In this document: positions 1 through 64,000 of the stretch, in pieces | Numbering within the stretch: position 1 is the first letter of the stretch | How the letters are laid out: every line of letters starts with the position of its first letter | Assembly: GCF_054482525.1 (NCBI RefSeq) | Contig: NZ_CM137006.1 | Length of the DNA: 64,000 bases | Reading direction: 5' to 3' (one strand) | Made by a program: the position numbers and the translations under genes | Notes under the pieces: model-generated | What the model was told of the DNA's origin: nothing | Database searches by the model: none | What the model saw: only the letters and a program-made list of their open reading frames with translations

Positions 1-1100
1 ACCGTCTCGAAACGTTACCGCTGAAAAAATCCGCAACCATTGCGGTGGTTGGCCCGCTGGCAGACAGCAAGCGTGACGTGATGGGCAGCTGGTCGGCGGC
101 AGGGGTTGCCGATCAATCCGTGACCGTGCTGACCGGGATTAAAAATGCCGTCGGTGAAAACGGTAAAGTGCTGTATGCCAAAGGGGCGAACGTTACCAGT
201 GACAAAGGCATTATCGACTTCCTGAATCAGTATGAAGAAGCGGTAAAAGTCGATCCGCGCTCGCCGCAAGAGATGATTGATGAAGCGGTGCAAACCGCGA
301 AACAATCTGATGTGGTGGTGGCTGTGGTCGGTGAAGCTCAGGGGATGGCGCACGAGGCTTCCAGCCGTACCGATATTACTATTCCGCAAAGCCAACGTGA
401 CTTGATTGCGGCGTTGAAAGCCACTGGTAAACCGCTGGTTCTGGTGCTGATGAACGGGCGTCCGCTGGCGATGGTGAAAGAAGATCAGCAGGCTGATGCG
501 ATTCTGGAAACCTGGTTTGCGGGTACGGAAGGGGGGAATGCAATTGCCGATGTATTGTTTGGCGATTACAACCCGTCCGGCAAGCTGCCGATGTCCTTCC
601 CGCGTTCTGTCGGGCAGATCCCGGTGTACTACAGCCATCTGAACACCGGGCGTCCGTATAACGCCGATAAGCCGAACAAATACACGTCGCGTTATTTTGA
701 TGAAGCTAACGGGGCGCTTTATCCGTTCGGCTATGGTCTGAGCTACACCACTTTCACCGTCTCTGATGTGAAACTTTCCGCGCCGACCATGAAGCGTGAC
801 GGCAAAGTGACCGCCAGTGTGCAGGTGACGAACACCGGTAAGCGCGAAGGGGCGACGGTAGTCCAGATGTACCTGCAGGATGTGACGGCTTCTATGAGTC
901 GCCCGGTGAAACAACTGAAAGGTTTTGAGAAAATCACCCTGAAACCGGGCGAAACTCAGACCGTCAGCTTCCCGATTGATATCGAGGCGCTGAAGTTCTG
1001 GAATCAACAGATGAAATATGACGCCGAGCCTGGCAAGTTCAATGTCTTTATCGGCACTGATTCCGCACGCGTTAAGAAAGGCGAGTTTGAGTTGCTGTAA
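1..1100 (+). CDS. bglX: periplasmic beta-glucosidase (GH3), C-terminal part; 5' end lies outside the window
   Basis: Frame 3 is open from the window edge to the stop at 1100. The translation (..PLKKSATIAVVGPLADSKRDVMGSW.. to ..KGEFELL) matches my recollection of E. coli BglX. Synteny with osmF supports it. Confidence 0.93.
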   Translation, partial: RLETLPLKKSATIAVVGPLADSKRDVMGSWSAAGVADQSVTVLTGIKNAVGENGKVLYAKGANVTSDKGIIDFLNQYEEAVKVDPRSPQEMIDEAVQTAKQSDVVVAVVGEAQGMAHEASSRTDITIPQSQRDLIAALKATGKPLVLVLMNGRPLAMVKEDQQADAILETWFAGTEGGNAIADVLFGDYNPSGKLPMSFPRSVGQIPVYYSHLNTGRPYNADKPNKYTSRYFDEANGALYPFGYGLSYTTFTVSDVKLSAPTMKRDGKVTASVQVTNTGKREGATVVQMYLQDVTASMSRPVKQLKGFEKITLKPGETQTVSFPIDIEALKFWNQQMKYDAEPGKFNVFIGTDSARVKKGEFELL

Positions 1101-1248
1101 TGCTTTAGTAAGGGCGCGACGTCTGCGCCATTTAAGTATTTATCTGATTCTGCAACTGAATCCGCCCAGACAGGCTAACCCTGTCATTATCAACTATGCT
1201 TTTCTCTTAATTCGCTGAAAACAACAGTAAAAGAATGAGGAAAGCATC

Positions 1249-2166
1249 ATGCCACTCTCAAAGCTCTGGGCAGGTTCACTGGTTATGTTGGCAGCCGTGA
1301 GCCTGCCGCTACAGGCGGCTTCCCCCGTTAAGGTCGGTTCAAAAATCGATACCGAAGGCGCGCTGCTCGGCAATATCATTTTGCAGGTGCTGGAAAGCCA
1401 CGGCGTTCCTACGGTAAATAAAGTGCAATTGGGAACGACTCCTGTGGTGCGCGGGGCGATTACTTCCGGTGAACTGGATATCTATCCGGAATATACCGGC
1501 AATGGCGCGTTTTTCTTTAAAGATGAAAACGATGCGGCGTGGAAAAATGCCGGGCAGGGCTACGAGAAAGTCAAAAAGCTCGATGCAGAGCAAAACAAGT
1601 TAATCTGGCTGACGCCCGCACCTGCGAATAACACTTGGACCATCGCCGTGCGTCAGGATGTGGCAGAGAAAAACAAACTCACTTCGCTTGCTGACCTGAG
1701 TCGTTATCTGAAAGACGGTGGCACCTTCAAACTGGCTGCCTCAGCAGAATTTATTGAACGCGCCGATGCGTTACCCGCGTTTGAAAAAGCCTATGGCTTT
1801 AAGCTCGGTCAGGATCAGTTGCTGTCACTGGCGGGCGGCGATACGGCAGTGACGATCAAAGCCGCTGCTCAGCAAACCTCTGGCGTTAATGCCGCAATGG
1901 CTTACGGTACCGACGGTCCGGTCGCGGCGCTGGGGCTGCAAACCTTAAGCGATCCGCAAGGCGTGCAACCTATCTACGCGCCTGCACCAGTGGTGCGTGA
2001 GTCGGTGTTGAAAGAGTATCCGCAAATGGCACAGTGGTTACAGCCAGTCTTCGCCAGCCTCGATGAAAAAACATTGCAGCAACTGAATGCCAGCATTGCT
2101 GTGGAAGGACTGGATGCCAAAAAAGTGGCTGCCGACTACCTGAAACAAAAAGGGTGGACGAAGTAA
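1249..2166 (+). CDS. osmF: periplasmic glycine-betaine/osmoprotectant-binding protein of the YehZYXW ABC transporter
   Basis: 305-aa ORF with a signal peptide (MPLSKLWAGSLVMLAAVSLPLQA). It is the first gene of a 4-gene ABC cluster and its length and sequence match K-12 YehZ/OsmF. Confidence 0.93.
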   Translation: MPLSKLWAGSLVMLAAVSLPLQAASPVKVGSKIDTEGALLGNIILQVLESHGVPTVNKVQLGTTPVVRGAITSGELDIYPEYTGNGAFFFKDENDAAWKNAGQGYEKVKKLDAEQNKLIWLTPAPANNTWTIAVRQDVAEKNKLTSLADLSRYLKDGGTFKLAASAEFIERADALPAFEKAYGFKLGQDQLLSLAGGDTAVTIKAAAQQTSGVNAAMAYGTDGPVAALGLQTLSDPQGVQPIYAPAPVVRESVLKEYPQMAQWLQPVFASLDEKTLQQLNASIAVEGLDAKKVAADYLKQKGWTK

Positions 2167-2172
2167 TTTCCC

Positions 2173-3330
2173 GTGACTTATTTCCGTATTAATCCTGTTC
2201 TGGCGCTGCTGCTGTTGCTGACGGCAATCGCAGCGGCGCTGCCGTTTATCAGTTACGCGCCTAATCGTTTAGTTTCGGGTGAGGGGCGTCATCTCTGGCA
2301 GCTGTGGCCGCAAACGATCTGGATGCTGGTGGGCGTTGGTTGCGCCTGGATGACAGCCTGTTTTATTCCCGCTAAAAAAGGCAGCATTTTTGCACTCATT
2401 CTGGCGCAATTCGTCTTCGTATTGCTGGTGTGGGGAGCAGGAAAGGCGGCGACACAACTGGCACAAAATGGCAGTGCGCTGGCGCGTACCAGCCTCGGCA
2501 GTGGTTTCTGGCTGGCTGCGGCGCTGGCATTGCTGGCCTGTAGCGATGCCATCCGCCGAATATCCACGCATCCGCTGTGGCGCTGGTTGTTGCATATGCA
2601 GATTGCCATTATTCCGCTGTGGTTGCTGTACGCCGGCACGCTTAACGATCTCTCGCTAATGAAAGAATACGCCAACCGTCAGGATGTGTTTGACGACGCG
2701 CTGGCACAACATCTGACGTTGCTGTTTGGTGCGGTGCTGCCTGCGTTAGTGATTGGTGTGCCGTTGGGCATCTGGTGCTACTTTTCCACTGCGCGGCAGG
2801 GGGCGATTTTTTCGCTACTCAATGTCATTCAGACCGTGCCTTCGGTAGCGCTCTTTGGCCTGTTGATTGCGCCGCTTGCCGCGCTGGTTACGGCCTTTCC
2901 GTGGCTGGGTAAGCTCGGCATAGCAGGAACAGGCATGACACCCGCACTGATTGCGCTGGTGCTCTATGCCTTGCTGCCGCTGGTGCGCGGCGTTGTAGTC
3001 GGCTTGAACCAGATCCCGCGCGATGTGCTGGAGAGCGCCAGAGCGATGGGCATGAGCGGGGCGCAGCGATTCCTGCATGTTCAGTTACCGCTGGCGTTAC
3101 CGGTATTTCTGCGTAGCCTGCGGGTGGTGATGGTGCAAACCGTCGGCATGGCGGTGATTGCGGCGTTAATCGGCGCAGGCGGTTTTGGTGCGCTGGTTTT
3201 CCAGGGGCTGCTAAGCAGTGCCATTGATTTAGTGTTGCTGGGGGTGATCCCGGTAATTGTTCTGGCGGTGCTGATCGATGCGCTGTTCGATTTGCTTATC
3301 GCACTGCTGAAGGTGAAACGTAATGATTGA
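2173..3330 (+). CDS. yehY: ABC transporter permease
   Basis: 385-aa polytopic hydrophobic ORF. Its stop overlaps the yehX start (3323-3330). Same length as K-12 YehY. Confidence 0.92.
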
Positions 3331-4249
3331 ATTTAGCCATGTCAGCAAACTGTTCGGCGCACAAAAAGCCGTTAACGATCTCAATCTCAATTTTCAGGAG
3401 GGGAGTTTTTCGGTGCTGATTGGTACATCAGGCTCCGGTAAATCCACCACTCTGAAAATGATTAACCGCCTGGTGGAGCATGACAGTGGCGTGATCCGCT
3501 TTGCCGGAGAAGAAATTCGCTCGCTGCCAGTGCTGGAGTTGCGCCGCCGGATGGGCTATGCCATTCAATCTATTGGCCTGTTTCCCCACTGGAGCGTGGC
3601 GCAAAACATCGCTACCGTGCCGCAATTACAAAAATGGTCACGGGCGCGGATCGACGATCGTATCGACGAATTAATGGCGCTACTGGGGCTGGAGCCAAAT
3701 TTGCGTGAGCGTTATCCGCATCAGCTTTCTGGCGGTCAGCAGCAACGTGTGGGAGTGGCGCGCGCACTGGCTGCCGATCCGCAAGTCTTACTGATGGATG
3801 AACCTTTTGGCGCACTGGACCCGGTAACGCGCGGCGCGTTGCAACAAGAGATGACGCGCATTCACCGTTTGCTGGGGCGCACTATTGTGCTGGTCACTCA
3901 TGATATTGATGAGGCGCTACGGCTGGCAGAACATCTGGTATTGATGGATCACGGTGAAGTGGTGCAGCAGGGCAATCCGCTGACGATGCTGACTCGTCCG
4001 GCGAATGATTTTGTCCGCCAGTTTTTTGGGCATAGTGAACTGGGTGTCCGCCTGCTTTCGTTACGTAGTGTGGCGGATTACGTGCGTCGCGAAGAACGGG
4101 CAGAAGGTGAGGCACTGGCAGAAGAGATGACGCTACGCGATGCGCTCTCCCTGTTTGTCGCGCGGGGATGCGAGGTGCTGCCGGTGGTGAACACGCAGGG
4201 CCAGCCTTGCGGCACGCTGCATTTTCAGGATCTGCTGGTGGAGGCGTAA
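3323..4249 (+). CDS. yehX: ABC transporter ATP-binding protein
   Basis: Walker [13 protein letters not shown] signature LSGGQQQRV and Walker B VLLMDEP. 308 aa, as in K-12 YehX. Confidence 0.94.
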
Positions 4250-4253
4250 GCGT

Positions 4254-4985
4254 ATGAAGATGTTGCGCGATCCGCTGTTCTGGCTCATTGCTTTGTTTGT
4301 GGCACTGCTTTTCTGGCTGCCTTACAGCCAGCCGCTGTTTGCTGCCTTGTTCCCACAACTGCCACGACCCGTTTATCAGCAGGAAAGCTTTGCAGCTCTG
4401 GCACTGGCTCATTTCTGGCTGGTGGGAATTTCGAGTTTGTTTGCGGTGATCATTGGTACTGGTGCCGGAATTATTGTTACTCGCCCGTGGGGCGCGGAAT
4501 TTCGCCCACTGGTGGAAACTATTGCCGCCGTTGGGCAGACTTTTCCGCCCGTTGCGGTGCTGGCGATTGCCGTTCCGGTGATCGGCTTTGGTCTGCAACC
4601 CGCGATTATCGCCTTGATCCTTTACGGCGTGCTGCCCGTCCTGCAGGCGACACTTGCCGGGCTGGGAGCGATTGATGTCAGCGTGACAGAAGTTGCGAAA
4701 GGTATGGGAATGAGCCGTGGTCAGCGACTGCGTAAGGTCGAGCTACCGCTGGCGGCTCCGGTGATTCTGGCGGGCGTGCGAACTTCGGTGATTATCAACA
4801 TTGGTACGGCGACGATCGCCTCAACGGTAGGGGCCAGCACGCTGGGTACGCCCATCATCATCGGGCTTAGCGGATTTAATACCGCGTATGTGATCCAGGG
4901 GGCGTTACTGGTGGCACTGGCGGCGATCATTGCAGACCGCCTGTTTGAAAGGCTGGTGCAGGCGCTTAGCCAGCACGCAAAATAA
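4254..4985 (+). CDS. yehW: ABC transporter permease
   Basis: 243-aa hydrophobic ORF directly after yehX, same length as K-12 YehW. Confidence 0.92.
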
Positions 4986-5073
4986 AGGTATAACCTGCGA
5001 GCATGACGCCACCAATTCCGCCTAACGCCATAAACAGGAACAGGGCGATGACCCCAATTTTAGCTATGCGCAT
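4966..5073 (-). CDS. yohO: 35-aa small membrane protein
   Basis: Hand translation of the minus strand gives [35 protein letters not shown], which I recognise as YohO. It is too short for the ORF track. Its 3' end overlaps the yehW 3' end convergently. Confidence 0.75.
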
Positions 5074-5132
5074 AATGCACTCCTTATGTTAACGAAAGGA
5101 TTGTACAGTAAAGCGCATTTGTTAACGAATGA

Positions 5133-5864
5133 TTAAATGCCGAGTGGGAAAATATCATGGCCTTGTTCCTGCCAACTGGTAAGTTGCTGCTGTTGGGCAG
5201 AGGTTCGATTTTCACCGCACCACACCAGCAATGTACGGCCTTCGAACAGTTCAGGGCGTAGTTGATTGAGCGAGTGGGCGAGGACATCAATGCGCCATCC
5301 TTGTTGACTGGCAATCCAGCCCTCCAGCCACAGACGGGTGGTATCGTGAATATTCCAGCCAACCACCAGCGCATCTTTACCCTGTTTTTTACGTGCCGAA
5401 GCCAGACAAATGGCGATGTAGTTGATCAGTACGCCGTCGAGGATCGCCAGCAGCGCCTGGAGAGTCGGTTGTTGGCACTGAAGTCGTCGGCGCAGAGGAA
5501 TAAACAGATGCGTGGTGAGTGTCTGGGCGGGGTAATCCTGACCGCGCTCTTTGATCCACGTTCGCAGGCTATGCAGATTGCCGCTTTGCAGGTAAGTCAG
5601 TAATGTTTCTTGCTGATCGCGCCAGCCGTTCTGCACATCAACATTTTCATTACTGAGCAGCATTTTAACTTTGCTGACCTGCACGCCGTTGTCGATCCAG
5701 CGTTTGATCTCGCGGATCCGGTCAATATCGGCATCGTTGAACAGCCGATGGCCGCCGTCTGTTCGTTGCGGTTTCAGCAATCCGTAACGCCTCTGCCACG
5801 CGCGTAACGTGACAGGGTTAATATCACAAAGCAACGCCACTTCACCAATTGTGTAAAGCGCCAT
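5133..5864 (-). CDS. mlrA: MerR-family transcriptional regulator (activator of csgD)
   Basis: 243 aa with an N-terminal MerR HTH (YTIGEVALLCDINPVTLRAWQRRYGLL). Sequence and position match K-12 MlrA/YehV. Confidence 0.93.
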   Translation of the reverse strand: MALYTIGEVALLCDINPVTLRAWQRRYGLLKPQRTDGGHRLFNDADIDRIREIKRWIDNGVQVSKVKMLLSNENVDVQNGWRDQQETLLTYLQSGNLHSLRTWIKERGQDYPAQTLTTHLFIPLRRRLQCQQPTLQALLAILDGVLINYIAICLASARKKQGKDALVVGWNIHDTTRLWLEGWIASQQGWRIDVLAHSLNQLRPELFEGRTLLVWCGENRTSAQQQQLTSWQEQGHDIFPLGI

Positions 5865-6085
5865 CGTCTCACCCTTGCTCGCGAGGTCCCGGTTTAACTT
5901 TAGACGCAGTTTTGCGAACCAGGTAGTTTTGCCCGTTTTTTGTGCATCTATAGGGTGATTTTATTTTTGCCAGGCGATTTTGAGTGATCGTACTCACGAA
6001 TTCTCATTTTTCTGCAAGAGTTCAAAGAAAGTTAAACGCAGGCAATGTATGTTACGCGTTTTAAAGGGAAGTGTGGTTTGCGGGT

Positions 6086-7771
6086 ATGTACGATTTTAAT
6101 CTGGTGTTGCTGCTGCTTCAGCAGATGTGCGTTTTTTTAGTCATTGCGTGGTTAATGAGTAAAACGCCATTATTCATACCGTTAATGCAGGTCACGGTTC
6201 GTCTGCCGCATAAATTTCTCTGCTACATCGTCTTTTCCATCTTCTGCATCATGGGCACCTGGTTTGGGTTGCACATTGACGATTCTATTGCCAATACCCG
6301 TGCGATAGGCGCGGTAATGGGCGGCTTGCTCGGCGGTCCGGTCGTCGGTGGGCTGGTTGGTCTGACCGGCGGGTTACATCGATATTCGATGGGGGGCATG
6401 ACCGCGCTAAGTTGCATGATCTCGACCATCGTTGAAGGATTGCTCGGCGGCCTGGTACACAGCATCCTGATCCGTCGCGGGCGCACTGATAAAGTCTTTA
6501 ACCCCATTACCGCCGGTGCCGTCACGTTCGTCGCTGAAATGGTGCAAATGTTGATCATCCTGGCGATCGCCCGACCTTATGAAGATGCGGTGCGTCTGGT
6601 GAGTAATATTGCTGCGCCAATGATGGTTACCAATACCGTCGGCGCGGCGCTGTTTATGCGTATATTGCTCGATAAACGCGCGATGTTTGAAAAATACACT
6701 TCGGCTTTTTCTGCCACTGCGCTAAAAGTGGCTGCCTCGACGGAAGGCATTTTGCGCCAGGGGTTTAACGAAGTTAACAGCATGAAAGTGGCACAGGTGC
6801 TGTATCAGGAGCTGGATATTGGTGCAGTCGCGATTACCGATCGAGAGAAATTGCTGGCCTTTACCGGAATTGGTGACGATCACCATTTACCCGGCAAACC
6901 GATTTCTTCGACTTACACCTTAAAAGCGATTGAAACCGGTGAAGTGGTCTACGCTGATGGCAACGAAGTACCTTATCGTTGCTCTTTGCATCCGCAATGC
7001 AAACTGGGGTCGACGCTGGTAATTCCGTTGCGTGGTGAAAATCAGCGGGTGATGGGCACCATCAAATTGTATGAAGCCAAAAACCGTTTATTCAGTTCAA
7101 TCAACCGCACGCTGGGCGAGGGGATTGCGCAACTGCTTTCGGCGCAGATCCTCGCCGGGCAATATGAGCGGCAAAAAGCGATGCTCACCCAGTCAGAGAT
7201 CAAACTGCTTCACGCCCAGGTGAACCCCCATTTTTTGTTTAATGCGCTTAACACCATTAAAGCGGTGATCCGCCGCGACAGCGAACAGGCCAGCCAGCTG
7301 GTCCAGTATCTTTCCACTTTTTTCCGCAAAAACTTAAAGCGGCCTTCGGAGTTTGTTACTCTCGCAGACGAAATTGAACATGTGAACGCTTATCTGCAAA
7401 TTGAAAAGGCGCGCTTCCAGTCGCGGTTGCAGGTCAACATTGCTATTCCGCAAGAATTATCCCAGCAGCAATTGCCCGCGTTTACCCTGCAACCGATAGT
7501 GGAAAACGCCATTAAACATGGGACATCACAACTGCTCGATACAGGGCGAGTGGCAATCAGCGCCCGACGTGAGGGGCAACATTTGATGCTGGAGATCGAA
7601 GACAATGCCGGTTTGTATCAACCGGTAACCAATGCCAGTGGGCTGGGGATGAATCTGGTGGATAAGCGTTTACGTGAACGGTTTGGCGATGACTATGGGA
7701 TAAGCGTCGCCTGTGAGCCTGATAGTTACACCCGAATAACGTTACGACTACCATGGAGGGACGAGGCATGA
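6086..7771 (+). CDS. btsS: LytS-type sensor histidine kinase (pyruvate sensing)
   Basis: I chose the start at [13 protein letters not shown] (561 aa, as in K-12 YehU) rather than the GTG at 6071. It has N-terminal multi-TM, GAF-like and His-kinase regions (..HFLFNALN..). The stop overlaps the btsR start. Confidence 0.92.
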
Positions 7772-8487
7772 TTAAAGTCTTAATTGTCGATGATGAACCG
7801 TTAGCACGGGAGAACCTGCGCGTATTTTTGCAGGAGCAGAGCGATATTGAAATTGTTGGAGAGTGTTCAAACGCCGTGGAAGGGATCGGCGCGGTGCATA
7901 AACTGCGCCCGGATGTGCTGTTTCTCGATATCCAGATGCCGCGCATCAGTGGTCTGGAAATGGTGGGGATGCTCGACCCGGAACATCGTCCGTATATTGT
8001 TTTTCTCACCGCGTTTGACGAATACGCTATTAAAGCCTTTGAAGAACATGCCTTTGATTATCTGCTGAAGCCAATTGATGAAGCGCGACTGGAGAAAACG
8101 CTGGCGCGATTGCGTCAGGAGCGCAGCAAGCAGGATGTTTCGCTGTTACCGGAAAATCAACAGGCGCTGAAATTTATCCCTTGTACGGGGCATAGTCGGA
8201 TTTATTTGCTGCAAATGAAAGATGTGGCATTTGTCAGCAGTCGGATGAGCGGTGTCTACGTTACGAGTCACGAAGGGAAAGAGGGCTTTACCGAACTGAC
8301 ATTACGTACCCTGGAGAGTCGTACACCACTACTACGCTGCCATCGTCAGTATCTGGTTAACCTCGCGCATTTACAGGAGATTCGTCTGGAAGATAACGGC
8401 CAGGCCGAGTTGATTTTGCGTAATGGCTTAACCGTGCCGGTCAGCCGTCGTTATCTGAAAAGCTTAAAAGAGGCGATTGGCCTGTAA
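7768..8487 (+). CDS. btsR: LytTR-family response regulator
   Basis: [17 protein letters not shown] receiver domain plus a C-terminal LytTR domain. 239 aa, as in K-12 YehT. ATGA overlap with btsS. Confidence 0.93.
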
Positions 8488-8533
8488 AAGACTGCTAAAA
8501 TGGCTTTTTGCCTCATCAACACCTGAAGGCCTC

Positions 8534-9004
8534 ATGCTAAGTAACGATATTCTGCGCAGCGTGCGCTACATTTTGAAAGCCAATAATAATGACCTGGTGC
8601 GTATTCTGGCGCTGGGTAATGTCGAAGCCACCGCGGAACAGATCGCCGTCTGGCTACGTAAAGAAGACGAAGAGGGTTTTCAGCGTTGTCCGGACATTGT
8701 TTTGTCTTCCTTCCTCAATGGCCTGATTTATGAAAAACGCGGCAAGGATGAGTCTGCTCCGGCACTGGAGCCGGAACGTCGCATTAATAACAACATCGTG
8801 CTGAAAAAATTACGCATCGCGTTTTCGCTGAAAACCGATGACATTCTGGCGATCCTCACCGAACAGCAGTTCCGCGTTTCGATGCCGGAAATTACGGCGA
8901 TGATGCGTGCACCGGATCATAAAAACTTCCGCGAATGCGGCGATCAATTTTTACGTTATTTTCTGCGTGGACTGGCAGCGCGCCAGCATGTGAAGAAAAG
9001 CTAA
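8534..9004 (+). CDS. yehS: DUF1456-family protein
   Basis: Start chosen at MLSNDILRSVRYILK (156 aa, as in K-12 YehS). The ORF-track start at 8477 would overlap btsR. Confidence 0.88.
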   Translation: MLSNDILRSVRYILKANNNDLVRILALGNVEATAEQIAVWLRKEDEEGFQRCPDIVLSSFLNGLIYEKRGKDESAPALEPERRINNNIVLKKLRIAFSLKTDDILAILTEQQFRVSMPEITAMMRAPDHKNFRECGDQFLRYFLRGLAARQHVKKS

Positions 9005-9013
9005 GACGGGTAT

Positions 9014-9038
9014 GGCGGCCATGCGAAACATGGCCGCC
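9014..9038. terminator. bidirectional hairpin between the convergent genes yehS and yehR
   Basis: GGCGGCCATG-cgaaa-CATGGCCGCC forms a perfect 10-bp stem between two convergent stop codons. Confidence 0.6.
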
Positions 9039-9044
9039 GACAGA

Positions 9045-9506
9045 TTATTTCACTTCTTTAAAACCAGCGGCTTTCATCACCAGTTCCATTTGCGCCATAG
9101 TGATACCTTTTTTGGCATCTTCAGCAGAAACGTTGATTCCTGAAATACCCTGCAGGGCTTTAAAATCCACTTTTTCCATATCGATAGTCACGTTTTCCTG
9201 CGCGTAGGTATCGGTATAGGTTAATTTTTCTTCAACACCCGCGATATTTTTGTATTTGGCGCTTAACGGCTCAAGTGTCTTGGCAGCGTCTTCTTTGGTG
9301 GTTGCACCAATGGAGGCAAATTGAATTTTGGTTTCAGAAGATTGCTTAAGCACCTTGTCACCTTTGTAGACATAGGTAATGGCAATTTCAGTACCGTTCA
9401 GATTGGCGCTGAATTTTTTCGATTCTTCTTTGTCACCGCAGCCAGCAAGAGAGAAAACCAGAACAGATGCAACAACGAGGGAAAACAGCTTATTGAAAGC
9501 CTTCAT
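9045..9506 (-). CDS. yehR: lipoprotein (DUF1307)
   Basis: MKAFNKLFSLVVASVLVFSLAGC contains a lipobox. 153 aa, as in K-12 YehR. Confidence 0.9.
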   Translation of the reverse strand: MKAFNKLFSLVVASVLVFSLAGCGDKEESKKFSANLNGTEIAITYVYKGDKVLKQSSETKIQFASIGATTKEDAAKTLEPLSAKYKNIAGVEEKLTYTDTYAQENVTIDMEKVDFKALQGISGINVSAEDAKKGITMAQMELVMKAAGFKEVK

Positions 9507-9630
9507 GTAAAACTCCATTTTATTTAATCAAGAAACTGGTGACTCTCACCAGGGGCTATATAGGATATGCCTAATACCGTGGCGTGAGCAGTCCGGAACT
9601 GGAGTAGAACTCTTAGTAAAAAGCACTATT

Positions 9631-11631
9631 TCATCCTTGTTGCTGAAGCATGTGGAATAATTGTTCGCAAAGCAAAACACCGTTATTCATTGCTTCTACC
9701 CGTGCCTCGCTTTCTGTATTACAAAATTGTGCCAACACATGTGCCAGCCGATAAAAACCGACCGCGGTGAGGTCATTCGCCAGCAACTCTGCCTGACCAA
9801 TAGCACTCTGTTCCTGATAGCGCCAGCCGTTATGGAGCAGTTGAATAAGTAACGCCTGGCAGCGCATCAGCAACTGATGAGCGGTAGACGGCACAGGCAG
9901 AACGCTGGCAGAAGGTAGCGGTGCCACAGGCGCAGTTTCTGCGTCCAGCGCCCAGGCGCGGGTTTTGGTCATCATTACCCGTGGTTCCAGTGTCAATTGC
10001 CCCTCAACAAAACTGACAAAGCCAGAAACCAGACTCACGGGGTCGTCTGTGTGTTGCAAAAGTGCCGCCATGCGTTCAACGGCAAAAGGCGCGCTGGCTG
10101 AGGCTGGCAGTGATAAAGTCAGCAGATTATCTTCACCTTCGCCGCTGATTACCTGCGCATCCAGCGTCTGGCGGCTGCTATCCCAACCGAGTGAAATACA
10201 CTCAGCGACTGGCAGAATAAATAAGTTATCCACCTGATTAAGAGGCCGTATGCAGGCGGGGGGACGCTGGCGTAAATATTCCCGCAAAGCCACAATGCCC
10301 GACTGGCGCAATGGCGCGCTCAACATTTGCCAGGCGTCTGGCGACAGCGGCACAACGCTGCTTAAGCGGTTGCGGGTAGCTAACAACAGCTCGCCATCGG
10401 CACTGCGTTTTGCTGCTTGTGAAACAATTTGCCCACCTGCCAGTGCGCCAGCCAGAAAACTAAACAGCCGACGCGTCGCTGCCGGTGAGTTTTCCTGTTC
10501 GCTTCTCGGCCAACTACGCGAAAGATGCAAAATACTGCCAGTGTCGGGATCGGTAAACCAGATGCGTAAACCATAATGCTCAATATCCTGCCAGCAACGC
10601 ATACCTAAAGACACCAGCCGCAGATGATCAAGCTTTGCTTCTCCGGCAATGCCAGAGCCAACGACCGTGCGCCACGGCACAGGAGGAACTTCACCAACAC
10701 TGTCGCGCCGGGCCATCTCTTGTGCGCAATTTAATCGACTGTTTAATGCCGCAAGCTGACGTAAGCATTCTCCGACATGATAGTGGCTGGCGCGGGCGTG
10801 GAAGGCATCAACGCTGGCGCGCAGTTGCCGTAGCGATTCACTCACCCAGCGCCAGTTGCAGCGTTCCGCCGCTTGCTGCGCGCGGCTGAAAGCAGCCTTG
10901 TAATGAATAAGCGGCTGGCTGATGCCGCCAAGCCATAACGCCTGGCTTAATTGCTGAACATATTGACGACACGCGTCGCCCTCATCGTTGGCAAACGGAT
11001 CGTCAGATGATGTGACGTGTTCGCTGCGCATCTGCCAGATTAAATGAGTAAATTCCGCTTGCTGCGCTTTGGCCTGGACAAAGGCCTGTACTGCCAGTAC
11101 GACATGTTCGCAAAGTGTGCCGTCAATACAATCACAGCGTGCGAAACGAATGCTGCTGCGGGAATAAAAACGTACATCGCTCATCGGTAAGCGGGCAGAG
11201 GGAATTTCGCCCGGCGTACAGAACAACTCAATGGTGATGCCTTTAGCGACCAGTGTCTGTGCGCGTTTGCGGGTGGCATCGGGCAGGGTAGCCAGTTCTT
11301 CCAGCCAGATTGCCGGATCCCACTCTTCTTCTTTTTCCGTAGGCTGGGTGGTGGCGCAAAGTCGCTGATAACTTAAAACCAGCATCACGCGATGGCGGCA
11401 CATGCCGCTGGCCCCGCAGCTGCATTGAGCCTCTTTCAGTGCCTGACCGTTCGCCAGCTGGGTGCGGACACCGTCACTGAAGGTGGCGATTAAAGCGCCG
11501 TTCTCATGGCTGATTTCCGGGACGTTGCCATTTTCCAGTTCTTTAAGGCTGCGCTTAACAAAACCGGCATTGCTTAACGCCGTCAAAGCTTGTGGTGTCA
11601 GTTCTAATAATTCCGGCCGTAGTGAATTCAT
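9631..11631 (-). CDS. yehQ: SWIM zinc-finger protein, last gene of yehLMPQ
   Basis: Two CxC..CxH SWIM motifs (CSCGASGMCRH and CDCIDGTLCEH). The ATG overlaps the yehP stop (ATGA at 11628-11631), which suggests translational coupling. K-12 may annotate a shorter start. Confidence 0.85.
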   Translation of the reverse strand: MNSLRPELLELTPQALTALSNAGFVKRSLKELENGNVPEISHENGALIATFSDGVRTQLANGQALKEAQCSCGASGMCRHRVMLVLSYQRLCATTQPTEKEEEWDPAIWLEELATLPDATRKRAQTLVAKGITIELFCTPGEIPSARLPMSDVRFYSRSSIRFARCDCIDGTLCEHVVLAVQAFVQAKAQQAEFTHLIWQMRSEHVTSSDDPFANDEGDACRQYVQQLSQALWLGGISQPLIHYKAAFSRAQQAAERCNWRWVSESLRQLRASVDAFHARASHYHVGECLRQLAALNSRLNCAQEMARRDSVGEVPPVPWRTVVGSGIAGEAKLDHLRLVSLGMRCWQDIEHYGLRIWFTDPDTGSILHLSRSWPRSEQENSPAATRRLFSFLAGALAGGQIVSQAAKRSADGELLLATRNRLSSVVPLSPDAWQMLSAPLRQSGIVALREYLRQRPPACIRPLNQVDNLFILPVAECISLGWDSSRQTLDAQVISGEGEDNLLTLSLPASASAPFAVERMAALLQHTDDPVSLVSGFVSFVEGQLTLEPRVMMTKTRAWALDAETAPVAPLPSASVLPVPSTAHQLLMRCQALLIQLLHNGWRYQEQSAIGQAELLANDLTAVGFYRLAHVLAQFCNTESEARVEAMNNGVLLCEQLFHMLQQQG

Positions 11632-12764
11632 GACTGAAGATTCTCCGCAAGCCAGGTCGCCAGTTCGCCCGGCGTCATGGCGGCTATTTGTGCGCCGACA
11701 TTAACCAGCGCCTGGGCCGTATCGTGGTCATAGCAAGGTGTTGCGGTGCTATCGAGCGCCGCCAGTCCCAGTACTTTGATGCCGCTCTGGACACACTTTT
11801 TCACCTGATGCGTCAGTAATGATGATGAACCCCCTTCGTAAAAATCGCTCACGAGGATAATGACGCTTTTCGCTGGTTGTTCAATAAGTTGCCGACCATA
11901 TTCCATGGCACTGGCGATATTGGTTCCGCCGCCTAATTGCACTTTCATTAATAACTCTACCGGATCGGCAACGTCTGCCGTGAGATCAACCACGCTGGTG
12001 TCAAACGCCACCAGATGGGTACGAATACCGGGTAACTGCCATAAACAGGTCGCCATCACCGCTGAGTGGATCACCGAGTCCACCATTGATCCGCTTTGAT
12101 CAACCAGTAAGACCAGTTGCCATTGTTCACTGTGGCGCTTAATGCGGCTGTTAAAGCGGGGGGATTCGATATACAACTTGCCGTGTTGCGGATGCCAGTG
12201 TTGCAGGTTGGCGCGCAGCGTACTTTTGAAATCAAAGTTTCGCGCCAGTGGAATAAATGAGCGGCGACGGCGATCGCGGACACCAGAAAAAGCCTGACGA
12301 ACTTCCTTTGCCAGTCGCGCCATAATCTCTTCAACAACCTGGTGCACTATCCGGCGGGCGGCAGCCAGCACTTCGGGATTCATCAGATGTTTAGTGTGCA
12401 AAACGGCGCGTAGCAGGCTTTCAGAAGGCTGCATACGTTCCAGCACGTCGAGATTCGTCACCACATCTTCAATGCCGTAGCGCAGTACGGCATCGCTTTC
12501 CAGCCGCTCGATCACCTGTTGCGGAAACAGCGTGTGAATACTGTTGATCCACTTAGGGGTGGTGAGATTTGAGTCACCTAATCCACCGGAGCGTTCACCA
12601 CGCTGGAGCCGTTCAGGATCGCGCCCATACAGCCACTCCAGCGCGTGGTCTATCTGCCGGGCATTGTCATCCAGCCCACAAAGGGTCGTTTCTGCCGCTT
12701 CGCCAAGAATTAATCGCCAGCGATGTAGCTCACGGGTGGTCAGAAGATCGTTCAGTTCAGACAT
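11628..12764 (-). CDS. yehP: von Willebrand factor A (vWA) domain protein
   Basis: Start at MSELNDLLTT (378 aa, as in K-12 YehP). MIDAS-like motif LLVDQSGSM. The start overlaps the yehM stop by 8 nt. The ORF-track N-terminal extension to 12992 is rejected. Confidence 0.9.
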   Translation of the reverse strand: MSELNDLLTTRELHRWRLILGEAAETTLCGLDDNARQIDHALEWLYGRDPERLQRGERSGGLGDSNLTTPKWINSIHTLFPQQVIERLESDAVLRYGIEDVVTNLDVLERMQPSESLLRAVLHTKHLMNPEVLAAARRIVHQVVEEIMARLAKEVRQAFSGVRDRRRRSFIPLARNFDFKSTLRANLQHWHPQHGKLYIESPRFNSRIKRHSEQWQLVLLVDQSGSMVDSVIHSAVMATCLWQLPGIRTHLVAFDTSVVDLTADVADPVELLMKVQLGGGTNIASAMEYGRQLIEQPAKSVIILVSDFYEGGSSSLLTHQVKKCVQSGIKVLGLAALDSTATPCYDHDTAQALVNVGAQIAAMTPGELATWLAENLQS

Positions 12765-15036
12765 GGAAAACTCCCCAGTGTTGCAGCGATGCCAGTGCCT
12801 GCTGTTCGAGTTGTTGATGATGTGCAATGGCTTGCGGTGGACAATGCAACGGCATTTGCAGCGCTGAAACGGGAAGCTGTGCGAGCTGGTAATGCTCAAG
12901 CACCTGATGCGCCAGCGTCCCGCGTTCTCGTGGTGGTAGCCAGGCCATCGCCGCACGCAAATCGGGCAGGGCGTTAATAAAATCGTCGTCACTCAGTTGA
13001 TTTAAATGACTACTGAAACCGGCGATAAATGCCGGCTGACAGGCCAGTTGATGGCGGGCCAGCGCCAGCAAACCGTGCAGTGCCTCGCCGGATTGTGCCG
13101 GGGATAATTGCGCCAGCATCGTCAGCGCCGCTTCGGCACTGGCGTTGGGATGTTCCAGACGCATCAGTGCGCCAAGAGCCGCGCCGCGATCCAGCGCCGA
13201 GGCATGAATCGCCTGACTGCGGCGCTCAAGTAAGGCTACCGCCGCAGAAAGCGAAACGCCGGGTAAATTAACGCCGCTATGTAGATCGCGCAGGATATGG
13301 CAAAGCGCCTGCCAGCTATGCAGGTGAGCGTGAAACTCCTTTTCCTCCGGTCTGCCGTTGGATTCACACAGCCAGAGTGTGCGATCGATAGCCGCGCATA
13401 ACGTCGTCTGTAATATCTGCGCGCCTTGCATACCGCTAATTTCATCCAGCCGCCATAAGGCGTATAGCACTTCCAGCGCCTGGCCCATTTCGGCAAACTG
13501 ATTTTCCTGGGCGATTAATAATGTAAGTTGCTCCAGTAATTGTTGACTGAAGGACGCCAGACCCGCTAACGCCGCCTGGCTAAGACATGTGGTGATACTG
13601 CCGATTCCACCCGCGTCCAGCATATCGGCTTCTAATTTATTGCGTGCGGCTTCCTGGAGTGTGGCACCAAAGCAGGCGGCCTCAATTAATGCCGCATGTT
13701 GGCTAAGCGGGCGGGTTAATTTCCAGCGTTCTTCACCGTTGCCTGCAAGTGTCAGTGTACTTCCCTGCTGGCGCACAACCCCTGGGATCTCCAGTATTGC
13801 CAGCCGATGTAACACCTGACTTTGCGCTAGTCCATTGGGGTTAAAGCGATTTAAGGTAAGCTCCGCCGGAAGAGAGATTGCGGTACGTTCCAGTTCGCAG
13901 GTGACATCTTTTGGCAGAGGCGGTTGTGGCGTAGAAGGGGCAAGTTTACCGAATCCGTCACCCGCTAATGTGTCTATCAACGTTAGCAGAATCGGATCGG
14001 TATCGGGATGAATAACGCCGCGATAGCTCCACGGCAACGGCGCATTCAGGGCTTCTTTAATCAGCGAGCCTGCTATGGCATCCAGCCAGTCAGTGCGTAA
14101 CGGTAGTGTATGACCGCGCAACTGTGCCAGTGCCATCGCATGCAGATGAGCGGCAGCCATATCCGCTGTTGAAGCAGGCAAGTGGTGCTGGCGCAAACGG
14201 GTAAGAACCGTTTTCAGCAGTTGTTCACCTGCCTGCTGCAAGCCCCACCGCCAGCACCAGTTTTGCCAGACCGGGGCAGGCATACCGGAAAGGTATCCTG
14301 CCAGCACATCAAGGCGCTTTTCACTGTAGGGTGTGAGATAACAACCTGTAACGGCATCATCCAGTAAGAGCAATTCTGGCGTGTTAATTACCTGCGGACA
14401 TTCGCGCCACATTTTTGCCAGTGCCGGAGCGTGCCAGCCACCGCAGACAACTAACACGTCGCCATTATTTTGCTGCATCGCCCATCCAATCCAGCGGGCC
14501 ATAAAGGCTTCGCGCTGACGATTGAGAGCATCTCCGGGGGAGTCGCCCCGCAGTTGGGCAAAATAGTGCGCAAGTGCAGAGGGTAATGCAGTTTGCTGCC
14601 TTTCATCTTCGAACAAGTGATCCCACAGGGTGTCGCTGTTATCCATGCGGGTGGCACGCAGCAGCAAGGTCTGGCTTTCCTCTTGCGTATCAGGCGAATC
14701 GTCCTCTTCTTCACTCTGCGCCCAGCAAGGCAAATCGATGAAGTAAGTTTGTGCCTGAATACGACGAGCGGCTTGTAGCGCCTGCCACTCCGGCGAAAAT
14801 TCAGCAAATGGCGTCCAGGCACCACGCCCGGGGGCCGCACCGTCCTGATACTGGCAATAACTGTAAATAGCTACCGGAAGCTGGTGGGCTAACAACAGTT
14901 CGTCTACCCGGTCATTAAAATCAGCCGGGCCTTCAATCAACACATATCGTGGCCGCTGGCTTTCGATTAACGATTTCACCAGCCGGGCGCAGGCCGGACT
15001 ATGATGCCGGATGCCGACAATTAACGGCTCGCTCAT
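12757..15036 (-). CDS. yehM: large uncharacterised protein of the yehLMPQ operon
   Basis: Start at MSEPLIVGIRHHSPACARL (759 aa, as in K-12 YehM), preceded by an AGGAAA Shine-Dalgarno that contains the yehL stop codon. Confidence 0.9.
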   Translation of the reverse strand: MSEPLIVGIRHHSPACARLVKSLIESQRPRYVLIEGPADFNDRVDELLLAHQLPVAIYSYCQYQDGAAPGRGAWTPFAEFSPEWQALQAARRIQAQTYFIDLPCWAQSEEEDDSPDTQEESQTLLLRATRMDNSDTLWDHLFEDERQQTALPSALAHYFAQLRGDSPGDALNRQREAFMARWIGWAMQQNNGDVLVVCGGWHAPALAKMWRECPQVINTPELLLLDDAVTGCYLTPYSEKRLDVLAGYLSGMPAPVWQNWCWRWGLQQAGEQLLKTVLTRLRQHHLPASTADMAAAHLHAMALAQLRGHTLPLRTDWLDAIAGSLIKEALNAPLPWSYRGVIHPDTDPILLTLIDTLAGDGFGKLAPSTPQPPLPKDVTCELERTAISLPAELTLNRFNPNGLAQSQVLHRLAILEIPGVVRQQGSTLTLAGNGEERWKLTRPLSQHAALIEAACFGATLQEAARNKLEADMLDAGGIGSITTCLSQAALAGLASFSQQLLEQLTLLIAQENQFAEMGQALEVLYALWRLDEISGMQGAQILQTTLCAAIDRTLWLCESNGRPEEKEFHAHLHSWQALCHILRDLHSGVNLPGVSLSAAVALLERRSQAIHASALDRGAALGALMRLEHPNASAEAALTMLAQLSPAQSGEALHGLLALARHQLACQPAFIAGFSSHLNQLSDDDFINALPDLRAAMAWLPPRERGTLAHQVLEHYQLAQLPVSALQMPLHCPPQAIAHHQQLEQQALASLQHWGVFHV

Positions 15037-15046
15037 GCATCTTTCC

Positions 15047-16135
15047 TCACGGCAGGCGGTGGCGAGCTTGATAATAAGCCTGCCAGTGAGCTTCTTTATG
15101 TGTGGCGACGCGCTGTTCGAAGTAACGGCGCAGACGCGCGCGATCTTCTTCGTTATCTTTGACGATGGTTCCGGCAATACAGTCCACCAGGTCGGCAGGC
15201 TCCCCCGCGCGATTCGCTAAAAACCAGGCGCGGACACCCACAGCATGGGCCACGTTAACGGCTTCAGCGGTGGACATAATCGCTGTCAGTGTATCCATTG
15301 ACGTTTTCTTTTCGCCGTTGGCACGCAGATCGCGGAACGTGCGCACCAGTAATTCCAGTACCGTGTCAGGCACTTTATGCGGAATACCGCTATGGGCCAG
15401 CAAACGCGCCGAAGCACTGGCGACCAGTTCCAGCTCCTGGGCGAAATCCATAATCGGAAAGACAGTTTCAAAATCGAAGCGACGCTTTAGCGCAGCACTC
15501 ATTTCATTGACGCCGCGATCGCGGGTATTGGCAGTGGCAATAATATTAAAGCCTTCTCGCGCATAGAGCTGACTGGCTTCACCAGTGAGTTCCGGCACCG
15601 TCATTACCCTGTCAGAAAGCATACCTAACAGACAGTCTTGTACTTCCAGCGGTGTACGCGTTATCTCTTCAAAACGGACAATTTTGCCGTCGCGCATTCC
15701 CTGGTAAAGCGGGGCTGGGACCAGCGCTTCCGTTGACGGACCATGGTTGATAAGCAGGGCGTAGTTCCAGCCGTACTTGATTTGATCTTCAGTGGTAGAT
15801 GCGCCGCCCTGGATGGTTAACCCGGCATCGCCGCTAATAGCGGTTGCCAGTAATTCAGACAGGAGAGATTTTGCGGTGCCAGGTTCCCCCACCAACATCA
15901 AACCGCGCCCGGTTGCGAGAGTGACTAACATGCGTTCGACAGCGGAGGGGCTAATCACGACTTTACGGCTAATATTTTGTGCTTCGTCGCCAAGGATAAA
16001 AGCGCGGGCCGCAGGCAAACTTAACTGCCAACCTGGCGGGCAAGGTGCGTTATCATTTTGTTTTAATTTTGCCAGTTCATCGGCGTATAACACAGCGGCA
16101 GGCGGACGCTGCAGATGATTATTCTGCGGTGACAT
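15047..16135 (-). CDS. yehL: MoxR-like AAA+ ATPase
   Basis: Start at MSPQNNHLQ (362 aa, as in K-12 YehL). Walker A GEPGTAKS and Walker B/sensor region IVRFEEITRTPLEVQDCLLGML, typical of MoxR. Confidence 0.9.
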   Translation of the reverse strand: MSPQNNHLQRPPAAVLYADELAKLKQNDNAPCPPGWQLSLPAARAFILGDEAQNISRKVVISPSAVERMLVTLATGRGLMLVGEPGTAKSLLSELLATAISGDAGLTIQGGASTTEDQIKYGWNYALLINHGPSTEALVPAPLYQGMRDGKIVRFEEITRTPLEVQDCLLGMLSDRVMTVPELTGEASQLYAREGFNIIATANTRDRGVNEMSAALKRRFDFETVFPIMDFAQELELVASASARLLAHSGIPHKVPDTVLELLVRTFRDLRANGEKKTSMDTLTAIMSTAEAVNVAHAVGVRAWFLANRAGEPADLVDCIAGTIVKDNEEDRARLRRYFEQRVATHKEAHWQAYYQARHRLP

Positions 16136-16244
16136 ATATTCATCCCTGAAATGTATTAATGAAATAAACGATATTTTACGCGCAATAAATGTTTGGCGCA
16201 TTAGTTGTTTGAGCGAAAAATATCTGGAAAGCAGATCACAGTAA

Positions 16245-16329
16245 ATAAAAAAACCTGCTGGTGAGGCAGGTTCTTTGATTTACTACTTTCAGGCCTAACA
16301 CCACGGCCTGTGCAACATCGTGTTCCAAC
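16245..16329 (-). ncRNA. orzO: Orz-type antitoxin sRNA (predicted), copy 1
   Basis: Minus-strand promoter TTGCAA-17-TATAAT (-10 at 16336-16341). Minus-strand intrinsic terminator: stem 16252-16258/16266-16272 followed by a U-run. The 5' 20 nt (16310-16329) are complementary to the zor 5' UTR (16476-16495) with 1 mismatch. Ends are predicted, and the O/P naming is arbitrary. Confidence 0.65.
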
Positions 16330-16335
16330 GAACGA

Positions 16336-16386
16336 ATTATAACCATCGGTGGACCCCGTTGCAATTAAGATAATGAGATTTATAAT
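16336..16386. promoter_or_regulatory. divergent back-to-back sigma70 promoters for orz (minus) and zor (plus) sharing one palindromic -35 hexamer
   Basis: TTGCAA at 16359-16364 is its own reverse complement. TATAAT sits 16 bp downstream on the plus strand (16381-16386) and 17 bp downstream on the minus strand (16336-16341). The same layout occurs in copy 2 (16945-16995). Confidence 0.6.
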
Positions 16387-16566
16387 CCTGACTGTTGGGA
16401 CGTTGCGCCGGATCGAACCCATTTCAAGTCCTGGCTACCGGACGGGTGGTGCCGCAGGTAGTGCCCTGATCCGGAGTGCAACATCGTGGTCCAACATACG
16501 TAAACCAGTATCGACAGGCAGTGTAAGGGTAAGGTGCTGGTGTTGCGCTCCTTAATAAGGAGAGCG

Positions 16567-16656
16567 AATGGACACGCTGACACAAAAGTTAACCGTGCTC
16601 ATTGCTGTACTGGAGCTATTAGTGGCTCTGTTACGGTTGATTGATTTGTTGAAGTA
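16567..16656 (+). CDS. zorO: 29-aa hydrophobic type I toxin peptide (Zor family), copy 1
   Basis: Hand translation gives MDTLTQKLTVLIAVLELLVALLRLIDLLK*, which I recognise as the ZorO toxin described in E. coli O157:H7. Shine-Dalgarno AAGGAG lies upstream, and a long structured 5' UTR is predicted from about 16393. Confidence 0.8.
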
Positions 16657-16680
16657 ATGGGCAAATTGAAACGCAACTAA

Positions 16681-16703
16681 GGGGGAAAACCGCTTCCCCC
16701 TTT
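16681..16703 (+). terminator. intrinsic terminator of zor copy 1
   Basis: GGGGGAA-aaccgc-TTCCCCC stem-loop followed by TTT. Confidence 0.7.
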
Positions 16704-16852
16704 AATAAAATGATTACATCTTCCATTAATTCACCCGATAACTTTTTTCATATTTATAAATTCATCGATTTTATAATCAACGTACTATTTGGCCGGGATG
16801 TGAATAATCATGGTGGGCTATTGGCGAAAAATATCTGGAAAGTAGATCGTAG

Positions 16853-16938
16853 AAAATAAAAGAACCTGCTGGTGAGGCAGGTTCTTTTATTTACTACTTT
16901 GATGTTAAGTTACTGATAGTGCAACATGGCATCTCAAC
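16853..16938 (-). ncRNA. orzP: Orz-type antitoxin sRNA (predicted), copy 2
   Basis: Same architecture as copy 1: minus-strand -10 at 16945-16950 and terminator stem 16861-16869/16877-16885. The 5' 20 nt (16919-16938) match the cognate UTR at 17085-17104 with 2 mismatches. Confidence 0.6.
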
Positions 16939-17176
16939 GAACGAATTATAACCACCGCTGGACCGTGTTGCAATTAAGATAATGAGATTTATAATCCTGA
17001 CTGTTGGGAAGTTGCGCCGGATCGAACCCATTTCAAGTCCTGGCTACCGGACGGGTGGTGCCGCAGGTAGTGCTCTGATCCGGAGTGCAACATGGCGACT
17101 CAACATACGTAAACCAGTATCGACAGGCAGTGTAAGGGTAAGGTGCTGGTGTTGCGCTCCTTAATAAGGAGAGCGG

Positions 17177-17266
17177 ATGGACACGCTGACACAAAAGTTA
17201 ACCGTGCTCATTGCCGTACTGGAGCTATTAGTGGCTCTGTTACGGTTGATTGATTTGTTGAAGTAA
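17177..17266 (+). CDS. zorP: 29-aa type I toxin peptide (Zor family), copy 2; peptide identical to copy 1 (one synonymous change)
   Basis: Hand translation is identical to copy 1 (GCT to GCC, both Ala). Assigning O or P to a given copy is arbitrary. Confidence 0.78.
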   Translation: MDTLTQKLTVLIAVLELLVALLRLIDLLK

Positions 17267-17289
17267 TGGGCAAATTGAAACGCAACTAA

Positions 17290-17312
17290 GGGGGAAAACC
17301 GCTTCCCCCTTT
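17290..17312 (+). terminator. intrinsic terminator of zor copy 2
   Basis: Same GGGGGAA-aaccgc-TTCCCCC-TTT hairpin as copy 1. Confidence 0.7.
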
Positions 17313-17387
17313 AATAAAGTAATATTCTATTAGTTGGTTGAATATATTCTGTAGTTTACGATTAAAAATTGCTATTACAGTTTCAGG

Positions 17388-17639
17388 TTATTCACCTCGT
17401 AATTTCCGCTCATCAATACACTCATCTCTTATATAAATCAACGCATCATTTATTAGCGGGTCAACATCCTCTCGATCACGTTGATGAAATGTTGGACGTA
17501 GCCGGAACCGTTCCAGTCGGTAAACGGAACCTGTAAATAATTCAGAGCATTTATGGATCTCAAGTCTGAAGGAAAACGGATCTTCAGGTACAGGGACCTC
17601 ATAATTGTAAATAGCGACCAGCTCTTTTTGCACGCTCAT
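17388..17639 (-). CDS. yehK: small uncharacterised protein between yehI and the zor/orz module
   Basis: 83-aa ORF co-oriented with yehI, at the position of yehK in K-12. K-12 YehK is longer as I recall, so the symbol rests on position only. Confidence 0.5.
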   Translation of the reverse strand: MSVQKELVAIYNYEVPVPEDPFSFRLEIHKCSELFTGSVYRLERFRLRPTFHQRDREDVDPLINDALIYIRDECIDERKLRGE

Positions 17640-17699
17640 CGCTTTTCCCGATGGTAAGTCGTGTTGATAACGGGCAGTCGCATCACTGCCCGTTGTGTT

Positions 17700-20600
17700 T
17701 TAATGGAAAATGACGTCGGGTGCGCTTAACGCCTCACTCAAATCAAACACATCAAGTTCGGCAAAAGTGACAGATTTATTGTCACGGTATACATGAAGAG
17801 AACGGAAGCTCATTAGCGCTTTGCTATCAACATTGTAGTGGTTAAAACCGGATGAAAACTTAAGGACCAGCCGGTACTCGCCCAGGTCATAGACAAATGC
17901 GTTCTCATAGCCTGACTCCCAGCCTTTGTATCGCATTCCCATAAGTTGCCCAACGGTAGCAGATTTACCTTCCCAGCGATTCAAACTATTACTGGCTGAC
18001 TCGTCAGGCGTGAGCAGTACTGTGCGCCGTGCCAATTGGCGAAAAGGCGGCATAATTTCGTAATCGGCAAAAAGCTGTGCAAACTCACTGCGCATTTCTG
18101 CTGCCATTTCTAACGGGTGGGCAATGCCAATCAGAGCATCGGCAGGCAGGTCAATTGGCTCATCTTGCTCATTGCAGAACTCCCCCTCAGCGGCCACACG
18201 AAAGGCGTTGAGTAAACGACGCGGTTCATTTGCCGGATAAACACCCCATATTAATCGCTGAGTAACCAGACGGGTAAAGGGATGATTAACAAACAGAGAA
18301 TGAAAATCTGCCAGCGACCAGCGTCGGGTGGTGCGCAGGGCAGTTTCAAGACGCGGGAGCAGGTTTTTGCTCACCTGAGTGGCATCTTTTTTTAGCCCTT
18401 TTAGTCGGGCCAGTGCCTCGGGTGCTTTCAGTTGATCGTCATCGGCGCGCAACCGGGGAACGCTTTTCTGGCGAACGTTTTGCTGATCAAAGATAACCGG
18501 GTTAAGGTTTTCATCGAAGCGAACGGTAAATTGCCGTGGACCAAAATCAAAAATCAACGCCTGCGGATCATCAAGACCCAGTGTTGGGACTAATCTGTCC
18601 GCTAACTGTTCCTGGCTTAGCCCTCGATTTTCTGCGACCACCTGAAGAAATTCCGCCGCGTTATCACGTAAGGGGCGGGATTTCGCCCGTTGCGATATAT
18701 GATGCAGCTGTATCAGTGCCATATCATTATTCATCTGAGTAAGGATGTTCAGGCCGCTGACGGCACGGGCAGATTTGCCTTCCTGTGGCCAGGCAAGGAT
18801 CTGTGTTGTTAGATCCCGTGCCGTGCTTTCGTCGCCAAAGAGACTTAACGCCAGAAATGCCCAGTTGTCTTTTGCGGGAGCACCAGCTTGTTGCCACGCG
18901 GTGAAAAGATCCCAGGCAAAGGCTGCCAGCGTTTGCGGCTGGCAAAACGTTTTCAGCTGTTCCAGTCCGCTATAAAAACGTCCGCCCTGGGTAAAGCGCA
19001 GCATTTCGCCGATAATTTCCAGAGCGTCATCAGTAACAGGTTGATTATTCGTGATAAGGCGCGGCCTGGACCACATTGCCGGCTGCCAGAAATCAGGGGC
19101 TTTTGGAATGCGTGTCGGGTAAATCTCTATTGGACTCTGTTTAAGTAATTGCTCCAGGGCAGGCCATACATCTTTACGCTGCCAGCGGTTTGCCACGGTT
19201 TGCAGTAACTCGCCATGTCCCTGTTCGTAAAGTAAACGCAGGGCAAGTAATGCAGCTTCGCTATTATCGCTGGATTTGGTGAAGACAAGAGGGATAAGTG
19301 CAGTAGCTGTATGTTCCGGCCATTGTAAAATCCACTGGCGGGCCAGATCTCGCTGCGCCGCGAAACGTCGCCAGACGCGGGCAACGGGCAGGGCCAGTTC
19401 GGTTGCGCCGAAATTTAAAATTAACGGAAATGTTTCTTTTGGACGATGTGAAAAAGCCAACAGCAGACCTGGTAGAGCATCCAATCCGAAGATACTGAGA
19501 AAATAGTCCTCACCCGCAGACAGATGCTTTTTCTCATTGATACGTAGCCAGAAAGTCAAAGCCATCTCACGCGGCAACTGCGCCAATAAATACAGGTTCC
19601 AGATACTCTTTTCCCGACGATAGCGTGAGTAGCTGTCATTTTCCCATATGTTAATTAACACTTCTACGTGACCGCTGTGAAGCGCCTGTTCTGCTAATTG
19701 AGCTTCCGGGGAGCTCCAGCCATTCATGATCTCTTCAACCCGCCCTGGGTAGTAATGCCACTGAACAATGAGTGAATTGCGTGCAGCATCCAGTTTTCCG
19801 GGGAGTATATAATTCAAAAACAGCCATACATCATCTCCAAAACCCAGCTCCTGTAGTACAACTCGTCCACTTTTTTGTTCCATGCGTTCCGCAAGAGATT
19901 CCGTGCTGAAATAACGGGCAGACGCAGTGGCGGCAAGCCTCTCTCGTTCGCCTGGTTGCCAGTAAACTTGCGGCGTTAATTCGAACGGTGCCAAATCAAG
20001 ACGTGGAACTGTCATTTTTTTCTTACTACGCCACGGTGGTGAAACGAGGATTTCAGGCATTTGGCTGTTATCGGTGCTATCAATAACCGTTTTGGACGGT
20101 GCCGATAAATAACTATTCAGCATTGCCCGGGCTTGAGTACTTAACCACGGCATCACCTCTTCTGCCAGTTGTGGCTGCGATGCCATCAGCGTTTGTAACA
20201 GCGTACGCCAGTATTCATCGCGTGCTTTTTGCTGTGCAGGCAGCTTTTTGTCTTCAATGATTGGATAACCAGGGCGCGCAGGTGGTTCTTTTAACGCCAG
20301 CAGTTCTGCTAATGCGGCGAGCGTCGCATGGGGGAAGTTTTTACTGTATTTAGCCACACGTTGCAGGCTGGGTTTGTTTTTATCAGCAACTAACAGCAAG
20401 GTGCGGATGACTTGCGGATGGTTAATTTGTACCAGCAGACTGCCGCAATCTTCTTTATGGGCATACATCGCGAGGCGCGGAACGGCTGCCAGTCCTTGTT
20501 CGCGCAAAAGGGCGGCGCAGGCCGCGTAGCCGAAGCGGTTTTCTTGTGACATGTAGCTGGCTTCGCGATCGCTAAATACGTCCAGGCCCCAGTATCGTTC

Positions 20601-21332
20601 GAGTTTTTTTACCGCCGTATTATCAGTAGCAACGACCTTTAACCACTCCTTTGAATGGAGACTTGACCGGGAGCTTTCAAAACTGGCGAGTTCATTGGCT
20701 ATTTCAGGTTTTTCCGGGAGGATCAGCGCAATAAAAGGACGGCGAATTTTGGGTATTCCTGGCAGTGCGGCAATGAGTTTATCGGCACAACGCTGCCAGC
20801 AACTTTCCTCTGCCAGCGACAGATGCTTACGCAAACGGAGATCGAAATCGTTATAGGTCGCGGAGCCATAACCGTAGCTATAGTCCTCGTCCTGATACTG
20901 CAAAGTGACGACCAGTGAGTCACTCTCATAACGCCGCGCAATGCACTGACGCGATATCACTACATCCGTCGCATATTCCAGCCCCTCTTGTTGCACGATT
21001 TCATCAAGTAACTGCTGGCTGTCATTTTGCGCGATACAGATCAGAGCCGCCATGGTAAGGGCTGGGATTGACGGTTTATGCTCGCCAGTCAAATTGATTG
21101 CCTGCTGGATGGCGGACTGCCACTCCAGTGAGCATTTATCATAATTCCAGGTGATATTTTCCTTCTGGCCTGCTTGTTGTAGTAATTCATCTCCCAATGT
21201 CTGGATGAGACTTCCAGTGATAACGGACACTGGTTCGCCCGGCCAGCGACGATGACTGAGCGGCGTTTTGCCTTTTTTATATTTCAGTTCCAGTTGGGCG
21301 TTATCCGCCAGCCACGGTAATTCCTTGTCCAT
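17700..21332 (-). CDS. yehI: 1210-aa DUF4132-type protein, paralog of MolR
   Basis: Same length as K-12 YehI. It shares long conserved blocks with the upstream 1249-aa ORF, for example FGPRQFTVRFDE and LFADYEIMPPFRQL. Confidence 0.9.
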   Translation of the reverse strand: MDKELPWLADNAQLELKYKKGKTPLSHRRWPGEPVSVITGSLIQTLGDELLQQAGQKENITWNYDKCSLEWQSAIQQAINLTGEHKPSIPALTMAALICIAQNDSQQLLDEIVQQEGLEYATDVVISRQCIARRYESDSLVVTLQYQDEDYSYGYGSATYNDFDLRLRKHLSLAEESCWQRCADKLIAALPGIPKIRRPFIALILPEKPEIANELASFESSRSSLHSKEWLKVVATDNTAVKKLERYWGLDVFSDREASYMSQENRFGYAACAALLREQGLAAVPRLAMYAHKEDCGSLLVQINHPQVIRTLLLVADKNKPSLQRVAKYSKNFPHATLAALAELLALKEPPARPGYPIIEDKKLPAQQKARDEYWRTLLQTLMASQPQLAEEVMPWLSTQARAMLNSYLSAPSKTVIDSTDNSQMPEILVSPPWRSKKKMTVPRLDLAPFELTPQVYWQPGERERLAATASARYFSTESLAERMEQKSGRVVLQELGFGDDVWLFLNYILPGKLDAARNSLIVQWHYYPGRVEEIMNGWSSPEAQLAEQALHSGHVEVLINIWENDSYSRYRREKSIWNLYLLAQLPREMALTFWLRINEKKHLSAGEDYFLSIFGLDALPGLLLAFSHRPKETFPLILNFGATELALPVARVWRRFAAQRDLARQWILQWPEHTATALIPLVFTKSSDNSEAALLALRLLYEQGHGELLQTVANRWQRKDVWPALEQLLKQSPIEIYPTRIPKAPDFWQPAMWSRPRLITNNQPVTDDALEIIGEMLRFTQGGRFYSGLEQLKTFCQPQTLAAFAWDLFTAWQQAGAPAKDNWAFLALSLFGDESTARDLTTQILAWPQEGKSARAVSGLNILTQMNNDMALIQLHHISQRAKSRPLRDNAAEFLQVVAENRGLSQEQLADRLVPTLGLDDPQALIFDFGPRQFTVRFDENLNPVIFDQQNVRQKSVPRLRADDDQLKAPEALARLKGLKKDATQVSKNLLPRLETALRTTRRWSLADFHSLFVNHPFTRLVTQRLIWGVYPANEPRRLLNAFRVAAEGEFCNEQDEPIDLPADALIGIAHPLEMAAEMRSEFAQLFADYEIMPPFRQLARRTVLLTPDESASNSLNRWEGKSATVGQLMGMRYKGWESGYENAFVYDLGEYRLVLKFSSGFNHYNVDSKALMSFRSLHVYRDNKSVTFAELDVFDLSEALSAPDVIFH

Positions 21333-21341
21333 GCTCTTTCC

Positions 21342-24300
21342 TTATTCAAACAGGGCTTCAATATCGTTAATTAGCTCGCTGGCGGTGATGGCATCGAGTA
21401 CGGAGAGCTGCGCTTCCTGTGTTGAATTACTCCTCCAGCCATAGCTTTCTGCTTTGCCTTCCCATAGCCACAGCTTGCTTAAGATTTGCTCGGCACTCAG
21501 TTCGGCTGGTGACATACCCACCGCAAAACCTTCATCGATTTCCATGATTAACGACCAGCGGCCCAGAGGTTTGATCATCCAGCCGATCCAGCCTGCATCC
21601 AGCGGGGTGCCCTTTATCCAACCTTTATTCGCCAGTCCCATGACCCGACCGCTCGGGCATTTTCTGCCTGCCCAGCGGATCAATTCGCTGGCATTGCGCT
21701 CGGTTTCTGTCAGGGCGTAACTGTTACGGTCGAGCTGGCGAAACGGCGGTAGCAGTTCGTAGTCGGCAAAAAGCTGACCAAAGGCGGCAGCATCCGTGGG
21801 TGATATTTCCAGAACGTGAGGAATACCAACAGAGATATCGCCTTCCGGCGGGGTGAAAAGATCATCGTCAGCGGTGCTGTAGCTGTTATCTTCCGCCACG
21901 CGAAAGCAAGCCAGTAGCTCGTTTTCGGCGCTATAAACGCCCCAAATCAGACGGCGGGTTAAGTGACGAACCAGCGGATGCTCAACCAGGAAGAGCTGAA
22001 AGTTTTCCGGCGACCAGCGGCGGCGCAGGCACATGGCGGATTCCAGCCTTGCTACCTGCTGGGCGGCGACGGTACGCGCATCTTTTTTCAGCAATTTGTA
22101 GCGGTTAACAGCATCGTTCGCCTGTGATTCATCATCGCTTTTATTGGGTTTAGGTAAGTCTTTCAGGCGGCTGCCGGAAACATCGCGCACAAACGGTTTT
22201 AAGGTTTCATCAAAGCTGACGGTGAACTGCCGTGGGCCAAAATCCAGCAGCAGCGAACCGTTATCATCCAGACCGAGATCCGGTGCTAACCGGTCTTCAA
22301 GTTCCGCCACCGTGAGTTCGCGGCTCTCGGCAATGTCGGCAATTTTTTCTTTCGCCCGCTCCTGTAAGGCTTTGAATTTCAGTTTCTGGGCGATGCCGTT
22401 AAGCTGCATCAGGGCGATATCGCTGCCGATAGCAGCGAGAATATCCAACCCAACGGTGGCACGTTTATGCTGAGATTCGCCAGGCCAGGCGCGGATTAAT
22501 GGCGTCAGTTTGCGGGCGGCGTCATCGTTACCGAGAACGCCTAACGCAGTGAACGCCCAACTCTCTTTCGACGGCGCGCCAGCGGTCTGCCAGGCGGTAA
22601 ACAGATCCCAGGCAAATTCAGCCAGTGAGTCGGCGGTACAGGCATCTTTCACCTGCAATAATCCCGGATACAGCGCCTCCTCCTGATGGAAGCGGAGCAT
22701 TTCACCGAGGTGCTGGAGTGCGCTATCGGGCAGTGATTGGGCGCTTGCTTTTAATACCGGGCGGTTCCAGAGCGATGGCTGATAAAAGGCCGGAAGAGTG
22801 GGGATTTTTGTCGGGTGATTATCTAAGGGATCGAGCGCAAGCAGAGCGTTCACCGCGTCTGTTACTTCCGGCTGGTTATAACGCCGGGCGATTTCTTGCA
22901 GTAATGGCTGATGACCGTTTTCGGTAAGCATACGCAAGGCAGCGCGGGCGTTATCCTGTGCTTCACCGGATTTGCCGAGCGCCGAAGGTAGCAGGCCGGT
23001 AATGGCGTGTTCCGGGTATTTCAGCAGCCAGGTGCGGGCGTCTTGTCGTAGGGTTTTGAGTTTGTTGAAGGCGCGGGCGATCAGTGGCGCTAATTCGATA
23101 GCCGCAAAATATTGTGCTACAGGCAGAGCTTCTTGTGGATAGCGTGAAAAGGAGTGAATAAAACCCTGTAACCCAGTGAGTTGCAGGTGCGTCATGACAA
23201 ACTCGACACCGACGTGTGGCTCTTTACTGAGGACATTCCACGCCTGCGCTGTCTTTTCGATAGGCAGGGTGGCTAACATGTAAAGCTGCCATTCCCGTTG
23301 ATAGGAGTGCCAGAAGGTTTTAAATTCGCTGATCAGCGCGGAATAATGTCCCCTTTGCCAGAGATCTATAGCAGCATCAGGCGCTTTCATATACTGGCCA
23401 TTATTCCAGCGATTGAAACCCAGACGTGCCAGGTAGTTCTGAATATCCTCTTTTTGGCCGATGTCTATTTGATGTGCGTGCCAGCGATGCCTTGCATGAA
23501 TCTCTTTTTCTGCCGTCTCGGTCAATGTGCAGCATGACTCCAACGATAATGGCGTTAAATCCAATACCGGTATAACAGATTTTTTCTTTTTCGAAAGCCA
23601 GGGCGGTGAGACTAATACGGCAGGCAGTAGATCGGCGCAGGCATGGTTTGAGGGCTGTGTCAGTTGTTGCAGGCATGCTTTCAGCACTGCAACTGCGGGT
23701 GTTGAGAGCCAGGGAGTGACCTGTTCTGCTAGTGCCGGTTGCGAGATAAGCATCGTCATTAGCATAATGCGCCAACTATTCTCTTCTTTTTGCGCAAGAA
23801 GTTCCGCCAGTGCCGCCAGTGCCGTGTGTGGGAACGCAGCGCAAGCCTTAGTCATTCGTTCATGGCAGCGTTTAGTTTTGCCAGACACACGTATAAGTAG
23901 CATTAATGCTTGTGGGTGATTGATCTCTGCGAGAATACTTCCGCAAAGATCAGCATAAGCATAGGGGGCGAAGCGAGCGATTCCGGCAATCCCTTGCTCC
24001 TGCAAAACGGTGACATTCCAGATGCAACCATGGTAATAGTCATTAAAAAGGTCGTACGCGCAATAAGATTCCAGTGCTTTGAGCAAGGAAGATTCTTGTA
24101 CAACAAGTTTCAGCCATTCAACAGTTTGGATATTTTTCTGCTCCAGTAACCGTCGTGCGATTTCTTCTGCAATCTCCGGGCGTTCCGGTAGCATTAGCGC
24201 TACCATCGGTTGTTGAACGGGAGGAATATCAGGCAAAGCTGTAATGAATTTATCTACACAGCGTTGCCACAAAGTTTCTTCTGCTAGAGCCAAATGTTTA

Positions 24301-25091
24301 CGCAGTCGAACGTCAAAGGGGGTAACACAATGTGCATGGTTTAATAATGGCTGAAAAGTAATGTGTATGCTTATTCTGTGATAAGTGCAATCGAACGAGA
24401 TATATTGCATGGCAATAAACATATCCACGGCAAATTCTAGTCCGTAGACATAGACAATTTCATCCATGAGTTCAGGGCATTCGTCCCAGAATTTACGTGA
24501 AACCAGAACAACCTGTACAGCCAACGCAGCAGGAGAAAGTGGACCATTAGCGAGAGCTTCATTGATATTCTGCTGCCAGTTAGCAGAACATGCACTGAAA
24601 TCGTATGTTGTTATTTTTCCTGATAGATTATGAATATCCTGACCTAAATTCATAAGGAGGCTGTCTTGTGGTTCGCTTACAGCATCCCCAGGAAAACGTC
24701 GGGAAGGTAAGGCCTCCTGAGACTTTTTCTCCGATAGATGGATAGTGGAATCATCTGTCAGCCACGGGCATGGTGTCTCAGCAGGTTCAGCAACCATACT
24801 TTGGTCAAATACGACTGTGGTTTCTGCCACGCCAGTTGTATCTACTTCGATCGTTTCTATTTTGATTGCGGGTTGGGATGGCGAAGATAATTCTTCCACA
24901 TACCCCTTCTTCACCTTCTCCGCAATCAGCTTCAGTCCCGCTTTTTCCGCCGCTGCTGCATCCGCAAAGCTTTTTACCTGGTTTTGCCCTTTGGTGCCAA
25001 CTTTTCCCCAACAGATATGCAACTCGTTTCCCTGTTGCTCCACCGCCCAGAATTTATGTGATTTTTCGTCCTGAAAGATAAAGTGCCTCAT
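21342..25091 (-). CDS. molR: 1249-aa WGR-domain plus DUF4132-type protein (intact here; split pseudogene in K-12 as I recall)
   Basis: N-terminal WGR-like motif (KFWAVEQQGNELHICWGKVGTKGQ). It is an uninterrupted ORF at the position of molR/yehH. Confidence 0.85.
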   Translation of the reverse strand: MRHFIFQDEKSHKFWAVEQQGNELHICWGKVGTKGQNQVKSFADAAAAEKAGLKLIAEKVKKGYVEELSSPSQPAIKIETIEVDTTGVAETTVVFDQSMVAEPAETPCPWLTDDSTIHLSEKKSQEALPSRRFPGDAVSEPQDSLLMNLGQDIHNLSGKITTYDFSACSANWQQNINEALANGPLSPAALAVQVVLVSRKFWDECPELMDEIVYVYGLEFAVDMFIAMQYISFDCTYHRISIHITFQPLLNHAHCVTPFDVRLRKHLALAEETLWQRCVDKFITALPDIPPVQQPMVALMLPERPEIAEEIARRLLEQKNIQTVEWLKLVVQESSLLKALESYCAYDLFNDYYHGCIWNVTVLQEQGIAGIARFAPYAYADLCGSILAEINHPQALMLLIRVSGKTKRCHERMTKACAAFPHTALAALAELLAQKEENSWRIMLMTMLISQPALAEQVTPWLSTPAVAVLKACLQQLTQPSNHACADLLPAVLVSPPWLSKKKKSVIPVLDLTPLSLESCCTLTETAEKEIHARHRWHAHQIDIGQKEDIQNYLARLGFNRWNNGQYMKAPDAAIDLWQRGHYSALISEFKTFWHSYQREWQLYMLATLPIEKTAQAWNVLSKEPHVGVEFVMTHLQLTGLQGFIHSFSRYPQEALPVAQYFAAIELAPLIARAFNKLKTLRQDARTWLLKYPEHAITGLLPSALGKSGEAQDNARAALRMLTENGHQPLLQEIARRYNQPEVTDAVNALLALDPLDNHPTKIPTLPAFYQPSLWNRPVLKASAQSLPDSALQHLGEMLRFHQEEALYPGLLQVKDACTADSLAEFAWDLFTAWQTAGAPSKESWAFTALGVLGNDDAARKLTPLIRAWPGESQHKRATVGLDILAAIGSDIALMQLNGIAQKLKFKALQERAKEKIADIAESRELTVAELEDRLAPDLGLDDNGSLLLDFGPRQFTVSFDETLKPFVRDVSGSRLKDLPKPNKSDDESQANDAVNRYKLLKKDARTVAAQQVARLESAMCLRRRWSPENFQLFLVEHPLVRHLTRRLIWGVYSAENELLACFRVAEDNSYSTADDDLFTPPEGDISVGIPHVLEISPTDAAAFGQLFADYELLPPFRQLDRNSYALTETERNASELIRWAGRKCPSGRVMGLANKGWIKGTPLDAGWIGWMIKPLGRWSLIMEIDEGFAVGMSPAELSAEQILSKLWLWEGKAESYGWRSNSTQEAQLSVLDAITASELINDIEALFE

Positions 25092-25196
25092 TCTGCATCC
25101 CTGTAATTTTATCCAGTTGAATGCTGATGCTACCAGTATTTATGCGGGTTAGAGAGAGACAAAATCGCAAGAAAACAACTTTAGGAATTTATAAAG

Positions 25197-25220
25197 AAAA
25201 GGCGCTGTCGATACAGCGCC
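25197..25220 (-). terminator. intrinsic terminator of metG
   Basis: GGCGCTGT-cgat-ACAGCGCC stem with a T-run on the minus strand (the A-run at 25197-25200 on plus). Confidence 0.7.
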
Positions 25221-25231
25221 TTGAAAGGAGA

Positions 25232-27265
25232 TTATTTCACCTGATGACCCGGTTTAGCACCGGCATCCGGGCTTAGCAGGAAAATATCTTTCCCGCCAGG
25301 ACCGGCAGCCATCACCATGCCTTCGGAGATACCGAAGCGCATTTTACGTGGTGCCAGGTTAGCCACCATAATGGTGTGACGACCAATCAGTGCCTGCGGA
25401 TCCGGGTAAGCAGAACGAATGCCGGAGAAGACATTGCGTTTTTCACCGCCGAGATCCAGCGTCAGGCGCAGCAGTTTGTCAGAACCTTCAACAAACTCTG
25501 CGTTTTCAATCAGTGCCACGCGCAGGTCAACTTTGGCGAAGTCATCAAAGGTGATAGTTTCCTGGATTGGATCGTCAGCCAGCGGGCCAGTTACCGGCGC
25601 GGCAGCGGCTTTTACTTCTTCTTTAGATGCTTCCACCAGTGCTTCAACCTGCTTCATATCGATGCGGTTATACAGCGCCTTGAACGGATTCACTTTATGG
25701 CCCAACAGCGGTTGCTGGATACCATGCCAGGTCAGTTCTGTATTGAGGAATGCTTCTGCACGCTCGGTCAGTTTCGGCAGTACCGGCTTCAGGTAAGTCA
25801 TCAGCACGCGGAACAGGTTGATGCCCATCGAGCAAATTGCCTGCAGGTCGGCATCGCGGTCTTCCTGTTTCGCCACCACCCACGGAGCCTGTTCATCGAC
25901 ATAGCGGTTAGCCAGATCAGCCAGCGCCATAATTTCGCGTACTGCTTTACCAAATTCGCGGCTTTCCCACGCTTCACCAATCACTTCAGCGGCATCAGTG
26001 AAGGTTTTGTACAGTTGCGGGTCAGCCAGTTCGCTTGCCAGCACACCGTCAAAACGCTTGTTGATAAAGCCAGCGTTACGGGAGGCCAGGTTAACCACTT
26101 TATTCACGATATCGGCATTCACGCGCTGAACGAAATCTTCCAGGTTGAGATCGATATCATCAATGCGCGAAGAGAGTTTCGCAGTGTAGTAGTAACGCAG
26201 GCTGTCAGCGTCAAAATGATTCAGCCAGGTGCTGGCTTTAATAAAGGTGCCGCGAGACTTGGACATCTTCGCGCCGTTCACCGTCACATAGCCATGAACA
26301 AACAGGTTAGTCGGCTTGCGGAAGTTGCTGCCTTCCAGCATGGCAGGCCAGAACAGGCTGTGGAAGTAAACGATATCTTTACCGATGAAGTGGTACAGCT
26401 CGGCGGTGGAATCTTTCTTCCAGTATTCATCGAAGCTGGTGGTGTCGCCGCGTTTGTCGCACAGATTCTTGAAGGAACCCATGTAGCCAATCGGCGCGTC
26501 CAGCCAGACGTAGAAATATTTGCCCGGTGCGTTCGGAATTTCAAAACCGAAGTACGGCGCATCGCGGGAGATATCCCACTGTTGCAGGCCAGATTCAAAC
26601 CACTCCTGCATTTTGTTTGCCACCTGCTCCTGCAACGCACCGCTGCGGGTCCATGCCTGCAACATTTCGCTGAAAGAGGGCAGATCAAAGAAGAAGTGTT
26701 CAGAATCACGCATTACCGGCGTAGCACCAGAAACCACCGATTTCGGCTCGATCAATTCAGTCGGGCTGTAGGTCGCGCCGCAGACTTCGCAGTTATCGCC
26801 GTATTGATCCGGGGATTTACATTTCGGGCAGGTGCCTTTCACAAAACGGTCCGGTAGGAACATGCCTTTTTCCGGATCGTACAGCTGAGAAATAGTGCGG
26901 TTTTTAATAAAACCGTTTTCTTTCAGGCGAGAGTAGATAAGTTCTGACAACTGGCGGTTCTCTTCGCTGTGCGTCGAGTGATAGTTGTCATAGCTGATGT
27001 TAAAGCCTGCGAAATCAGTCTGATGCTCCTGACTCATTTCGCCAATCATCTGCTCCGGGGTGATACCGAGCTGCTGAGCTTTCAGCATGATCGGTGTACC
27101 GTGGGCATCGTCGGCGCAGATGAAGTTGACCTCGTGGCCGCGCATTCGCTGGTAACGGACCCAGACATCAGCCTGGATGTGCTCCAGCATATGGCCGAGG
27201 TGGATTGAGCCGTTAGCGTACGGCAGTGCGCACGTCACCAGAATTTTCTTCGCGACTTGAGTCAT
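25232..27265 (-). CDS. metG: methionyl-tRNA synthetase
   Basis: Start at [25 protein letters not shown] (HIGH motif). KMSKS is present. 677 aa, as in K-12. Confidence 0.97.
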
Positions 27266-27396
27266 AGTAGGCATTACTTCTTAATAGTGAAAAGGGGTTA
27301 GATAGTACCAAATGGGAAAATGTTAAGTAAGTACTTCTCTATATTCTTCAGGTAAACTATCAGCTGATGGTTTATCTATACAAAAAAGGAGTCGGG

Positions 27397-28506
27397 ATGA
27401 ACGAACAATCCCAGGCCAAATCACCAGAAGCCTTGCGCGCAATGGTCGCCGGGACACTGGCCAATTTTCAGCACCCAACCCTGAAGCATAACCTCACCAC
27501 GCTGAAAGCGTTGCACCATGTCGCCTGGATGGACGACACGTTGCATGTGGAACTGGTTATGCCATTCGTCTGGCATAGCGCGTTCGAAGAGTTAAAAGAG
27601 CAATGTAGCGCCGAACTGCTGCGCATCACCGGGGCGAAAGCTATCGACTGGAAACTGTCGCACAATATCGCCACCTTAAAACGCGTGAAGAATCAGCCGG
27701 GAATTAACGGCGTGAAGAACATCATTGCGGTCAGCTCCGGTAAAGGCGGCGTGGGTAAATCCTCCACGGCGGTAAACCTGGCGCTGGCACTGGCGGCGGA
27801 AGGGGCGAAAGTCGGCATTCTGGACGCCGATATCTACGGCCCATCAATCCCCACCATGCTGGGCGCAGAAAATCAGCGTCCAACTTCGCCGGACGGTACC
27901 CATATGGCACCGATTATGTCTCATGGACTGGCAACCAATTCAATTGGTTATCTGGTCACTGACGACAATGCGATGGTGTGGCGTGGTCCGATGGCGAGCA
28001 AGGCGTTAATGCAGATGTTGCAGGAAACCTTGTGGCCGGATCTCGACTATCTGGTGCTTGATATGCCGCCAGGCACCGGTGACATTCAATTGACACTGGC
28101 ACAAAACATTCCAGTAACTGGCGCGGTAGTGGTCACCACCCCGCAGGACATTGCGTTGATCGATGCGAAAAAAGGCATTGTGATGTTCGAGAAAGTCGAG
28201 GTTCCGGTGCTCGGTATTGTCGAGAACATGAGTGTGCATATTTGCAGTAACTGTGGTCACCATGAACCGATTTTCGGTACCGGTGGTGCAGAGAAACTGG
28301 CCGAGAAATACCACACGCAGTTGCTGGGGCAGATGCCGTTACACATCTCCTTACGTGAAGATCTCGATAAAGGCACGCCAACGGTTATCAGCCGTCCGGA
28401 GAGCGAATTTACCGCTATCTACCGCCAGCTGGCTGACCGCGTTGCAGCCCAGCTTTATTGGCAGGGAGAAGTCATTCCTGGCGAGATTTCCTTCCGCGCG
28501 GTCTGA
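27397..28506 (+). CDS. mrp: Mrp/ApbC Fe-S cluster carrier ATPase
   Basis: Start at MNEQSQAKSPE (369 aa, as in K-12) after an AGGAG Shine-Dalgarno. Deviant Walker A SGKGGVGKSS. Confidence 0.94.
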   Translation: MNEQSQAKSPEALRAMVAGTLANFQHPTLKHNLTTLKALHHVAWMDDTLHVELVMPFVWHSAFEELKEQCSAELLRITGAKAIDWKLSHNIATLKRVKNQPGINGVKNIIAVSSGKGGVGKSSTAVNLALALAAEGAKVGILDADIYGPSIPTMLGAENQRPTSPDGTHMAPIMSHGLATNSIGYLVTDDNAMVWRGPMASKALMQMLQETLWPDLDYLVLDMPPGTGDIQLTLAQNIPVTGAVVVTTPQDIALIDAKKGIVMFEKVEVPVLGIVENMSVHICSNCGHHEPIFGTGGAEKLAEKYHTQLLGQMPLHISLREDLDKGTPTVISRPESEFTAIYRQLADRVAAQLYWQGEVIPGEISFRAV

Positions 28507-28768
28507 CGCGCATTAACCTTTTTGGTTGTTTTTCATACACCGCAGAGATGTTACATTGATGCGGTGTATTTGTTTTTGCCGCATTAATGAACACTTATTT
28601 AATGCTGTGAATATTCTGCGGACCTTCGTCCGAAACTCTATAAAGTCGATTGATCGTACAGGCAATGCTTCATTATCATCCTTCGTGGCTGTGTAGTGGA
28701 TGTACAGCTATAGTTTGTTATGCACTCATTCTATCCAGGCATAACCTTTACTACAGGGATAACGTTCA

Positions 28769-29050
28769 ATGAATAAGTACTGGCTGTCAGGAATTATTTT
28801 TCTTGCCTATGGAATGGCTTCTCCCGCGTTCTCTTCACAGACTGCCACATTAACGATTAATGGCAGGATCAGTCCCCCAACATGCAGTATGGTTATGGTT
28901 AATGGTCAACCTCAACAGCATTGTGGTCAGTTAACGTATGATGTTGATACCCGTCATCAGGTTTCTTCGCCAGTCAAAGGTGTAACGACAGAAGTGGTTG
29001 TTGCAGGTAGCGATAGCAAACGTCGAATCGTGTTAAATCGCTACGATTAA
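28769..29050 (+). CDS. yehE: small secreted protein (DUF2574) upstream of the yeh fimbrial genes
   Basis: 93 aa with a signal peptide. Length and position match K-12 YehE. Confidence 0.85.
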   Translation: MNKYWLSGIIFLAYGMASPAFSSQTATLTINGRISPPTCSMVMVNGQPQQHCGQLTYDVDTRHQVSSPVKGVTTEVVVAGSDSKRRIVLNRYD

Positions 29051-29345
29051 TTTGCCACCCTGGTTTTTTAATCGGATTTAGAAAGCTGAAATCATTCGTG
29101 TGAATGATTTCAGCTTTTTTATTGATATCAATAATACCATTTACAAAAATCTGCATTAATTAATAGATGTGATAAATATTTAATATGCTTAAGTATTTGT
29201 TGTATTTATATTGCAATAGTTAATTTGTTTTAAATCAATAAAACAATATGTTTACATTGCGGCAACTTTTTTGATGTGAGAAATTTGTTTCCAAGAGATA
29301 CAGACTCTTAACAACCAAAAAATAAATTTTATTAAGGAACATATT

Positions 29346-29888
29346 ATGAAACGTTCAATTATTGCTGCCGCTGTCTTTTCTTCTTTTTTTATGAGCGCTG
29401 GGGTATTTGCCGCAGACGTTGATACCGGAACATTAACCATTAAAGGGAATATTGCAGAATCTCCGTGTAAATTCGAAGCGGGTGGCGACTCAGTAAGTAT
29501 TAATATGCCAACTGTACCAACCACTGTCTTTGAAGGTAAAGCTAAATACTCGACCTATGATGATGCAGTCGGTGTAACCAGCAGCATGTTAAAAATTAGC
29601 TGTCCGAAAGAAGTTGCTGGTGTAAAACTCTCGTTGATTACCAACGATAAAATAACCGGAAACGATAAGGCGATAGCCAGTAGCAACGATACCGTGGGGT
29701 ACTATCTCTATTTAGGTGATAACAGCGATGTCCTGGATGTTTCTGCACCTTTTAACATTGAGAGTTATAAAACAGCGGAAGGTCAATATGCTATTCCGTT
29801 TAAAGCAAAATACCTGAAGCTGACAGATAATTCAGTGCAATCAGGTGATGTGTTATCTTCTCTGGTTATGCGTGTGGCGCAGGATTAA
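29346..29888 (+). CDS. yehD: fimbrial major subunit-like protein
   Basis: 180 aa with a signal peptide and a fimbrillin-like sequence. It is the first gene of a chaperone-usher cluster. Confidence 0.9.
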   Translation: MKRSIIAAAVFSSFFMSAGVFAADVDTGTLTIKGNIAESPCKFEAGGDSVSINMPTVPTTVFEGKAKYSTYDDAVGVTSSMLKISCPKEVAGVKLSLITNDKITGNDKAIASSNDTVGYYLYLGDNSDVLDVSAPFNIESYKTAEGQYAIPFKAKYLKLTDNSVQSGDVLSSLVMRVAQD

Positions 29889-29924
29889 TAAATAAAATTT
29901 CAAGTTTCTCCAGGTAATAAACAT

Positions 29925-29950
29925 GGCCGCTATCCCCATGGCGGCCTTTT
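29925..29950 (+). terminator. hairpin plus T-run after yehD (possible attenuating terminator within the operon)
   Basis: GGCCGC...GCGGCC stem followed by TTTT. Confidence 0.5.
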
Positions 29951-29968
29951 AATTTAAGAGGCATTAAG

Positions 29969-30643
29969 ATGAAAGGATTATTAGCTTTACTCATTTCTTC
30001 TATGGTCCTTCCTGCACATGCCGGTATTGTTATCTACGGGACGCGTATTATTTACCCGGCAGAAAATAAAGAAGTGATGGTGCAGTTGATGAATCAGGGA
30101 AACCGTTCTTCGCTGCTGCAGGCGTGGATTGATGATGGTGATACGTCGTTACCACCAGAAAAAATTCAGGTTCCTTTCATGTTAACGCCACCAGTGGCAA
30201 AAATAGGGGCAAATTCCGGGCAGCAAGTAAAAATCAAAATTATGCCGAATAAACTGCCCACTAATAAAGAGAGCATTTTTTATCTGAATGTTCTGGATAT
30301 TCCACCAAATAGTCCAGAGCAAGAGGGCAAGAATGCACTGAAATTTGCAATGCAAAACAGAATAAAATTGTTTTACCGGCCTGCGGGTATTGCACCGGTA
30401 AATAAAGCGACATTTAAAAAGTTACTGGTAAATCGCAGTGGCAATGGATTGGTGATAAAAAATGACGCAGCAAATTGGGTGACGATTTCGGATGTCAAAG
30501 CTAATAATGTCAAAGTCAATTATGAAACTATTATGATTGCCCCCTTAGAAAGTCAGAGTATTAATGTCAAAAGTAATAATGCGAATAACTGGTATCTGAC
30601 CATTATCGATGACCATGGCAACTATATTAGTGACAAAATTTAA
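29969..30643 (+). CDS. yehC: periplasmic fimbrial chaperone (PapD-like)
   Basis: Signal peptide followed by a GIVIYGTRIIYP motif typical of PapD-family chaperones. Confidence 0.9.
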   Translation: MKGLLALLISSMVLPAHAGIVIYGTRIIYPAENKEVMVQLMNQGNRSSLLQAWIDDGDTSLPPEKIQVPFMLTPPVAKIGANSGQQVKIKIMPNKLPTNKESIFYLNVLDIPPNSPEQEGKNALKFAMQNRIKLFYRPAGIAPVNKATFKKLLVNRSGNGLVIKNDAANWVTISDVKANNVKVNYETIMIAPLESQSINVKSNNANNWYLTIIDDHGNYISDKI

Positions 30644-30658
30644 TTGCAGGAGCTGCCT

Positions 30659-33139
30659 ATGTTGAGAATGACCCCACTTGCATCAGCAATCGTAGCGTTA
30701 TTGCTCGGCATTGAAGCTTATGCAGCTGAAGAAACCTTTGATACCCATTTTATGATAGGTGCAGTGAAAGATCAGCAGGTTGCAAATATTCGTCTTGATG
30801 ATAATCAACCCTTGCCGGGGCAGTATGACATCGATATTTATGTCAATAAGCAATGGCGCGGGAAATATGAGATTATTGTTAAAGACAACCCGCAAGAAAC
30901 ATGTTTATCAAGGGAAATTATCAAGCGGTTAGGCATTAATACCGATAACTTTGCCAGCGGTAAGCAATGTTTAACATTTGAGCAACTTGTTCAGGGTGGG
31001 AGCTATACCTGGGATATCGGAGTTTTTCGTCTCGATTTCAGTGTCCCGCAGGCGTGGGTGGAAGAACTGGAAAGTGGCTATGTTCCACCGGAAAACTGGG
31101 AGCGGGGTATTAATGCGTTTTATACCTCTTATTATGTGAGTCAGTATTACAGCGACTATAAAGCGTCGGGTAATAGTAAGAGTACATATGTACGTTTTAA
31201 CAGCGGGTTAAACTTACTGGGGTGGCAACTGCATTCTGATGCCAGTTTCAGTAAAACAAATAGCAATCCAGGGGTGTGGAAAAGCAATACCCTGTATCTG
31301 GAACGTGGATTTGCCCAACTTCTCGGCACGCTTCGCGTGGGTGATATGTACACATCAAGCGATATTTTTGATTCTGTTCGCTTCAGCGGTGTGCGGTTGT
31401 TTCGTGATATGCAGATGTTGCCTAACTCGAAACAAAATTTTACTCCACGGGTGCAGGGGATTGCTCAGAGTAACGCGCTGGTAACTATTGAACAGAATGG
31501 TTTTGTGGTTTATCAGAAAGAGGTTCCTCCTGGCCCGTTTGCGATTACAGATTTGCAGTTGGCCGGGGGTGGAGCGGATCTTGATGTCAGCGTGAAAGAG
31601 GCGGACGGTTCGGTAACCACCTATCTGGTGCCTTATGCAGCGGTGCCGAATATGCTGCAACCTGGCGTGTCGAAATATGATTTTGCGGCGGGTCGTAGCC
31701 ATATTGAAGGGGCGAGCAAACAAAGTGATTTTGTCCAGGCGGGTTATCAGTATGGTTTTAATAACTTATTGACGCTGTATGGTGGATCGATGGTCGCGAA
31801 TAATTATTACGCGTTCACTTTGGGGACTGGCTGGAATACACGCATTGGTGCCATTTCCGTCGATGCCACGAAGTCGCATAGTAAACAAGACAACGGCGAT
31901 GTGTTTGACGGGCAAAGTTATCAAATTGCCTACAACAAATTTGTGAGCCAAACGTCGACGCGTTTTGGTCTGGCGGCCTGGCGTTATTCGTCGCGTGATT
32001 ACCGGACATTTAACGATCACGTTTGGGCAAACAATAAAGATAATTATCGCCGTGATGAAAACGATATCTATGACATTGCCGATTATTACCAGAACGATTT
32101 TGGCCGTAAAAATAGCTTTTCTGCCAATATGAGCCAGTCATTGCCAGAAGGCTGGGGTTCTGTGTCCTTAAGTACGTTATGGCGAGATTACTGGGGGCGT
32201 AGCGGCAGCAGTAAGGATTATCAGTTGAGTTATTCCTACAACCTGCGACAGATAAGCTATACCCTCGCGGCAAGCCAGGCTTATGACGAGAATCATCATG
32301 AAGAGAAACGTTTTAATATTTTTATATCGATTCCCTTTGATTGGGGTGATGACGTTACGACGCCTCGTCGGCAAATATATATGTCTAACTCAACGACGTT
32401 TGATGATCAGGGTTTTGCCTCAAATAATACGGGATTATCAGGAACCGTTGGAAGCCGGTATCAATTTAACTATGGGGTCAACCTGAGTCATCAGCATCAG
32501 GGAAATGAAACGACAGCTGGAGCGAATTTAACCTGGAACGCGCCGGTGGCAACGGTGAATGGCAGTTATAGTCAGTCGAGTACTTATCGACAGGCTGGAG
32601 CCAGTGTTTCAGGGGGCATTGTCGCCTGGTCGGGTGGCGTTAATCTGGCGAACCGTCTTTCCGAAACGTTTGCTGTGATGAATGCGCCAGGAATTAAAGA
32701 TGCTTATGTCAATGGGCAAAAATATCGCACAACAAACCGTAATGGAGTGGTGGTATACGACGGAATGACACCTTATCGGGAAAATCACCTGATGCTGGAT
32801 GTGTCGCAAAGCGATAGCGAAGCAGAATTACGTGGCAACCGGAAAATTGCCGCCCCTTTTCGCGGCGCGGTTGTACTGGTTAATTTTGATACCGATCAGC
32901 GCAAGCCCTGGTTTATAAAAGCGTTAAGAACGGATGGGCAACCATTAACGTTTGGTTATGAAGTCAATGATATCCATGGTCATAATATTGGCGTTGTCGG
33001 CCAGGGAAGCCAGTTATTTATTCGCACCAATGAAGTACCGCCATCGGTTAATGTAGCAATTGATAAGCAACAAGGACTTTCATGCACAATCACCTTCGGT
33101 AAAGAGATTGATGAAAGTAGAAATTATATTTGCCAGTAA
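30659..33139 (+). CDS. yehB: outer-membrane fimbrial usher
   Basis: Start at MLRMTPLASAIVALLLG (826 aa, as in K-12 YehB). Usher-family sequence throughout. Confidence 0.92.
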   Translation: MLRMTPLASAIVALLLGIEAYAAEETFDTHFMIGAVKDQQVANIRLDDNQPLPGQYDIDIYVNKQWRGKYEIIVKDNPQETCLSREIIKRLGINTDNFASGKQCLTFEQLVQGGSYTWDIGVFRLDFSVPQAWVEELESGYVPPENWERGINAFYTSYYVSQYYSDYKASGNSKSTYVRFNSGLNLLGWQLHSDASFSKTNSNPGVWKSNTLYLERGFAQLLGTLRVGDMYTSSDIFDSVRFSGVRLFRDMQMLPNSKQNFTPRVQGIAQSNALVTIEQNGFVVYQKEVPPGPFAITDLQLAGGGADLDVSVKEADGSVTTYLVPYAAVPNMLQPGVSKYDFAAGRSHIEGASKQSDFVQAGYQYGFNNLLTLYGGSMVANNYYAFTLGTGWNTRIGAISVDATKSHSKQDNGDVFDGQSYQIAYNKFVSQTSTRFGLAAWRYSSRDYRTFNDHVWANNKDNYRRDENDIYDIADYYQNDFGRKNSFSANMSQSLPEGWGSVSLSTLWRDYWGRSGSSKDYQLSYSYNLRQISYTLAASQAYDENHHEEKRFNIFISIPFDWGDDVTTPRRQIYMSNSTTFDDQGFASNNTGLSGTVGSRYQFNYGVNLSHQHQGNETTAGANLTWNAPVATVNGSYSQSSTYRQAGASVSGGIVAWSGGVNLANRLSETFAVMNAPGIKDAYVNGQKYRTTNRNGVVVYDGMTPYRENHLMLDVSQSDSEAELRGNRKIAAPFRGAVVLVNFDTDQRKPWFIKALRTDGQPLTFGYEVNDIHGHNIGVVGQGSQLFIRTNEVPPSVNVAIDKQQGLSCTITFGKEIDESRNYICQ

Positions 33140-33154
33140 TAGTCAGGTGGTTCT

Positions 33155-34189
33155 ATGAAAATTCGCATAATGCTATTTATATTAATGATGATAGTTATGC
33201 CTGTGAGCTATGCGGCATGTTATAGTGAGTTATCTGTTCAGCACAATTTGGTTGTTCAGGGGGATTTTGCACTTAGTCAAACACAAATAGCGACATATGA
33301 GCATAATTTTAATGATTCGTCATGCGTGAGTACAAATACTATCACCCCTATGAGCCCATCGGATATTATTGTTGGACTTTATAACGATACCATTAAATTA
33401 AATTTACATTTTGAATGGACCAATAAAAACAACATCACGTTGTCAAATAATCAGACCAGTTTCACCAGTGGTTATTCGGTAACGGTGACACCTGCGGCCA
33501 GTAATGCAAAAGTGAATGTTTCTGCGGGGGGCGGCGGTTCAGTGATGATTAATGGTGTTGCGACATTATCCAGTGCTTCATCATCGACACGCGGGAGTGC
33601 TGCAGTACAATTTTTACTGTGTTTATTAGGTGGCAAGTCATGGGATGCATGTGTAAATAGCTACAGAAATGCATTGGCACAAAATGCAGGTGTCTATTCC
33701 TTTAATCTGGCATTGTCATATAACCCGATAACCACAACCTGCAAACCGGACGATTTATTAATTACTTTAGAGAGTATTCCCGTTTCACAATTACCAGTCA
33801 CAGGTAACAAAGCAACAATAAATAGTAACAAAGGGGATATTGTTCTGCGTTGTAAAAACTTATTAGGTCAACAAAATCAAACATCACGGAAAATGCAGGT
33901 GTATTTATCAAGTTCTGACTTGTTAAACAACAGCAACACGATACTTAAAGGTGCAAAAGATAATGGCGTAGAATTTGTTCTTGAAAGTAATGGTTCGCCA
34001 GTCACACTTTTAAATATCACTGACAGCAGTAAAGGATACACAAATTTAAAAGAAATTGCGGCGAAGTCAAAACTTACAGATACAACGGTTTCAATTCCGA
34101 TAACAGCCAGTTACTACGTCTACGATACAAACAAAGTTAAATCCGGCGCACTGGAGACAACCGCATTAATCAACGTGAAATACGACTAA
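33155..34189 (+). CDS. yehA: fimbrial adhesin-like minor subunit
   Basis: 344 aa with a signal peptide. It is the last gene of the cluster and has the same length as K-12 YehA. Confidence 0.88.
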   Translation: MKIRIMLFILMMIVMPVSYAACYSELSVQHNLVVQGDFALSQTQIATYEHNFNDSSCVSTNTITPMSPSDIIVGLYNDTIKLNLHFEWTNKNNITLSNNQTSFTSGYSVTVTPAASNAKVNVSAGGGGSVMINGVATLSSASSSTRGSAAVQFLLCLLGGKSWDACVNSYRNALAQNAGVYSFNLALSYNPITTTCKPDDLLITLESIPVSQLPVTGNKATINSNKGDIVLRCKNLLGQQNQTSRKMQVYLSSSDLLNNSNTILKGAKDNGVEFVLESNGSPVTLLNITDSSKGYTNLKEIAAKSKLTDTTVSIPITASYYVYDTNKVKSGALETTALINVKYD

Positions 34190-34245
34190 TAACAAGCAAG
34201 ACGAGCAAGTGGTTAATAATAAAAAATAATAAGGTGTCTGCATTT

Positions 34246-34272
34246 CCCCCTCATGATGAGGGGGCTTTTTTT
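34246..34272. terminator. bidirectional terminator between yehA and rcnB
   Basis: CCCCCTCAT/ATGAGGGGG palindrome followed by TTTTTTT. Confidence 0.7.
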
Positions 34273-34609
34273 AGCGATGATAAAAAATCTCACCGTCGTA
34301 GGCTTTAACGATTTTACCGTCGGTGTCGCTGATCAACACATATGCGCCACCCATATAGGTCCAGTGCGTCCCGGCATCAGGCGCGGGCAGGTTACGTAAC
34401 TGCCACTGCTTAATGTTGTACTCATCGGTGCGGTACATCTCTGGGACGGTATCGCCTGGTTTGAAATGCTTAAAGTCAGCAATGAAACTACTTAACTCAT
34501 ACTTAGAAATTCCCGAGGTATTGGTCGAACCCGCGGTGGCTGGTGCGGCCCAGGCGGCACTGGTAACCAGCAAAAGCGCACCCAGCAACATCTTATTTTT
34601 AATGGTCAT
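34271..34609 (-). CDS. rcnB: periplasmic Ni/Co homeostasis protein
   Basis: Start at MTIKNKMLLGALLLVTSAAWA (112 aa, as in K-12 RcnB/YohN). The ORF-track extension to 34789 is rejected. Confidence 0.9.
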   Translation of the reverse strand: MTIKNKMLLGALLLVTSAAWAAPATAGSTNTSGISKYELSSFIADFKHFKPGDTVPEMYRTDEYNIKQWQLRNLPAPDAGTHWTYMGGAYVLISDTDGKIVKAYDGEIFYHR

Positions 34610-34827
34610 AAACTCTCCACTTTGGGGATCTGTAATATCAGTCGCATATCTTTCCTGCCATACAATATAACTGACAAGCGATATTTTGTTAGTGATCCCA
34701 TGATTTCGTAAAAAGTGTAAATGAAAGGATGCCCTAAAAGCATCCTTAGCGAGCAGAGAGTCAGCGGAAATAGCTGATTTAAGAATCATCCTGGGCTGAA
34801 GATAACATGCAAGCCTAAAGGATAGAG

Positions 34828-35661
34828 TTATCGCATTATGCCCATAAAGCCATGCACACCCATATACACACCAACTAAGCCAATCAACAGACTGGAAAAA
34901 TAGGGGGCGCGTTTAGCGAGAGTGTTAAATCCGCTCCAGCGTTTTGCGACCTGCTGAACGCTGATTGCTGCGCCAACGCCTACGGTGACCAGCGTTAACG
35001 CCAGGCCGATGCTGAAACTGACGACCAGTGTTGCGCCCAGTGTCAGGGCTTTCAACTGAATGCAAATCAACAGCACGGTAATTGCTGCCGGGCAGGGGAT
35101 AAGGCCACCGGTTAAGCCAAATAACAAAATTTGCCAGTTGGTGACCTCTCTACCATCAAAGCGTCGTTTAATGTCATTGGCATGGGCTCGTGCATGAGCA
35201 TCCTGATACTCCCCATGTTCGTGATGGTGATGATGTCCATGGTCGTGGTGATCTTCGTGATCGTGATGATGATGGTGATGATGCTCATGATCATGCCCGT
35301 GCATATTCTCCAGCCAGTTGCGTTCGCCGCGCCAGGTACGCCAGAACATCCAGAACGCGGTGCCAATAATGATCACCGCGGAAATCAACTGGAGCCACGG
35401 TTCTGCTGATTGAGCAGTAAAGCGCTTACTGATCACCATCCCGCCAAAGGCAATCAACCAGACCACCGCGGTATGCGAAATGGTTGCTGCCAGTCCGAGC
35501 ATCACCGCCTGTTTAATGGTGCCTTTGATGGCGATGATAAACGCCGCCATCATCGTTTTTGAGTGCCCTGGTTCCAGGCCATGAAGCGCACCAAGTAAGA
35601 TGGCGCTGGGGATGAAGAACCAGGCGTTTCCTTGCTGAAGAAGAGTGGTAAATTCGGTCAT
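34828..35661 (-). CDS. rcnA: Ni/Co efflux membrane protein with a histidine-rich loop
   Basis: Polytopic membrane ORF with a central HGHDHEHHHHHHHDHEDHHDHGHHHHHEHG tract. It is divergent from rcnR. Confidence 0.93.
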   Translation of the reverse strand: MTEFTTLLQQGNAWFFIPSAILLGALHGLEPGHSKTMMAAFIIAIKGTIKQAVMLGLAATISHTAVVWLIAFGGMVISKRFTAQSAEPWLQLISAVIIIGTAFWMFWRTWRGERNWLENMHGHDHEHHHHHHHDHEDHHDHGHHHHHEHGEYQDAHARAHANDIKRRFDGREVTNWQILLFGLTGGLIPCPAAITVLLICIQLKALTLGATLVVSFSIGLALTLVTVGVGAAISVQQVAKRWSGFNTLAKRAPYFSSLLIGLVGVYMGVHGFMGIMR

Positions 35662-35698
35662 GATAATAATTCTTAGTATTAATTCGGCAATCCGATTC

Positions 35699-35733
35699 TA
35701 CTCCCCCCCAGTACCTGATACTACCCCCCAGTA
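35699..35733. promoter_or_regulatory. two RcnR operator sites of the TACT-G6-N-AGTA type in the rcnA-rcnR intergenic region
   Basis: TACTCCCCCCCAGTA (35699-35713) and TACTACCCCCCAGTA (35719-35733). They match the published RcnR operator consensus read on the complementary strand. Confidence 0.8.
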
Positions 35734-35781
35734 GATTAATAGTGCTATGATTTTTCATGTTCTTGTTAACCAGGTGTTGCC

Positions 35782-36054
35782 ATGTCTCATACCATCCGTG
35801 ATAAACAGAAACTGAAAGCGCGTGCCAGTAAGATTCAGGGCCAGGTCGTGGCGCTCAAGAAAATGCTCGACGAGCCGCACGAATGCGCTGCAGTTTTACA
35901 ACAGATTGCTGCTATCCGTGGCGCGGTAAACGGTCTGATGCGGGAAGTGATTAAAGGTCATCTGACGGAACACATCGTTCACCAGGGGGATGAGCTAAAA
36001 CGTGAAGAAGATCTGGATGTCGTTCTGAAGGTGCTGGATTCTTATATCAAATAA
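35782..36054 (+). CDS. rcnR: CsoR/RcnR-family Ni/Co-responsive repressor
   Basis: 90 aa ([22 protein letters not shown]..), matching K-12 RcnR. Confidence 0.94.
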
Positions 36055-36091
36055 TTTATTAACGCTATTGTAAAACTGCCGTTTTTCCTCG

Positions 36092-36120
36092 TTTACAACG
36101 GGTGCGCTGGACATTACCAT
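36092..36120 (+). promoter_or_regulatory. putative native thiM promoter, now separated from thiMD and pointing into the island integrase
   Basis: TTTACA-17 bp-TACCAT lies immediately upstream of the left copy of the riboswitch sequence. This is a prediction by eye. Confidence 0.45.
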
Positions 36121-36142
36121 CCTCCTCTGCGATTTATCATCG

Positions 36143-36224
36143 CAACCAAACGACTCGGGGTGCCCTTCTGCGTGAAGGCTGAGAAATACCCGTATCACCT
36201 GATCTGGATAATGCCAGCGTAGGG
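36143..36224 (+). repeat. attL: 82-bp direct repeat, a 5' portion of the TPP (thi-box) aptamer that lacks the 3' strand of the closing helix and the expression platform
   Basis: Identical base for base to 44033-44114. It contains CTGAGA and the other thi-box core sequences. It diverges from the thiM leader after ..GCGTAGGG. Confidence 0.9.
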
Positions 36225-36307
36225 GGCCAAAATAGTCTTGAAAATTATGTGGTTGTATCTCTTTTTGACCATAAATCATGCTGTTAAGGTACAAAAAGGG
36301 GTCGTTT

Positions 36308-37615
36308 ATGAGGTCAAGAACTCTCCCATACACATTTCAGCGAAACGGTAATTACTATCTACAAATCCGGCTTTCGGATGGTCGGATATACAAAAAATCA
36401 CTTTTTACTGACAGTTATCGCGAAGCATCGGCGTTGATGATTGGCCTTACTCCGCACATTCCTTTCGTTAAATCACTCGCTACTCCGTTGCCGCAATTTA
36501 ATAAGTTTGTTTCAAACTTGATCGCTTCGTCACGTAACGTAATGATTCCGTTGCCACTCCCTCAGCAATTGAACAATATTTCTAAAGAAGTTTTGCAGCT
36601 TCAACCACCAGCCAAACCGGAAAAGGTACTAACACTTGCTGATGCGTGGGCTATGTACAAGGAGGAAAGAGGTCGAAATTGGACAAAATCGATCTCAATA
36701 GCAAATGAGCGTTATATGGAGGTATTGCTTGTTGTCTTGGGAAAAGAAACAGACGTAACGGCAATCACCAAACAAGATATTAAGCGAGTAATGGAAACTG
36801 TCGAAAACTTACCAAAGCGTGTAGTGCAACCGTATAGGTCAATGACTATTCAGCAACTAATCGAATGTGATGATGTGCTGCCAGAGGATTTAGTTGGTGC
36901 TGAGGCTGTACATAAGCACCTTAAAATCTACAAATCGTTATTCAAAACATTTCTGACTGAAAACAAAGATATTCTATCTAAGTCTCCGACTGATGGAATA
37001 GTAGCGGCACCATCCAAAGCTAGGTTTGGTGCATACAGTGCAGCAGAAATGAAAAAATTTGTAGGATGGGCACTAAAGCAGCCTGATGGATGGCAGAAGT
37101 GGATCACTTTGTTGTTGGCGTACACAGGAGCCAGAAGAGGTGAGATTGCTAAACTGGAGAAGTCGCAGATCAAATTTGATGAAGATAGCCAGCGGCACTA
37201 TCTTCTGATCGCGGAAAGAAGGCTGGGTAAAACTGAGAATGCTACAAGACAGGTAGTGATTCATCCCAAACTGATTGAGTGGGGGTTTCTGGATTTTGTT
37301 AACCGCCAATGGAAAGAGAAAATCTTTTCGGAAGTCTCAGGTCGAAATATGTCAAAGATAGGTAAAGTTCTTTCAGATGTTCGTGATCAGCTTGATATTC
37401 CTTATCTTGATGATTATGGGCAGCGGCGCTTGGTGCATAGTTTCCGGCATACTATGATTTCTACTTGTTTAGCTGGTTGGGTGAGTAATTTGGCGCATCT
37501 GCAACAGGTGGTAGGTCATGAAAAGAGTGGAGTAGGGATTACCCAGCGTTATCTGCACACATTCCCACTTTCCACCGTTTGTTATGTGATCGATGGTCTT
37601 TGTTGGGAGACTTAG
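36308..37615 (+). CDS. tyrosine recombinase / integrase
   Basis: The ORF in the track starts at 36278. I prefer the ATG at 36308, after an AAAGGGG Shine-Dalgarno. N-terminal arm-binding-like RNGNYYLQIRL, then catalytic-domain motifs ARRGEI, HSFRHT and GHEKSGVGITQRYLH (Tyr). Confidence 0.88.
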   Translation: MRSRTLPYTFQRNGNYYLQIRLSDGRIYKKSLFTDSYREASALMIGLTPHIPFVKSLATPLPQFNKFVSNLIASSRNVMIPLPLPQQLNNISKEVLQLQPPAKPEKVLTLADAWAMYKEERGRNWTKSISIANERYMEVLLVVLGKETDVTAITKQDIKRVMETVENLPKRVVQPYRSMTIQQLIECDDVLPEDLVGAEAVHKHLKIYKSLFKTFLTENKDILSKSPTDGIVAAPSKARFGAYSAAEMKKFVGWALKQPDGWQKWITLLLAYTGARRGEIAKLEKSQIKFDEDSQRHYLLIAERRLGKTENATRQVVIHPKLIEWGFLDFVNRQWKEKIFSEVSGRNMSKIGKVLSDVRDQLDIPYLDDYGQRRLVHSFRHTMISTCLAGWVSNLAHLQQVVGHEKSGVGITQRYLHTFPLSTVCYVIDGLCWET

Positions 37616-37743
37616 TTATTCGTGTATCCTTCTTAGTGTATAACCAGCTAATAATTTGTAGATTTTTATTGTCTGAGATCAAAAATTTTCACAACTAATT
37701 TACAATAATAACTTAAGATGAATTTAGGCTTAGTGAGTCTTCT

Positions 37744-38469
37744 ATGGTTAAAAATTTAGGCAAAAAATACAAGTATGGCGATCAACCGATAAGAGCTATT
37801 ACCATACAGATAATTGCTAATCAGTTTGGTGGGGCTGCAACGGCTAAGCAGGTAGATGATTATCTTAGAAAGCTATTTCCATCTTATAAAGATAATACTT
37901 GGCTCAATTTAATTGCTAATACAGTTAATTGTAAGCGGAGCTACTGGAGTTTCAACAAAACTGCCCGACGAACTGATGATGTAACTCATCGGCATCATAA
38001 GTATGACCGATTGTTCAAGCGTGGAAATATTTTTGAAATCTATCAACCATCTGTGCACGGTATTTGGGAATTATACCAGGATTTAGAAGGGATGTGGCGT
38101 TATCGTCAAGTAAAATCGGTTTTCGAAGAAGCTGTTGAGACGGCTGCAAAATTATCTTCAGTGGAACGAAAGCAAATTTTAGCGACAGAAAGTAAAATCC
38201 CGGAACTAATCGAAGTAACAACACGAGTTTATAAACGAAGCCCATATGTAGTTGCTGAAGTTCTTTTGAGAGCAAATGGAAAATGTCAATATTGTAAGCG
38301 AGATGCTCCTTTTCTAAAGGAAGATGGTACTCCATTTCTAGAAGTTCATCATATTGAGTGGCTTTCAAAGGGGGGGGAGGACTCTGTGGAAAATGCTATT
38401 GCATTATGTCCTAATTGCCATAGACAAGCCCATTATGGCGATCTGACATTACTACCTGTTAATAAATAG
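37744..38469 (+). CDS. HNH nuclease-domain protein with an uncharacterised 170-aa N-terminal domain (McrA-like architecture)
   Basis: C-terminal CQYCKRDAPF..EVHHIEWLSKGGEDSVENAIALCPNCHRQAH is a canonical HNH/zinc-ribbon motif. No adjacent methyltransferase gene. Confidence 0.8.
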   Translation: MVKNLGKKYKYGDQPIRAITIQIIANQFGGAATAKQVDDYLRKLFPSYKDNTWLNLIANTVNCKRSYWSFNKTARRTDDVTHRHHKYDRLFKRGNIFEIYQPSVHGIWELYQDLEGMWRYRQVKSVFEEAVETAAKLSSVERKQILATESKIPELIEVTTRVYKRSPYVVAEVLLRANGKCQYCKRDAPFLKEDGTPFLEVHHIEWLSKGGEDSVENAIALCPNCHRQAHYGDLTLLPVNK

Positions 38470-38546
38470 GCTTGATGAAAGTTCTATTTCTATATTTTTC
38501 AATATACAAATTTCCCCAAAAACGGCGTGAATATCACGCCGATCAA

Positions 38547-38894
38547 TCATACTTCAGAACACATACTCAATGTGTAAACAGCCATCTCCCCATCGGGATT
38601 AGAAGGGCGTAATACAAATATCGGTATACTGCCATTGTCAATGTATGTGGCTGCAACCCCTCCGTCAGGTGTAGCATACATCTTTGCGATGCTTTTTTGA
38701 CCTACAAAATCAAGTCTCCAAGTTTTACCGCCAAGATTTATGGTCATTTTTTTATCTTGTATATCAAAAGTTGAATCTACAGAAACTTTCTGACTTCCCG
38801 AGTCAATATGACCTTCCTGTATTGCTTTACAGGAAAAGGTTGTGGCGTGGCCCATCACTGGAATTAACAAAGCGGCAAATACTAGTTTTTTCAT
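38547..38894 (-). CDS. small secreted protein of unknown function
   Basis: I prefer the start at MKKLVFAALLIPVMGHA (signal peptide), after an AAGGGAGA Shine-Dalgarno. 115 aa with two Cys. The ORF-track start at 38951 is rejected. Confidence 0.7.
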   Translation of the reverse strand: MKKLVFAALLIPVMGHATTFSCKAIQEGHIDSGSQKVSVDSTFDIQDKKMTINLGGKTWRLDFVGQKSIAKMYATPDGGVAATYIDNGSIPIFVLRPSNPDGEMAVYTLSMCSEV

Positions 38895-39004
38895 TTGTCT
38901 CCCTTGGTGTGTCAAATGGATGGTGATGCTAATAATACATGATTGATTCAAAATGTCACGATTAGTGCGTGGTTAATTGGTGCGTCAAATTGCATCTTTG
39001 TGCC

Positions 39005-39469
39005 ATGCGAAAGAATCTGAGATACCTTTTTGGACAACGAGTAAAAGAGTTCCGTATAGCTATTGGCTTAAGCCAAGAGGCCTTTGCAGATCGGTGTGGT
39101 TTTGCACGTAGTTATATGAGTCGAATTGAGCGTGGTTGCTCTAATGCATCTCTTGATGCAATTGAGGTTCTGGCTGACGCTTTGCGTATTGAGCCTTGGC
39201 AGTTACTGGCTTCTGATTCAAGGAAACCTGATGATCAGGAGGTACTTGTTCCTTATGCTGCAGATGGGTCGTGTTTTCATCCAGGATTGGCAAGTACTCG
39301 CGATGGTTCGTTTAGAGTAGGGGAAAAATCAGCCCAGAAACGTTTCAGTTCGTTCAATGAAGCTCTCGAATACCTTCGTGGAATGGAAACCGCGAAGTGG
39401 CGTAGGCCTAATGCTAGTGGTAATTGGGGAATTGTATCTGCGGTTAAATGGGATCGACTGAATCAATAA
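39005..39469 (+). CDS. XRE-family HTH protein fused to an uncharacterised C-terminal domain
   Basis: HTH region LSQEAFADRCGFARSYMSRIERGCSNASLDAIEVLADAL. The 90-aa C-terminal part (..ETAKWRRPNASGNWGIVSAVKWD..) is not recognisable to me. Start chosen at MRKNLRYLFG. Confidence 0.75.
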   Translation: MRKNLRYLFGQRVKEFRIAIGLSQEAFADRCGFARSYMSRIERGCSNASLDAIEVLADALRIEPWQLLASDSRKPDDQEVLVPYAADGSCFHPGLASTRDGSFRVGEKSAQKRFSSFNEALEYLRGMETAKWRRPNASGNWGIVSAVKWDRLNQ

Positions 39470-39635
39470 GATATCAGTAATTTTCGGGCCACTCCACAAG
39501 GCAATAAGTGGCTTAGTGGTGATTATCGAAGGGGAATACAAGCGAGCACCTAGGCACCATTGCAAGAACCGCTCAACGCTGAGATCAGCAAGCCCCGATT
39601 TTTGCCGACCGTCCCTGTCAAATATCAAGGAGGCA

Positions 39636-40187
39636 TTACGCCACCTGCTCTTTCTTGATACGTTGCACCGTCTGCGTGCTGACACTGAAATCTTTTGCTA
39701 CGCTCCGAATTGAGCCACCATTCGCGAGAGCGGCAGCAATTCCCGCTCGATCAATTGCTTTTCCATTACCACGTTTTGCTATACGTCCAGCGGCCTTGGC
39801 TGCGGCGATCCCTTCACGTTGACGCTCAAGCATCATTTCACGTTCCATTTGTGCCACTGCTGCAAGAACTGTGAGCATCATATTCCCTGCGGGAGAGTTC
39901 TTTCCTGTCTTAAAGTCTTCTTTATGGAAATGCACAGACACGCCGCGCTTTGTTAATTGCTCTACAGTTGCCAGAAGGTCGGCTGTATTACGACAAAGGC
40001 GATCAATACTATGGACGTGTAACACGTCACCCTCCCGCACATAGTTCATCATTGCCTCAAACTGTGGGCGCTGAGTGTTCTTGCCTGACGCTTTATCTTC
40101 AAAGACTTTATCAAGAGTTACTCCTGCTAATTGACGGTCTGTGTTTTGTTGCACAGTCGATACCCTAATGTATCCAATATTAGCCAT
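39636..40187 (-). CDS. serine recombinase (resolvase/invertase family)
   Basis: MANIGYIRVSTVQQNTDRQ contains the catalytic Ser. Also VHSIDRLCRN and a C-terminal HTH (SIRSVAKDFSVSTQTVQRI). 183 aa. Confidence 0.9.
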   Translation of the reverse strand: MANIGYIRVSTVQQNTDRQLAGVTLDKVFEDKASGKNTQRPQFEAMMNYVREGDVLHVHSIDRLCRNTADLLATVEQLTKRGVSVHFHKEDFKTGKNSPAGNMMLTVLAAVAQMEREMMLERQREGIAAAKAAGRIAKRGNGKAIDRAGIAAALANGGSIRSVAKDFSVSTQTVQRIKKEQVA

Positions 40188-40214
40188 CTTCTTTTTTCTT
40201 CTGTATTGATTTGT

Positions 40215-40318
40215 GTGTAGTGATTATTGAACGTGTTGATTAGGTGTGTAAAGTACTTTTTTCACTACGAAATTCGAAGTTTTTTAGTGTGGTGATTTAG
40301 CCTGCCTTATCACTACAC
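40215..40318. promoter_or_regulatory. res-like site upstream of the serine recombinase gene
   Basis: Perfect 10-bp inverted repeat GTGTAGTGAT (40215-40224) / ATCACTACAC (40309-40318), with inner related half-sites TCACTAC (40262-40268) and TAGTGTGGTGA (40285-40295). Confidence 0.5.
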
Positions 40319-40572
40319 TTCTTGCATGAGAATCATGTAGTTACATTTTGGTAAAATTAGCAAGCTATTAAATTGTGTGTTTATTTTGAAAAAATAATTT
40401 TTGTTGCATTAAAGAAAACTTGTTCGACAAATAATAGGTTGATTTTTGATCAATAATTTCTGATAGTGCTCTGTAAGCCGCATTACACAAGGCGCAGCGA
40501 AAGTGATGTAAAAGTGAAGAAAGCTAACATTGCACTTTTAAACTACTTTTCATTGAATTTTTTAGTATGGAA

Positions 40573-40643
40573 TTACACAGGAATAAGTTAGGGATATTCT
40601 ATGATTTACACAGGGAATATAGGGGGATTATGGTATTACACAG
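40573..40643 (+). repeat. three direct repeats of about 20 bp with core TTACACAG, spaced 33 and 30 bp
   Basis: TATGGAATTACACAGGAATA, TATGATTTACACAGGGAATA and TATGGTATTACACAGAGTGA. Cores are at 40573, 40606 and 40636. Confidence 0.7.
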
Positions 40644-40673
40644 AGTGAGTGCTATGTGATGATTGGTAGTAAC

Positions 40674-40782
40674 GGTAGGTCACTGTGAACTAGGGGGGTA
40701 GGTCACTGTGAACTAGGGGGGTAGGTCACTGTGAGCTAGGGGGTAGGTCACTGTGAACTAGGGGGTAGGTCACTGTGAACTA
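40674..40782 (+). repeat. five contiguous iterons (GGTAGGTCACTGTGAACTAGGGG, period 23/23/22/22 bp): putative vegetative origin
   Basis: Read directly from the sequence. Copy 3 carries one A-to-G change. The array is immediately followed by an AT-rich tract. Confidence 0.85.
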
Positions 40783-40877
40783 CAATAAGACTATAATAAG
40801 ACTATTAATAAAACTATATTAGATTATTAATTAGATCATAATAATAATATTCTTTATATCTATATATATATGATCTT
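40783..40877. other. AT-rich tract next to the iterons (candidate DNA-unwinding element)
   Basis: Almost pure A/T, with internal AATAAGACTAT x2 and a TATATATATAT run. Confidence 0.5.
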
Positions 40878-41883
40878 TTGCCTTCCGGCGTTAGCTTCAC
40901 TCTCTGGCAAGCAGCCTTACTCCGCTACCTTTCGGGCTACGTTGGCTGGCCCGTTCCGCTCACACCGAAAGCAAAGCGTTACTTTCTTCGTGTAACTTCG
41001 TTGGCGGTAACGCCCACGAAGGAATACTATTGCGCTGTGCGCAGTAAGAGTAATCACCTAACCAATCATCTGATTGCTTACGTGTTAACTCTCTCTAACT
41101 CTTAATTACCCTCCTACATTTAATAACTCTCGTTATTCTCTGTAGTTGTGTAATTACTCGAAGAGAGAGCGGCTAAAGCTCAATTACACTCTGCTTTCCT
41201 CGTGTAATTTCACTAAGCCTCAATACAATTTCACTTCCTACATTCTGTAGTCGTGTAATTGTTTTCGGTGGAAAAGCCAGAGGCGACACCGAAAGAGAAT
41301 TCTGATCTTATTAATCTTATCTATCTTAGTTATCTTACTTACTTTATCTACTTTATTATTAATAATAGCTTTATAAGCTCTCTGTGTAGCTCTCTGACGC
41401 AAGAAACAGAGTTCAGGAAGGGAATCACCTTAGAAAAGTGTTCTTTGCGTCATAATGTGTTTTATGAAGGATTCAGAGGTGTTTCATAACAGAGATGTAT
41501 AGAGGATACTTTAGGTAATTAAAAATAAGGGGTCTAAATGCTTCTCTAACAGCATTAAGCAGGGTAGAGAATGGAAACCGCTTTGCCTACATATATAAAC
41601 TCACTACAGGGCTTTACAGAGCGTTTTATAAAGTGACTCTCTGTTTTATATCTACCATCACCTTTTCATATACCTAACAAATACAAAATAAGCCCCTTAA
41701 ATAAGCCTCTGGCGAGCTAAACAGCCATTACATAAGAGAATGTATTGCTTTTATCAAAACCTCGTTAGAACGCGTTTTAGAGCGTTTTAGCGGATAATGA
41801 AGAATAGCACTACACAGGAGAGCACGAATTGCTAAGAAAAAATGTAACTACATGAAAAAGATCAGATTTTTTGTGAAAAGGTA

Positions 41884-41912
41884 TTGACAAACGTCTCTTT
41901 CTGTGCAATAAT
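41884..41912 (+). promoter_or_regulatory. predicted sigma70 promoter upstream of the rep-like operon
   Basis: TTGACA (41884-41889), 17 bp, then AATAAT (41907-41912). Confidence 0.5.
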
Positions 41913-41965
41913 AGGTATTAGAGGGACAGGAATAGATTCTTATCCTCTAAATAATTAAACCAATG

Positions 41966-42010
41966 CACCGCACTTTGAAGCCCAAGGCTTGTAAGGTGTG
42001 TTTTTTCTTT
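41966..42010 (+). terminator. intrinsic-terminator-like hairpin between the promoter and the first ORF (attenuator, or the 3' end of a roughly 90-nt sRNA)
   Basis: Long imperfect stem 41966-41982/41986-42000 around a CAA loop, followed by TTTTTTCTTTT. It lies 29 bp upstream of the ATG at 42039. Confidence 0.55.
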
Positions 42011-42038
42011 TAACCAAATAGAATAAGGAGGCTAATTA

Positions 42039-42227
42039 ATGAAATATTTTACTCCACAGGATGTAGTAGAAGCCTGGAAACGTGGTGAGATCAACCGCTT
42101 TAAAGTAAGGATGTATAGAAACACCGCTCGCCGTTGTGGTTATCCAGAGCGTGAAAAATGTTTTGACGATGCACTAAAAATTATTGATGAACTGCGTAAA
42201 GCTGAGAAAGAAGCAGAGAAAAAATAA
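42039..42227 (+). CDS. 62-aa basic/acidic small protein, unknown function
   Basis: Strong AAGGAGG Shine-Dalgarno 8 nt upstream. It is the first ORF of a tightly packed 4-gene cluster. Confidence 0.65.
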   Translation: MKYFTPQDVVEAWKRGEINRFKVRMYRNTARRCGYPEREKCFDDALKIIDELRKAEKEAEKK

Positions 42228-42249
42228 TAGACAAGAGAAGGAGAAAACT

Positions 42250-42417
42250 ATGAGCGAAACTAAGAAACCAATTCCGCGCACTTACCTACACGTTGACCCT
42301 GAAATCTTCAAGGTTTTATTTGCTGAAGCCAAGAAAAGGCAAATTATGGTCAGTGATTTGATGTTAGAAATCATTACTGAAGCAGCAGAGAACATCAAAC
42401 AAAAAAAGGGTAAGTGA
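42250..42417 (+). CDS. 55-aa ribbon-helix-helix (CopG/Arc-like) protein candidate
   Basis: Start at MSETKKPIPRTYLHV after AAGGAGAA. The beta-strand, helix, helix pattern (RTYLHVDPEIFKVLFAEAKKRQIMVSDLMLEII) fits an RHH fold. The ORF-track start at 42184 is rejected. Confidence 0.6.
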   Translation: MSETKKPIPRTYLHVDPEIFKVLFAEAKKRQIMVSDLMLEIITEAAENIKQKKGK

Positions 42418-42468
42418 TCCTCATTCACTTTAGTAGCGCATTAAGCGTGATTTATAAGGAGATTTTTA

Positions 42469-43158
42469 ATGATTAATCAACTAACTTTTACAAAACACTA
42501 TGACACGTTTGATAATGTATCAAAGATTTATTCTGATAAATTCCCTCAAGGAAAAGATTTAGATCTATTACATATTGTGCTTTATTTTCGATTCCTTAGT
42601 TATCAGGAAAACAACCTTAATTGTTATGAAAGTCACGAAACATTAGCTAAGATTTTTAAGTCTTCAGCGTCAACAATTAAACGTAAGATAAACGATCTTA
42701 AAGAGATGGGATTATTAGAAACATCCCCACATCCTGATCCGTATATTTCATCTTTGATTTACAATGCTCTCCCTCTCACAGATGCACATATTACTCCCCC
42801 AGGAGAATCATCACTCTCTGATCTTTCTGAGGCAGAAGAAGCACAGGAACAACCTAAAGGCCATAAACAGCCTTCTTTTGATGTTCTTGATGATTGGGAT
42901 ACGCCTTTACCCTGGGAGACGGAAGAAACACCTGTTTCATCAAGTGAAAAAGTAGCTAATGATAATGAGGAGGATGTGTTAGAGAATTTTGCCTCTCTTA
43001 TCATCCAGGAGAAACACACAAGAACAGGAGGAGCATCATTTATTGAGTTTGCAAATTCACTAGCTTGTAGATACGGGCTAAAACGACCAAATGGTATTGA
43101 GGCATATTTTTCTAAGAATTACCCAAATATATACGATGACTTTGATATTCCATTTTAA
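42469..43158 (+). CDS. putative replication initiator (winged-helix N-terminal domain, acidic C-terminal half)
   Basis: HETLAKIFKSSASTIKRKINDLKEMGLLE is an HTH/wHTH like those in DnaD/Rep-type initiators. AAGGAG Shine-Dalgarno. It is encoded near the iteron array. The function is inferred. Confidence 0.55.
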   Translation: MINQLTFTKHYDTFDNVSKIYSDKFPQGKDLDLLHIVLYFRFLSYQENNLNCYESHETLAKIFKSSASTIKRKINDLKEMGLLETSPHPDPYISSLIYNALPLTDAHITPPGESSLSDLSEAEEAQEQPKGHKQPSFDVLDDWDTPLPWETEETPVSSSEKVANDNEEDVLENFASLIIQEKHTRTGGASFIEFANSLACRYGLKRPNGIEAYFSKNYPNIYDDFDIPF

Positions 43159-43169
43159 TAAGGAGGGTT

Positions 43170-43415
43170 ATGATTCAATATTTAGTAAAAAATCAAGTAG
43201 ACAGAATTCAGTGTAATGACACAGGAAAACGCATCTACGAGACACTTGTTTACCTCTATAAAGGAAAGCCAACACCGCTAAAATATAGCGATGTGTTACA
43301 TCGAGCAGGTTGCTCTGAGTCAGGTTTAAAATTCTGGCTGAAACAGCTATCAAATTTCGGTGTTATTGAAATGAAAGAGCTGTCTTTTTCTACATTCAAC
43401 CTCAAGAAGTTATAG
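43170..43415 (+). CDS. 81-aa winged-helix-like small DNA-binding protein candidate
   Basis: AAGGAGGG Shine-Dalgarno. The YSDVLHRAGCSESGLKFWLKQLSNFGVIE segment looks like a wHTH. Confidence 0.55.
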   Translation: MIQYLVKNQVDRIQCNDTGKRIYETLVYLYKGKPTPLKYSDVLHRAGCSESGLKFWLKQLSNFGVIEMKELSFSTFNLKKL

Positions 43416-43483
43416 AAAATAGAATTCATCTATTCCACGCTCTAATTCTATTTCTCTGTTTAATATAAAAGGAAAACATTATT

Positions 43484-43561
43484 ATGGTAATAGCTATGTG
43501 GTGGTTGTTGTTTTTTATGCTCGTAGAAACATATGCAAGTAAGTCTGGAAAACAAAAATAA
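43484..43561 (+). CDS. candidate 25-aa hydrophobic peptide (MVIAMWWLLFFMLVETYASKSGKQK)
   Basis: Hand-translated. AAGGA lies 10 nt upstream. It has a hydrophobic N-terminal part and a basic tail, like type I toxins or small membrane peptides. There is no other support. Confidence 0.25.
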   Translation: MVIAMWWLLFFMLVETYASKSGKQK

Positions 43562-43580
43562 TATATTGATGATTTGTTTT

Positions 43581-43820
43581 TTATAACTTCGTGGTGTCAA
43601 GTCCAGCAGCTTTGAGTCGCTCGGTAAGATTTCTCATTTTGCTGAACTCTGTACCAAAGCTGGCTTTAAGTCCTACACCTTCACAAAACTCTTTTGCCGT
43701 AACCTTTTTCAGATGGTCAGCATATTTGATCATCTGGAGGTGCATTTCCATCGTTTGGCTATTTCGTGGTGCGCTGCTAATGGCTTGCTTAATGTTCTCG
43801 TAGATCTGGGTTTCTGTCAT
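43581..43820 (-). CDS. 79-aa protein of unknown function at the right end of the island
   Basis: Clean ORF, MTETQIYENIKQAISSAPRNSQ... It is the last gene before attR. Confidence 0.6.
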   Translation of the reverse strand: MTETQIYENIKQAISSAPRNSQTMEMHLQMIKYADHLKKVTAKEFCEGVGLKASFGTEFSKMRNLTERLKAAGLDTTKL

Positions 43821-44032
43821 TTTTTATCTCACCTATCAAATTTAGATAAATAATATAAATTAGCAAATTAAGATAATCAATAGTTTTTATCATCTGAATG
43901 ATAGATGTTAAATGTTTCTTTTTCATTTCTGATATGGGGTACAAAATGGGGTACACAGAGAAGAAGCAATTAATGGAGGCGAGCTTGCATCTGCAAGCCA
44001 CTTCCCCTAAGCTGGCACAAAATATAGAGATT

Positions 44033-44166
44033 CAACCAAACGACTCGGGGTGCCCTTCTGCGTGAAGGCTGAGAAATACCCGTATCACCTGATCTGGATA
44101 ATGCCAGCGTAGGGAAGTCACGGACCACCAGGTCATTGCTTCTTCACGTTATGGCAGGAGCAAACT
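44033..44166 (+). promoter_or_regulatory. complete TPP (thi-box) riboswitch of thiM; its first 82 nt form the attR repeat
   Basis: CGACTCGGGGTGCCCTTCTGCGTGAAGGCTGAGAAATACCCGTATCACCTGATCTGGATAATGCCAGCGTAGGGAAGTC matches the well-studied E. coli thiM aptamer. It is followed by the native expression platform and a GGAG Shine-Dalgarno. Confidence 0.92.
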
Positions 44167-44955
44167 ATGCAAGTCGACCTGCTGAGTTCCGCGCAATCTG
44201 CGCACGCGTTACACCTTTTTCACCAACATTCCCCTCTTGTGCACTGCATGACCAACGATGTGGTGCAAACCTTTACTGCCAATACCTTGCTGGCGCTCGG
44301 TGCATCGCCAGCGATGGTTATCGAAACCGAAGAGGCCAGTCAGTTTGCGGCTATCGCCAGTGCGTTGCTGATTAACGTTGGCACGCTGACGCAGCCACGC
44401 GCACAGGCGATGCGTGCCGCCGTTGAACAGGCAAAACGCTCTCAAACACCCTGGATGCTTGATCCAGTAGCGGTGGGTGCACTCGATTATCGCCGCCGTT
44501 TTTGTCTGGAACTTCTGTCTCATAAGCCAACCGCCATACGTGGTAATGCTTCGGAAATCATGGCATTAGCTGGCGTTGCTAATGGTGGACGGGGAGTGGA
44601 TACCACTGACGCCGCAGCTAACGCGATACCCGCTGCACAAACACTGGCACGGGAAACTGGCGCAATCGTCGTGGTCACTGGCGAGATGGATTATGTTACC
44701 GATGGACATCGTATCATTGGTATTCACGGTGGCGATCCGTTAATGACCAAAGTGGTAGGAACTGGCTGTGCATTATCGGCGGTTGTCGCTGCCTGTTGTG
44801 CGTTACCAGGCGATATGCTGGAAAATGTCGCATCTGCCTGTCACTGGATGAAACAAGCCGGAGAACGCGCAGTCGCCAGAAGCGAGGGGCCAGGCAGTTT
44901 TGTTCCACATTTCCTTGATGCGCTCTGGCAATTGACGCAGGAGGTGCAGGCATGA
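44167..44955 (+). CDS. thiM: hydroxyethylthiazole kinase
   Basis: 262 aa ([32 protein letters not shown]..), matching K-12 ThiM. The stop overlaps the thiD start. Confidence 0.95.
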
Positions 44956-45752
44956 AACGAATTAACGCTCTGACGATTGCCGGTACTGATCCGAGTGGTG
45001 GTGCGGGGATTCAGGCCGATCTTAAAACCTTCTCGGCACTTGGCGCTTATGGTTGCTCAGTGATTACTGCACTGGTGGCGCAAAATACCCGTGGCGTACA
45101 GTCGGTGTATCGCATTGAGCCTGATTTTGTCGCCGCCCAGCTCGATTCGGTGTTCAGCGATGTGCGAATCGACACCACTAAAATCGGTATGTTGGCGGAA
45201 ACCGATATTGTTGAAGCGGTGGCAGAACGGTTGCAACGTTATCAGATCCAAAACGTGGTACTCGACACCGTTATGCTGGCAAAAAGCGGCGACCCGCTGC
45301 TTTCACCTTCGGCGGTTGCTACGCTGCGCAGTCGATTATTGCCACAGGTTTCATTAATAACGCCAAACTTGCCCGAAGCTGCTGCCTTGCTCGACGCGCC
45401 ACACGCGCGCACCGAACAGGAAATGCTGGAACAAGGGCGATCGCTGTTGGCGATGGGCTGTGGCGCAGTGCTAATGAAAGGTGGTCATCTGGATGATGAA
45501 CAAAGCCCGGACTGGCTGTTTACCCGCGAGGGTGAACAACGGTTTACGGCACCGCGCATTATGACCAAAAACACCCACGGCACTGGTTGTACACTCTCTG
45601 CGGCGTTGGCTGCACTACGCCCGCGCCATACAAACTGGGCAGACACCGTCCAGGAGGCAAAAAGCTGGCTTTCATCGGCGTTAGCCCAGGCCGACACGCT
45701 GGAAGTTGGTCACGGTATTGGTCCGGTTCACCACTTCCACGCCTGGTGGTGA
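44952..45752 (+). CDS. thiD: hydroxymethylpyrimidine / phosphomethylpyrimidine kinase
   Basis: 266 aa ([27 protein letters not shown]..), matching K-12 ThiD. Confidence 0.95.
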
Positions 45753-45816
45753 GCACCTTACTATAGCTGCTTTGGTTATTGTCAGCCTTTGGCGCTGACA
45801 TTCAGGGATGAAACCA

Positions 45817-46635
45817 ATGCAGCTGAAAATCACCAGTCGAAAAAAATTCACCGCTTTATTATGCTCTCTTGGGCTAATTTCCATCGTTGCAATTTATCCG
45901 CGTCAGACGGTGAATTTTTTCTATTCGACAGCAGTTCAGATTAAAGACTACATCCACTTCTACGGTTATCGCCCGGTTAAATCTTTCGCTATTCGCATTC
46001 CTGCCAGTTACACCATTCATGGTATTGATGTTTCACGCTGGCAGGAGCGAATCGACTGGCAGCGGGTGGCAAAAATGCGCGATAACGGTATTCGCTTGCA
46101 GTTTGCCTTTATCAAGGCGACGGAAGGCGAAAAGCTGGTGGACCCCTATTTTTCGCGTAACTGGCAACTAAGCCGCGAAAATGGCCTGCTGCGCGGGGCG
46201 TATCATTATTTTTCCCCGTCGGTATCCGCTTCAGTTCAGGCGAGATTATTTCTGCAAACGGTGGATTTCTCACAAGGCGATTTCCCTGCCGTGCTGGACG
46301 TAGAAGAACGGGGAAAATTATCGGCAAAAGAATTACGCAAGCGGGTAAGTCAGTGGCTAAAAATGGTCGAAAAAAGTACGGGGAAAAAGCCGATTATTTA
46401 CTCAGGAGCCGTTTTTTATCACACGAATCTGGCGGGCTATTTCAATGAATATCCGTGGTGGGTGGCTCACTACTATCAACGTCGTCCGGACAATGACGGA
46501 ATGGCCTGGCGCTTCTGGCAGCATTCCGACCGTGGACAGGTAGATGGCATCAATGGTCCGGTGGATTTTAATGTATTTAATGGCACGGTGGAGGAGTTGC
46601 AGGCATTCGTTGATGGGATTAAAGAAACGCCTTAA
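45817..46635 (+). CDS. yegX: GH25 lysozyme-family protein
   Basis: Start at MQLKITSRKK (272 aa, as in K-12). GH25-like motifs (GIDVSRWQ, FAFIKATEG). Confidence 0.88.
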   Translation: MQLKITSRKKFTALLCSLGLISIVAIYPRQTVNFFYSTAVQIKDYIHFYGYRPVKSFAIRIPASYTIHGIDVSRWQERIDWQRVAKMRDNGIRLQFAFIKATEGEKLVDPYFSRNWQLSRENGLLRGAYHYFSPSVSASVQARLFLQTVDFSQGDFPAVLDVEERGKLSAKELRKRVSQWLKMVEKSTGKKPIIYSGAVFYHTNLAGYFNEYPWWVAHYYQRRPDNDGMAWRFWQHSDRGQVDGINGPVDFNVFNGTVEELQAFVDGIKETP

Positions 46636-46686
46636 ATAAGAAGCAGTGATATACTCCCACCAGACTCCCTGGCAGGAAAAAGACAA

Positions 46687-47433
46687 ATGGAACAAGCGCA
46701 TACCCAGCTGATTGCCCAACTGAACGAACGTATTTTAGCGGCGGATAACACGCCGCTTTATATTAAGTTTGCCGAAACGGTAAAAAATGCCGTGCGCAGC
46801 GGGGTGCTGGAGCATGGCAATATTTTGCCCGGTGAGCGTGATTTAAGTCAGTTAACCGGCGTTTCGCGCATTACGGTGCGCAAGGCGATGCAGGCGCTGG
46901 AAGAAGAGGGCGTGGTGACGCGTTCGCGTGGTTACGGTACGCAGATCAACAACATCTTCGAATACTCGTTGAAAGAAGCGCGAGGTTTTTCTCAGCAGGT
47001 GGTATTGCGCGGGAAAAAGCCCGATACACTATGGGTTAACAAGCGTGTCGTGAAATGTCCCGAAGAAGTCGCGCAGCAGCTAGCGGTCGAAGCAGGAAGT
47101 AATGTCTTTTTGCTTAAGCGTATTCGCTATGTCGATGAAGAAGCGGTATCAATTGAGGAATCGTGGGTTCCTGCGCATTTAATTCATGATGTTGATGCCA
47201 TCGGAATTTCTCTTTATGACTACTTCCGCAGCCAGCACATTTACCCACAACGTACGCGTTCCCGCGTTAGCGCCCGGATGCCGGATGCCGAGTTTCAGTC
47301 ACATATTCAGTTAGATAGCAAAATACCGGTGCTGGTGATCAAGCAAGTGGCGCTTGACCAACAGCAACGGCCTATTGAGTACAGCATCAGCCACTGTCGC
47401 AGCGATCTATACGTTTTTGTGTGCGAGGAGTAG
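46687..47433 (+). CDS. yegW: GntR/HutC-family transcriptional regulator
   Basis: 248 aa with an N-terminal GntR wHTH (LPGERDLSQLTGVSRITVRKAMQALEEEG) and a UTRA-like C-terminal domain. Confidence 0.92.
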   Translation: MEQAHTQLIAQLNERILAADNTPLYIKFAETVKNAVRSGVLEHGNILPGERDLSQLTGVSRITVRKAMQALEEEGVVTRSRGYGTQINNIFEYSLKEARGFSQQVVLRGKKPDTLWVNKRVVKCPEEVAQQLAVEAGSNVFLLKRIRYVDEEAVSIEESWVPAHLIHDVDAIGISLYDYFRSQHIYPQRTRSRVSARMPDAEFQSHIQLDSKIPVLVIKQVALDQQQRPIEYSISHCRSDLYVFVCEE

Positions 47434-48372
47434 TTCCTCGCGCGTTGGCGCACAATCACCGCCCCGATGCCCGACAACCCACGACGCCACTGCATTGCCC
47501 AGTAATACGGCATCCGCCAGTGGCAGACCAGAGGCTAGCCCGGCAAGTACGCCACCTGCATGACTGTCGCCCGCCCCAATGGTGTCTACAACTTGCGTTG
47601 GAAATGCCGGAATGCAGCCAGAAGCGTCGTTGCTGAAATACCATGCGCCCTCTTTATCGAGACGAATGATCAACGGCGCGGCAAATTTCTCCTGCCATTG
47701 CTTGCCAAGTGTTGTTATCTCTGCGGATAAAGCAAAACGTTCGGCGGCAATCTCAGCCTCCTGACGATTGAGTGACACTAAAGGTCGACAGGTCATGATC
47801 CGCGCCAGCAATGCATCCGGGATATCGCCAATACGTGGGCCAAAATCGATAAACGGCGTCACGTCTTGCAGCTTTTCCAGCCATTCCACTAATAATTCGC
47901 CGCAGGGCGAGGCCAGTTGATAACCGGAAAAATAGAGCAGGCTGCCAGGCGCAACGGTTAATCGCGCCAGCCACTGGCGATTCCACTGATTTTCCACACC
48001 GCTGAATGACATAAAAGTGCGTTCGCCATCCGGCTCAACCAGCGCCAGACACCAGCCGTTATCACCTTCGGCGTTATCGATCAGGCTGATTAAGTCCTCT
48101 TTTGCCATCCGGTTGCGAATAATCTCCGCCCACACCCCCTGACCGAGCGGCAAGGCATTACCCGCTTCGATGCCGAGGCGCTTTAATGCCACGGCAATAT
48201 TCAGTGCACAGCCGCCAACGTTAACGCTCTGCTGTTTCAGTTCGATATCGCACCCACGCCAGGGGAGGGCATAAGCGTCGGCGATCACATCAATGACCGC
48301 CGCGCCGACGACCATCACCGGCTGACGCGTGGCTAATTCAGGCAGCAGCGTGTGTAATCGAGCGCCGCTCAT
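47407..48372 (-). CDS. yegV: PfkB-family sugar/nucleoside kinase
   Basis: 321 aa with the C-terminal PfkB signature DTIGAGDSHAGG. Convergent overlap with yegW. Confidence 0.9.
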   Translation of the reverse strand: MSGARLHTLLPELATRQPVMVVGAAVIDVIADAYALPWRGCDIELKQQSVNVGGCALNIAVALKRLGIEAGNALPLGQGVWAEIIRNRMAKEDLISLIDNAEGDNGWCLALVEPDGERTFMSFSGVENQWNRQWLARLTVAPGSLLYFSGYQLASPCGELLVEWLEKLQDVTPFIDFGPRIGDIPDALLARIMTCRPLVSLNRQEAEIAAERFALSAEITTLGKQWQEKFAAPLIIRLDKEGAWYFSNDASGCIPAFPTQVVDTIGAGDSHAGGVLAGLASGLPLADAVLLGNAVASWVVGHRGGDCAPTREELLLAHKNV

Positions 48373-49373
48373 ATCGCCTCCCGTTGTTGGCGATACTTCG
48401 CCAGCGCCGTGGCATAGCGGTTGAAATCAAGCTGATTTACTGCATCCAGTTCCGCCTTTAACGCAGGATCGATAGCGTTAACGCCATGCAACGCGCCACA
48501 AATTGCCGTCGCCATAGCACCGATGGTGTCTGTGTCGCCGCCAAGGTTAGCGCACAGGACGGCGCAACGGTTCGGGTCGGTTTGTGCCAGTTCAACCAGC
48601 GCAATGGCGCACGGAACGGACTCAATAGTGCTGGTACCTGCGCCAACGACCTGGTAAAGCTGTTCGCTGGCGGATTCGGTGCCGTCGGCATTGCGCACAA
48701 TTTTCAGCGCAATCTCCAGACGTGCTGCCAGTGAGGCGCTGAAGGTAGTGATGCGTTTTTGTTGAGCATGTCGCGCAATTGAAGGCAGTGAATCAACAAT
48801 TGCTGACCAGCTTTCTCCGTCAATGGCACGAGAAATCGCCCATGCGATGACTACCGCCCCCGCAACCGCCAGATCGGATTTATGTGTCGGGCTGGAGGCC
48901 AGCGCCACATCATCAATAAAGGAATCAACATCACGCGCCGGAAGCAAACAACCTAATGGCGAGACGCGCATCGCTGCGCCGTTGGTCACGCCGTTATTTT
49001 CCAGTTCAGCAACGGGTTTACCGTCGCGAATGGCGTTAAGCGCAATCTTCGAGGTCGGACCTAGTACGTTTTTGTTAAAGGCGTCGAAACGCAGCGCCCA
49101 GTCGAGAATATTACGCCCAATCAGATCCGGATCGATCTTGCCTTCACGTTCCAGTAACGCATCCGCCAGACACAGCGCCATCGAGGTATCGTCGGTGAAT
49201 TCGGCGCGGTTAAAATAACAGGCTGCGTTATTCTCCTTTGGCCCAGGCAGAAAACGGTCAATCCAGCCAAAGTGCGCTTTGACGCGACTGCGCGGCCAAA
49301 GCTCGGAGGGCATCCCCATCGCATCCCCTAACGCCTGCCCATAAAGAGCACCGAGAATACGTTCTGTTTTCAT
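48369..49373 (-). CDS. yegU: ADP-ribosylglycohydrolase-family protein
   Basis: 334 aa (GALYGQALGDAMGMPSE...). Overlaps yegV and yegT by 4 nt each. Confidence 0.9.
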   Translation of the reverse strand: MKTERILGALYGQALGDAMGMPSELWPRSRVKAHFGWIDRFLPGPKENNAACYFNRAEFTDDTSMALCLADALLEREGKIDPDLIGRNILDWALRFDAFNKNVLGPTSKIALNAIRDGKPVAELENNGVTNGAAMRVSPLGCLLPARDVDSFIDDVALASSPTHKSDLAVAGAVVIAWAISRAIDGESWSAIVDSLPSIARHAQQKRITTFSASLAARLEIALKIVRNADGTESASEQLYQVVGAGTSTIESVPCAIALVELAQTDPNRCAVLCANLGGDTDTIGAMATAICGALHGVNAIDPALKAELDAVNQLDFNRYATALAKYRQQREAI

Positions 49374-50647
49374 TTAACTTCCCCTTGTGTCAACGCAATA
49401 TCGCGATCATCGACCTTGATAGCCGTAATTTCGTTGTCGGATTCGCGGAAAAAAATCATGAACAGCACGGCGATAATGGCAATCATCACCGCGCCAAAAG
49501 TCCACATCCCGGACCAGTTGAAAGTCAGTCCGTTTACCGGTTCCTGATAAGCGAACATCTTTTCCATCATCACACCGCCAAGACGATAGCCGAGCAAACT
49601 GCCGAAGCCCTGGCAGCAGAGCGTGATCAGCCCCTGCGCGGCGGTACGCATATGCACGGGGGCTTTTTTATCGACATAGATGTAAGCGGTAACGTAGTAA
49701 AAATCGTAACTTACGCCGTGAAGCAAAATGCCGAGGAACAGTAACGCGTAGGTGAAATATTCATCCGCACTACCGTAAATAAAGAAGCCATAGCGGATCG
49801 CAGCGGTGACCAGACCAAGTAATAATACCTTTTTGATACCAAAGCGTTTGGTAAAAAACGGCAATGCCAGCATAAAGAAGATTTCAGAGAACTGGCCGAG
49901 CGTCATCCAGCCAGTGGCGTTTTTCATGCCAACTTCGGTCAGATAACCGTTGGCAAAGATGTAATAGAACGCCAGTGGCATTGCAAACAGAAATGAACAG
50001 AAGAAAAAGACGAGGAAGTTTTTATCGCGCAGCAGGATCAGCGCATCCAGGCCGAGCATGACTTTAATGTCCATTTTGCCGGTGCTTTTTGGCGGCGTGT
50101 CGGGCAGGAAAAACGCAAACACACCGAGCAGAGCAGAACTTCCGGCGGTAATCAGCAGCGGGATGTTAGTCGGAGAGATATCGGCATAACCCAGCATTTG
50201 CGGCAAAAATCCACATGCCAGACCAGAGGCAATCCAGCCGATAGTGCCCATCACACGAATGCGTGGGAAATCACGCTCCACATCCGGCACGTTGGCAAAA
50301 GCGATACTGTTAGTCAGCGCAATGGTCGGCATATAGGTTAGCGAGTAGGCCAGCAGTAACGGGAAGAACCCGGCAAAAGTGGTCTGTTGCGCAGCGAAAT
50401 ACATCAGTACCGCGCCAGCGAACATCAATACCGCCAGCACTTTCTGCGCCGAGAAAAAGCGGTCAGTGATGGAGCCAACCAGAATTGGCGACAGGATCGC
50501 CGCAATGGCGGTACAGGCATACGACCAGCCAATTTCTCCGGCACTAAAACCACTTTTACTTAACCACAGCCACAATGGCACAAACCACGCGCCCCAGATA
50601 AACCATTCAACAAACATCATGAACGACAGCTTTGCTGTTGTTTTCAT
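49370..50647 (-). CDS. yegT: MFS nucleoside:H+ symporter-family transporter
   Basis: 425-aa polytopic membrane protein, NupG/XapB-like. Same length as K-12 YegT. Confidence 0.9.
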   Translation of the reverse strand: MKTTAKLSFMMFVEWFIWGAWFVPLWLWLSKSGFSAGEIGWSYACTAIAAILSPILVGSITDRFFSAQKVLAVLMFAGAVLMYFAAQQTTFAGFFPLLLAYSLTYMPTIALTNSIAFANVPDVERDFPRIRVMGTIGWIASGLACGFLPQMLGYADISPTNIPLLITAGSSALLGVFAFFLPDTPPKSTGKMDIKVMLGLDALILLRDKNFLVFFFCSFLFAMPLAFYYIFANGYLTEVGMKNATGWMTLGQFSEIFFMLALPFFTKRFGIKKVLLLGLVTAAIRYGFFIYGSADEYFTYALLFLGILLHGVSYDFYYVTAYIYVDKKAPVHMRTAAQGLITLCCQGFGSLLGYRLGGVMMEKMFAYQEPVNGLTFNWSGMWTFGAVMIAIIAVLFMIFFRESDNEITAIKVDDRDIALTQGEVK

Positions 50648-50903
50648 CTTTTAATTCCTTCATGACAGGTAATGTAAGGTACGCGATGACAATACCATTT
50701 AATAATACCTTTTAAATACCTTTGCGGTGAAAACTTGACCGCGCTAACATTTTTTCTGATGAATCGAGCCAACAGAAAACGCTGAAAAAACATCCAAAAG
50801 ATGGAAAAACTCGCCTGTAACGACCAGGATTATGATTGCCCGCAAAAGGTGGGCCAGGACAATCCATAGCCGATATCCAATCGGAATTTACGGGAGCATA
50901 GTA

Positions 50904-51956
50904 ATGACAGATATTGCGCAGTTGCTTGGCAAAGACGCCGACAACCTTTTACAGCACCGTTGTATGACTATTCCTTCTGACCAGCTTTATCTCCCCGGAC
51001 ATGACTACGTAGACCGCGTGATGATTGACAATAATCGCCCGCCAGCGGTGTTACGTAATATGCAGACGTTGTACAACACCGGGCGTCTGGCTGGCACAGG
51101 ATATCTTTCTATTCTGCCGGTTGACCAGGGCGTTGAGCACTCTGCCGGAGCTTCATTTGCCGCTAACCCGCTCTACTTTGACCCGAAAAACATTGTTGAA
51201 CTGGCGATCGAAGCGGGCTGTAACTGTGTGGCGTCAACTTACGGCGTGCTGGCATCGGTATCGCGGCGTTACGCGCATCGCATTCCATTCCTCGTCAAAC
51301 TTAATCACAACGAGACGCTAAGTTACCCGAATACCTACGATCAAACGCTGTATGCCAGCGTGGAGCAGGCGTTCAACATGGGCGCGGTGGCGGTTGGTGC
51401 GACTATCTATTTTGGCTCGGAAGAGTCACGTCGCCAGATTGAAGAAATTTCTGCGGCTTTTGAACGTGCGCACGAGCTGGGCATGGTGACAGTGCTGTGG
51501 GCCTATTTGCGTAACTCCGCCTTTAAGAAAGATGGCGTTGATTACCATGTTTCCGCCGACCTGACTGGTCAGGCGAACCATCTGGCGGCAACCATAGGTG
51601 CAGATATCGTCAAACAAAAAATGGCGGAAAATAACGGCGGCTATAAAGCGATTAATTACGGTTATACCGACGATCGCGTGTACAGCAAGTTGACCAGCGA
51701 AAACCCGATTGATCTGGTGCGTTATCAGTTAGCTAACTGCTATATGGGCCGCGCAGGGTTGATAAACTCCGGCGGTGCTGCAGGCGGTGAAACTGACCTC
51801 AGCGATGCAGTGCGTACTGCGGTTATCAACAAACGCGCTGGCGGAATGGGGCTGATTCTTGGACGTAAGGCGTTCAAGAAATCGATGGCTGACGGCGTGA
51901 AACTGATTAACGCCGTGCAGGACGTTTATCTCGATAGCAAAATTACTATCGCCTGA
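50904..51956 (+). CDS. fbaB: class I fructose-bisphosphate aldolase
   Basis: Start at [19 protein letters not shown] (350 aa, as in K-12 FbaB). The ORF-track extension to 50832 is rejected. Confidence 0.94.
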
Positions 51957-52041
51957 TACGCCTTATACGAACAGCACTACCCCGTATGACGGAAAAGGCG
52001 TTTACGTCGCATCCGGCATAAAAACACGCGCACTTTGCTAC

Positions 52042-52069
52042 GGCTTCCCTATCGGGAGGCCGTTTTTTT
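52042..52069 (+). terminator. intrinsic terminator downstream of fbaB
   Basis: GGCTTCCC-tatc-GGGAGGCC stem followed by TTTTTTT. A REP-like GCATCCGGCA sequence lies just upstream. Confidence 0.7.
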
Positions 52070-52129
52070 GCCTGTCATTCTGATTAATTTTCGAATTGTC
52101 GTTTTTGTGATCGTTATCTCGACATTTAA

Positions 52130-53065
<936 letters not shown>

Positions 53066-53066
53066 T

Positions 53067-54329
<1,263 letters not shown>

Positions 54330-54338
54330 GGACGGTAT

Positions 54339-54791
54339 ATGACTAACCTGTTTGTTCGTAGCGGAATTTCTTTTGTCGATCGTAGCGAAGTTTTAACCCA
54401 TATCGGTAATGAGATGCTCGCGAAAGGTGTGGTTCATGATACCTGGCCACAGGCATTAATTGCCAGAGAAGCAGAATTCCCTACCGGGATAATGCTTGAG
54501 CAGCACGCCATTGCAATACCGCATTGTGAGGCGATTCATGCTAAGTCGTCAGCCATTTATCTGTTAAGGCCAACAAATAAAGTTCATTTTCAGCAAGCGG
54601 ATGATGATAACGACGTGGCGGTATCGTTGGTTATTGCGTTAATTGTGGAAAATCCGCAGCAGCAATTGAAACTTTTACGCTGTTTATTTGGCAAGTTACA
54701 ACAGCCCGATATCGTCGAGACACTAATCACTCTTCCTGAAACCCAGTTAAAGGAATACTTCACAAAGTATGTTTTAGATTCAGACGAATAA
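54339..54791 (+). CDS. gatA: galactitol PTS EIIA
   Basis: 150 aa. Position and sequence match K-12. Confidence 0.94.
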   Translation: MTNLFVRSGISFVDRSEVLTHIGNEMLAKGVVHDTWPQALIAREAEFPTGIMLEQHAIAIPHCEAIHAKSSAIYLLRPTNKVHFQQADDDNDVAVSLVIALIVENPQQQLKLLRCLFGKLQQPDIVETLITLPETQLKEYFTKYVLDSDE

Positions 54792-54821
54792 ATCCCTCTG
54801 TAACAATAAAAAGGACTATTT

Positions 54822-55106
54822 ATGAAACGCAAGATTATTGTCGCTTGCGGAGGCGCGGTTGCGACCTCCACGATGGCGGCGGAAGAAATTAAAGAGTTGT
54901 GTCAGAGTCATAATATTCCTGTTGAATTAATCCAGTGTCGGGTTAATGAAATAGAGACCTATATGGATGGCGTGCATTTGATATGTACTACCGCCAAAGT
55001 TGACCGTAGTTTTGGCGATATTCCGTTAGTTCACGGCATGCCTTTTGTTTCTGGTGTCGGTATCGAAGCATTACAAAATAAAATTCTGACTATCTTACAG
55101 GGGTGA
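54822..55106 (+). CDS. gatB: galactitol PTS EIIB
   Basis: 94 aa ([16 protein letters not shown], with the active-site Cys). Confidence 0.94.
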
Positions 55107-55109
55107 CCT

Positions 55110-56465
55110 ATGTTTTCAGAAGTCATGCGTTATATTCTCGACCTCGGCCCTACGGTGATGCTGCCGATTGTCATCATTATTTTTTCTAAAATATTAGGCA
55201 TGAAGGCAGGCGATTGCTTTAAAGCGGGTCTGCATATCGGGATTGGCTTTGTTGGCATTGGCCTTGTGATTGGCTTAATGCTGGATTCCATTGGTCCGGC
55301 GGCGAAAGCGATGGCGGAAAATTTCGACCTGAATCTGCATGTGGTCGATGTCGGTTGGCCGGGCTCTTCACCAATGACCTGGGCGTCGCAAATTGCGCTG
55401 GTGGCGATTCCGATTGCGATTCTGGTTAACGTGGCGATGCTACTGACCCGTATGACGCGGGTGGTAAATGTTGATATCTGGAATATCTGGCATATGACCT
55501 TCACCGGCGCATTGCTGCATCTGGCAACCGGTTCATGGATGATAGGGATGGCGGGTGTGGTAATTCACGCGGCGTTTGTTTATAAGCTCGGCGACTGGTT
55601 TGCCCGCGATACCCGAAATTTCTTTGAGCTGGAAGGCATTGCTATCCCGCACGGTACGTCGGCGTATCTGGGGCCGATTGCGGTGCTGGTGGATGCTATC
55701 ATCGAAAAAATCCCAGGCGTTAACCGTATTAAATTTAGCGCCGACGATATTCAGCGCAAATTTGGCCCATTTGGCGAACCTGTCACCGTGGGCTTTGTGA
55801 TGGGGCTGATTATCGGCATCCTCGCGGGTTACGATGTCAAAGGTGTATTGCAGCTGGCGGTAAAAACGGCGGCAGTTATGCTGCTGATGCCACGGGTGAT
55901 TAAACCCATCATGGATGGTTTAACGCCTATCGCTAAGCAGGCCCGTAGTCGTTTACAGGCGAAGTTCGGCGGTCAGGAGTTCCTGATTGGCCTTGATCCG
56001 GCGTTGCTGCTGGGGCATACGGCGGTGGTATCGGCAAGCCTGATTTTTATCCCGCTCACCATTTTTATTGCTGTTTGTGTGCCGGGTAATCAGGTGCTGC
56101 CGTTTGGCGATCTTGCCACCATCGGCTTCTTTGTGGCGATGGCAGTTGCCGTGCATCGAGGAAATCTGTTCCGCACCTTAATCTCGGGTGTCATCATTAT
56201 GAGCATCACCCTGTGGATCGCGACGCAAACTATTGGTTTGCACACCCAACTGGCGGCTAATGCTGGGGCGTTAAAAGCCGGAGGTATGGTGGCTTCAATG
56301 GATCAGGGCGGTTCTCCCATTACCTGGTTACTGATTCAGCTTTTCTCCCCGCAAAATATTCCCGGTTTCATTATTATCGGCGCAATTTATCTTACCGGTA
56401 TTTTCATGACCTGGCGTAGAGCGCGTGGTTTTATTAAACAAGAGAAAGCCGTTCTCGCAGAATAA
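55110..56465 (+). CDS. gatC: galactitol PTS EIIC
   Basis: 451-aa polytopic membrane protein. Confidence 0.94.
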   Translation: MFSEVMRYILDLGPTVMLPIVIIIFSKILGMKAGDCFKAGLHIGIGFVGIGLVIGLMLDSIGPAAKAMAENFDLNLHVVDVGWPGSSPMTWASQIALVAIPIAILVNVAMLLTRMTRVVNVDIWNIWHMTFTGALLHLATGSWMIGMAGVVIHAAFVYKLGDWFARDTRNFFELEGIAIPHGTSAYLGPIAVLVDAIIEKIPGVNRIKFSADDIQRKFGPFGEPVTVGFVMGLIIGILAGYDVKGVLQLAVKTAAVMLLMPRVIKPIMDGLTPIAKQARSRLQAKFGGQEFLIGLDPALLLGHTAVVSASLIFIPLTIFIAVCVPGNQVLPFGDLATIGFFVAMAVAVHRGNLFRTLISGVIIMSITLWIATQTIGLHTQLAANAGALKAGGMVASMDQGGSPITWLLIQLFSPQNIPGFIIIGAIYLTGIFMTWRRARGFIKQEKAVLAE

Positions 56466-56512
56466 TTTTTACCTGAGGGGGAGTTTATCCCCCTTAACAA
56501 TCAGGAGTTTTT

Positions 56513-57553
56513 ATGAAATCAGTGGTGAATGATACTGATGGTATCGTGCGCATTGCAGAAAGCGTCATTCCTGAAATTAAACATCAGGATGAGGTACGGG
56601 TAAAAATTGCCAGCTCGGGCTTATGTGGTTCCGATTTACCCAGGATATTTAAAAATGGTGCACATTATTATCCAATAACGTTAGGCCATGAATTTAGCGG
56701 CTATATTGATGCGGTGGGATCCGGTGTTGATGATTTACACCCTGGCGATGCGGTTGCCTGTGTGCCGTTATTACCCTGTTTTACTTGTCCAGAGTGTTTG
56801 AAAGGGTTTTATTCCCAGTGCGCAAAATATGATTTTATTGGCTCGCGGCGTGATGGTGGATTTGCTGAATATATTGTCGTTAAGCGAAAAAATGTCTTTG
56901 CTCTACCCACGGATATGTCTATTGAGGATGGGGCTTTTATTGAGCCGATTACCGTTGGCCTGCATGCTTTTCATTTAGCGCAAGGTTGTGAGAATAAAAA
57001 CGTTATTATTATTGGTGCCGGAACCATTGGCCTGCTGGCTATTCAGTGCGCTGTCGCGCTGGGAGCAAAGAGTGTGACGGCTATCGACATTAGCTCAGAA
57101 AAACTGGCACTGGCAAAATCTTTCGGTGCGATGCAAACATTTAACAGCCTTGAAATGAGCGCGCCGCAAATGCAGGGCGTTTTACGCGAGCTGCGCTTTA
57201 ATCAGCTTATCCTCGAGACGGCTGGCGTCCCGCAAACCGTCGAACTGGCGGTAGAGATTGCCGGGCCTCATGCCCAGCTGGCGCTGGTGGGCACGTTGCA
57301 TCAGGATTTGCATTTAACATCGGCAACGTTTGGCAAAATATTACGTAAAGAGCTGACGGTTATCGGCAGTTGGATGAACTACTCCAGCCCTTGGCCGGGG
57401 CAGGAGTGGGAAACGGCGAGCCGGTTGCTGACAGAACGTAAGTTAAGCCTGGAGCCATTAATCGCTCACCGTGGAAGCTTTGAAAGCTTCGCCCAGGCGG
57501 TGCGTGACATCGCTCGTAATGCTATGCCGGGCAAAGTGTTGCTCATTCCCTGA
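56513..57553 (+). CDS. gatD: galactitol-1-phosphate 5-dehydrogenase (Zn-dependent MDR)
   Basis: 346 aa with zinc-ADH motifs (GHEFSG, CxxCxxC) and a Rossmann GAGTIGL. Confidence 0.94.
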   Translation: MKSVVNDTDGIVRIAESVIPEIKHQDEVRVKIASSGLCGSDLPRIFKNGAHYYPITLGHEFSGYIDAVGSGVDDLHPGDAVACVPLLPCFTCPECLKGFYSQCAKYDFIGSRRDGGFAEYIVVKRKNVFALPTDMSIEDGAFIEPITVGLHAFHLAQGCENKNVIIIGAGTIGLLAIQCAVALGAKSVTAIDISSEKLALAKSFGAMQTFNSLEMSAPQMQGVLRELRFNQLILETAGVPQTVELAVEIAGPHAQLALVGTLHQDLHLTSATFGKILRKELTVIGSWMNYSSPWPGQEWETASRLLTERKLSLEPLIAHRGSFESFAQAVRDIARNAMPGKVLLIP

Positions 57554-57652
57554 AACTGCGGGCCAGCGTGATGCTGGCCCGGTATTGTGCAAAACAGATC
57601 ATTCACCAATGGTCCCCCTTCGTTTACACTAGCCACAATTGAATATGGGTAA

Positions 57653-58432
57653 ATGACGATGAATTCATTCGAGCGAAGGAATAAGATCATCCAATTAGTG
57701 AATGAACAGGGAACCGTGCTTGTTCAGGATCTGGCGGGAGTATTTGCTGCCTCGGAAGCGACAATCCGTGCCGATTTGCGCTTTCTCGAACAAAAAGGCG
57801 TAGTTACGCGCTTTCATGGCGGTGCGGCGAAAATAATGTCCGGTAATAGTGAAACCGAGACCCAGGAAGTTGGGTTTAAAGAGCGATTTCAGCTCGCCAG
57901 TGCGCCAAAAAACAGAATAGCGCAGGCGGCAGTCAAAATGATCCACGAAGGGATGACCGTTATTCTCGACAGCGGAAGTACCACAATGCTTATCGCCGAA
58001 GGTTTAATGACCGCCAAAAATATCACGGTGATTACCAACAGTCTCCCGGCGGCGTTTGCCCTTTCCGAAAATAAAGACATTACTCTGGTCGTCTGTGGTG
58101 GCACCGTCCGCCATAAAACGCGCTCGATGCATGGTTCCATTGCCGAGCGTTCATTGCAGGATATTAATGCCGATTTAATGTTTGTCGGTGCTGATGGTAT
58201 TGATGCGGTTAATGGTATTACGACCTTTAATGAAGGTTATTCGATTAGCGGGGCGATGGTCACAGCCGCAAATAAAGTGATTGCCGTTCTCGATTCATCG
58301 AAATTTAATCGTCGCGGTTTTAATCAGGTACTGCCAATCGAAAAAATCGACATTATTATTACCGACGATGCTGTGTCAGAGGTGGATAAACTGGCATTGC
58401 AGAAGACACGGGTGAAATTAATTACGGTGTAG
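57653..58432 (+). CDS. gatR: DeoR-family repressor of the gat operon; uninterrupted here
   Basis: N-terminal DeoR HTH (RRNKIIQLVNEQGTVLVQDLAGVFAASEATIRADLRFLEQKG) and a sugar-binding C-terminal domain. The start could be 57653 or 57659. Confidence 0.88.
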   Translation: MTMNSFERRNKIIQLVNEQGTVLVQDLAGVFAASEATIRADLRFLEQKGVVTRFHGGAAKIMSGNSETETQEVGFKERFQLASAPKNRIAQAAVKMIHEGMTVILDSGSTTMLIAEGLMTAKNITVITNSLPAAFALSENKDITLVVCGGTVRHKTRSMHGSIAERSLQDINADLMFVGADGIDAVNGITTFNEGYSISGAMVTAANKVIAVLDSSKFNRRGFNQVLPIEKIDIIITDDAVSEVDKLALQKTRVKLITV

Positions 58433-58443
58433 TATTGCTCTGT

Positions 58444-58477
58444 ATGCCGGATAAAGTTTTTACACCGCATCCGGCAT
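58444..58477. repeat. REP-type palindromic element
   Basis: ATGCCGGAT (58444-58452) and ATCCGGCAT (58469-58477) form an inverted repeat with the GCCGGATG-type core typical of E. coli REP sequences. Confidence 0.65.
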
Positions 58478-58513
58478 TACGGATTCTCCCTGGTTCAAGA
58501 GAGAATAGTGTGA

Positions 58514-59413
58514 TTAACGCAACAATGGGCAATCTGGTGGTAATCGACAACGCAACGCCGCCGGAAGTATTTCAATATGAAAGTTTTGCCCACTCAACGG
58601 TTCGCCATCAAGATTAAAAGTGATTTCGTGTGGGGCTTGTATATCAAACCACGACGAAGCACCTTCGATAATATTCGGGTTATCTTCGTCAGATTTTAAG
58701 GTTGATACGAGAGCTGGAAGAATTTCATCGCCGGTAAAAATGCGCAGTTGCAGCAGGCCATCGTTAATTAACGCGTTCGGGCACAATTGCTGACCGCCAC
58801 CGGCCTGACGCCCGTTACCAATACCAATGACCAGGGCGTCACCTTGCCAGTGAAAGTTTTCACCGCGGATCTCACAACGGTCCGGTTGCAGAGTATCCAT
58901 GCGCATTAAGCCATGAATGATGTAAGAGACGCCACCCAGCGCGGCTTTTAATTTTTCCGGCGTTTCTGTGGTAATACGCGTCCCAAATCCGCCTGTCGCC
59001 ATATTAATAAAACAGGTTTGTTTATTGACCTGCGCCATATCTATCGCAATGGCGTTACCGGCAATTGCCAGTTTCAGCGCCTTATCCAGTGCCTCAGGAA
59101 TCCCTACACTGGTGGCAAAATCATTGGCGGTTCCTAATGGTAAAATTCCCAGCGCGGGTATGTCATCCCCCTCACACTGAATCAACGCCGTAGAAACTTC
59201 ATTAATGGTGCCATCGCCACCACCGGCAATCACCGTTGCGACGCCCAACTTCCGTGCCTCCTCTACATATCGTGCGGCATCGCCTTTCTCCCAGGTGACC
59301 CGCACATGGATCGTCATTCCTTCCTCACGCAACAGCATAATTGCTTCGCGCAAGGGTAGATTGTCAGTACTTTTGCCATTAAGAATCAGTAAGCTGGCGG
59401 GAAATTCTGCCAT
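58514..59413 (-). CDS. yegS: lipid kinase (diacylglycerol-kinase catalytic-domain family)
   Basis: 299 aa with a GGDGT motif ([13 protein letters not shown]), matching K-12 YegS. Confidence 0.93.
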
Positions 59414-59828
59414 GATCGTATGTGCCTTTATGATTGGTCTGTAGACAGTGTAGAGCAGAAAACAAAAGGTGGAGTCAGAACAGGATGAAAATCGGAGGAT
59501 AAAAAGTCAGTTCAAGTATGGAGGATTCAGTGGTTACCACCAGGAGCTTGCAATGGGAACATCGAATATTAACGGTAGCCACCAGTAAATTTCAAAAAAG
59601 AGCAAATACCTAATATTCAACTAAACAGTGGCATCTTCAATATCTTATTCTAAATATATTAAAGCCCTCATGGGGATACCTGGGCAGGGCTTCATGTTTG
59701 TAATTCCTACTTATGTAGGAAATGTTGTACAGAACATTTATTATAATCCTATTCAATTATAATAATCATGCCATTATTATATTTTAACACCAGAGCGTGT
59801 CGTTGGTATTTAATGGGGGAAGGTGAGA

Positions 59829-60145
59829 TGAAAAAGATAGCTGCTATATCATTAATTAGTGTTTTTCTTATGTCTGGGTGTGCTGTACATAATGATGAGA
59901 CAAGTATCGGTAAATTTGGTCTTGCATATAAAAGTAATATTCAGCGTAAACTCGATAACCAATACTACACCGAAGCCGAAGCTTCTTTAGCCAGGGGCAG
60001 AATTTCTGGTGCAGAAAATATAGTAAAAAATGATGCAGCTCATTTCTGTGTTACTCAGGGCAAAAAAATGCAGATAGTTGACCTGAAGACAGAAGGTGCA
60101 GGATTACATGGCGTCGCTCGTCTGACATTCAAATGTGGAGAGTGA
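59829..60145 (+). CDS. yegR: small lipoprotein-like protein
   Basis: Start at MKKIAAISLISVFLMSGC (lipobox). 105 aa, as in K-12 YegR. The ORF-track start at 59768 is rejected. Confidence 0.85.
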
Positions 60146-60315
60146 GAATATTTTTTGGTAAGCGTCAAACATCCGCGTTCTGGTTGTGCTTAGCCGGAAC
60201 CTGTGCGAGCACGATGCCGTTACGTGAAAGGCATCGTGCTATGAAGGGAGATTCTATCGATGTGGTCAATGGAAGACGGTCACCTGGGATCAATCCGTCT
60301 CTATGGTTTATGCAC

Positions 60316-60342
60316 AAAAAATAAGCCCGTGTAAGGGAGATT
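60316..60342. other. P2 attachment-site 27-bp core at the host/prophage junction (attL, int-proximal)
   Basis: AAAAAATAAGCCCGTGTAAGGGAGATT equals the P2 att core sequence as I remember it. It sits 80 bp beyond the 3' end of the P2-type int gene. Confidence 0.75.
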
Positions 60343-60421
60343 TAGGGTGTCACCAGTAGGGGCTTTCAACGGTACAATGCGGGTTTGAGCGGCATAAATT
60401 ACCACTGAAAGCCCTTAAACG

Positions 60422-61435
60422 TTACTCTACTGTGGACACTGTGTGGACACTCTCGGCCTCAGTACCACCTCTTAGCGGATTAAGAGAAATGGCGTCCTGA
60501 AGGTACTCTGGCGCAAAATGAGCGTAAACCATAGTTTGTTCAATCCGCGTGTGACCTAGTATCCGTTGTAGCGTGATAATACTTCCTCCATTAATCATGA
60601 AATGAGTGGCAAAGCTGTGCCTTAGTGCATGTGTGGCTTGCCCCATTGGCAAATCCGGTTTTATTGCTTTCATTGTTCGTCTGAAGCGAGGGTAATCAGC
60701 ATCAGGGAATAAAAAACCTCGTTTGTTATCCGCGATCATTTTGGCAACAGCCTCTGAGATCGGGACGGTGCGTGGTTTGTTTGTTTTCGTTTTAACAAAC
60801 GTGACGCGGTTATGGATGATATTTTCTGCTTTCAAACGAGCTGCTTCTCCCCAACGTGCGCCTGTACTCAGGCAAAGAATCGCAATCTTTTTGTTGTCGC
60901 CGTCAAGTGCTGCAAGCAGTAAGGCAATTTCTTCCTGTGTGAGATAGCCTGTTTCTGGTTTTTCCTCCTTAAGCCTCTTTGTCCCTCTGATAGGGTGCTC
61001 ACCAAAGAATAACTCCGCTTCAATCAGGGCTGTAAACATGCCGCTAATACATGTTAAATCACGATTGATACTCGAAGGTTTAATACCCTGACTTCTTCGG
61101 GTGGCGCAGTACTGGCTGATAAGGGATTTCGTGATTTGAAATGCGCATGGGTCATTCGTTATTTTTGTGAAGATTTCAATTTTTCCAAGATTAGATTTCC
61201 CATGCTCTTCGTGTTTACCCTTTAAATCCCACCAGATCTGTGTCAGTTCCGACAGACGTCGTTTGTCTGTTGGTTTTGATAGCCATTCTTTATTGTGGTG
61301 GTTGTACAACGTGTATTTTTCGAAAGCGACAGCTTCGCTTTTCTTATCAAACTTCCTACGGATGCGTTTTCCGTTACGTCCAGTAGGGCGGATGTCCACT
61401 TCATATCGACCATCATCGAGTTTTTTGATTGCCAT
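60422..61435 (-). CDS. int: P2-type tyrosine integrase
   Basis: 337 aa (MAIKKLDDGRYEVDIRPTGRNGKRIRRKF..). Catalytic motifs ARWGEA, HALRHSFAT and GHTRIEQTMVYAH. Confidence 0.93.
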   Translation of the reverse strand: MAIKKLDDGRYEVDIRPTGRNGKRIRRKFDKKSEAVAFEKYTLYNHHNKEWLSKPTDKRRLSELTQIWWDLKGKHEEHGKSNLGKIEIFTKITNDPCAFQITKSLISQYCATRRSQGIKPSSINRDLTCISGMFTALIEAELFFGEHPIRGTKRLKEEKPETGYLTQEEIALLLAALDGDNKKIAILCLSTGARWGEAARLKAENIIHNRVTFVKTKTNKPRTVPISEAVAKMIADNKRGFLFPDADYPRFRRTMKAIKPDLPMGQATHALRHSFATHFMINGGSIITLQRILGHTRIEQTMVYAHFAPEYLQDAISLNPLRGGTEAESVHTVSTVE

Positions 61436-61550
61436 CAGAAAACCCTCCGAGTGGTACTTTTTTTTGCTACTACTAATCGCTTTTTTCGTGGTGGCTGAAA
61501 TTTAGCCACCAATAGTAGGCACTTGTGATGAATATATTCACGATAAATTG

Positions 61551-61850
61551 TTAACCAGTCTTTTGACCGGAGTGGGGCGACGTTGTTTCGTTTTGCCCAA
61601 AGTGTGCGAGAGCGGGCGCAATTTGCCCGGCTTCTGGAGCTACCTGATCAGTCATGAACCACAAAGTATATTTAGTAAATCTGGGATGTTGTAAGACCTT
61701 CATTATGGCTTCAACTCCAGCGTTTTTTGACCGGCTCTCATAGCTCGAAAGTGAGCTGTAGGCTACACCAGTTAATTCACTGAATTCTTTACGGTTTAAC
61801 CTTTCAGATTCACGGATTAGCTTCAACTTCTCCGAAACGTCTATTGACAT
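61551..61850 (-). CDS. C: P2 C-type immunity repressor
   Basis: Start at MSIDVSEKLKLIRE (99 aa, the same length as P2 C). It has an HTH and the conserved C-terminal QIAPALAHFGQNETTSPHSGQKTG. The ORF-track extension is rejected. Confidence 0.85.
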   Translation of the reverse strand: MSIDVSEKLKLIRESERLNRKEFSELTGVAYSSLSSYESRSKNAGVEAIMKVLQHPRFTKYTLWFMTDQVAPEAGQIAPALAHFGQNETTSPHSGQKTG

Positions 61851-61971
61851 AATTACTCCGATTGCGTAATTTCTTGCTGATAGTGTGAAATATTGTGCTT
61901 CTGGAGTTATCCTTTTAGGCAATAATTAGCCATTAGGAGCCATTAGAAGCACTAAGGGAGAATCGTAGCAG

Positions 61972-62247
61972 ATGAATAGACAGCTTGTAAGCGTGACTGA
62001 TGCCGTGCCTTATCAGGAGTTTGCAAAACTCATTGGTAAAACTCCAAGAGCTGTAAGAGGCATGATTGAGAAAGGGAAATTACCAGTTATTGAGATTACT
62101 GACCCTCAGTCAGTATCGGGGCGTGCTGGTGAATATTGGGTATACCTTCCGGCATGGAATAACGGACTAAAACTGGCTTATGAAAGCCGTCCTAAAGAAA
62201 TTCGTGACGGCTGGTTGATGTGGTTAGGTCTCGGTGAACCACGTTAA
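61972..62247 (+). CDS. cox: Cox (excisionase / Pc repressor)
   Basis: 91 aa with AGEYWVYLPAWNNGLKLAYESRPKEIRDGWLMWLGLGEPR, as in P2 Cox. Divergent from C. Confidence 0.88.
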   Translation: MNRQLVSVTDAVPYQEFAKLIGKTPRAVRGMIEKGKLPVIEITDPQSVSGRAGEYWVYLPAWNNGLKLAYESRPKEIRDGWLMWLGLGEPR

Positions 62248-62257
62248 GGAGAACCGT

Positions 62258-62428
62258 ATGAATGAGCCTCGTTGTATTGCTCAGTTATTGCGTAACGAAA
62301 GCCCTAGGGCGATTGACTTCACCATCACCCACGGTAAGGGGCGTAAGGGAATCATTATCCGCACCAAAAAACAGAGTCCGTTAAAAAAGGCTCTGACCTT
62401 TCTGAAAAGCCGGAGGGTCTGGAAATGA
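62258..62428 (+). CDS. P2 orf78-like small protein
   Basis: 56 aa, starting after an AAGGAGAA Shine-Dalgarno. Positional equivalent of P2 orf78. Confidence 0.6.
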   Translation: MNEPRCIAQLLRNESPRAIDFTITHGKGRKGIIIRTKKQSPLKKALTFLKSRRVWK

Positions 62429-62925
62429 CAGTGATGACGCTCAATCTCGTTGAAAAACAGCCAGCAGCTATGCGCCGGATAATTGGTAAGCATCTGGCCG
62501 TCCCTCGCTGGCAGGAGACATGCGATTATTATAATCAGATGATGGAACGCGAACGGCTAACGGTTTGCTTCCATGCGCAGTTAAAACAGCGTCACGCAAC
62601 GATGCGTTTTGAAGAAATGAACGACGTCGAACGTGAACGGCTGGTTTGTGCAATTGATGAACTGCGTGGGGCATTCTCAAAACGCCGTCAGGTCGGTGCA
62701 AGTGAGTATGCATATATTAGCTTTTTAACTGTCAGTCAGCGCCGTACTTTATTTATGCATGCCGGATTGACTGAAAAAGAATTCAACCAGCCATACTGGC
62801 GAATTAATGAAGAATCATGTTACTGGCGTGATGCCTTATTCCGTGCATTACGTGAATTATTCAGCCTGTTTGAGTATGCACCGACAATTCTGACGTCGGT
62901 AAAACCAGAGCAATATCTGCATTAA
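62425..62925 (+). CDS. B: P2 gpB-like replication protein (helicase-loader-like)
   Basis: 166 aa, the same length and position as P2 B. ATGA overlap with the previous ORF. Confidence 0.8.
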   Translation: MTVMTLNLVEKQPAAMRRIIGKHLAVPRWQETCDYYNQMMERERLTVCFHAQLKQRHATMRFEEMNDVERERLVCAIDELRGAFSKRRQVGASEYAYISFLTVSQRRTLFMHAGLTEKEFNQPYWRINEESCYWRDALFRALRELFSLFEYAPTILTSVKPEQYLH

Positions 62926-62988
62926 GTAATTAACCAGAGTTTTTAACGCACTTAATTGTGCGGGGCTTCTTTTTGCCTGGAGAAAGTC

Positions 62989-63213
62989 ATGCATACAGTT
63001 TCTGAAAATCAGTGCGGTAAATACGCATTACTGCTGCAACAGGCCAGAACCGAAGCACAGGCCGACGCAGCGACGCGCTTTTCTTCTCATCTTGACGCCA
63101 TGATTCGCCACATCACAAAGGCGGAGTTATCCCGCGTAGAGATAGTCGAGCTGCTCAGTCAGGAGTCGGAAAAATTTCACAATATCGGATTGTCTCGCGG
63201 GGAGGTGCTTTGA
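62989..63213 (+). CDS. P2 orf80-like protein
   Basis: Start at MHTVSENQ after a GGAGAAAG Shine-Dalgarno. The assignment is positional. Confidence 0.6.
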
Positions 63214-63512
63214 TGTCCTGTTCTCATTCAGTTGTATTACTGAATAACGCCTTAAAAATCGCCGTTATGAAAAATGGCGATTTGTCTCTTATTCAACTTT
63301 GTCTTGATAAAGAAAAACGCGACATCACTGAATCTGTTATCGCGATTTATCAGAATGAATTAAACCTCCTGTCTGATGTGGTCAATTTACTTGTTAAACG
63401 CGCTGTATTCCACAAGCAAATTTCCTCAGTGGATGAACTGACAAAATTAACGACAGAACTTGCCAGTTATTGCGCTGATGTATCCAGGAAACTTAACGAT
63501 AAAAGGAGCTGA
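63210..63512 (+). CDS. P2 orf81-like protein
   Basis: 100-aa ORF overlapping the previous stop (ATGA). The assignment is positional. Confidence 0.6.
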
Positions 63513-63514
63513 TA

Positions 63515-63739
63515 ATGCCGGATAACGTAGATTTTATTCAGGAACAACAGGCTGAATTACTGGAGCGCCAGATTAACGCGGCAAGGGTAAAACATTGCGG
63601 TGCTTCTGCGCTGGTTTGCGAAGAGTGTGACGCGCCAATACCTGCTGCCCGTCGTGCGGCTTATCCGTCAGCCACGCGTTGTGTTTCCTGTCAGTCAGTC
63701 TTTGAAGCAAAAAACAAACATTACCGGAGAACGGCATGA
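63515..63739 (+). CDS. TraR/DksA-type C4 zinc-finger protein (P2 orf82-like)
   Basis: CEECDAPIP...CVSCQ forms a four-Cys zinc finger. 74 aa. Confidence 0.75.
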   Translation: MPDNVDFIQEQQAELLERQINAARVKHCGASALVCEECDAPIPAARRAAYPSATRCVSCQSVFEAKNKHYRRTA

Positions 63740-64000
63740 GTATTCGTATTGAAATTGGCGAACGTTATGTCGTTACCAGTGACAGCTTTCAGTTTATTCT
63801 CCACGAGAAAAAGAGAGCGGAAAGCGGTAAAAACGCCGGTCAGGAATGGCTGTCGGTGGTTGGTTATTACCCGAAATTAAGCCAGCTCGTTTCCGGCCTG
63901 ATGCATCACGATATTCTGACCGGAAGCGCAAAGTCTTTTGCTGATTTAAACGTGCAGGTTGAGCAACTCAGCAAGCGTTGTTCAGAGGCTTTTGGCTCAT
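63736..64000 (+). CDS. P2 orf83-like protein, 3' end outside the window
   Basis: The ATG at 63736 overlaps the preceding stop. The frame stays open to the window edge (MSIRIEIGERYVVTSDSFQFILHEKK..). Confidence 0.55.
   Translation, partial: MSIRIEIGERYVVTSDSFQFILHEKKRAESGKNAGQEWLSVVGYYPKLSQLVSGLMHHDILTGSAKSFADLNVQVEQLSKRCSEAFGS

Follow-up and report, generated by a model that had tools for sequence, protein, structure and literature searches.

The window (the whole stretch of DNA that was analysed, 64,000 nucleotides) includes a region with 100% identity to Escherichia coli strain SCU-102, in which a tyrosine integrase gene (int) lies downstream of, and on the same strand as, the promoter-like site and most of the TPP aptamer of the thiM riboswitch. 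The left junction comprises the following features.

35782-36054, + strand: rcnR, the host gene left of the site (open reading frame, and annotation in the identical RefSeq record)
36092-36120, + strand: native thiM promoter-like site TTTACA-17-TACCAT, with hexamers TTTACA (36092-36097) and TACCAT (36115-36120) and a 17-nt spacer (promoter scan; identical in the empty K-12 site)
36128-36144, + strand: predicted 6-bp hairpin UGCGAU/AUCGCA at the 5' end of the native leader (MFE and centroid structures)
36143-36224, no strand assigned: attL copy of the repeat, which is the host aptamer from the 5' strand of P1 through P5 to G83 (repeat search and K-12 alignment)
36146-36241, + strand: Rfam TPP (RF00059) match at attL, 61.3 bits, E = 1.4e-9
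36214-36224, no strand assigned: CCAGCGTAGGG, the probable core or crossover region, being the last stretch common to all attL copies
36225-36307, + strand: island-side int leader (P' arm), which replaces A84, A85, the 3' strand of P1 and the thiM expression platform (K-12 alignment)
36234-36237, + strand: AGTC, a motif already remarked upon in the preliminary description (sequence)
36308-37615, + strand: tyrosine integrase gene, 435 aa (Pfam, PHROG and RefSeq)

The aptamer portion is one copy of an 82-nt direct repeat, 100% identical between 36143-36224 and 44033-44114, the copies being 7890 bp apart. Alignment with the empty site of E. coli K-12 revealed a precise insertion: the sequence matches K-12 up to ...GCGTAGGG at attL, and again from CAACCAAAC... 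onwards at attR. After the repeat end ...GCGTAGGG, GGCCAAAAT is found at attL in place of the native AAGTCA. This end corresponds to G83 of thiM as numbered by Lang et al. (PMC2018614), and because the repeat stops there, A84, A85 and the 3' strand of P1 have been exchanged for island sequence at attL, the 3' side of P1 reading GGCCA instead of the native AAGUC. P2, P3, P4, P5 and the junction up to G83 are all kept. Two of the five P1 pairs in the attL match to RF00059 are non-canonical ('v' marks), and both aptamer copies are labelled as riboswitches in RefSeq. The 82-nt repeat and the Rfam matches are clearly beyond chance, whereas the thiM promoter hexamers, taken alone, are no more than chance would provide (4 promoter-like sites in the scan vs 2.2 expected from shuffles). 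The arrangement TTTACA-17-TAC(C/T)AT is also present upstream of thiM leaders in other genera. The preliminary description had placed the promoter at 36092-36120, the 82-bp repeat to the right of it and the int ATG at 36308, and these coordinates are all right, the ATG being the RefSeq start. It had also interpreted the site as the attL of an integrated element, which the repeat and the empty K-12 site bear out, and the same is true of the fusion, on one strand, of the native promoter and a P1-less aptamer to the int leader. The loss of the native AAGTC after the repeat, likewise noted there, agrees with the K-12 alignment.

The 7.9-kb insert has the features of a site-specific island: flanking direct repeats, a terminally placed int, and an empty site known from K-12. 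Its integrase matched PF00589 at 29.5 bits (cutoff 27.1) and PHROG 1 (integrase) at 9e-27, is named a tyrosine-type recombinase in RefSeq, and carries the R...H-x-x-R...Y signature, with TGARRGE, HSFRHT and QRYLH readable in the translation. The remaining genes specify an HNH protein, an HTH regulator, a serine recombinase, a replication-initiator-like HTH protein and an HTH_73 protein, and there are five iterons of 22-23 bp (40671-40787). The sister-type island of E. coli C is 11.2 kb in length, with SIR2, HigB and ImmA as cargo. Across these islands, the genes carried beside int are variable and defence-like (HNH, DUF262, SIR2). No match to the integrase was found in the phage collections, and no close match in the plasmid collections, where two proteins showed 37-42% identity. 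Its sole match in IMG/VR was due to a prophage-like neighbour and does not represent a viral form of the island. The favoured reading, which is considered probable, is that 36092-36310 is the attL of this island, and that the severed thiM aptamer is a by-product of integration.

An integrase was found at the thiM junction in 193 of 5426 complete E. coli genomes, 125 being of the window type and 68 of a sister type, whose nucleotide identity is about 73%. A duplicated aptamer could in principle arise from an assembly error or be a coincidental repeat, an explanation given next to no credence; the same structure is present in those 125 complete genomes and in 16 independent metagenome contigs, and the empty site is known from K-12, which refutes it. 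Among other genera, scanned with one genome per species, integrases with 64-84% identity were detected in Buttiauxella, Lelliottia, Enterobacter, Serratia, Leclercia, Citrobacter, Klebsiella, Pantoea, Rahnella, Erwinia and Mangrovibacter, among others. In 28 analysed attL sites of Enterobacterales, 84-89 nt separate the end of the TPP aptamer copy from the int ATG downstream of it. The junctions are of two types, with GCGTAGG(G) followed by GGCCGAAATTCGGCC... in the A-type, and GCGTAG followed by TCCTGGCGATTATCC in the B-type; the latter sequence is an inverted copy of the P5 hairpin and flanks the probable core. Many attL sites are preceded by the right end of another element, forming tandem arrays. 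At two loci (L003 and L059), the immediate left neighbour of int is a prophage-like element that carries just 43 nt of aptamer, and in some genomes the same int is located behind half an aptamer only, with no thiM promoter directly upstream. More distant relatives (~30% identity) in marine Gammaproteobacteria are encoded on the strand of rnpB, directly downstream of the rnpB 3' end, and GGTACA/GGTACAA repeats at the int start are common to the thiM-site islands and these rnpB-site relatives. Together, they point to a clade of integrases that targets structured RNA, with one branch given over to the thiM aptamer.

The right end of the island carries the following features.

43936-43957, + strand: GGGGTACAAAA and GGGGTACACA repeats, candidate arm-type Int sites, with 2 or 3 copies in sister islands
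43985-44013, + strand: outward promoter-like element TTGCAT-17-TAAGCT, island-borne, of putative function (right-end comparison)
44033-44114, no strand assigned: attR copy of the repeat, the 5' part of the aptamer being island-borne (repeat and right-end comparison)
44036-44132, + strand: complete TPP aptamer, native P1 included, upstream of thiM (RF00059, 71.2 bits)
44167-45752, + strand: thiM-thiD operon (open reading frames and RefSeq)

The target is restored at this end, in that the island carries the 5' part of an aptamer and the aptamer at attR is complete, at 71.2 bits. Island right ends share the same order of elements, namely candidate arm-type repeats (GGGGTACA), promoter-like element, leader, and aptamer 5' part. 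More than 12 A-type right ends share the conserved pattern TTGCNN-17-TAnnCT, and TTTACA-17-TACTAT takes its place in those of B-type. The outward element is a weak match to the consensus, with 3 of 6 positions in each hexamer, and was not called by the promoter scan. As far as can be judged from these comparisons, the island rebuilds the riboswitch for thiMD with its own candidate promoter and its own aptamer 5' part. In O157:H7 Sakai, int and the native thiM promoter have been lost and the island right end has been kept in front of thiM, and BL21 has a similar remnant, with no int and an island right end upstream of thiM. Both strains make their own thiamine. The two remnants lend support to a functional role of the island right end.

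Which of the two aptamer copies belongs to the host, and which to the island, can be judged from their patterns of variation. Three loci (L005, L007 and L009) have island sides that are 100% identical from CCAGCGTAG to 17 nt inside int, yet their aptamers share just 79-87% identity. The converse is seen in three E. coli island lineages, which differ in their island sides (72-75% identical) and all have the exact E. coli aptamer. Metagenome contigs follow the same pattern, the host side varying (e.g. the Escherichia TTTG for TGCG in P3) and the island side remaining constant; the 115 nt from the repeat end into int are identical in 16 of them. An island side that stays fixed while the aptamer varies with the host means that the attL aptamer is the host's own, and it follows that the crossover falls at the repeat's right end, in CCAGCGTAG or after it, and that the attR copy is island-borne. 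The most likely crossover position is in CCAGCGTAG(GG), where P4/P5 has its 3' end. A crossover at the left end of the repeat, suggested by analogy with tRNA and rnpB sites, was considered and rejected, as the attL aptamer follows the host and not the island.

Could the severed aptamer still act as a TPP sensor? The attL copy agrees with the sequence and structure consensus of RF00059 (61.3 bits vs a gathering score of 54.3 bits) but lacks the closing helix P1 and A84/A85. Without stem P1, the E. coli thiM aptamer gave no response to a 10-fold excess of TPP, and hardly any to a 100-fold excess, P1 formation being strictly needed for TPP to bind according to Lang et al. (PMC2018614). A conserved complement to the 5' strand of P1 was sought in the 28 attL sites and none was found, only the window lineage standing out, and these related sites likewise have no conserved expression platform. 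The RNAalifold consensus of 17 A-type leaders consists of the two aptamer arms and a helix covering the Shine-Dalgarno (SD) region. Its closing helix is only 4 bp and invariant (CUCG with UGAG/UGGG at the AUG), and the covariation term is only -0.56 kcal/mol, with covariation confined to P3, the post-aptamer hairpin, and a small hairpin inside the SD-covering helix. None of it is informative for the arms, the closing helix or the SD-covering helix. The preliminary description had suggested that int at attL might be modulated by a crippled or altered TPP sensor; this is not supported, given the loss of A84, A85 and the 3' strand of P1, stem P1 being needed for binding (PMC2018614), and the absence of any conserved replacement P1 or platform across the 28 sites. 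Given that the host aptamer was cut after G83 and left behind at attL, it is better described as a severed remnant than as an evolved sensor, and TPP is not expected to influence Int synthesis. A link between thiamine status and excision, also proposed there, is not supported, and would require a further step, since excision is not normally brought about by an integrase on its own. Control of excision by thiamine, were it real, would deserve attention, but the evidence speaks against it.

Transcription of int from the thiM promoter is a separate question. The same-strand orientation and the aptamer-int spacing of about 85 nt are conserved. Scans for terminators and promoters, which covered 35700-37000 and 43300-44400, detected no terminator-like site and no + strand promoter-like site in 36121-36550, and no sigma-70-like promoter in the 83-nt island-side spacer. 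With neither a terminator nor an island promoter found in between, it is plausible, and indeed likely, that transcription from the thiM promoter continues into int. A strong terminator between promoter and int, one of the findings which the preliminary description had named as fatal to its proposal, is thus not seen by scan in 36121-36550. That proposal, in which a thiamine-pathway promoter drives int, holds for the promoter fusion, and read-through is plausible by scan, but the idea of a thiamine-responsive promoter is not supported. The thiM promoter itself has no known thiamine response; control of thiMD is exerted after initiation, via the aptamer, a stem sequestering the RBS and AUG, and Rho termination in thiM codons 20-34 (PMC5499598). 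The complete aptamer, the stem and the Rho target in thiM are all located at attR.

The leader between aptamer and int may itself restrain expression. Its predicted structures are as follows.

36148-36156, + strand: AAACGACUC, containing the 5' strand of P1; 5' arm of a long-range helix (folding)
36261-36298, + strand: hairpin of CUUUUUG (36261-36267) with CAAAAAG (36292-36298) (folding)
36299-36307, + strand: GGGUCGUUU, 3' arm of the long-range helix, its last base lying just before the int AUG (folding)

The CUUUUUG/CAAAAAG hairpin covers the upstream, A-rich part of the int SD region and overlaps the GGTACAAAAAGGGG motif (36288-36301), and the SD has a mean P(unpaired) of 0.16 in the predicted fold. 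The corresponding SD-covering helix, CUCUUUUUGUC with GACAAAAAGGG, is conserved in the 17 A-type leaders without covariation. It coincides with GGTACAAAA motifs, which recur at the right end and at int starts, and these may be DNA sites for Int rather than parts of an RNA helix. Most A-type islands also have a GC-rich hairpin (GGCCGAAATTCGGCC) right after the aptamer, with a G-C to A-U covariation, and this could dampen read-through; the window lineage lacks it.

These observations bear on the possibility that int is insulated from the thiM promoter, being transcribed instead from an island promoter that was not recognised, or from the outward promoter across attP only after excision, with host transcripts stopped by Rho termination in the leader or by an Int roadblock at the GGTACAAAA sites. 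A leader of about 180 nt that is untranslated, and has a mostly paired SD, favours Rho. The GC-rich hairpin with its covarying pair has been kept in most A-type relatives, the same int is retained where just half an aptamer precedes it and no thiM promoter is close by, and GGTACA repeats lie over the int start even in relatives that target rnpB. However, the spacer contains neither a + strand sigma-70-like site nor an intrinsic terminator, the post-aptamer hairpin has been destroyed in the window lineage, and even where it is intact it is followed by a poor U-tract. Insulation is therefore regarded as rather unlikely, and read-through from the host promoter remains the preferred interpretation.

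The window lineage differs from its relatives in another respect. Folding of the attL leader in silico, as the preliminary description had proposed, showed the 5' strand of P1 paired with GGGUCGUUU, in a lineage-specific manner and with a probability of about 0.5. The AAACGACUC/GGGUCGUUU helix has 9 bp (8 Watson-Crick and one G-U) and is present in both the MFE and centroid structures, the pair probability being similar in the attL and the reconstructed attP RNAs. The AGTC at 36234-36237 is also complementary to the 5' strand of P1; it lies where the preliminary description had placed it and is missing from sister islands, but it is not the sole complement, as had been thought, since GGGUCGUUU pairs too. 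Pairing of GACU with this AGUC was seen only in the fold of a truncated transcript, which is uninformative because the aptamer interior was misfolded. The lineage has, then, lost the post-aptamer hairpin and gained two complements to the 5' strand of P1 (AGUC and GGGUCGUUU), changes that could reflect selection for RNA function.

Taken further, GGGUCGUUU might re-close the severed aptamer, giving a chimeric riboswitch in which a helix stabilised by TPP occludes the int start, and Int synthesis would be TPP-responsive both in the integrated state and across attP. The helix ends exactly at the int AUG, one as long or longer arose in only 4 of 500 shuffles, and its arms are invariant in the E. 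coli genomes and the 16 metagenome contigs (with a single terminal mismatch at L073), in a lineage that is also without the hairpin of its relatives. Yet the helix was a post hoc find, present at 1 of 28 loci and missing from the other 27, and such a match would be expected in about one in five such surveys. It shows no covariation, there being no variation in the invariant island side of the metagenome contigs from which covariation could arise. Sister islands in the same host species (E. coli C, O8:H8), with the same 5' strand of P1, lack the helix; A84 and the A85:U14 pair are missing, some 75 nt would separate P4 from the surrogate P1, and the z-score of the whole-leader fold is only -0.71. 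Moreover, Int alone normally does not cause excision. If true, a mobile element would have turned a riboswitch to its own use by integrating into it, but this is judged to be highly improbable, well below insulation of int, and the aptamer at attL is taken to be the by-product of integration described above.

A mechanism can be built on the anatomy of the site, the host origin of the attL aptamer, the family-wide conservation, and the absence of a conserved P1 surrogate. The tyrosine integrase of the island would recombine inside the thiM TPP aptamer, cutting the riboswitch after G83. The host promoter and the host aptamer, from the 5' strand of P1 through P5, would stay on the left, joined to the int leader, and the 3' strand of P1, the RBS-sequestering platform and thiMD would be displaced 7.9 kb to the right. 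There, the island would add its own aptamer 5' part behind the outward promoter-like element, to give a complete riboswitch at attR. Transcripts from the constitutive thiM promoter probably enter int, and Int synthesis may be limited by the island leader, either through the SD-covering hairpin or through the GGTACAAAA sites, possibly bound by Int.

The main weight of these findings lies in the choice of target and in its consequences for annotation, rather than in the regulation that had been proposed. For a clade of integrases, the attachment site is a riboswitch aptamer, and the riboswitch is rebuilt by the island; this is a new kind of target, and it extends the rule of integrating into, and restoring, a structured RNA from RNA genes to cis-regulatory RNA, with a sister clade that targets rnpB. 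In about 190 E. coli genomes the attL copy is labelled as a TPP riboswitch in front of an integrase gene (RefSeq, Rfam), and regulon reconstructions could wrongly enter these integrases as thiamine-regulated. In BL21 and O157:H7, an island-derived promoter-like element and leader lie directly upstream of thiM, which matters for riboswitch work in these strains.

Promoters that become joined to a gene across an element junction are familiar from the junction promoters of IS circles and from read-through at the circle joint of Tn916. Similarly, the excised circle of the present island would bring the outward promoter-like element to face int across attP. The integrated state differs, as int then lies behind the host thiM promoter; either promoter could drive int. 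Compared with the E. coli thiM riboswitch (RF00059; PMC5499598, PMC2018614), the attL copy retains P2-P5 and scores above the gathering threshold, but is without the RBS/AUG-sequestering stem and the Rho target, and has an integrase gene behind it, not a thiamine gene.

No paper was found that deals with the thiM riboswitch as an integration site or with a fusion of riboswitch and integrase, and one supplement contains names only: that of TIGER (PMC7192596) lists 'Eco824.15.TPP_RNA', 'Kox2.11.TPP_RNA' and 'Mav1.21.RNaseP_RNA'. The two TPP_RNA islands, from E. coli and Klebsiella oxytoca, very probably occupy the same integration site, being matched by name only. Unlike the island described here, they are given without anatomy, integrase clade, promoter replacement or the consequence at attL. 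Islands and prophages are known to target the genes of tRNA, tmRNA, 6S, 4.5S and RNase P RNA, restoring the gene (PMC7192596; for ffs, PMC12540744). The thiM-site island resembles these in that int adjoins attL, on the same strand as the RNA element, the identity block duplicates part of the RNA, and the island carries a piece that keeps the target working. It differs from them in that the target is a cis-regulatory aptamer in an mRNA leader and not a stand-alone RNA gene, and in that the functional unit is at attR, the attL copy being left non-functional. Because the functional unit is at attR, the island supplies a promoter and 5' part at the end distal to int, instead of a 3' end near int.

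Directly to the left of the island integrase gene in two comparison loci, L003 and L059, lies a further, prophage-like element, which carries DUF1441 and ClpP-like genes and TGTGTGGTCA repeats, and which has just the final 43 nt of the aptamer repeat at its end:

L003 2700-3000, prophage-like element, left of int
L059 3650-3920, prophage-like element, left of int

This third element looks like a prophage, and its aptamer-derived end beside int means that the thiM aptamer attachment site is used by at least three kinds of element, often in tandem.

The rcnR-thiM interval of E. coli O157:H7 Sakai and BL21 holds island remnants without int, the one in BL21 being truncated by IS1:

L002 4534-6940, int-less island remnant, O157:H7 Sakai
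L076 1-4080, int-less island remnant, BL21

In Sakai, a deletion of the native thiM promoter begins immediately 3' of the rcnR stop codon, and thiMD is therefore preceded by the island-borne promoter-like element TTGCAT-17-TAAGCT and the island-borne 5' part of the aptamer.

The position immediately 3' of int carries different cargo among related islands, and appears to be a variable slot for anti-phage defence:

window 37744-38469, HNH endonuclease
L003 4491-6062, DUF262 protein (strain 19KM1776)
L057 13553-17764, SIR2, HigB and ImmA/IrrE (E. coli C)

Further into the island, an AT-rich region without genes contains five tandem repeats of 22-23 bp (GGGGGTAGGTCACTGTGAACTA; window 40671-40787), and a replication-initiator-like HTH protein is encoded downstream of them (42469-43158). 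The arrangement resembles an iteron origin, which suggests that the island is able to replicate once excised.

Two other types of feature were recorded in the window:

36244-36271, minus strand, promoter-like TGGTCA-16-CATAAT within the int leader
16247-16322 and 16858-16931, minus strand, OrzO-P RNA genes (Rfam RF02083; 92 and 90 bits)

The orientation of the first would drive transcription back into the aptamer, but it is probably a chance match, because the number of promoter-like sites falls within the range expected from shuffling. The two OrzO-P antitoxin RNA genes signal a zor-orz pair, a type I toxin-antitoxin system, and have no relation to the attL/int finding.

Relatives of the integrase (~30% identity) occur in marine Gammaproteobacteria (L033-L055), 55-90 nt 3' of the RNase P RNA gene, rnpB, and on the same strand. 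In one of these loci, L039, int begins ~3.2 kb upstream of a 141-nt stretch that perfectly repeats the 3' end of rnpB:

L033-L055 near 2825-2915, rnpB end, with int at ~3001
L039 6140-6342, repeat region

The rnpB-type int genes start with ATGGTACAAGAACTGGTACAAAC, the GGTACAA repeat also found in the TPP-type islands, whose integrase lies downstream of a TPP aptamer.

Follow-up and report, generated by a model that had tools for sequence, protein, structure and literature searches.

The analysed window is a stretch of 64,000 nucleotides of NCBI RefSeq assembly GCF_054482525.1 (contig NZ_CM137006.1), in which an insert of about 7.9 kb with low GC content occupies the position between rcnR and thiM in E. 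coli. The GC content of its interior is 0.33-0.45 over most of the length, versus 0.47-0.53 in the left flank and 0.53-0.58 in thiMD, in agreement with the visibly AT-rich interior described in an earlier note on this DNA. The insert is bounded by two perfect 82-bp direct repeats, whose starts are 7,890 bp apart and whose match cannot have arisen by chance within 64 kb. The earlier note had taken these repeats for the 5' part of the thi-box aptamer; their coordinates are confirmed, and both copies pass the gathering score of the TPP aptamer family (Rfam RF00059). The right copy (71.2 bits) is intact and contiguous with thiM, while the left copy (61.3 bits) has a damaged P1 3' strand, and the PGAP annotation of identical elements likewise gives two TPP riboswitches. 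When the flanks are joined, the seamless empty site that had been expected is found as one piece in 4,728 of the 5,426 E. coli genomes, K-12 among these. Most genomes have one copy of the 82-bp sequence (5,700 places in 5,424 genomes, with a median of 1), which is thus not generally present twice in genomes lacking the interior genes. The boundaries and the empty site show that the element is a discrete integrative island within the thiM TPP aptamer, as had been claimed. The identified features are listed in Table 1.

Table 1. Features of the thiM island and its junctions (positions in the window).
Feature	Position	Strand	Remarks
Native thiM promoter candidate TTTACA-17-TACCAT	36092-36120	+	Promoter scan, 9/12 match; 23 bp upstream of left repeat
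attL, left 82-bp direct repeat	36143-36224	+	5' part of TPP aptamer, P1 5' strand to P4 3' strand; host-derived up to crossover
Minimal identity block ACCTGATCTGGATAATGCCAGCGTAG, P4/P5 hairpin region	36197-36222 (attL); 44087-44112 (attR)	+	Holds inferred crossover
attP int-proximal arm	36261-36319	+	Arm-type-like motifs AGGTACAAA (36287-36295) and AGGTCAAGA (36311-36319, overlaps int start); inverted copy CTTTTTGAC (36261-36269)
Tyrosine integrase, 435 aa	36308-37615	+	PF00589, phrog_1; PGAP start 84 bp past left repeat
McrA-like HNH nuclease, 241 aa, Type IV (modification-dependent) restriction	37744-38469	+	PF01844; distinct N-terminal domain
Small protein, 115 aa (PGAP)	38547-38894	-	N-terminal signal-peptide-like segment; phrog_35183 only; PGAP coordinates via locus L001
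XRE-family HTH regulator	39005-39469	+	HTH_31/HTH_3; uncharacterised C-terminal domain
Small serine recombinase, 183 aa, resolvase/invertase type	39636-40187	-	PF00239 (1e-38); phrog_125 (2e-61)
Res-like site upstream of recombinase gene	40215-40318		GTGTAGTGAT (40215-40224) and perfect complement ATCACTACAC (40309-40318)
Four direct TTACACA(G/A) boxes	40480-40644	+	
Five iterons GGTAGGTCACTGTGA[A/G]CTAGGG	40671-40787	+	22-23 bp period
AT-rich candidate DNA-unwinding region	40788-40875		Two GATC sites; position kept in all related origins
GC-rich, strongly structured block	40876-41110	+	Adjoins unwinding region; core 40897-40961 kept across genera
Non-coding stretch, ~950 bp	40888-41840		95-100% identical among islands; 19-29 stops in every frame
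Rep operon promoter candidate, strong, TTGACA-17-AATAAT	41884-41912	+	Extended TG; 11/12 match
Rep-like operon	42039-43415		
Two small ORFs, 62 aa (42039-42227) and 55 aa (42250-42417)	42039-42417	+	
Rep-like initiator, 229 aa	42469-43158	+	PF13730, phrog_270
81-aa ORF	43170-43415	+	Last gene of module common to capsid-encoding islands
HTH_73 protein, 79 aa	43581-43820	-	PF24718 (1e-30); homologous to ECD_02033 of E. coli B
attP right arm	43936-44032	+	Two copies of GGGGTACA (43936, 43948); palindrome GCTTGC-ATCT-GCAAGC (43983-43998); conserved CTTCCCCTAAGCTGGC
Candidate surrogate thiM promoter TTGCAT (43985)-17-TAAGCT (44013)	Within 43936-44032	+	Inferred
attR, right 82-bp direct repeat	44033-44114	+	Element-derived up to crossover; completes intact TPP riboswitch 44036-44132
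thiM	44167-44955		Behind reconstituted riboswitch

The locus itself has been described before. A variable 'genome island adjacent to thiM' was reported in E. coli B (Fomenkov et al., 2017), and a 7,956-bp 'rcnR-thiM' island was tabulated with the MGE type 'None' (Hochhauser et al., 2023). The integrase, the repeats and the riboswitch target are mentioned in neither study. The searchable literature gives no report of a riboswitch as an att site, which appears to be new. The earlier note could not name the class of the element; this stands for the att site, but the locus was already present in both studies and the island in the table of the latter.

The integrase occurs in 146 of the 5,426 E. 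coli genomes, on the chromosome every time and adjoining an annotated riboswitch almost every time. Among other Enterobacterales, the thiM TPP aptamer lies 85-130 nt upstream of all 27 full-length homologues, and in at least 13 of the 27 loci a second aptamer copy follows 3.4-11.3 kb downstream, succeeded by the thiM expression platform. In contrast, 15 of 17 relatives from marine bacteria, at about 30% identity, follow directly on a complete RNase P RNA gene (rnpB), with repeats of 117-175 bp that correspond to its 3' end. The two types of integrase align end to end, and the catalytic R, HxxR, H and Y are kept in both. These observations show that the target specificity of the integrase lineage in the window is for the thiM TPP aptamer. 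Sixteen clade-A loci have the arm motif (A/G)GGTACAAA at the same int-proximal positions, the right end of the element carries it again, and the right attP arm is kept across clade-A elements from many genera. Tandem arrays also occur: the elements L019 and L008 share one contig, and several left flanks are the right ends of other elements. A satellite-type neighbour was found at the same att core. The attL-side hairpin is conserved in other genera and degenerate in the window's copy. No excisionase was identified in the element.

The crossover could be narrowed down by polymorphisms. In Pantoea ananatis (L024), a 26-bp block is the only stretch common to attL and attR, and in the loci L005, L006, L008, L014 and L017 the variants 5' of this block (P3/J) segregate, those of the host to attL and those of the element to attR. 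A difference between strain CE0007a and the window at 36146 falls in the left copy, whose 5' part is therefore chromosomal. These polymorphisms locate the crossover to the final ≤26 bp, in the P4/P5 hairpin region, whose stem would supply the symmetric sequence that such enzymes use; no more than this block is required for the exchange. The remainder of the repeat is the 5' part of the aptamer carried by the element, which rebuilds the riboswitch, and the 82 bp as such are not the recombination site.

Since the target is a cis-acting leader and not an RNA gene, insertion would leave the host promoter at attL, together with the 5' aptamer, cut off from thiMD and its expression platform. For this the element would compensate by bringing its own 5' aptamer behind a conserved promoter-like arm, and consequently attR is an intact riboswitch; the aptamer would be restored in the same way as the 3' end of a tRNA gene is by islands that target it. 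The candidate thiM promoter is chromosomal in empty-site genomes, and after insertion it lies left of attL, facing the chimeric aptamer and int, so that it would be left reading through the P1-damaged aptamer and then int. The surrogate thiM promoter proposed in the right attP arm was not called by the consensus scan and is a poor match to the sigma-70 consensus; transcription continuing from the rep operon could be an alternative. The int ribosome-binding region is located between the arm-type sites, which suggests autoregulation.

With Pfam, PHROGs and NCBIfam, no phage structural gene, relaxase, conjugation or mobilisation gene, or transposase was found in the element, in line with the earlier reading. 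The cargo had been regarded as uncharacterised; however, profile matches show the HNH protein to be an McrA-like Type IV restriction nuclease (PADLOC mREase_IV, 1.3e-23; McrA, PDB 6ghc, 5.5e-23 over residues 141-232), and DefenseFinder had already called it RM_type_IV in strain 789 (Hochhauser et al., 2023, S2). The cargo module would further comprise the XRE regulator (PADLOC 'control protein', 6.6e-17; RstR/DicA-like in NCBIfam) and a putatively secreted small protein, homologues of which adjoin the serine recombinase in L006 and L008. The HTH_73 protein, which islands at this site typically carry at their thiM-proximal end, has counterparts of 92-94% identity in L006 and L017 and is also present in the O157 remnant; the published primer for ECD_02033 encodes MQMTETQI. 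In an IncY plasmid, an HTH_73 protein is encoded downstream of a tyrosine integrase.

The remaining gene content was also read correctly at first sight, namely the serine recombinase, the five iterons and the Rep-like operon. Roughly one in two related islands encodes the serine recombinase. Upstream of its gene, the perfect 10-bp inverted pair is accompanied by two further half-site-like copies near 40259 and 40288, which makes the proposed res-like site plausible rather than proven. Iterons and Rep variants co-vary over 15 related origins, and the iteron/Rep module is therefore a real origin. Three inverted copies (GTGTAAT) of the TTACACA(G/A) box are found at 41148, 41202 and 41253, and no DnaA box was found in the origin region. 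In the initiator, a winged helix and an acidic linker are accompanied by an invariant LPLTDAHxxPP motif; at its C-terminus it carries a DFDIPF tail, which resembles the SSB C-terminus and would probably recruit host primosome or replisome proteins. Its family is small (39 clusters), 17 of 19 members match phrog_270, the PDB profile search matched only generic winged-helix regulators, and the structure model has a pLDDT of 49; the Rep-like assignment is based on PHROG family labels, context and the Rep-iteron co-variation. The 62-aa and 55-aa ORFs have no family match in Pfam or NCBIfam, and by eye the latter resembles a ribbon-helix-helix repressor.

The structured block has fold z-scores of -4.6 and -4.0 on the plus and minus strands, respectively, and is 87-92% identical in elements of Enterobacter and Serratia whose remaining sequence has diverged, which makes it a candidate single-strand initiation or primosome-assembly signal. 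The ~950-bp non-coding stretch matches no Rfam family and no phage in the collection. Could it instead contain an oriT served by a relaxase in trans, so that conjugative plasmids mobilise the island? Its conservation, the strong structure of its core and a module copy in a conjugative IncF plasmid are consistent with such an integrative mobilisable element, and hitchhiking has been raised as a possibility for integrase-only islands (Hochhauser et al., 2023). However, the element has no relaxase or coupling-protein gene, apart from two embedded copies no plasmid matches the stretch at the nucleotide level, and in every relative the structured block is placed beside the iterons and the AT-rich region, where an origin priming signal is expected. 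Mobilisation by conjugation is therefore very unlikely.

The replication module occurs at 88-94% nucleotide identity in ~12-kb chromosomal islands at tRNA-Thr and tRNA-Gly, which encode a capsid protein, a tape-measure-like protein and a Dit-like protein. Integrases combined with iteron origins are normal in phage satellites such as P4 and SaPI/PICI, and the same combination is seen in the thiM island. The earlier note had called the element 'plasmid-like', and as an autonomous integrative plasmid it would be an iteron plasmid of low copy number after excision, with multimers resolved by the serine recombinase and plasmid transfer. The Rep-like initiator, five iterons, AT-rich region, resolvase-type recombinase with res-like site and small putative repressor are indeed standard plasmid parts, and one module copy is embedded in a 166-kb IncF plasmid, where it is interrupted by IS3. 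However, the only other plasmid-record match is a 4.9-Mb record, no free replicon with the element or module exists among 72,556 plasmid records, and the integrase and module copies are chromosomal in 146 of 146 and 871 of 873 cases, respectively. No partition, toxin-antitoxin or mobilisation genes were detected with Pfam, PHROGs or NCBIfam, and the other hosts of the module are the capsid-encoding islands. An integrative plasmid is thus distinctly improbable. Contigs of ~7.5 kb with Rep variants were considered as episomes and rejected, being fragments of capsid-encoding islands; neither an excised circle nor an attP junction or episomal contig was seen. The sharing of the module with capsid-encoding tRNA islands points to a design of the phage-satellite type.

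Between CE0007a and the window there are no differences in the 7,808 bp of the element, whereas the flanks are 97.7% and 97.1% identical. The block of identity spans 36147-44243; it begins inside the left repeat and extends ~130 bp beyond the right one. An identical element in divergent flanks is the signature of site-specific acquisition, and recent horizontal acquisition is shown by this pair. Decay is common at the site, since many genomes carry integrase-less remnants, for example O157 and E. coli B, and about 700 E. coli genomes have split sites versus 146 with the integrase. These frequencies, the lack of structural genes and the degenerate attL-side hairpin would suit an immobile relic, that is, a decayed mosaic of a capsid-encoding satellite and a defence island, spread only vertically or by homologous recombination in the flanks. 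However, all genes are intact, the identical copy lies in flanks of 2.3-2.9% divergence, and the tandem arrays and perfect repeats suggest that the integrase was active recently, which leaves the relic unlikely.

We therefore consider that the element is probably a site-specific integrative island of 7.9 kb with three modules. In the first, a lambda-like tyrosine integrase would act on an attP built round a version of the thiM aptamer's 5' part; the second would be the defence cargo. The third, in which the serine recombinase and res-like site would serve resolution next to the iterons, AT-rich region, structured block and rep operon, is probably borrowed from the capsid-encoding, tRNA-integrating, satellite-like islands, and its most likely role is transient replication of the excised element, not maintenance as a plasmid. 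Packaging or capsid-redirection genes are absent from the element; packaging by a helper phage would be the most likely transfer route, which we put forward tentatively. The thiM element is thus a satellite-like integrative defence island.

The 7.9-kb insert between rcnR and thiM is a real integrative defence island, whose att site is the thiM TPP aptamer. As the earlier note had described from the sequence, perfect 82-bp direct repeats are present at its ends, and an integrase, iterons and a Rep-like operon were all found in its interior, which is of low GC content (see the table). With the Rfam gathering threshold of the TPP family at 54.3 bits, the two copies of the repeat both pass. The right aptamer copy is intact and runs on into the thiM expression platform and then the thiM start codon; in the left copy the 3' strand of P1 is mismatched, because the sequence past ...GCGTAGGG is that of the element. 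The catalytic R...HxxR...H...Y residues of the integrase are conserved in the alignment, and no structural, conjugative or transposase genes were detected in the element with Pfam, PHROGs and NCBIfam. The Rfam E-value search of the interior returned only the two TPP matches and a spurious tmRNA fragment of 15 bits. Elsewhere in the window, two OrzO-P antitoxin RNAs (RF02083, 91.9 and 90.2 bits) are located at 16247-16322 and 16858-16931 (minus strand), which presumably belong to a zor-orz type I toxin-antitoxin pair.

Features of the island in the window, and positions of the related loci compared with it
Feature	Position	Remarks
Best native promoter candidate, TTTACA-17-TACCAT	36092-36120	Left of attL
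Left repeat (attL)	36143-36224	RF00059, 61.3 bits
Tyrosine integrase (int), 435 aa	Starts 84 bp past the left repeat	PF00589, phrog_1
HNH protein, small secreted protein, XRE regulator and serine recombinase (183 aa), in this order after the integrase	Element interior	
Gene-free 1.85 kb with five iterons	Right of the serine recombinase	Iterons at 40671-40787
Non-coding region, ~950 bp	40888-41840	Strongly structured GC-rich start; three GTGTAAT boxes
Candidate rep operon promoter, TTGACA-17-AATAAT	5' of the rep operon	Strong candidate, 11/12 match
Four-gene operon including the Rep-like protein, then HTH_73 protein	Element right part	Rep at 42469-43158
Candidate surrogate thiM promoter, TTGCAT-17-TAAGCT	43985-44013	In the conserved right end; weak match
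Right repeat (attR)	44033-44114	RF00059, 71.2 bits
thiM ATG	44167	
~12-kb islands with the replication module	L057 7130-19288 (APEC O1); L058 (2009C_3996); L059 (NC101)	
rnpB-site integrase loci	L033, L035-L044, L046, L048-L050	Integrase at ~10001 in most; rnpB end ~90-880 nt upstream

The flanks joined in silico are matched in one piece in 4,728 of 5,426 complete E. coli genomes, K-12 among them, so the seamless empty site that had been anticipated does exist. The 82-bp sequence occurs once in a typical E. coli genome, rather than as two copies lacking the interior, which the earlier note had regarded as contrary to an insertion. The element has been mobile recently. In the bovine E. coli strain CE0007a from New Zealand, it exhibits 0 differences from the window over 7,808 bp, while the flanks are 97.7% and 97.1% identical; the identity block extends over 36147-44243, and the identity switches at the att sites. 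Two further strains with the element, SCU-102 and PCN033, have the flanks of the window too and are of the same lineage.

The integrase gene is present in 146 E. coli genomes, in all cases on the chromosome, essentially in single copy and nearly always beside an annotated riboswitch. At least 80% of the window element was found in 64 E. coli genomes, an extra aptamer copy in at most about 276, and the rcnR-thiM spacer is interrupted in about 700. Another island at the site contains genes for TIR, NACHT and Type III restriction. Integrase-less remnants occur at the site in many genomes (about 700 split spacers vs. 146 integrases), E. coli B included (PMC5487053); for example, O157 strain AR-0428 (L002 17840-20000) has the HTH_73 gene beside the riboswitch together with other genes, without the left repeat. 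Tandem arrays also occur: two elements (L019 and L008) are neighbours on one Enterobacter nematophilus contig, and at several loci the left flank is the right end of another element. At L069, genes for primase, major head protein, portal, TerS and TerL, a set like that of cfPICIs, are present in an element (1-9950) located in tandem immediately to the left of a clade-B aptamer-targeting island (10001-19522), at the same core. The right end of this cfPICI-like element has two copies of GTGTGGTCAGTT and only a 40-nt partial aptamer (GAAATACCCG...GCGTAG), with which, as sole occupant, it would not be able to rebuild the riboswitch.

Then, where in the repeat does the exchange occur? Wherever the host and element copies of the aptamer can be told apart, attL has the variant of the host and attR that of the element, without exception; this concerns the P3 stem in three of the compared loci (L005, L006 and L008) and the J region in four (L014, L017, L022 and L052). 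The sequence common to attL and attR is only 26 bp in Pantoea ananatis (L024), namely ACCTGATCTGGATAATGCCAGCGTAG, and the first leftward difference between CE0007a and the window, at 36146, is within the left repeat. Therefore, the exchange is placed in the last 26 bp of the repeat at most; judged from these alignments, strand exchange would have to fall within 36197-36222 / 44087-44112. In its remaining 5' portion, the repeat is a copy brought in by the element, with which the aptamer is rebuilt at attR. The attP predicted to arise on excision is ...AAAATATAGAGATT + 82-bp repeat + GGCCAAAATAGTC...; no episomal contig of the element was found. The identity of the 82-bp copies in E. coli takes in 11 nt before P1, which differ in the elements of other genera, and this suggests that the aptamer copy of the element may have been homogenised to the host sequence.

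A scan for the integrase over one genome per bacterial species gave 52 loci. For the full-length loci of Enterobacterales, a TPP aptamer is located 85-130 nt 5' of the integrase in 27 out of 27 (confirmed by Rfam for several), and a second aptamer copy, followed by the thiM leader, is located 3.4-11.3 kb downstream in at least 13 of the 27. The aptamer-adjacent integrases come from Buttiauxella, Lelliottia, Enterobacter, Dryocola, Silvania, Leclercia, Atlantibacter, Citrobacter, Klebsiella, Pantoea, Rahnella, Erwinia, Franconibacter, Winslowiella, Mangrovibacter and Serratia. They form two clades, about 70% identical, each with its own junction type, that is, ...GCGTAGGG/GGCC... and ...GCGTAG/TCCTGGCGATTATCC..., where the slash marks the junction. 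For the second type, CGTAGTC is the centre of an inverted repeat composed of the P5 arm of the aptamer and sequence of the element, an arrangement resembling a classical core. Relatives of about 30% identity occur in marine Gammaproteobacteria (Methylophaga, Marinobacter, Marinomonas, Oleiphilus and Porticoccaceae), and 15 of the 17 tested loci are directly 3' of a complete RNase P RNA gene (rnpB). The direct repeats at the rnpB sites, 117-175 bp in length and 3.4-8.4 kb apart, correspond to the 3' end of rnpB, and no tRNA gene was found adjoining the integrases of the marine relatives. The TPP-site and rnpB-site integrases could be aligned end to end, with the catalytic residues kept. Therefore, the lineage targets structured non-tRNA RNA loci, and one branch of it would appear to have shifted onto the riboswitch.

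tRNA-targeting islands restore the 3' end of their target, whereas here the 5' part is restored, and exchange takes place at the 3' end of the repeat. Therefore, the element must bring a promoter too, and the host promoter is redirected to int. In the inserted state, the host thiM promoter would face the damaged aptamer and int instead of thiM. Across genera, the right end of the element keeps two or three copies of the GGGGTACA repeat, a palindrome (GCTTGC...GCAAGC) and CTTCCCCTAAGCTGGC before the aptamer; the consensus promoter scan made no call for the surrogate thiM promoter candidate located there. An (A/G)GGTACAAA motif occurs on both sides of the int ribosome-binding site, overlapping the int start codon, and also at the right end. 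Such arm sites on both arms would constitute a lambda-like set, and autoregulation of int is plausible. A hairpin RNA sequestering the int ribosome-binding site was also considered, with an apparent compensatory change in L010 in its favour. It was rejected, since the same motif is present at the right end of the element, and the change is better explained by arm-type protein-binding motifs. A functional chimeric TPP-responsive riboswitch for int is unlikely as well, because the 3' strand of P1 is inconsistently restored across the relatives, and was kept only at a low probability. The fullest scenario would have thiMD transcribed from an element promoter and int from the thiamine-regulated host thiM promoter via the P1-damaged aptamer, with excision and spread following the thiamine status, in a lineage that moved from rnpB to the riboswitch. 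We consider this combination improbable; if it is true, the life cycle of a mobile element would be coupled to a riboswitch.

As for the replication module, the five iterons are followed by an AT-rich stretch, in which there are two GATC sites, and this in turn by a GC-rich block. The folding of the block is much stronger than that of shuffled controls (z = -4.6 and -4.0), and its core is recognisable in diverged Enterobacter and Serratia elements. The non-coding region of about 950 bp is 95-100% identical among islands, which is above the conservation of genes and iterons, and it matches no Rfam family; it might act as a priming signal or a packaging site, or give rise to a long RNA. A hidden gene in it was rejected, as each frame contains 19-29 stops. 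No DnaA boxes were found in the origin. The initiator family is small (39 clusters among 1.84 billion representatives), and 17 of 19 family members match PHROG replication-initiator families. In its alignment, a winged helix and an acidic linker are seen, the motif LPLTDAHxxPP is invariant, and [DE]F[DE]xIPF is conserved at the C-terminus. The Rep of the window ends in ...YDDFDIPF (43138-43155), and the tail of E. coli SSB is ...DFDDDIPF. The resemblance suggests that the Rep C-terminus may mimic the SSB tip and recruit the SSB-interacting PriA, DnaG or chi, which would fit with the absence of DnaA boxes and of a primase or helicase of the element. The single-sequence AlphaFold model of the initiator was unusable (pLDDT 49), and the homologues returned were near-identical.

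Across 15 origins, the Rep variant and the iteron sequence change together, while the AT-rich/GC-rich scaffold is constant. The iterons are of the GGTAGGTCAC type for Rep identities of at least 92%, CCCCCACAGAATTCTGTTA at 51% and GTAACGATACGTTACA at 41%, and the Reps at 28%, 24% and 35% identity are each accompanied by another, different iteron array. The commoner variant of the island, in E. coli EC-10 (L072), is about 97.4% identical to that of the window over 86% of the length; compared with window 40640-43160, both Rep (28% identity) and iterons are swapped, and the scaffold is the same. Thus, islands that are nearly identical elsewhere have exchanged the module that sets origin specificity. 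The module is predicted to be a genuine origin, though not that of a plasmid.

The module was found in 746 of the 5,426 E. coli genomes, mostly at other sites. There, it is part of ~12-kb islands at tRNA-Thr (by proA) and tRNA-Gly (by yqeG), which share the recombinase/iteron/Rep backbone of window 39636-43415 with 88-94% identity. Besides a different integrase, the genes of these islands code for a Phage_cap_E capsid protein, a tape-measure-like protein of 609 aa and a Dit-like tail protein, and no terminase or portal was found in them. The literature search returned no paper describing these capsid-encoding islands, which likely constitute an uncharacterised satellite family. About 1.5 kb 5' of the rep operon, the tRNA-Thr islands L057 and L058 have two different iteron arrays, the first of the GGAAGTGGTTTCC type and the second of the GGTAGGTCAC type, and a separate AT-rich stretch comes after either array; the arrays look like tandem origins of two specificities.

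The earlier note had called the element plasmid-like and of a class that could not be named. The iterons, the AT-rich region and a cognate initiator, as judged by co-variation, are indeed those of an iteron plasmid, but a free circular replicon was not found: the copies are chromosomal, and searches of PLSDB by megablast and blastn gave just two embedded copies, so that a free plasmid was rejected and the plasmid-like label was not borne out. Contigs of about 7.5 kb with Rep variants, considered as possible episomes, are fragments of the capsid-encoding islands. A phage relationship was rejected too, since neither the tblastn search with Rep nor the blastn search with the non-coding region gave anything meaningful among 50,697 phage records; no nucleotide or protein link to sequenced phages was found. 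The IMG/VR matches are isolate-genome proviruses rather than viromes, and were discarded as evidence of encapsidation. With respect to PICIs, an integrase at a dedicated att site is present, and the initiator and iteron origin are well supported; a primase/helicase gene is absent, and an XRE regulator is present, but without a divergent arrangement next to int. No match to AlpA/Phage_AlpA was obtained with Pfam, PHROGs and NCBIfam, nor any terS, rpp, ppi, cpm or capsid gene with Pfam and PHROGs. The element is thus not a PICI as regards alpA and packaging genes, nor a plasmid as regards free existence. The anatomy given in the earlier note is right; its plasmid-like, unnameable class gives way to a satellite-like integrative island with a target of a new kind.

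As for the cargo, the C-terminal half of the HNH protein is homologous to E. coli McrA (6ghc, 5.5e-23), and the protein matches the PADLOC model mREase_IV for Type IV methyl-directed restriction (1.3e-23); its N-terminal domain (residues 1-140) has no characterised relative in the Pfam and PDB profile searches. It is a predicted McrA-like Type IV (modification-dependent) restriction nuclease. A homologue of the HTH_73 protein is located directly 3' of a tyrosine integrase on several E. coli plasmids, for example IncY pCP53-92k (L060 4990-6535), and the protein may be a partner or regulator of such recombinases.

The site has been met with before. For strain 789, the island itself has been tabulated as ‘rcnR-thiM’, 7,956 bp, RM_type_IV, with MGE type ‘None’ (Hochhauser et al., 2023, S2; PMC10121019), where the mobility of integrase-only islands is regarded as unclear. 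The variable island at thiM in E. coli B carries EcoBLMcrX, a BisI-like enzyme (Fomenkov et al., 2017; PMC5487053). It is similar to that of the window in the locus, in the HTH_73 gene adjoining thiM (ECD_02033) and in having a modification-dependent nuclease, although the enzyme is different from the McrA-like HNH protein here. The integrase, repeats, riboswitch, att site and mechanism are absent from both papers.

In its mode, the element is a tRNA-type integrative island, and its design resembles a phage satellite. As in islands and prophages that target tRNA or tmRNA genes (P4/lambda-type; Williams, 2002; Islander, PMC4383910), the integrase adjoins attL, both arms of attP have arm-type repeats, a structured RNA locus is targeted in which a stem-loop gives a symmetric core sequence, a partial target copy is carried so that target function survives, the ends are marked by direct repeats, and tandem arrays occur. 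However, the target here is a cis-regulatory riboswitch aptamer and not an RNA gene. The other known case of an element between a gene and its upstream signals is that of the dusA-specific integrases, for which the insertion site is the 5' end of a host gene that is conserved (Farrugia et al., 2015; PMC4482086). Their target is a protein-coding 5' end rather than an RNA aptamer, and they probably belong to an unrelated integrase family.

Like phage satellites (P4, SaPI/PICI, cfPICI), the element is a small island with an integrase at a dedicated att site, swappable Rep/origin specificities, anti-phage cargo, and an initiator with an iteron origin, whose use after excision is known for satellites and would apply here by analogy; its replication module is common to the capsid-encoding islands, and a cfPICI-like element shares its att core (L069). 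Unlike them, it has no alpA, primase, terS, capsid-size redirection or any packaging function, and is 7.9 kb rather than the usual 10-15 kb. Direct repeats for a winged-helix initiator, an adjoining AT-rich region and initiator-iteron co-variation are shared with iteron theta replicons and lambda-O-type origins; the lack of a DnaA box, the SSB-tail-like DFDIPF and the structured block past the AT-rich region are different, as is the fact that it was never found free.

In a 2025 paper, tRNA/tmRNA and csRNA are given as the known RNA targets, to which ffs is added; in the open-access literature searched, nothing was found on a riboswitch as att site or on integrases that target rnpB. The targets of site-specific integrases are extended from RNA genes (tRNA, tmRNA, csRNA and ffs) to a cis-regulatory riboswitch, by a mirror-image solution in which the element restores the 5' part and brings the promoter. 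The integrase, with a 26-bp core in a highly conserved aptamer, is a possible broad-host integration tool for Enterobacterales. The islands at the aptamer site are linked to a widespread replication backbone (746 of 5,426 genomes) that also carries capsid and tail genes. For the host, the thiamine salvage operon is now behind element DNA, and the host promoter is in front of the integrase.

Follow-up and report, generated by a model that had tools for sequence, protein, structure and literature searches.

We describe a solitary reader-HNH endonuclease gene in a 64,000-nucleotide stretch of DNA (contig NZ_CM137006.1 of the NCBI RefSeq assembly GCF_054482525.1; hereafter the window). It is an intact open reading frame at positions 37744..38469 of the plus strand, starts with ATG and encodes 241 amino acids. 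We consider it probable that the product is a McrA-like type IV restriction enzyme, formed by one polypeptide and without a methyltransferase, which carries a different reader from that of McrA and is directed against modified foreign DNA. Solitary type IV enzymes that combine a reader with HNH and are carried by mobile elements are of a well-known kind; the reader of this one is uncharacterised.

The gene and its nuclease domain

The product is the same protein as WP_000240373.1, annotated in RefSeq as 'HNH endonuclease' in Escherichia coli SCU-102, the chromosome of which matches positions 35700-44300 of the window at 100%. Copies with 100% identity are present on 352 public contigs, and a literature search on the WP_000240373 protein found no publication. 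A sequence-only reading of this stretch had described a 241-residue HNH protein; the reading frame is as it stated, and Pfam PF01844 matches residues 181-230 with an E-value of 1.2e-12. Scanning for sigma-70 promoters upstream of the gene gave no convincing site on the plus strand. A terminator-like GC-rich hairpin with a T-run is located at 38523..38541 on the minus strand, between the HNH gene and the convergent minus-strand reading frame downstream.

In whole-protein searches of Pfam, NCBIfam and PADLOC only the HNH part was matched; a weak Forkhead match at residues 19-77 (E 0.12) is consistent with a winged helix. Searched against PDB sequences with phmmer, the nuclease half found EcoKMcrA (6GHC) first, with an E-value of 5.5e-23 over residues 141-232, and ScoMcrA (5ZMM) second, with 1.6e-8. 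The residues of 6GHC that were matched, 176-268, belong to the C-terminal part of McrA only, and the match to the PADLOC type IV profile PDLC03656 (E 1.3e-23) covers only positions 175-258 of its 277.

The HNH beta-beta-alpha-metal core, placed by PF01844 and by conserved residues, comprises amino acids 166-233 (38239..38442, plus strand). It holds a predicted zinc site (C181, C184, C222 and C225) and a predicted active site (H202, H203, N217, H226 and H230). With the 6GHC numbering corrected for its 10-residue tag, H202, H203, H226 and H230 align to H228, H229, H252 and H256 of EcoKMcrA, the alanine variants of which are inactive. Among 29 family members the catalytic histidines, N217 and both CxxC pairs are invariant or nearly so, and 72 McrA-type proteins of other species have the same active-site and zinc residues without exception.

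Residues 126-165 (38119..38238, plus strand) form a helical linker and the N-terminal part of the McrA-type nuclease domain, according to the 6GHC alignment and the structure model, which has helices at 126-135 and 139-148 and a pLDDT below 50 at 154-162. The HNH domain of McrA consists of residues 147-276 and mediates dimerisation. Its start corresponds to residues ~121-126 here, so the 170-residue N-terminal domain that had been proposed takes in about 45 residues of nuclease helices and needs to be redrawn: the separate domain spans approximately residues 13-125, and homology to the EcoKMcrA nuclease begins at residue 141 by sequence or, with the published boundary of the McrA domain, at ~121-126. 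By sequence and fold homology, the C-terminal half is an McrA-type nuclease, including the helices ahead of the beta-beta-alpha-metal core.

The 72 nearest McrA-type HNH proteins, taken from diverse phyla with one genome per species, are 146-484 amino acids long, and the N-terminal domains of all 72 are without Pfam annotation, meaning that combinations of HNH with uncharacterised readers are common and the present protein is not a singular oddity. One of the 72 has a NUDIX match and one a weak DUF7097 match overlapping the HNH region. Together they offer a great many candidate readers, so far unclassified, on one nuclease module.

The N-terminal domain and family DUF7669

The N-terminal domain (residues 13-125; 37780..38118, plus strand) is a predicted winged helix of the DUF7669 family and the proposed reader of DNA or of its modification. 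Residues 1-125 alone had no match in Pfam, NCBIfam or PDB sequences, and the DUF7669 HMM matched neither the whole protein at E <= 1 nor residues 1-136 at E <= 0.01. For the Enterobacterales family as a whole, precomputed Pfam assignments give PF01844 only, and its DUF7669 membership has thus been missed by current annotation. A phmmer search with residues 1-146 against 1.84 billion representative proteins returned 59 relatives at E <= 1e-3, with E-values to DUF7669-carrying proteins of 1e-6 to 1e-4 for the whole library. Of the 51 domain segments cut from these relatives, 38 are assigned to Pfam DUF7669 (PF24706), with a best E-value of 1e-19. Comparison of the Enterobacterales family with 12 DUF7669-annotated proteins by hhalign gave a probability of 98.7% and an E-value of 2.4e-16 over residues 13-125. 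The domain had been called unfamiliar, which stands insofar as it has no direct Pfam match, but by profile-profile comparison it is a divergent member of DUF7669. A second homologue search with the N-domain profile mostly recovered the Enterobacterales family again and added little. No paper on DUF7669 was found in the literature.

The AlphaFold model of the domain, made from a 51-sequence alignment, has a pLDDT of 92.3 and a pTM of 0.81. It consists of helix H1 (16-27), strand b1 (31-33), helices H2 (34-44) and H3 (52-58), an insertion of ~30 residues (59-89), a wing hairpin (90-93 and 96-99) and an extra hairpin (107-112 and 118-123). The predicted fold is a winged helix, one of those listed as candidates in the sequence-only reading. 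A profile of the 51 segments found nothing credible among PDB sequences (best 2K3D, E 0.44), and a fold search of the domain against viral predicted structures (BFVD) had no match at E <= 1e-3.

The insertion between the recognition helix and the wing (residues 61-89; 37924..38010, plus strand) has no counterpart in the matched winged-helix structures, as judged by aligned lengths. Conserved residues of the family cluster in and around it, and it holds most of the polar ones conserved family-wide (V61 N62 R65 R75 D88). Across the 51 segments N62, D88 and G106 are invariant and V61, R65, R75, L90, Y100, H105 and W108 are conserved in at least 90%, giving the pattern VN..R / RRTD / D.LF / Y.P..HG.W.

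Among 49 relatives of the N-terminal domain, HNH_2 is the partner in 23 and HNH in eight, while two have a NucS_C-like PD-(D/E)XK nuclease and two an McrB-type AAA_5 domain. Some DUF7669 relatives have two tandem copies of the domain, and others an extra domain like DUF3427, by which the 5mC/5hmC-dependent SauUSI recognises its target. One DUF7669-McrB fusion (P0177) lies directly upstream of an mcrC gene (PF10117), followed by a helicase and methyltransferase cluster, and its DUF7669 domain sits where E. coli McrB has its methylcytosine-binding domain. The swapping of one recognition module among nuclease and NTPase effectors is an established hallmark of type IV enzymes. DUF7669, which is exchanged among no fewer than four types of effector, McrBC among them, shows this signature of a modification reader; by this argument from association, the N-terminal domain is probably the target reader. 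At positions 554-8869 of locus L009 (metagenome contig SRR14875207_4417) the genes for DUF7669-McrB and McrC precede those for an HTH protein, an SNF2-type helicase, DUF4391 and an N6/N4 methyltransferase; this is a compound defence locus, in which a type IV module is joined to a modification-based module.

The island, its distribution and the G8 tract

The gene had been regarded as cargo of a mobile island, which is borne out by the boundaries of the element. It is enclosed by perfect direct repeats of 82 bp, the copies of which are 7890 bp apart, making an island of ~7.9 kb. GC content is 0.33-0.45 inside, against ~0.50-0.55 in the rcnA/rcnR and thiM/thiD flanks. The left copy of the repeat (attL core; 36143..36224, plus strand) corresponds to the 5' portion of the aptamer of the thiM TPP riboswitch, and the right copy (attR core; 44033..44114, plus strand), together with the native 3' part, restores the riboswitch before thiM. 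Rfam RF00059 scores above the gathering threshold at both ends, with 61.3 bits (36146-36241) and 71.2 bits (44036-44132). The island thus integrates inside the thiM TPP riboswitch. The left riboswitch copy diverges directly past the repeat. Since the start codon of the integrase follows 53 nt downstream of this copy, transcription from the thiM promoter and through its leader may extend into the integrase. A literature search on integration sites in thiM or TPP riboswitches and on defence hotspots found nothing relevant.

The genes of the island are a tyrosine integrase (36278..37615, plus strand; PF00589 and annotation), the HNH gene, a convergent small reading frame, an XRE-family HTH gene, a serine recombinase and several small HTH proteins. 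Pfam recognises the tyrosine integrase, XRE-HTH, serine recombinase, HTH_36 and HTH_73 beside HNH, and the RefSeq annotation agrees. Neither source contains a methyltransferase in the island, as had been observed for the neighbourhood of the gene, and a tRNA was searched for in the island and none is present. In screening with PADLOC, which had been suggested as a check, a type IV profile matches the HNH gene, and the other island proteins gave only generic XRE or 'control protein' matches and a weak CasR-like HTH match. The XRE-family protein (166 amino acids, 38969-39469) matches PADLOC profiles of restriction-modification 'control proteins' at residues 15-81 with an E-value of 6.6e-17, its C-terminal ~85 residues being unannotated; it could regulate the island genes, the nuclease included. 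Five tandem iterons of 22-23 bp (GGGGGTAGGTCACTGTGAACTA) are found at 40671-40787, within a 1.8-kb stretch without long reading frames that separates the serine recombinase from the small HTH genes, and they look like a replication origin of the island or a regulator-binding array. Comparison of the island backbone with plasmids yielded partial, uninformative matches only.

Of 5426 complete E. coli genomes, 99 have the HNH gene: 68 carry this allele and 31 an allele with 76% identity, the latter within a related island that occupies the same riboswitch site and has an AIPR gene aboard. In E. coli EC96 (locus L002, NZ_CP060748.1) this related island has an AIPR-family abortive infection gene at 14214-15236 and also IS1 and IS3 insertions. 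The AIPR gene points to an accumulation of defence cargo in this family of islands.

Hosts of the gene are Enterobacterales, and its neighbours differ completely between them. It lies in the thiM island in E. coli, by sodB at the edge of a prophage-like region in Klebsiella pneumoniae and between cmoAB and aspS in Pantoea, and the homologue in Serratia rubidaea is a solitary insertion among housekeeping genes. No methyltransferase adjoins the gene in the Klebsiella, Serratia and Pantoea contexts, and no conserved partner gene was found next to it in four genera. Flanking reading frames were considered as partners and rejected, the convergent one of 134 amino acids in E. coli, that of 143 in Serratia and the upstream one of 136 in Pantoea being unrelated to one another. 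A tblastn search of 50,697 phage records returned matches to the HNH domain only and no full-length relative.

The gene is under purifying selection. Compared with six alleles, amino-acid identity is 69-83% in the N-terminal domain and 82-97% in the HNH core, and dN/dS is ~0.06-0.10 and 0.01-0.035, respectively, values which are approximate with dS near saturation. Several relatives from E. coli, Enterobacter and Klebsiella (P0183-P0189, P0095, P0106, P0112 and P0119) are recorded as 'partial', with 188-222 amino acids and without a Pfam HNH match; loss of the catalytic end seems to be frequent among database relatives.

A homopolymer of eight G residues (38370..38377, plus strand) runs through codons K209-G210-G211-E212, which lie after the HH of the HNH motif and ahead of its N. 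The tract is G8 in 60 of the 68 genomes with this allele, and in the other eight the 71-nt stretch that includes it contains an indel. Three variant copies (G6, G7 and G9) were aligned and all frameshift; the remaining indel genomes were assessed from the length of their matches. All of the other alleles that were checked have an interrupted tract. The copy of E. coli B7A is G7 and frameshifted, and this strain has a dnd phosphorothioation cluster (PMC10602919). The length variation could be phase variation or inactivation through genome conflict, B7A being a single dnd+ case. It could equally be long-read homopolymer assembly error, which is plausible.

Proposed function and alternatives

The architecture of a sensor followed by HNH, which had been likened to McrA, is upheld: the nuclease half is closely homologous to McrA, and the N-terminal half is a predicted winged helix. 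The computational checks that had been suggested all speak for an McrA-like architecture of the modification-dependent type. EcoKMcrA itself (6GHC), the 5mC/5hmC-dependent type IV enzyme of the e14 prophage of E. coli K-12, has the nuclease domain in common with the present protein. Its reader, NEco, is a six-stranded antiparallel sheet, whereas that of WP_000240373.1 is the unrelated predicted DUF7669 winged helix, and the McrA specificity Y5mCGR is consequently not transferable. Nor is WP_000240373.1 an McrA orthologue, since the defining NEco reader is absent and the matches to McrA are confined to the C-terminal part.

Winged helix and HNH are also combined in the Dam-6mA-sensing wH-HNH endonucleases, stand-alone proteins of 224-283 amino acids that are rarely encoded near methyltransferases and have an McrA-like metal preference (Helbrecht 2024, PMC11037411). 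The present protein resembles them in size and in being encoded by a stand-alone gene. The characterised wH-HNH enzymes are toxic in Dam+ E. coli and avoid Dam+ genomes (PMC11037411). The host distribution of the WP_000240373.1 family is probably different, as it is resident in those 99 complete E. coli genomes and in many Enterobacterales. These hosts are expected to be Dam+ and largely Dcm+, and the stable presence of the gene in hosts carrying those marks makes Dam GATC (G6mATC) and Dcm CCWGG (C5mCWGG) unlikely targets.

The phosphorothioate-dependent SBD-HNH enzymes (EcoWI, SprMcrA and ScoMcrA) share the McrA-type HNH, the design of reader plus HNH and the presence in E. coli. The frameshift in dnd+ B7A and the HR and Y.P residues had prompted consideration of the N-terminal domain as a sulfur-binding domain, which was rejected as a match of folds. 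The sulfur-binding domain is an all-helical fold of eight helices, in contrast to the predicted winged helix with hairpins, and NCBIfam NF045808 (27.8 bits against a cut-off of 180) aligns to the HNH part only and misses the N-terminal domain. Further close systems are the SRA-HNH (TagI, ScoA3IV) and EVE-HNH (VcaM4I) endonucleases.

For a McrA-like type IV enzyme with a DUF7669 reader we propose the following mode of action. The winged helix (residues 13-125) would attach to DNA and detect in it a sign of foreign origin; most likely, this sign is a modification of bases or backbone that the host chromosome lacks. By analogy with EcoKMcrA, two protomers may dimerise through their nuclease domains (residues ~126-241), the winged helix of each would bind a marked site, and the HNH pair would cut near the bound site, at some distance from it, with Mn2+ or Mg2+. 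Carried by a small integrative island as part of its variable cargo, the enzyme would protect both host and island against modified phage or plasmid DNA. Candidate targets are 5hmC and glucosyl-5hmC, cytosine or adenine methylation in other contexts, 7-deazaguanines and phosphorothioate.

A bolder version of this proposal, which we regard as unlikely, takes DUF7669 as a new class of modification reader shuffled among HNH, HNH_2, PD-(D/E)XK and McrBC. It would recognise a mark outside those of the known readers (SRA/EVE/PUA, NEco, ADAM, SBD and the DpnI-type winged helix), such as a hypermodified base in phage DNA or phosphorothioate; the present allele would be switched by slippage of the G8 tract, and the frameshift in B7A would be avoidance of genome conflict.

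We think it quite improbable that the protein is a modification-independent defence or abortive-infection nuclease, which would sense a sequence, a structure or a protein-DNA complex, or stay silent until infection. Winged-helix domains are mostly plain readers of sequence or shape, EcoKMcrA is not strictly methyl-dependent in vitro, and the related island holds the AIPR abortive-infection gene. The XRE regulator 500 bp downstream, with its 'control protein' match, would moreover permit tight regulation, but it is absent from the other contexts examined. An unregulated nuclease without a protective methylase would be lethal. No immunity or antitoxin partner is conserved beside the gene in the four genera. 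The reader domain is also part of the McrB of an McrBC operon, and recognition of modified DNA is what defines systems of this class, which speaks against such a nuclease.

A selfish or maintenance role is very unlikely. The nuclease would then act on the island's own or empty attachment site, or on competitors, favouring retention or spread of the island. The integrase and HNH genes are indeed adjacent and co-oriented, 128 bp apart, and their pairing recurs in related islands at the TPP-riboswitch site of E. coli EC96 (the 76% allele) and of Lelliottia (an 84% allele). An 81%-identical integrase adjoins the HNH gene in both, and the layout in the Lelliottia genome is alike, with riboswitch, integrase, HNH and a second riboswitch copy. 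Full-length homologues in Serratia rubidaea, Pantoea, Dryocola, Cedecea and Enterobacter loci, however, have no integrase or riboswitch nearby, and frameshifted HNH copies persist in otherwise intact islands, from which it follows that the island does not need the HNH gene.

Least likely of all is a decaying or non-catalytic remnant, in which the nuclease of a DNA-binding protein is irrelevant or the gene is being lost: eight of 68 genomes are frameshifted at the G8 tract, one has an IS1 insertion and many database relatives are C-terminally truncated to 190-220 amino acids without a Pfam HNH match, but the catalytic and zinc residues are invariant or nearly so among the 29 family members and invariant among the 72 McrA-type proteins, dN/dS is lowest in the HNH core and the copy in the window is full length.

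Each of the known readers of modification-dependent endonucleases (SRA, EVE, NEco, SBD and the DpnI-type winged helix) became both a tool for mapping modifications and a view on the arms races between phages and hosts. The E. coli member of DUF7669, a small protein encoded by a single gene, lends itself to testing. Should it prove modification-dependent, it would set the specificity of the whole DUF7669 family and could yield a new mapping enzyme; otherwise, McrA-type nucleases would also be deployed with plain DNA binders.

Follow-up and report, generated by a model that had tools for sequence, protein, structure and literature searches.

What is a second family of short repeats doing around an origin that has iterons of its own? 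The question is raised by a 7.8-kb island integrated at the thiM TPP riboswitch of E. coli (~36242-44035, between two copies of the riboswitch), which lies within the 64,000-nucleotide stretch of DNA analysed here, referred to below as the window. A 1.85-kb non-coding region of the island (40188-42038) is a putative iteron origin served by a 229-aa initiator (Rep), and its iterons are flanked by copies of the word ATTACAC and its complement GTGTAAT. A preliminary description of this DNA read these copies as sites for a second DNA-binding protein, such as the RHH or wHTH proteins of the adjacent operon, possibly serving partition.

The island is phage-satellite-like, and its gene content includes an integrase, a repressor-like HTH protein, an HNH endonuclease and a serine recombinase (Resolvase domain, E = 1e-38). 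Annotation and domain searches of the island proteins revealed no helicase, loader or primase gene, so the host replication machinery must be recruited. Relatives of the element are present in ~13% of complete E. coli genomes (726/5426), and the family is essentially confined to Escherichia. A cross-species search with ORF1 returned just four loci, all Escherichia-like, and the covariation described below therefore rests on E. coli loci. Larger relatives encode a head protein (major head protein gene), a tape-measure-like protein and a Dit-like protein; in the stretches of them that were examined, no terminase turned up by annotation or by search, and no portal was detected. The cf-PICIs are defined by their own capsid, portal, protease, adaptor/connector, HNH, TerS and TerL (PMC10085698; bioRxiv 10.1101/2025.02.11.637232), and of the cf-PICI gene set the island in the window has just the integrase and HNH. 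It shares with PICIs, SaPIs and cf-PICIs the integrated state, integrase, repressor-like HTH protein, HNH endonuclease, an iteron origin with AT-rich DNA and, in its larger relatives, a head protein gene, but it has no gene for a primase-helicase Rep, AlpA, TerS, TerL, portal or protease. Because those genes are missing, the island is not a member of these classes as defined in the two papers. Searches with the origin and with module D, the palindromic block to the right of the iterons, found no similar DNA in phage and plasmid collections, including PLSDB (0 matches), and our literature search found no description of the element family or of its origin. The replication region of this family appears to be undescribed.

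Tandem direct repeats of ~20 bp, an adjoining AT-rich stretch and a nearby cognate initiator, the marks of an iteron-type (theta) origin, are all present (Table 1). The AT-rich stretch at 40779-40870 is presumed from its position beside the iterons to be the unwinding element, and iteron type tracks the type of the initiator N-terminal wHTH domain in the loci read. The region also contains a perfect 17-bp inverted repeat (40333-40349 and 41839-41855) beside the small serine recombinase. An invertible segment of the Hin/Gin type was considered and rejected: the predicted inverted junction was covered to at least 80% in 0/601 matching E. coli records, and the right arm is imperfect in two loci (L002, L004) with the same or a near-identical recombinase.

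Table 1 Features of the putative origin region and the adjacent operon (positions in the window).
Feature	Coordinates	Strand	Remarks
Distal left copy, CATTACACAAGG	40482-40493	+	In most relatives; 7-mer mutated in 5/20 distinct sequences
Left direct repeat 1	40568-40600	+	Core TTACACAG at 40573-40580; kept as GGAATTACACAGG in 16/20 distinct relatives
Left direct repeat 2	40601-40630	+	Core at 40606-40613; 33 bp after repeat 1
Left direct repeat 3	40631-40660	+	Adjoins the iterons; core at 40636-40643; 30 bp after repeat 2
Five iterons, GGTAGGTCACTGTGAACTAGGGG	40671-40787	+	Period 22-23 bp, 96% matches
AT-rich stretch	40779-40870		About six 11-mers, ACTATAATAAG; GC 0.30 over 40740-40899
Module D	40871-41300		GC-richer palindrome block; core 40980-41300 (~320 bp) holds all right copies
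Hairpin 1	40987-41021		CTTCGT(G)...GGCG GTAA CGCC...(C)ACGAAG; GTGTAAC copy 40990-40996 in alternative 5' arm
Hairpin 4	41089-41169		81 nt; nested stems CTCTCTCT/AGAGAGAG, TAATTAC/GTAATTA, CTACA/TGTAG, AATAAC/GTTATT
Hairpin 5	41171-41219		AATTACAC (41182-41189) pairs with GTGTAATT (41202-41209); 8 bp, 12-nt loop
Hairpin 6	41225-41262		ACAATTtCAC...CTACA ttc TGTAG...GTGtAATTGT; holds copy 41253-41259
Hairpin 7	41263-41294		TTTCGGTG...CACCGAAA; last in the row
Second AT-rich stretch	41305-41353		9-mers, ATCTTATTT; right of module D
Promoter of rightward operon	41884-41912	+	Strong, sigma-70-like; TTGACA-17-AATAAT, 11/12
ORF2	42250-42417	+	55 aa; RHH-like by eye; family searches without match
Initiator	42469-43158	+	229 aa; N-terminal wHTH, acidic linker, C-terminal helical domain; ends in DDFDIPF
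ORF4	43170-43415	+	81 aa; winged-helix protein; AlphaFold2 pLDDT 79.6; topology H-b-H-H-b-b

The repeat word and its conservation

All of the repeat copies claimed in the preliminary description exist, and ATTACAC/GTGTAAT does flank the iterons in opposite orientations. The three left cores start at 40573, 40606 and 40636 as described, and the same-strand TTACAC is found at 41184-41189. The related copy further to the left is present, with its core starting at 40483 and not near 40487; on the right, GTGTAA occurs at 40990, 41148, 41202 and 41253 as listed, although the first of these continues as GTGTAAC and not as GTGTAAT. The duplicated module was likewise recovered (TCTGTAGTTGTGTAATT at 41139-41155 and TCTGTAGTCGTGTAATT at 41244-41260, 94% identical), and a second duplicated pair is formed by CTTTCTTCGTGTAACTTC (40982-40999) and CTTTCCTCGTGTAATTTC (41194-41211), which are 89% identical.

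Enrichment of the word was confirmed against a first-order Markov model of the local AT-rich DNA, run 1000 times. For ATTACAC, a word picked after inspection of the sequence, seven copies were observed against a simulated mean of 0.33; the corresponding values were 10 and 1.2 for TTACAC, and five and 0.12 for GTGTAATT. None of the three observed counts was reached in any simulation (0/1000). The interval 40482-41259 holds seven of the nine ATTACAC copies, and all three TTACACAG copies, of the whole 64-kb window. The homologous non-coding region of 21 related loci was also subjected to an unbiased count of 7-mers. At 20 of them ATTACAC (ATTGCAC in its place in a sister lineage) came first or close to first; in the divergent locus L019, AT-rich words outrank the five copies of TGTGCAA. 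The convergent arrangement around the iterons is kept in both element lineages.

On the left, the copies are simple direct repeats that lie in unstructured DNA at intervals of 30-33 bp and all point towards the iterons. Their similarity to the right module extends beyond the core, since the reverse complement of the left unit reads TTATTC-CTGT-GTGTAATT and the right unit TTATTCTCTGTAGTTGTGTAATT. At the position homologous to left repeat 3 the sister lineage has CATTGCACAGATG, and this A/G difference tracks the type of the right module. Left repeat 2 is present in the ATTACAC lineage and in L019 and is replaced in the other ATTGCAC-lineage loci; part of it (TTTACA-18-TATGGT) scores as a weak rightward promoter. 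In a footprint comparison of 20 distinct sequences, the left copies were no better conserved than their own flanks, so that this test was uninformative. The preliminary description missed two features of the word set: a further minus-strand copy at 40246, inside the -35 element of the recombinase promoter, and the hairpin-arm nature of the right copies.

Hairpins of module D

Binding sites on the right had been proposed on the strength of the motif. The motif is real, but its right-hand copies are not simple duplex sites. An extremely palindromic 320-bp block contains seven hairpins back to back (40996-41294, DNA parameters), with almost only Watson-Crick pairs, and the copies form arms of three to four of these hairpins. 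Over the 430 nt of module D the folding z-score is -7.4 for the plus strand and -8.7 for the minus strand; a sliding-window scan places the whole signal within 40980-41300, where z falls as low as -8.0/-9.8. Only two to three G.U pairs are found among ~105 pairs of the core, and the better-folding strand differs between D and D'. Stable hairpins near an origin, as looked for in single-strand initiation or primosome assembly, are therefore present (seven, with DNA parameters).

Module D is 93-100% identical among D-lineage loci. The exact pattern of hairpin 5, AATTACAC-N12-GTGTAATT, is found in 10 of 11 D-lineage locus records (nine independent loci). It was lost by deletion in L017, where 105 bp between the duplicated CTGTAGTYGTGTAATT modules are missing and hairpins 5 and 6 have been removed together. 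Because this locus has lost two of the three, the word-bearing hairpins are not all essential. The GTGTAAT copy at 41148-41154 lies in the TAATTAC/GTAATTA stem of hairpin 4. In L013 the inner AATAAC hairpin of hairpin 4 is missing and the outer stems are kept; in both L003 and L013 the partner arm is altered (TAATTCC) and the GTGTAATTA arm is unchanged, so the word itself seems to be under constraint. One D' hairpin shows three compensatory double changes between L004 and L019. The longest string common to D and D' is TTGCGCTGTGCGC.

Proteins that covary with the word

The initiator matches replication initiation families of the O-like and DnaD-like type in PHROGs (E = 2e-9), and Pfam HTH_36 just under the cut-off. 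Its single-sequence structure model is poor and is confident only for residues 167-225, the C-terminal helices; a Pfam search of fragments of this C-terminal domain (Rep-C) gave no match, and no DNA-binding family was recognisable there. E. coli SSB ends in DFDDDIPF, to which the tip of the initiator is similar. The folds nearest to ORF4, a protein found only in E. coli, are the CodY C-terminal domain, ArsR, MarR and PefI, none of them significant.

The word variant, as read in the right module and the iteron-proximal left copy, tracks the types of Rep-C and ORF4 in 13/13 protein-typed loci, and the association also held in 120 rows sampled evenly from ~720 E. coli records. It is independent of the types of the iterons, the initiator N-terminal domain (Rep-N), ORF1 and the RHH protein; the types of ORF1, ORF2 and Rep-N, which are located in between, are mixed across lineages. 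Chimeric queries (D with type II, D' with type I) were covered to at least 80% in 0/722 and 0/716 records, and none of the 120 evenly spread rows spanned both of their ends. The divergent L019 combines D'-like DNA with type-II-like proteins.

A non-random motif, conserved convergence and covariation with Rep-C and ORF4 make an element-encoded second DNA-binding factor a reasonable proposal. The RHH protein (42250-42417), one of the candidates put forward earlier, is not supported as the specificity factor, since RHH types assort independently of the word variant. The earlier interpretation as a whole is supported in part. The C-terminal initiator domain and ORF4 track the word; the N-terminal wHTH of the initiator does not. 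Several elements (L007, L010, L012/L022 and L021) lack ORF4 and yet keep every copy of the word, so ORF4 cannot be the sole binder. Each lineage has both word variants in its left module, and the A/G position may therefore not be what sets specificity. The association of D, Rep-C and ORF4 could also be simple backbone linkage, if exchange proceeds by double-crossover patches and not by single crossovers.

Possible roles of the word set

The explanation that we favor, with somewhat less than even confidence, is that ATTACAC/GTGTAAT copies are accessory origin sites for a lineage-specific part of the initiator complex, beside a row of hairpins with a possible role in priming or primosome loading. 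Since the right copies are hairpin stems, the word set is probably an accessory part of the origin and not a plasmid-style partition site. Rep-C, aided by ORF4 where present, would dock on the words on both sides of the iterons and so build a looped or wrapped origin complex. Once the AT-rich DNA opens, the adjoining palindromes could extrude as hairpins, with the word still displayed as duplex stems, and the extruded hairpins may mark a zone that recruits host priming and helicase-loading proteins. The SSB-like tip DDFDIPF would fit recruitment of proteins that bind the SSB tail, such as PriA, the chi subunit or DnaG. A bolder version, which we consider quite unlikely as a whole, makes module D a lineage-specific "loading pad", in which Rep-C (with ORF4) would read ATTRCAC on left duplex and right extruded stems and the SSB-mimicking DDFDIPF would bring in PriA or other SSB-tail clients.

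Hairpin signals adjoin the R1/R100, ColE1 and F origins, and module D could likewise be a purely structural signal for single-strand initiation or primosome assembly, read by PriA or primase of the host without a dedicated protein from the element; the right copies would then be enriched merely through duplication of three related hairpins, and the left copies would be unrelated or promoter-like. We regard this as rather unlikely, and yet much agrees with it: the seven hairpins adjoin the AT-rich stretch, their folding z-scores are extreme, their stems are almost purely Watson-Crick and the duplicated modules fall on them, primase and loader genes are absent from the island, the SSB-like tail of the initiator would fit equally, and left repeat 2 has its weak promoter score. 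It does not anticipate, however, that one 7-mer tops the counts on both sides, which is unexpected by chance, that the iteron-proximal left copy switches from A to G along with the right module, that left and right units resemble each other beyond the core, or that L003 and L013 changed the partner arm of hairpin 4 and not the word-bearing arm. A structured non-coding RNA (primer, antisense or regulatory), with the words as paired stem segments, is a distinctly improbable reading of the same folds. The very low folding energy on both strands, the compensatory changes in one D' hairpin and the unusual length of the non-coding region are consistent with it, but G.U pairs make up just 2-3% of core pairs and the strands fold equally well, as is typical of DNA palindromes, and the better-folding strand is not the same in D and D'. 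No promoter-like or terminator-like site flanks D, and an Rfam search of 36000-44200 at E <= 1 gave no match for it, returning only the two TPP riboswitches besides a weak tmRNA match below the gathering score.

Repeats flanking a central site are also typical of terminase recognition, as in lambda cosB and SPP1 pac, and the words could belong to a packaging (cos/pac) signal as its recognition sites. Their reader would be a small-terminase-like or redirecting protein, supplied by a helper phage or by the relatives that have capsid genes, and the mini-island would have kept the signal in order to be packaged. Besides this layout, with TTGCGCTGTGCGC as the string shared by D and D', such a role would suit the tracking of module D type with the whole downstream lineage block, including the major head protein gene in larger relatives. 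The HNH endonuclease of the island would also fit, since HNH enzymes act with terminases in HK97-like cos phages (bioRxiv 10.1101/2022.09.08.507074). We nevertheless judge packaging to be unlikely: the repeats bracket iterons and an AT-rich stretch, which is an origin layout, and the examined stretches of the larger relatives showed no terminase gene, by annotation or by search. A cos site of a known helper type was rejected, as no likeness to lambda cosN, P2 cos or the HK97 cohesive-end region was found. Partition or incompatibility (handcuffing), the role suggested earlier, is very improbable. Plasmid centromeres are typically arrays of short repeats to which small RHH or wHTH proteins bind, and ORF4 is a winged-helix protein with TubR among its many weak fold matches, but no island protein has a ParA, ParM or TubZ-type NTPase domain, RHH type is not linked to the word variant, and the element persists through its integration at the thiM riboswitch. 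With no partition NTPase gene in a chromosomally integrated island, this role is unsupported. Least probable of all are degenerate host DnaA boxes (TTWTNCACA), which occur at many iteron plasmid origins and could help an element that has no helicase loader of its own. TTRCACA fits box positions 3-9, and two copies, at 40604 and 40634, differ from the box by no more than one base; these are, however, the only two of the nine copies listed in the preliminary description that come so close, 40188-42038 contains no perfect box, and boxes with one mismatch are only about two times as frequent as in the window at large. DnaA requires a T ahead of TT, a place taken by A in most copies, and the A/G position, for which the DnaA box has N, does not vary inside the right module of either lineage. 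Lacking a perfect box and having the wrong flanking base, DnaA boxes were rejected as the main reading.

The favored reading, accessory sites beside a hairpin zone, can be set against known origins. Like lambda ori, the island region has tandem dyad-containing iterons, then an adjoining AT-rich stretch, then palindromic DNA; as with lambda O and lambdoid O-like proteins, the initiator has an N-terminal wHTH (here matching the O-like and DnaD-like PHROGs families) and a C-terminal part that presumably recruits host replication proteins. It differs in that the origin lies outside the initiator gene, in the 1.85-kb non-coding region, in having no P-like helicase loader, and in the SSB-like tip of the initiator; lambda ori has no counterpart to the second repeat family and the 320-bp hairpin row. 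Palindromic or hairpin-forming DNA acts in cis at pSC101 ori with par, at R1/R100 oriR with its downstream G-site priming signal and at the ColE1 primosome assembly sites; pSC101 par acts via supercoiling and gyrase, and G-sites and pas sites act via priming and primosome assembly. The island shares with these plasmids a putative core origin with such DNA nearby. It has no sequence similarity to plasmids in PLSDB and no DnaA boxes in this region, and its hairpins, unlike theirs, share a word with direct repeats across the iterons and covary with the initiator C-terminal domain. Replication of satellite P4 needs ori and crr, both with a short repeat bound by the alpha protein, and the island, itself phage-satellite-like, likewise has short-word copies in a putative second cis region. 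The P4 alpha protein, however, is a large primase-helicase, crr is 4.5 kb away and the P4 origin itself carries the word of crr, whereas the second word of the island is distinct from its iterons and directly flanks them.

If the words turn out to be no more than ordinary accessory sites, what is gained in practice is that 1.85 kb of "empty" DNA can be annotated correctly. Should the loading-pad version be true, a satellite without helicase, loader or primase would start replication by imitating a stalled fork or SSB-coated substrate. If the model holds, a minimal satellite origin would consist of a swappable iteron/wHTH module, a lineage-locked module (the word repeats, hairpin row and initiator C-terminal domain) and an SSB-tail mimic that recruits the host machinery, and this element family would offer a testable case of modular origin evolution and primosome hijacking.

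Word repeats around the iterons and a row of hairpins on the right

The window is E. coli chromosome, with 100% identity to strain SCU-102, and carries a 7.8-kb island. Insertion at thiM duplicated the TPP riboswitch upstream of that gene, and the two copies (61.3 and 71.2 bits, both exceeding the Rfam gathering threshold) bound the island, the left one preceding the integrase gene and the right one thiM. No helicase, loader or primase gene was found among the island genes. The repeats of the word ATTACAC occupy the middle of the non-coding stretch.

Features of the island and its origin region
Feature	Coordinates	Remarks
TPP riboswitch, left copy	36146-36241	
Tyrosine integrase	36278-37615	
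HNH endonuclease, 241 aa	37744-38469	top NCBIfam match, HNH part of IscB, far under cut-off (E = 1.5e-10); much too short for IscB
Hypothetical protein		listed between HNH endonuclease and HTH_3 protein
HTH_3 repressor-like protein	38969-39469	
Serine recombinase, 183 aa	39636-40187	minus strand
Stretch without annotated gene, 1.85 kb	40188-42038	
17-bp inverted repeat	40333-40349, 41839-41855	TCATGTAGTTACATTTT; dyad core ATGTA-GT-TACAT
Iterons	40671-40787	
Left AT-rich tract	40779-40844	about six 11-mers ACTATAATAAG
Module D	40871-41300	
Right AT-rich tract	41305-41353	about four 9-mers ATCTTATTT
Strong promoter	41884-41912	in shared right part
Leader	41913-42038	between strong promoter and ORF1
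Rightward operon	42039-43415	four small genes
ORF2 (RHH-like)	42250-42417	
Initiator, 229 aa	42469-43158	C-terminus at 43135-43158
ORF4	43170-43415	
HTH_73 protein		listed after rightward operon
tmRNA-model match	43823-44077	weak (15.1 bits, E = 0.0068; gathering score 47), probably chance; spans island right end, overlapping start of right TPP riboswitch copy
TPP riboswitch, right copy	44036-44132	

Every repeat copy named in the preliminary description exists, with small corrections to coordinates. All three copies of TTACACAG in the 64-kb window, and 7 of the 9 of ATTACAC, lie within 40482-41259. The observed counts of ATTACAC (7, against a mean of 0.33 expected) and GTGTAATT (5, against 0.12) were reached in 0 of 1000 simulations with a first-order Markov model of the local sequence; enrichment over an AT-rich background, which had been proposed as one test of the repeats, is borne out. 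The word was chosen post hoc, and an unbiased count of 7-mers was also made for 21 related loci, over their homologous non-coding region. ATTACAC is the top 7-mer in one lineage (6-11 copies), and ATTGCAC/TGTGCAA is at or near the top in the sister lineage (4-7 copies), except in L019, a divergent locus where five copies of TGTGCAA are outranked by AT-rich words. The opposite orientations reported around the iterons recur with the same polarity across related loci (plus strand left, minus strand right), one plus-strand copy sitting inside the otherwise minus-strand right-hand block, and a repeat search recovered the duplicated right-hand modules. The observation of flanking repeats is sound, and for its right-hand half a row of hairpins is the better description.

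Compared with shuffled sequence, module D, right of the iterons, folds much better, at z = -7.4 on the plus and -8.7 on the minus strand; D', its sister-lineage counterpart, has z = -5.7 and -4.0. Sliding windows of 160 nt restrict the signal to 40980-41300 (z as low as -8.0 and -9.8), with values near 0 in the region of the left copies. With DNA parameters, the core of D forms seven consecutive hairpins (40996-41294). The 'same-strand' copy AATTACAC (41182-41189) pairs with GTGTAATT (41202-41209) in hairpin 5, the inner CTACA/TGTAG stems of hairpins 4 and 6 are enclosed by TAATTAC/GTAATTA and ACAATTtCAC/GTGtAATTGT, and the GTGTAAC copy at 40990 falls within an alternative arm of hairpin 1. 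TTGCACAA of D' has its pairing partner, TTGTGCAA, some distance away. Among relatives, hairpin 4 of L013 is missing just its inner stem-loop, a clean deletion between the duplicated modules has removed hairpins 5 and 6 from L017, and L004 and L019 differ by three compensatory double changes in one D' hairpin. These sequence changes indicate that the hairpin structure is under constraint.

Co-variation of origin modules with the initiator

Across several loci the region is a mosaic with the part order left module (plus-strand copies), iterons, AT-rich stretch, D or D' (a GC-richer module of 420 bp), second AT-rich stretch and shared right part; at least three types of iteron set occur among the loci read. 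The initiator matches phage replication-initiator, O-like and DnaD-like families and has an HTH_36-type winged helix-turn-helix (wHTH). Either of the AT-rich repeat tracts flanking D could be the unwinding element. The region is probably an iteron-type origin equipped with additional cis-acting elements. Its leader, kept in relatives, holds two hairpins, the second of which (GCACCGCACTTTGAAGCCCAAGGCTTGTAAGGTGTG then TTTTTT) resembles a terminator or attenuator and is not called by a simple scan.

Operon proteins were aligned from 13 loci. The initiator is itself mosaic: the type of its N-terminal wHTH (Rep-N) tracks iteron type, and that of its C-terminal domain (Rep-C) tracks D or D' (5/5 and 8/8). 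The type of ORF4 (81-92 aa) also tracks D or D' wherever it is present (10/13 loci). ORF1, the RHH-like ORF2 and Rep-N, which lie between D and Rep-C, are of types mixed across both lineages. In the iteron-proximal left copy, an A/G change (ATTACACAG or ATTGCACAG) is in step with D type despite the variable iterons between, and L019 carries a D'-like module together with type-II-like proteins. Comparison of the initiator gene with L002-L013 shows at least four N-terminal wHTH types on two or three C-terminal types, meeting at a conserved TDAHITPPGESSL linker that resembles a recombination joint.

For a larger sample, two chimeric queries were searched, joining D to type II Rep-C/ORF4 and D' to type I. 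Matches with at least 80% coverage were found in 0 of 722 and 0 of 716 matching records. In 60 + 60 rows taken at even intervals through the rankings, matches starting in D or D' all ended at the artificial junction, and all those reaching the far end started only in the shared part. The interleaved pattern suggests functional coupling of the iterons with Rep-N, and of the word and D with Rep-C/ORF4. If exchange proceeds by double-crossover patches, the co-variation could instead be backbone linkage.

Alternative readings and a proposed mechanism

The alternatives rank, by likelihood, as priming signal, packaging signal, structured RNA, partition or incompatibility site, and DnaA boxes. Even the foremost, a protein-independent priming or primosome signal, is unlikely. 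A packaging signal is improbable, as lambda cosN, P2 cos and HK97-like ends were not found. Only 2-3 of ~105 core pairs are G.U, both strands of the core fold about equally well, no promoter-like or terminator-like sites flank D, and Rfam gave no match for the module; we therefore read the hairpins as DNA palindromes (cruciforms or single-strand hairpins), and give a structured RNA slightly less weight than packaging. The partition role raised in the preliminary description is unsupported and very improbable, since no NTPase gene was found in the island. DnaA boxes are hardly credible: perfect TTWTNCACA is absent from the region, only two copies fall within one mismatch, and the base 5' of TT is mostly A where DnaA requires T.

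A perfect inverted repeat of 17 bp also brackets the whole origin region, beside the serine recombinase; this arrangement led to a search for the inverted junction of an invertible segment, which none of 601 E. coli records contains. Relatives that share the recombinase have an imperfect right arm.

A second DNA-binding protein, as previously suggested, is plausible; co-variation supports Rep-C and ORF4 as candidates and leaves the RHH protein unsupported. ORF4 models as a confident winged helix (pLDDT 79.6), with generic wHTH regulators, none significant, as nearest folds. It is absent from L007, L010, L012/L022 and L021, which retain word copies, so it is not the sole factor. Rep-C is the only lineage-linked part found in every element. 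It had no family match in the domain search; initiator residues 167-225 are modelled as a small bundle of helices. The last residues of the initiator are YDDFDIPF (YDSLPF in the sister lineage), and this DDFDIPF end is very close in sequence to the C-terminal tip of E. coli SSB. That tip, DFDDDIPF, docks PriA, chi, DnaG and others.

We propose a four-step mechanism, as a whole tentative. On co-variation and homology, Rep-N would bind the iterons. The lineage-specific part (Rep-C, with or without ORF4) would then read ATTRCAC on both sides, giving a looped or wrapped complex; AT-rich DNA would open and the adjoining palindromes extrude; and the SSB-like tip may help to recruit host priming and loading proteins.

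Relatives of the island

Related DNA is present in 726 of 5426 complete E. coli genomes. The phage collection gave no hit, the plasmid collection none for the origin/module D part, and the cross-species search returned Escherichia-like loci only. Two contigs labelled as Bacillota metagenome-assembled genomes (L016, L018) carry near-identical E. coli-type elements (ORF1 identity 95% and 60%), the labels most likely reflecting mis-binning or contamination.

Relatives take two forms, mini-islands at thiM like that of the window (L001, L002, L012, L022) and elements of 15 kb, at tRNA or other sites, that additionally encode major head, tape-measure-like and Dit-like proteins. All three occur in L014 (17309-24262), where the tape-measure-like protein is 609 aa long, the Dit-like one is a tail protein and the far end holds an integrase; terminase, portal and protease were not detected there. 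In a larger O157-type relative (L003 4969-7928 = L014 12802-15761) the non-coding region extends to 3 kb; two distinct iteron families stand in tandem there, plus-strand TTACAC occurs nine times within ~900 bp, and (A)TGTAACG(R) makes up a third family of repeats. The O104:H4 element (L004, ~7875-8000) has an unannotated RHH-like ORF (MNINFDSATYNALLNRAKAEGKSIPKLVNELL...) in the ORF2 position, between ORF1 and initiator.

The gene set that defines PICIs and cf-PICIs is absent from mini-islands and 15-kb elements alike (PMC10085698; bioRxiv 10.1101/2022.09.08.507074; 10.1101/2025.02.11.637232). The larger relatives match no described satellite family and may be of an undescribed kind. The element family as a whole is common in E. 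coli and apparently undescribed.
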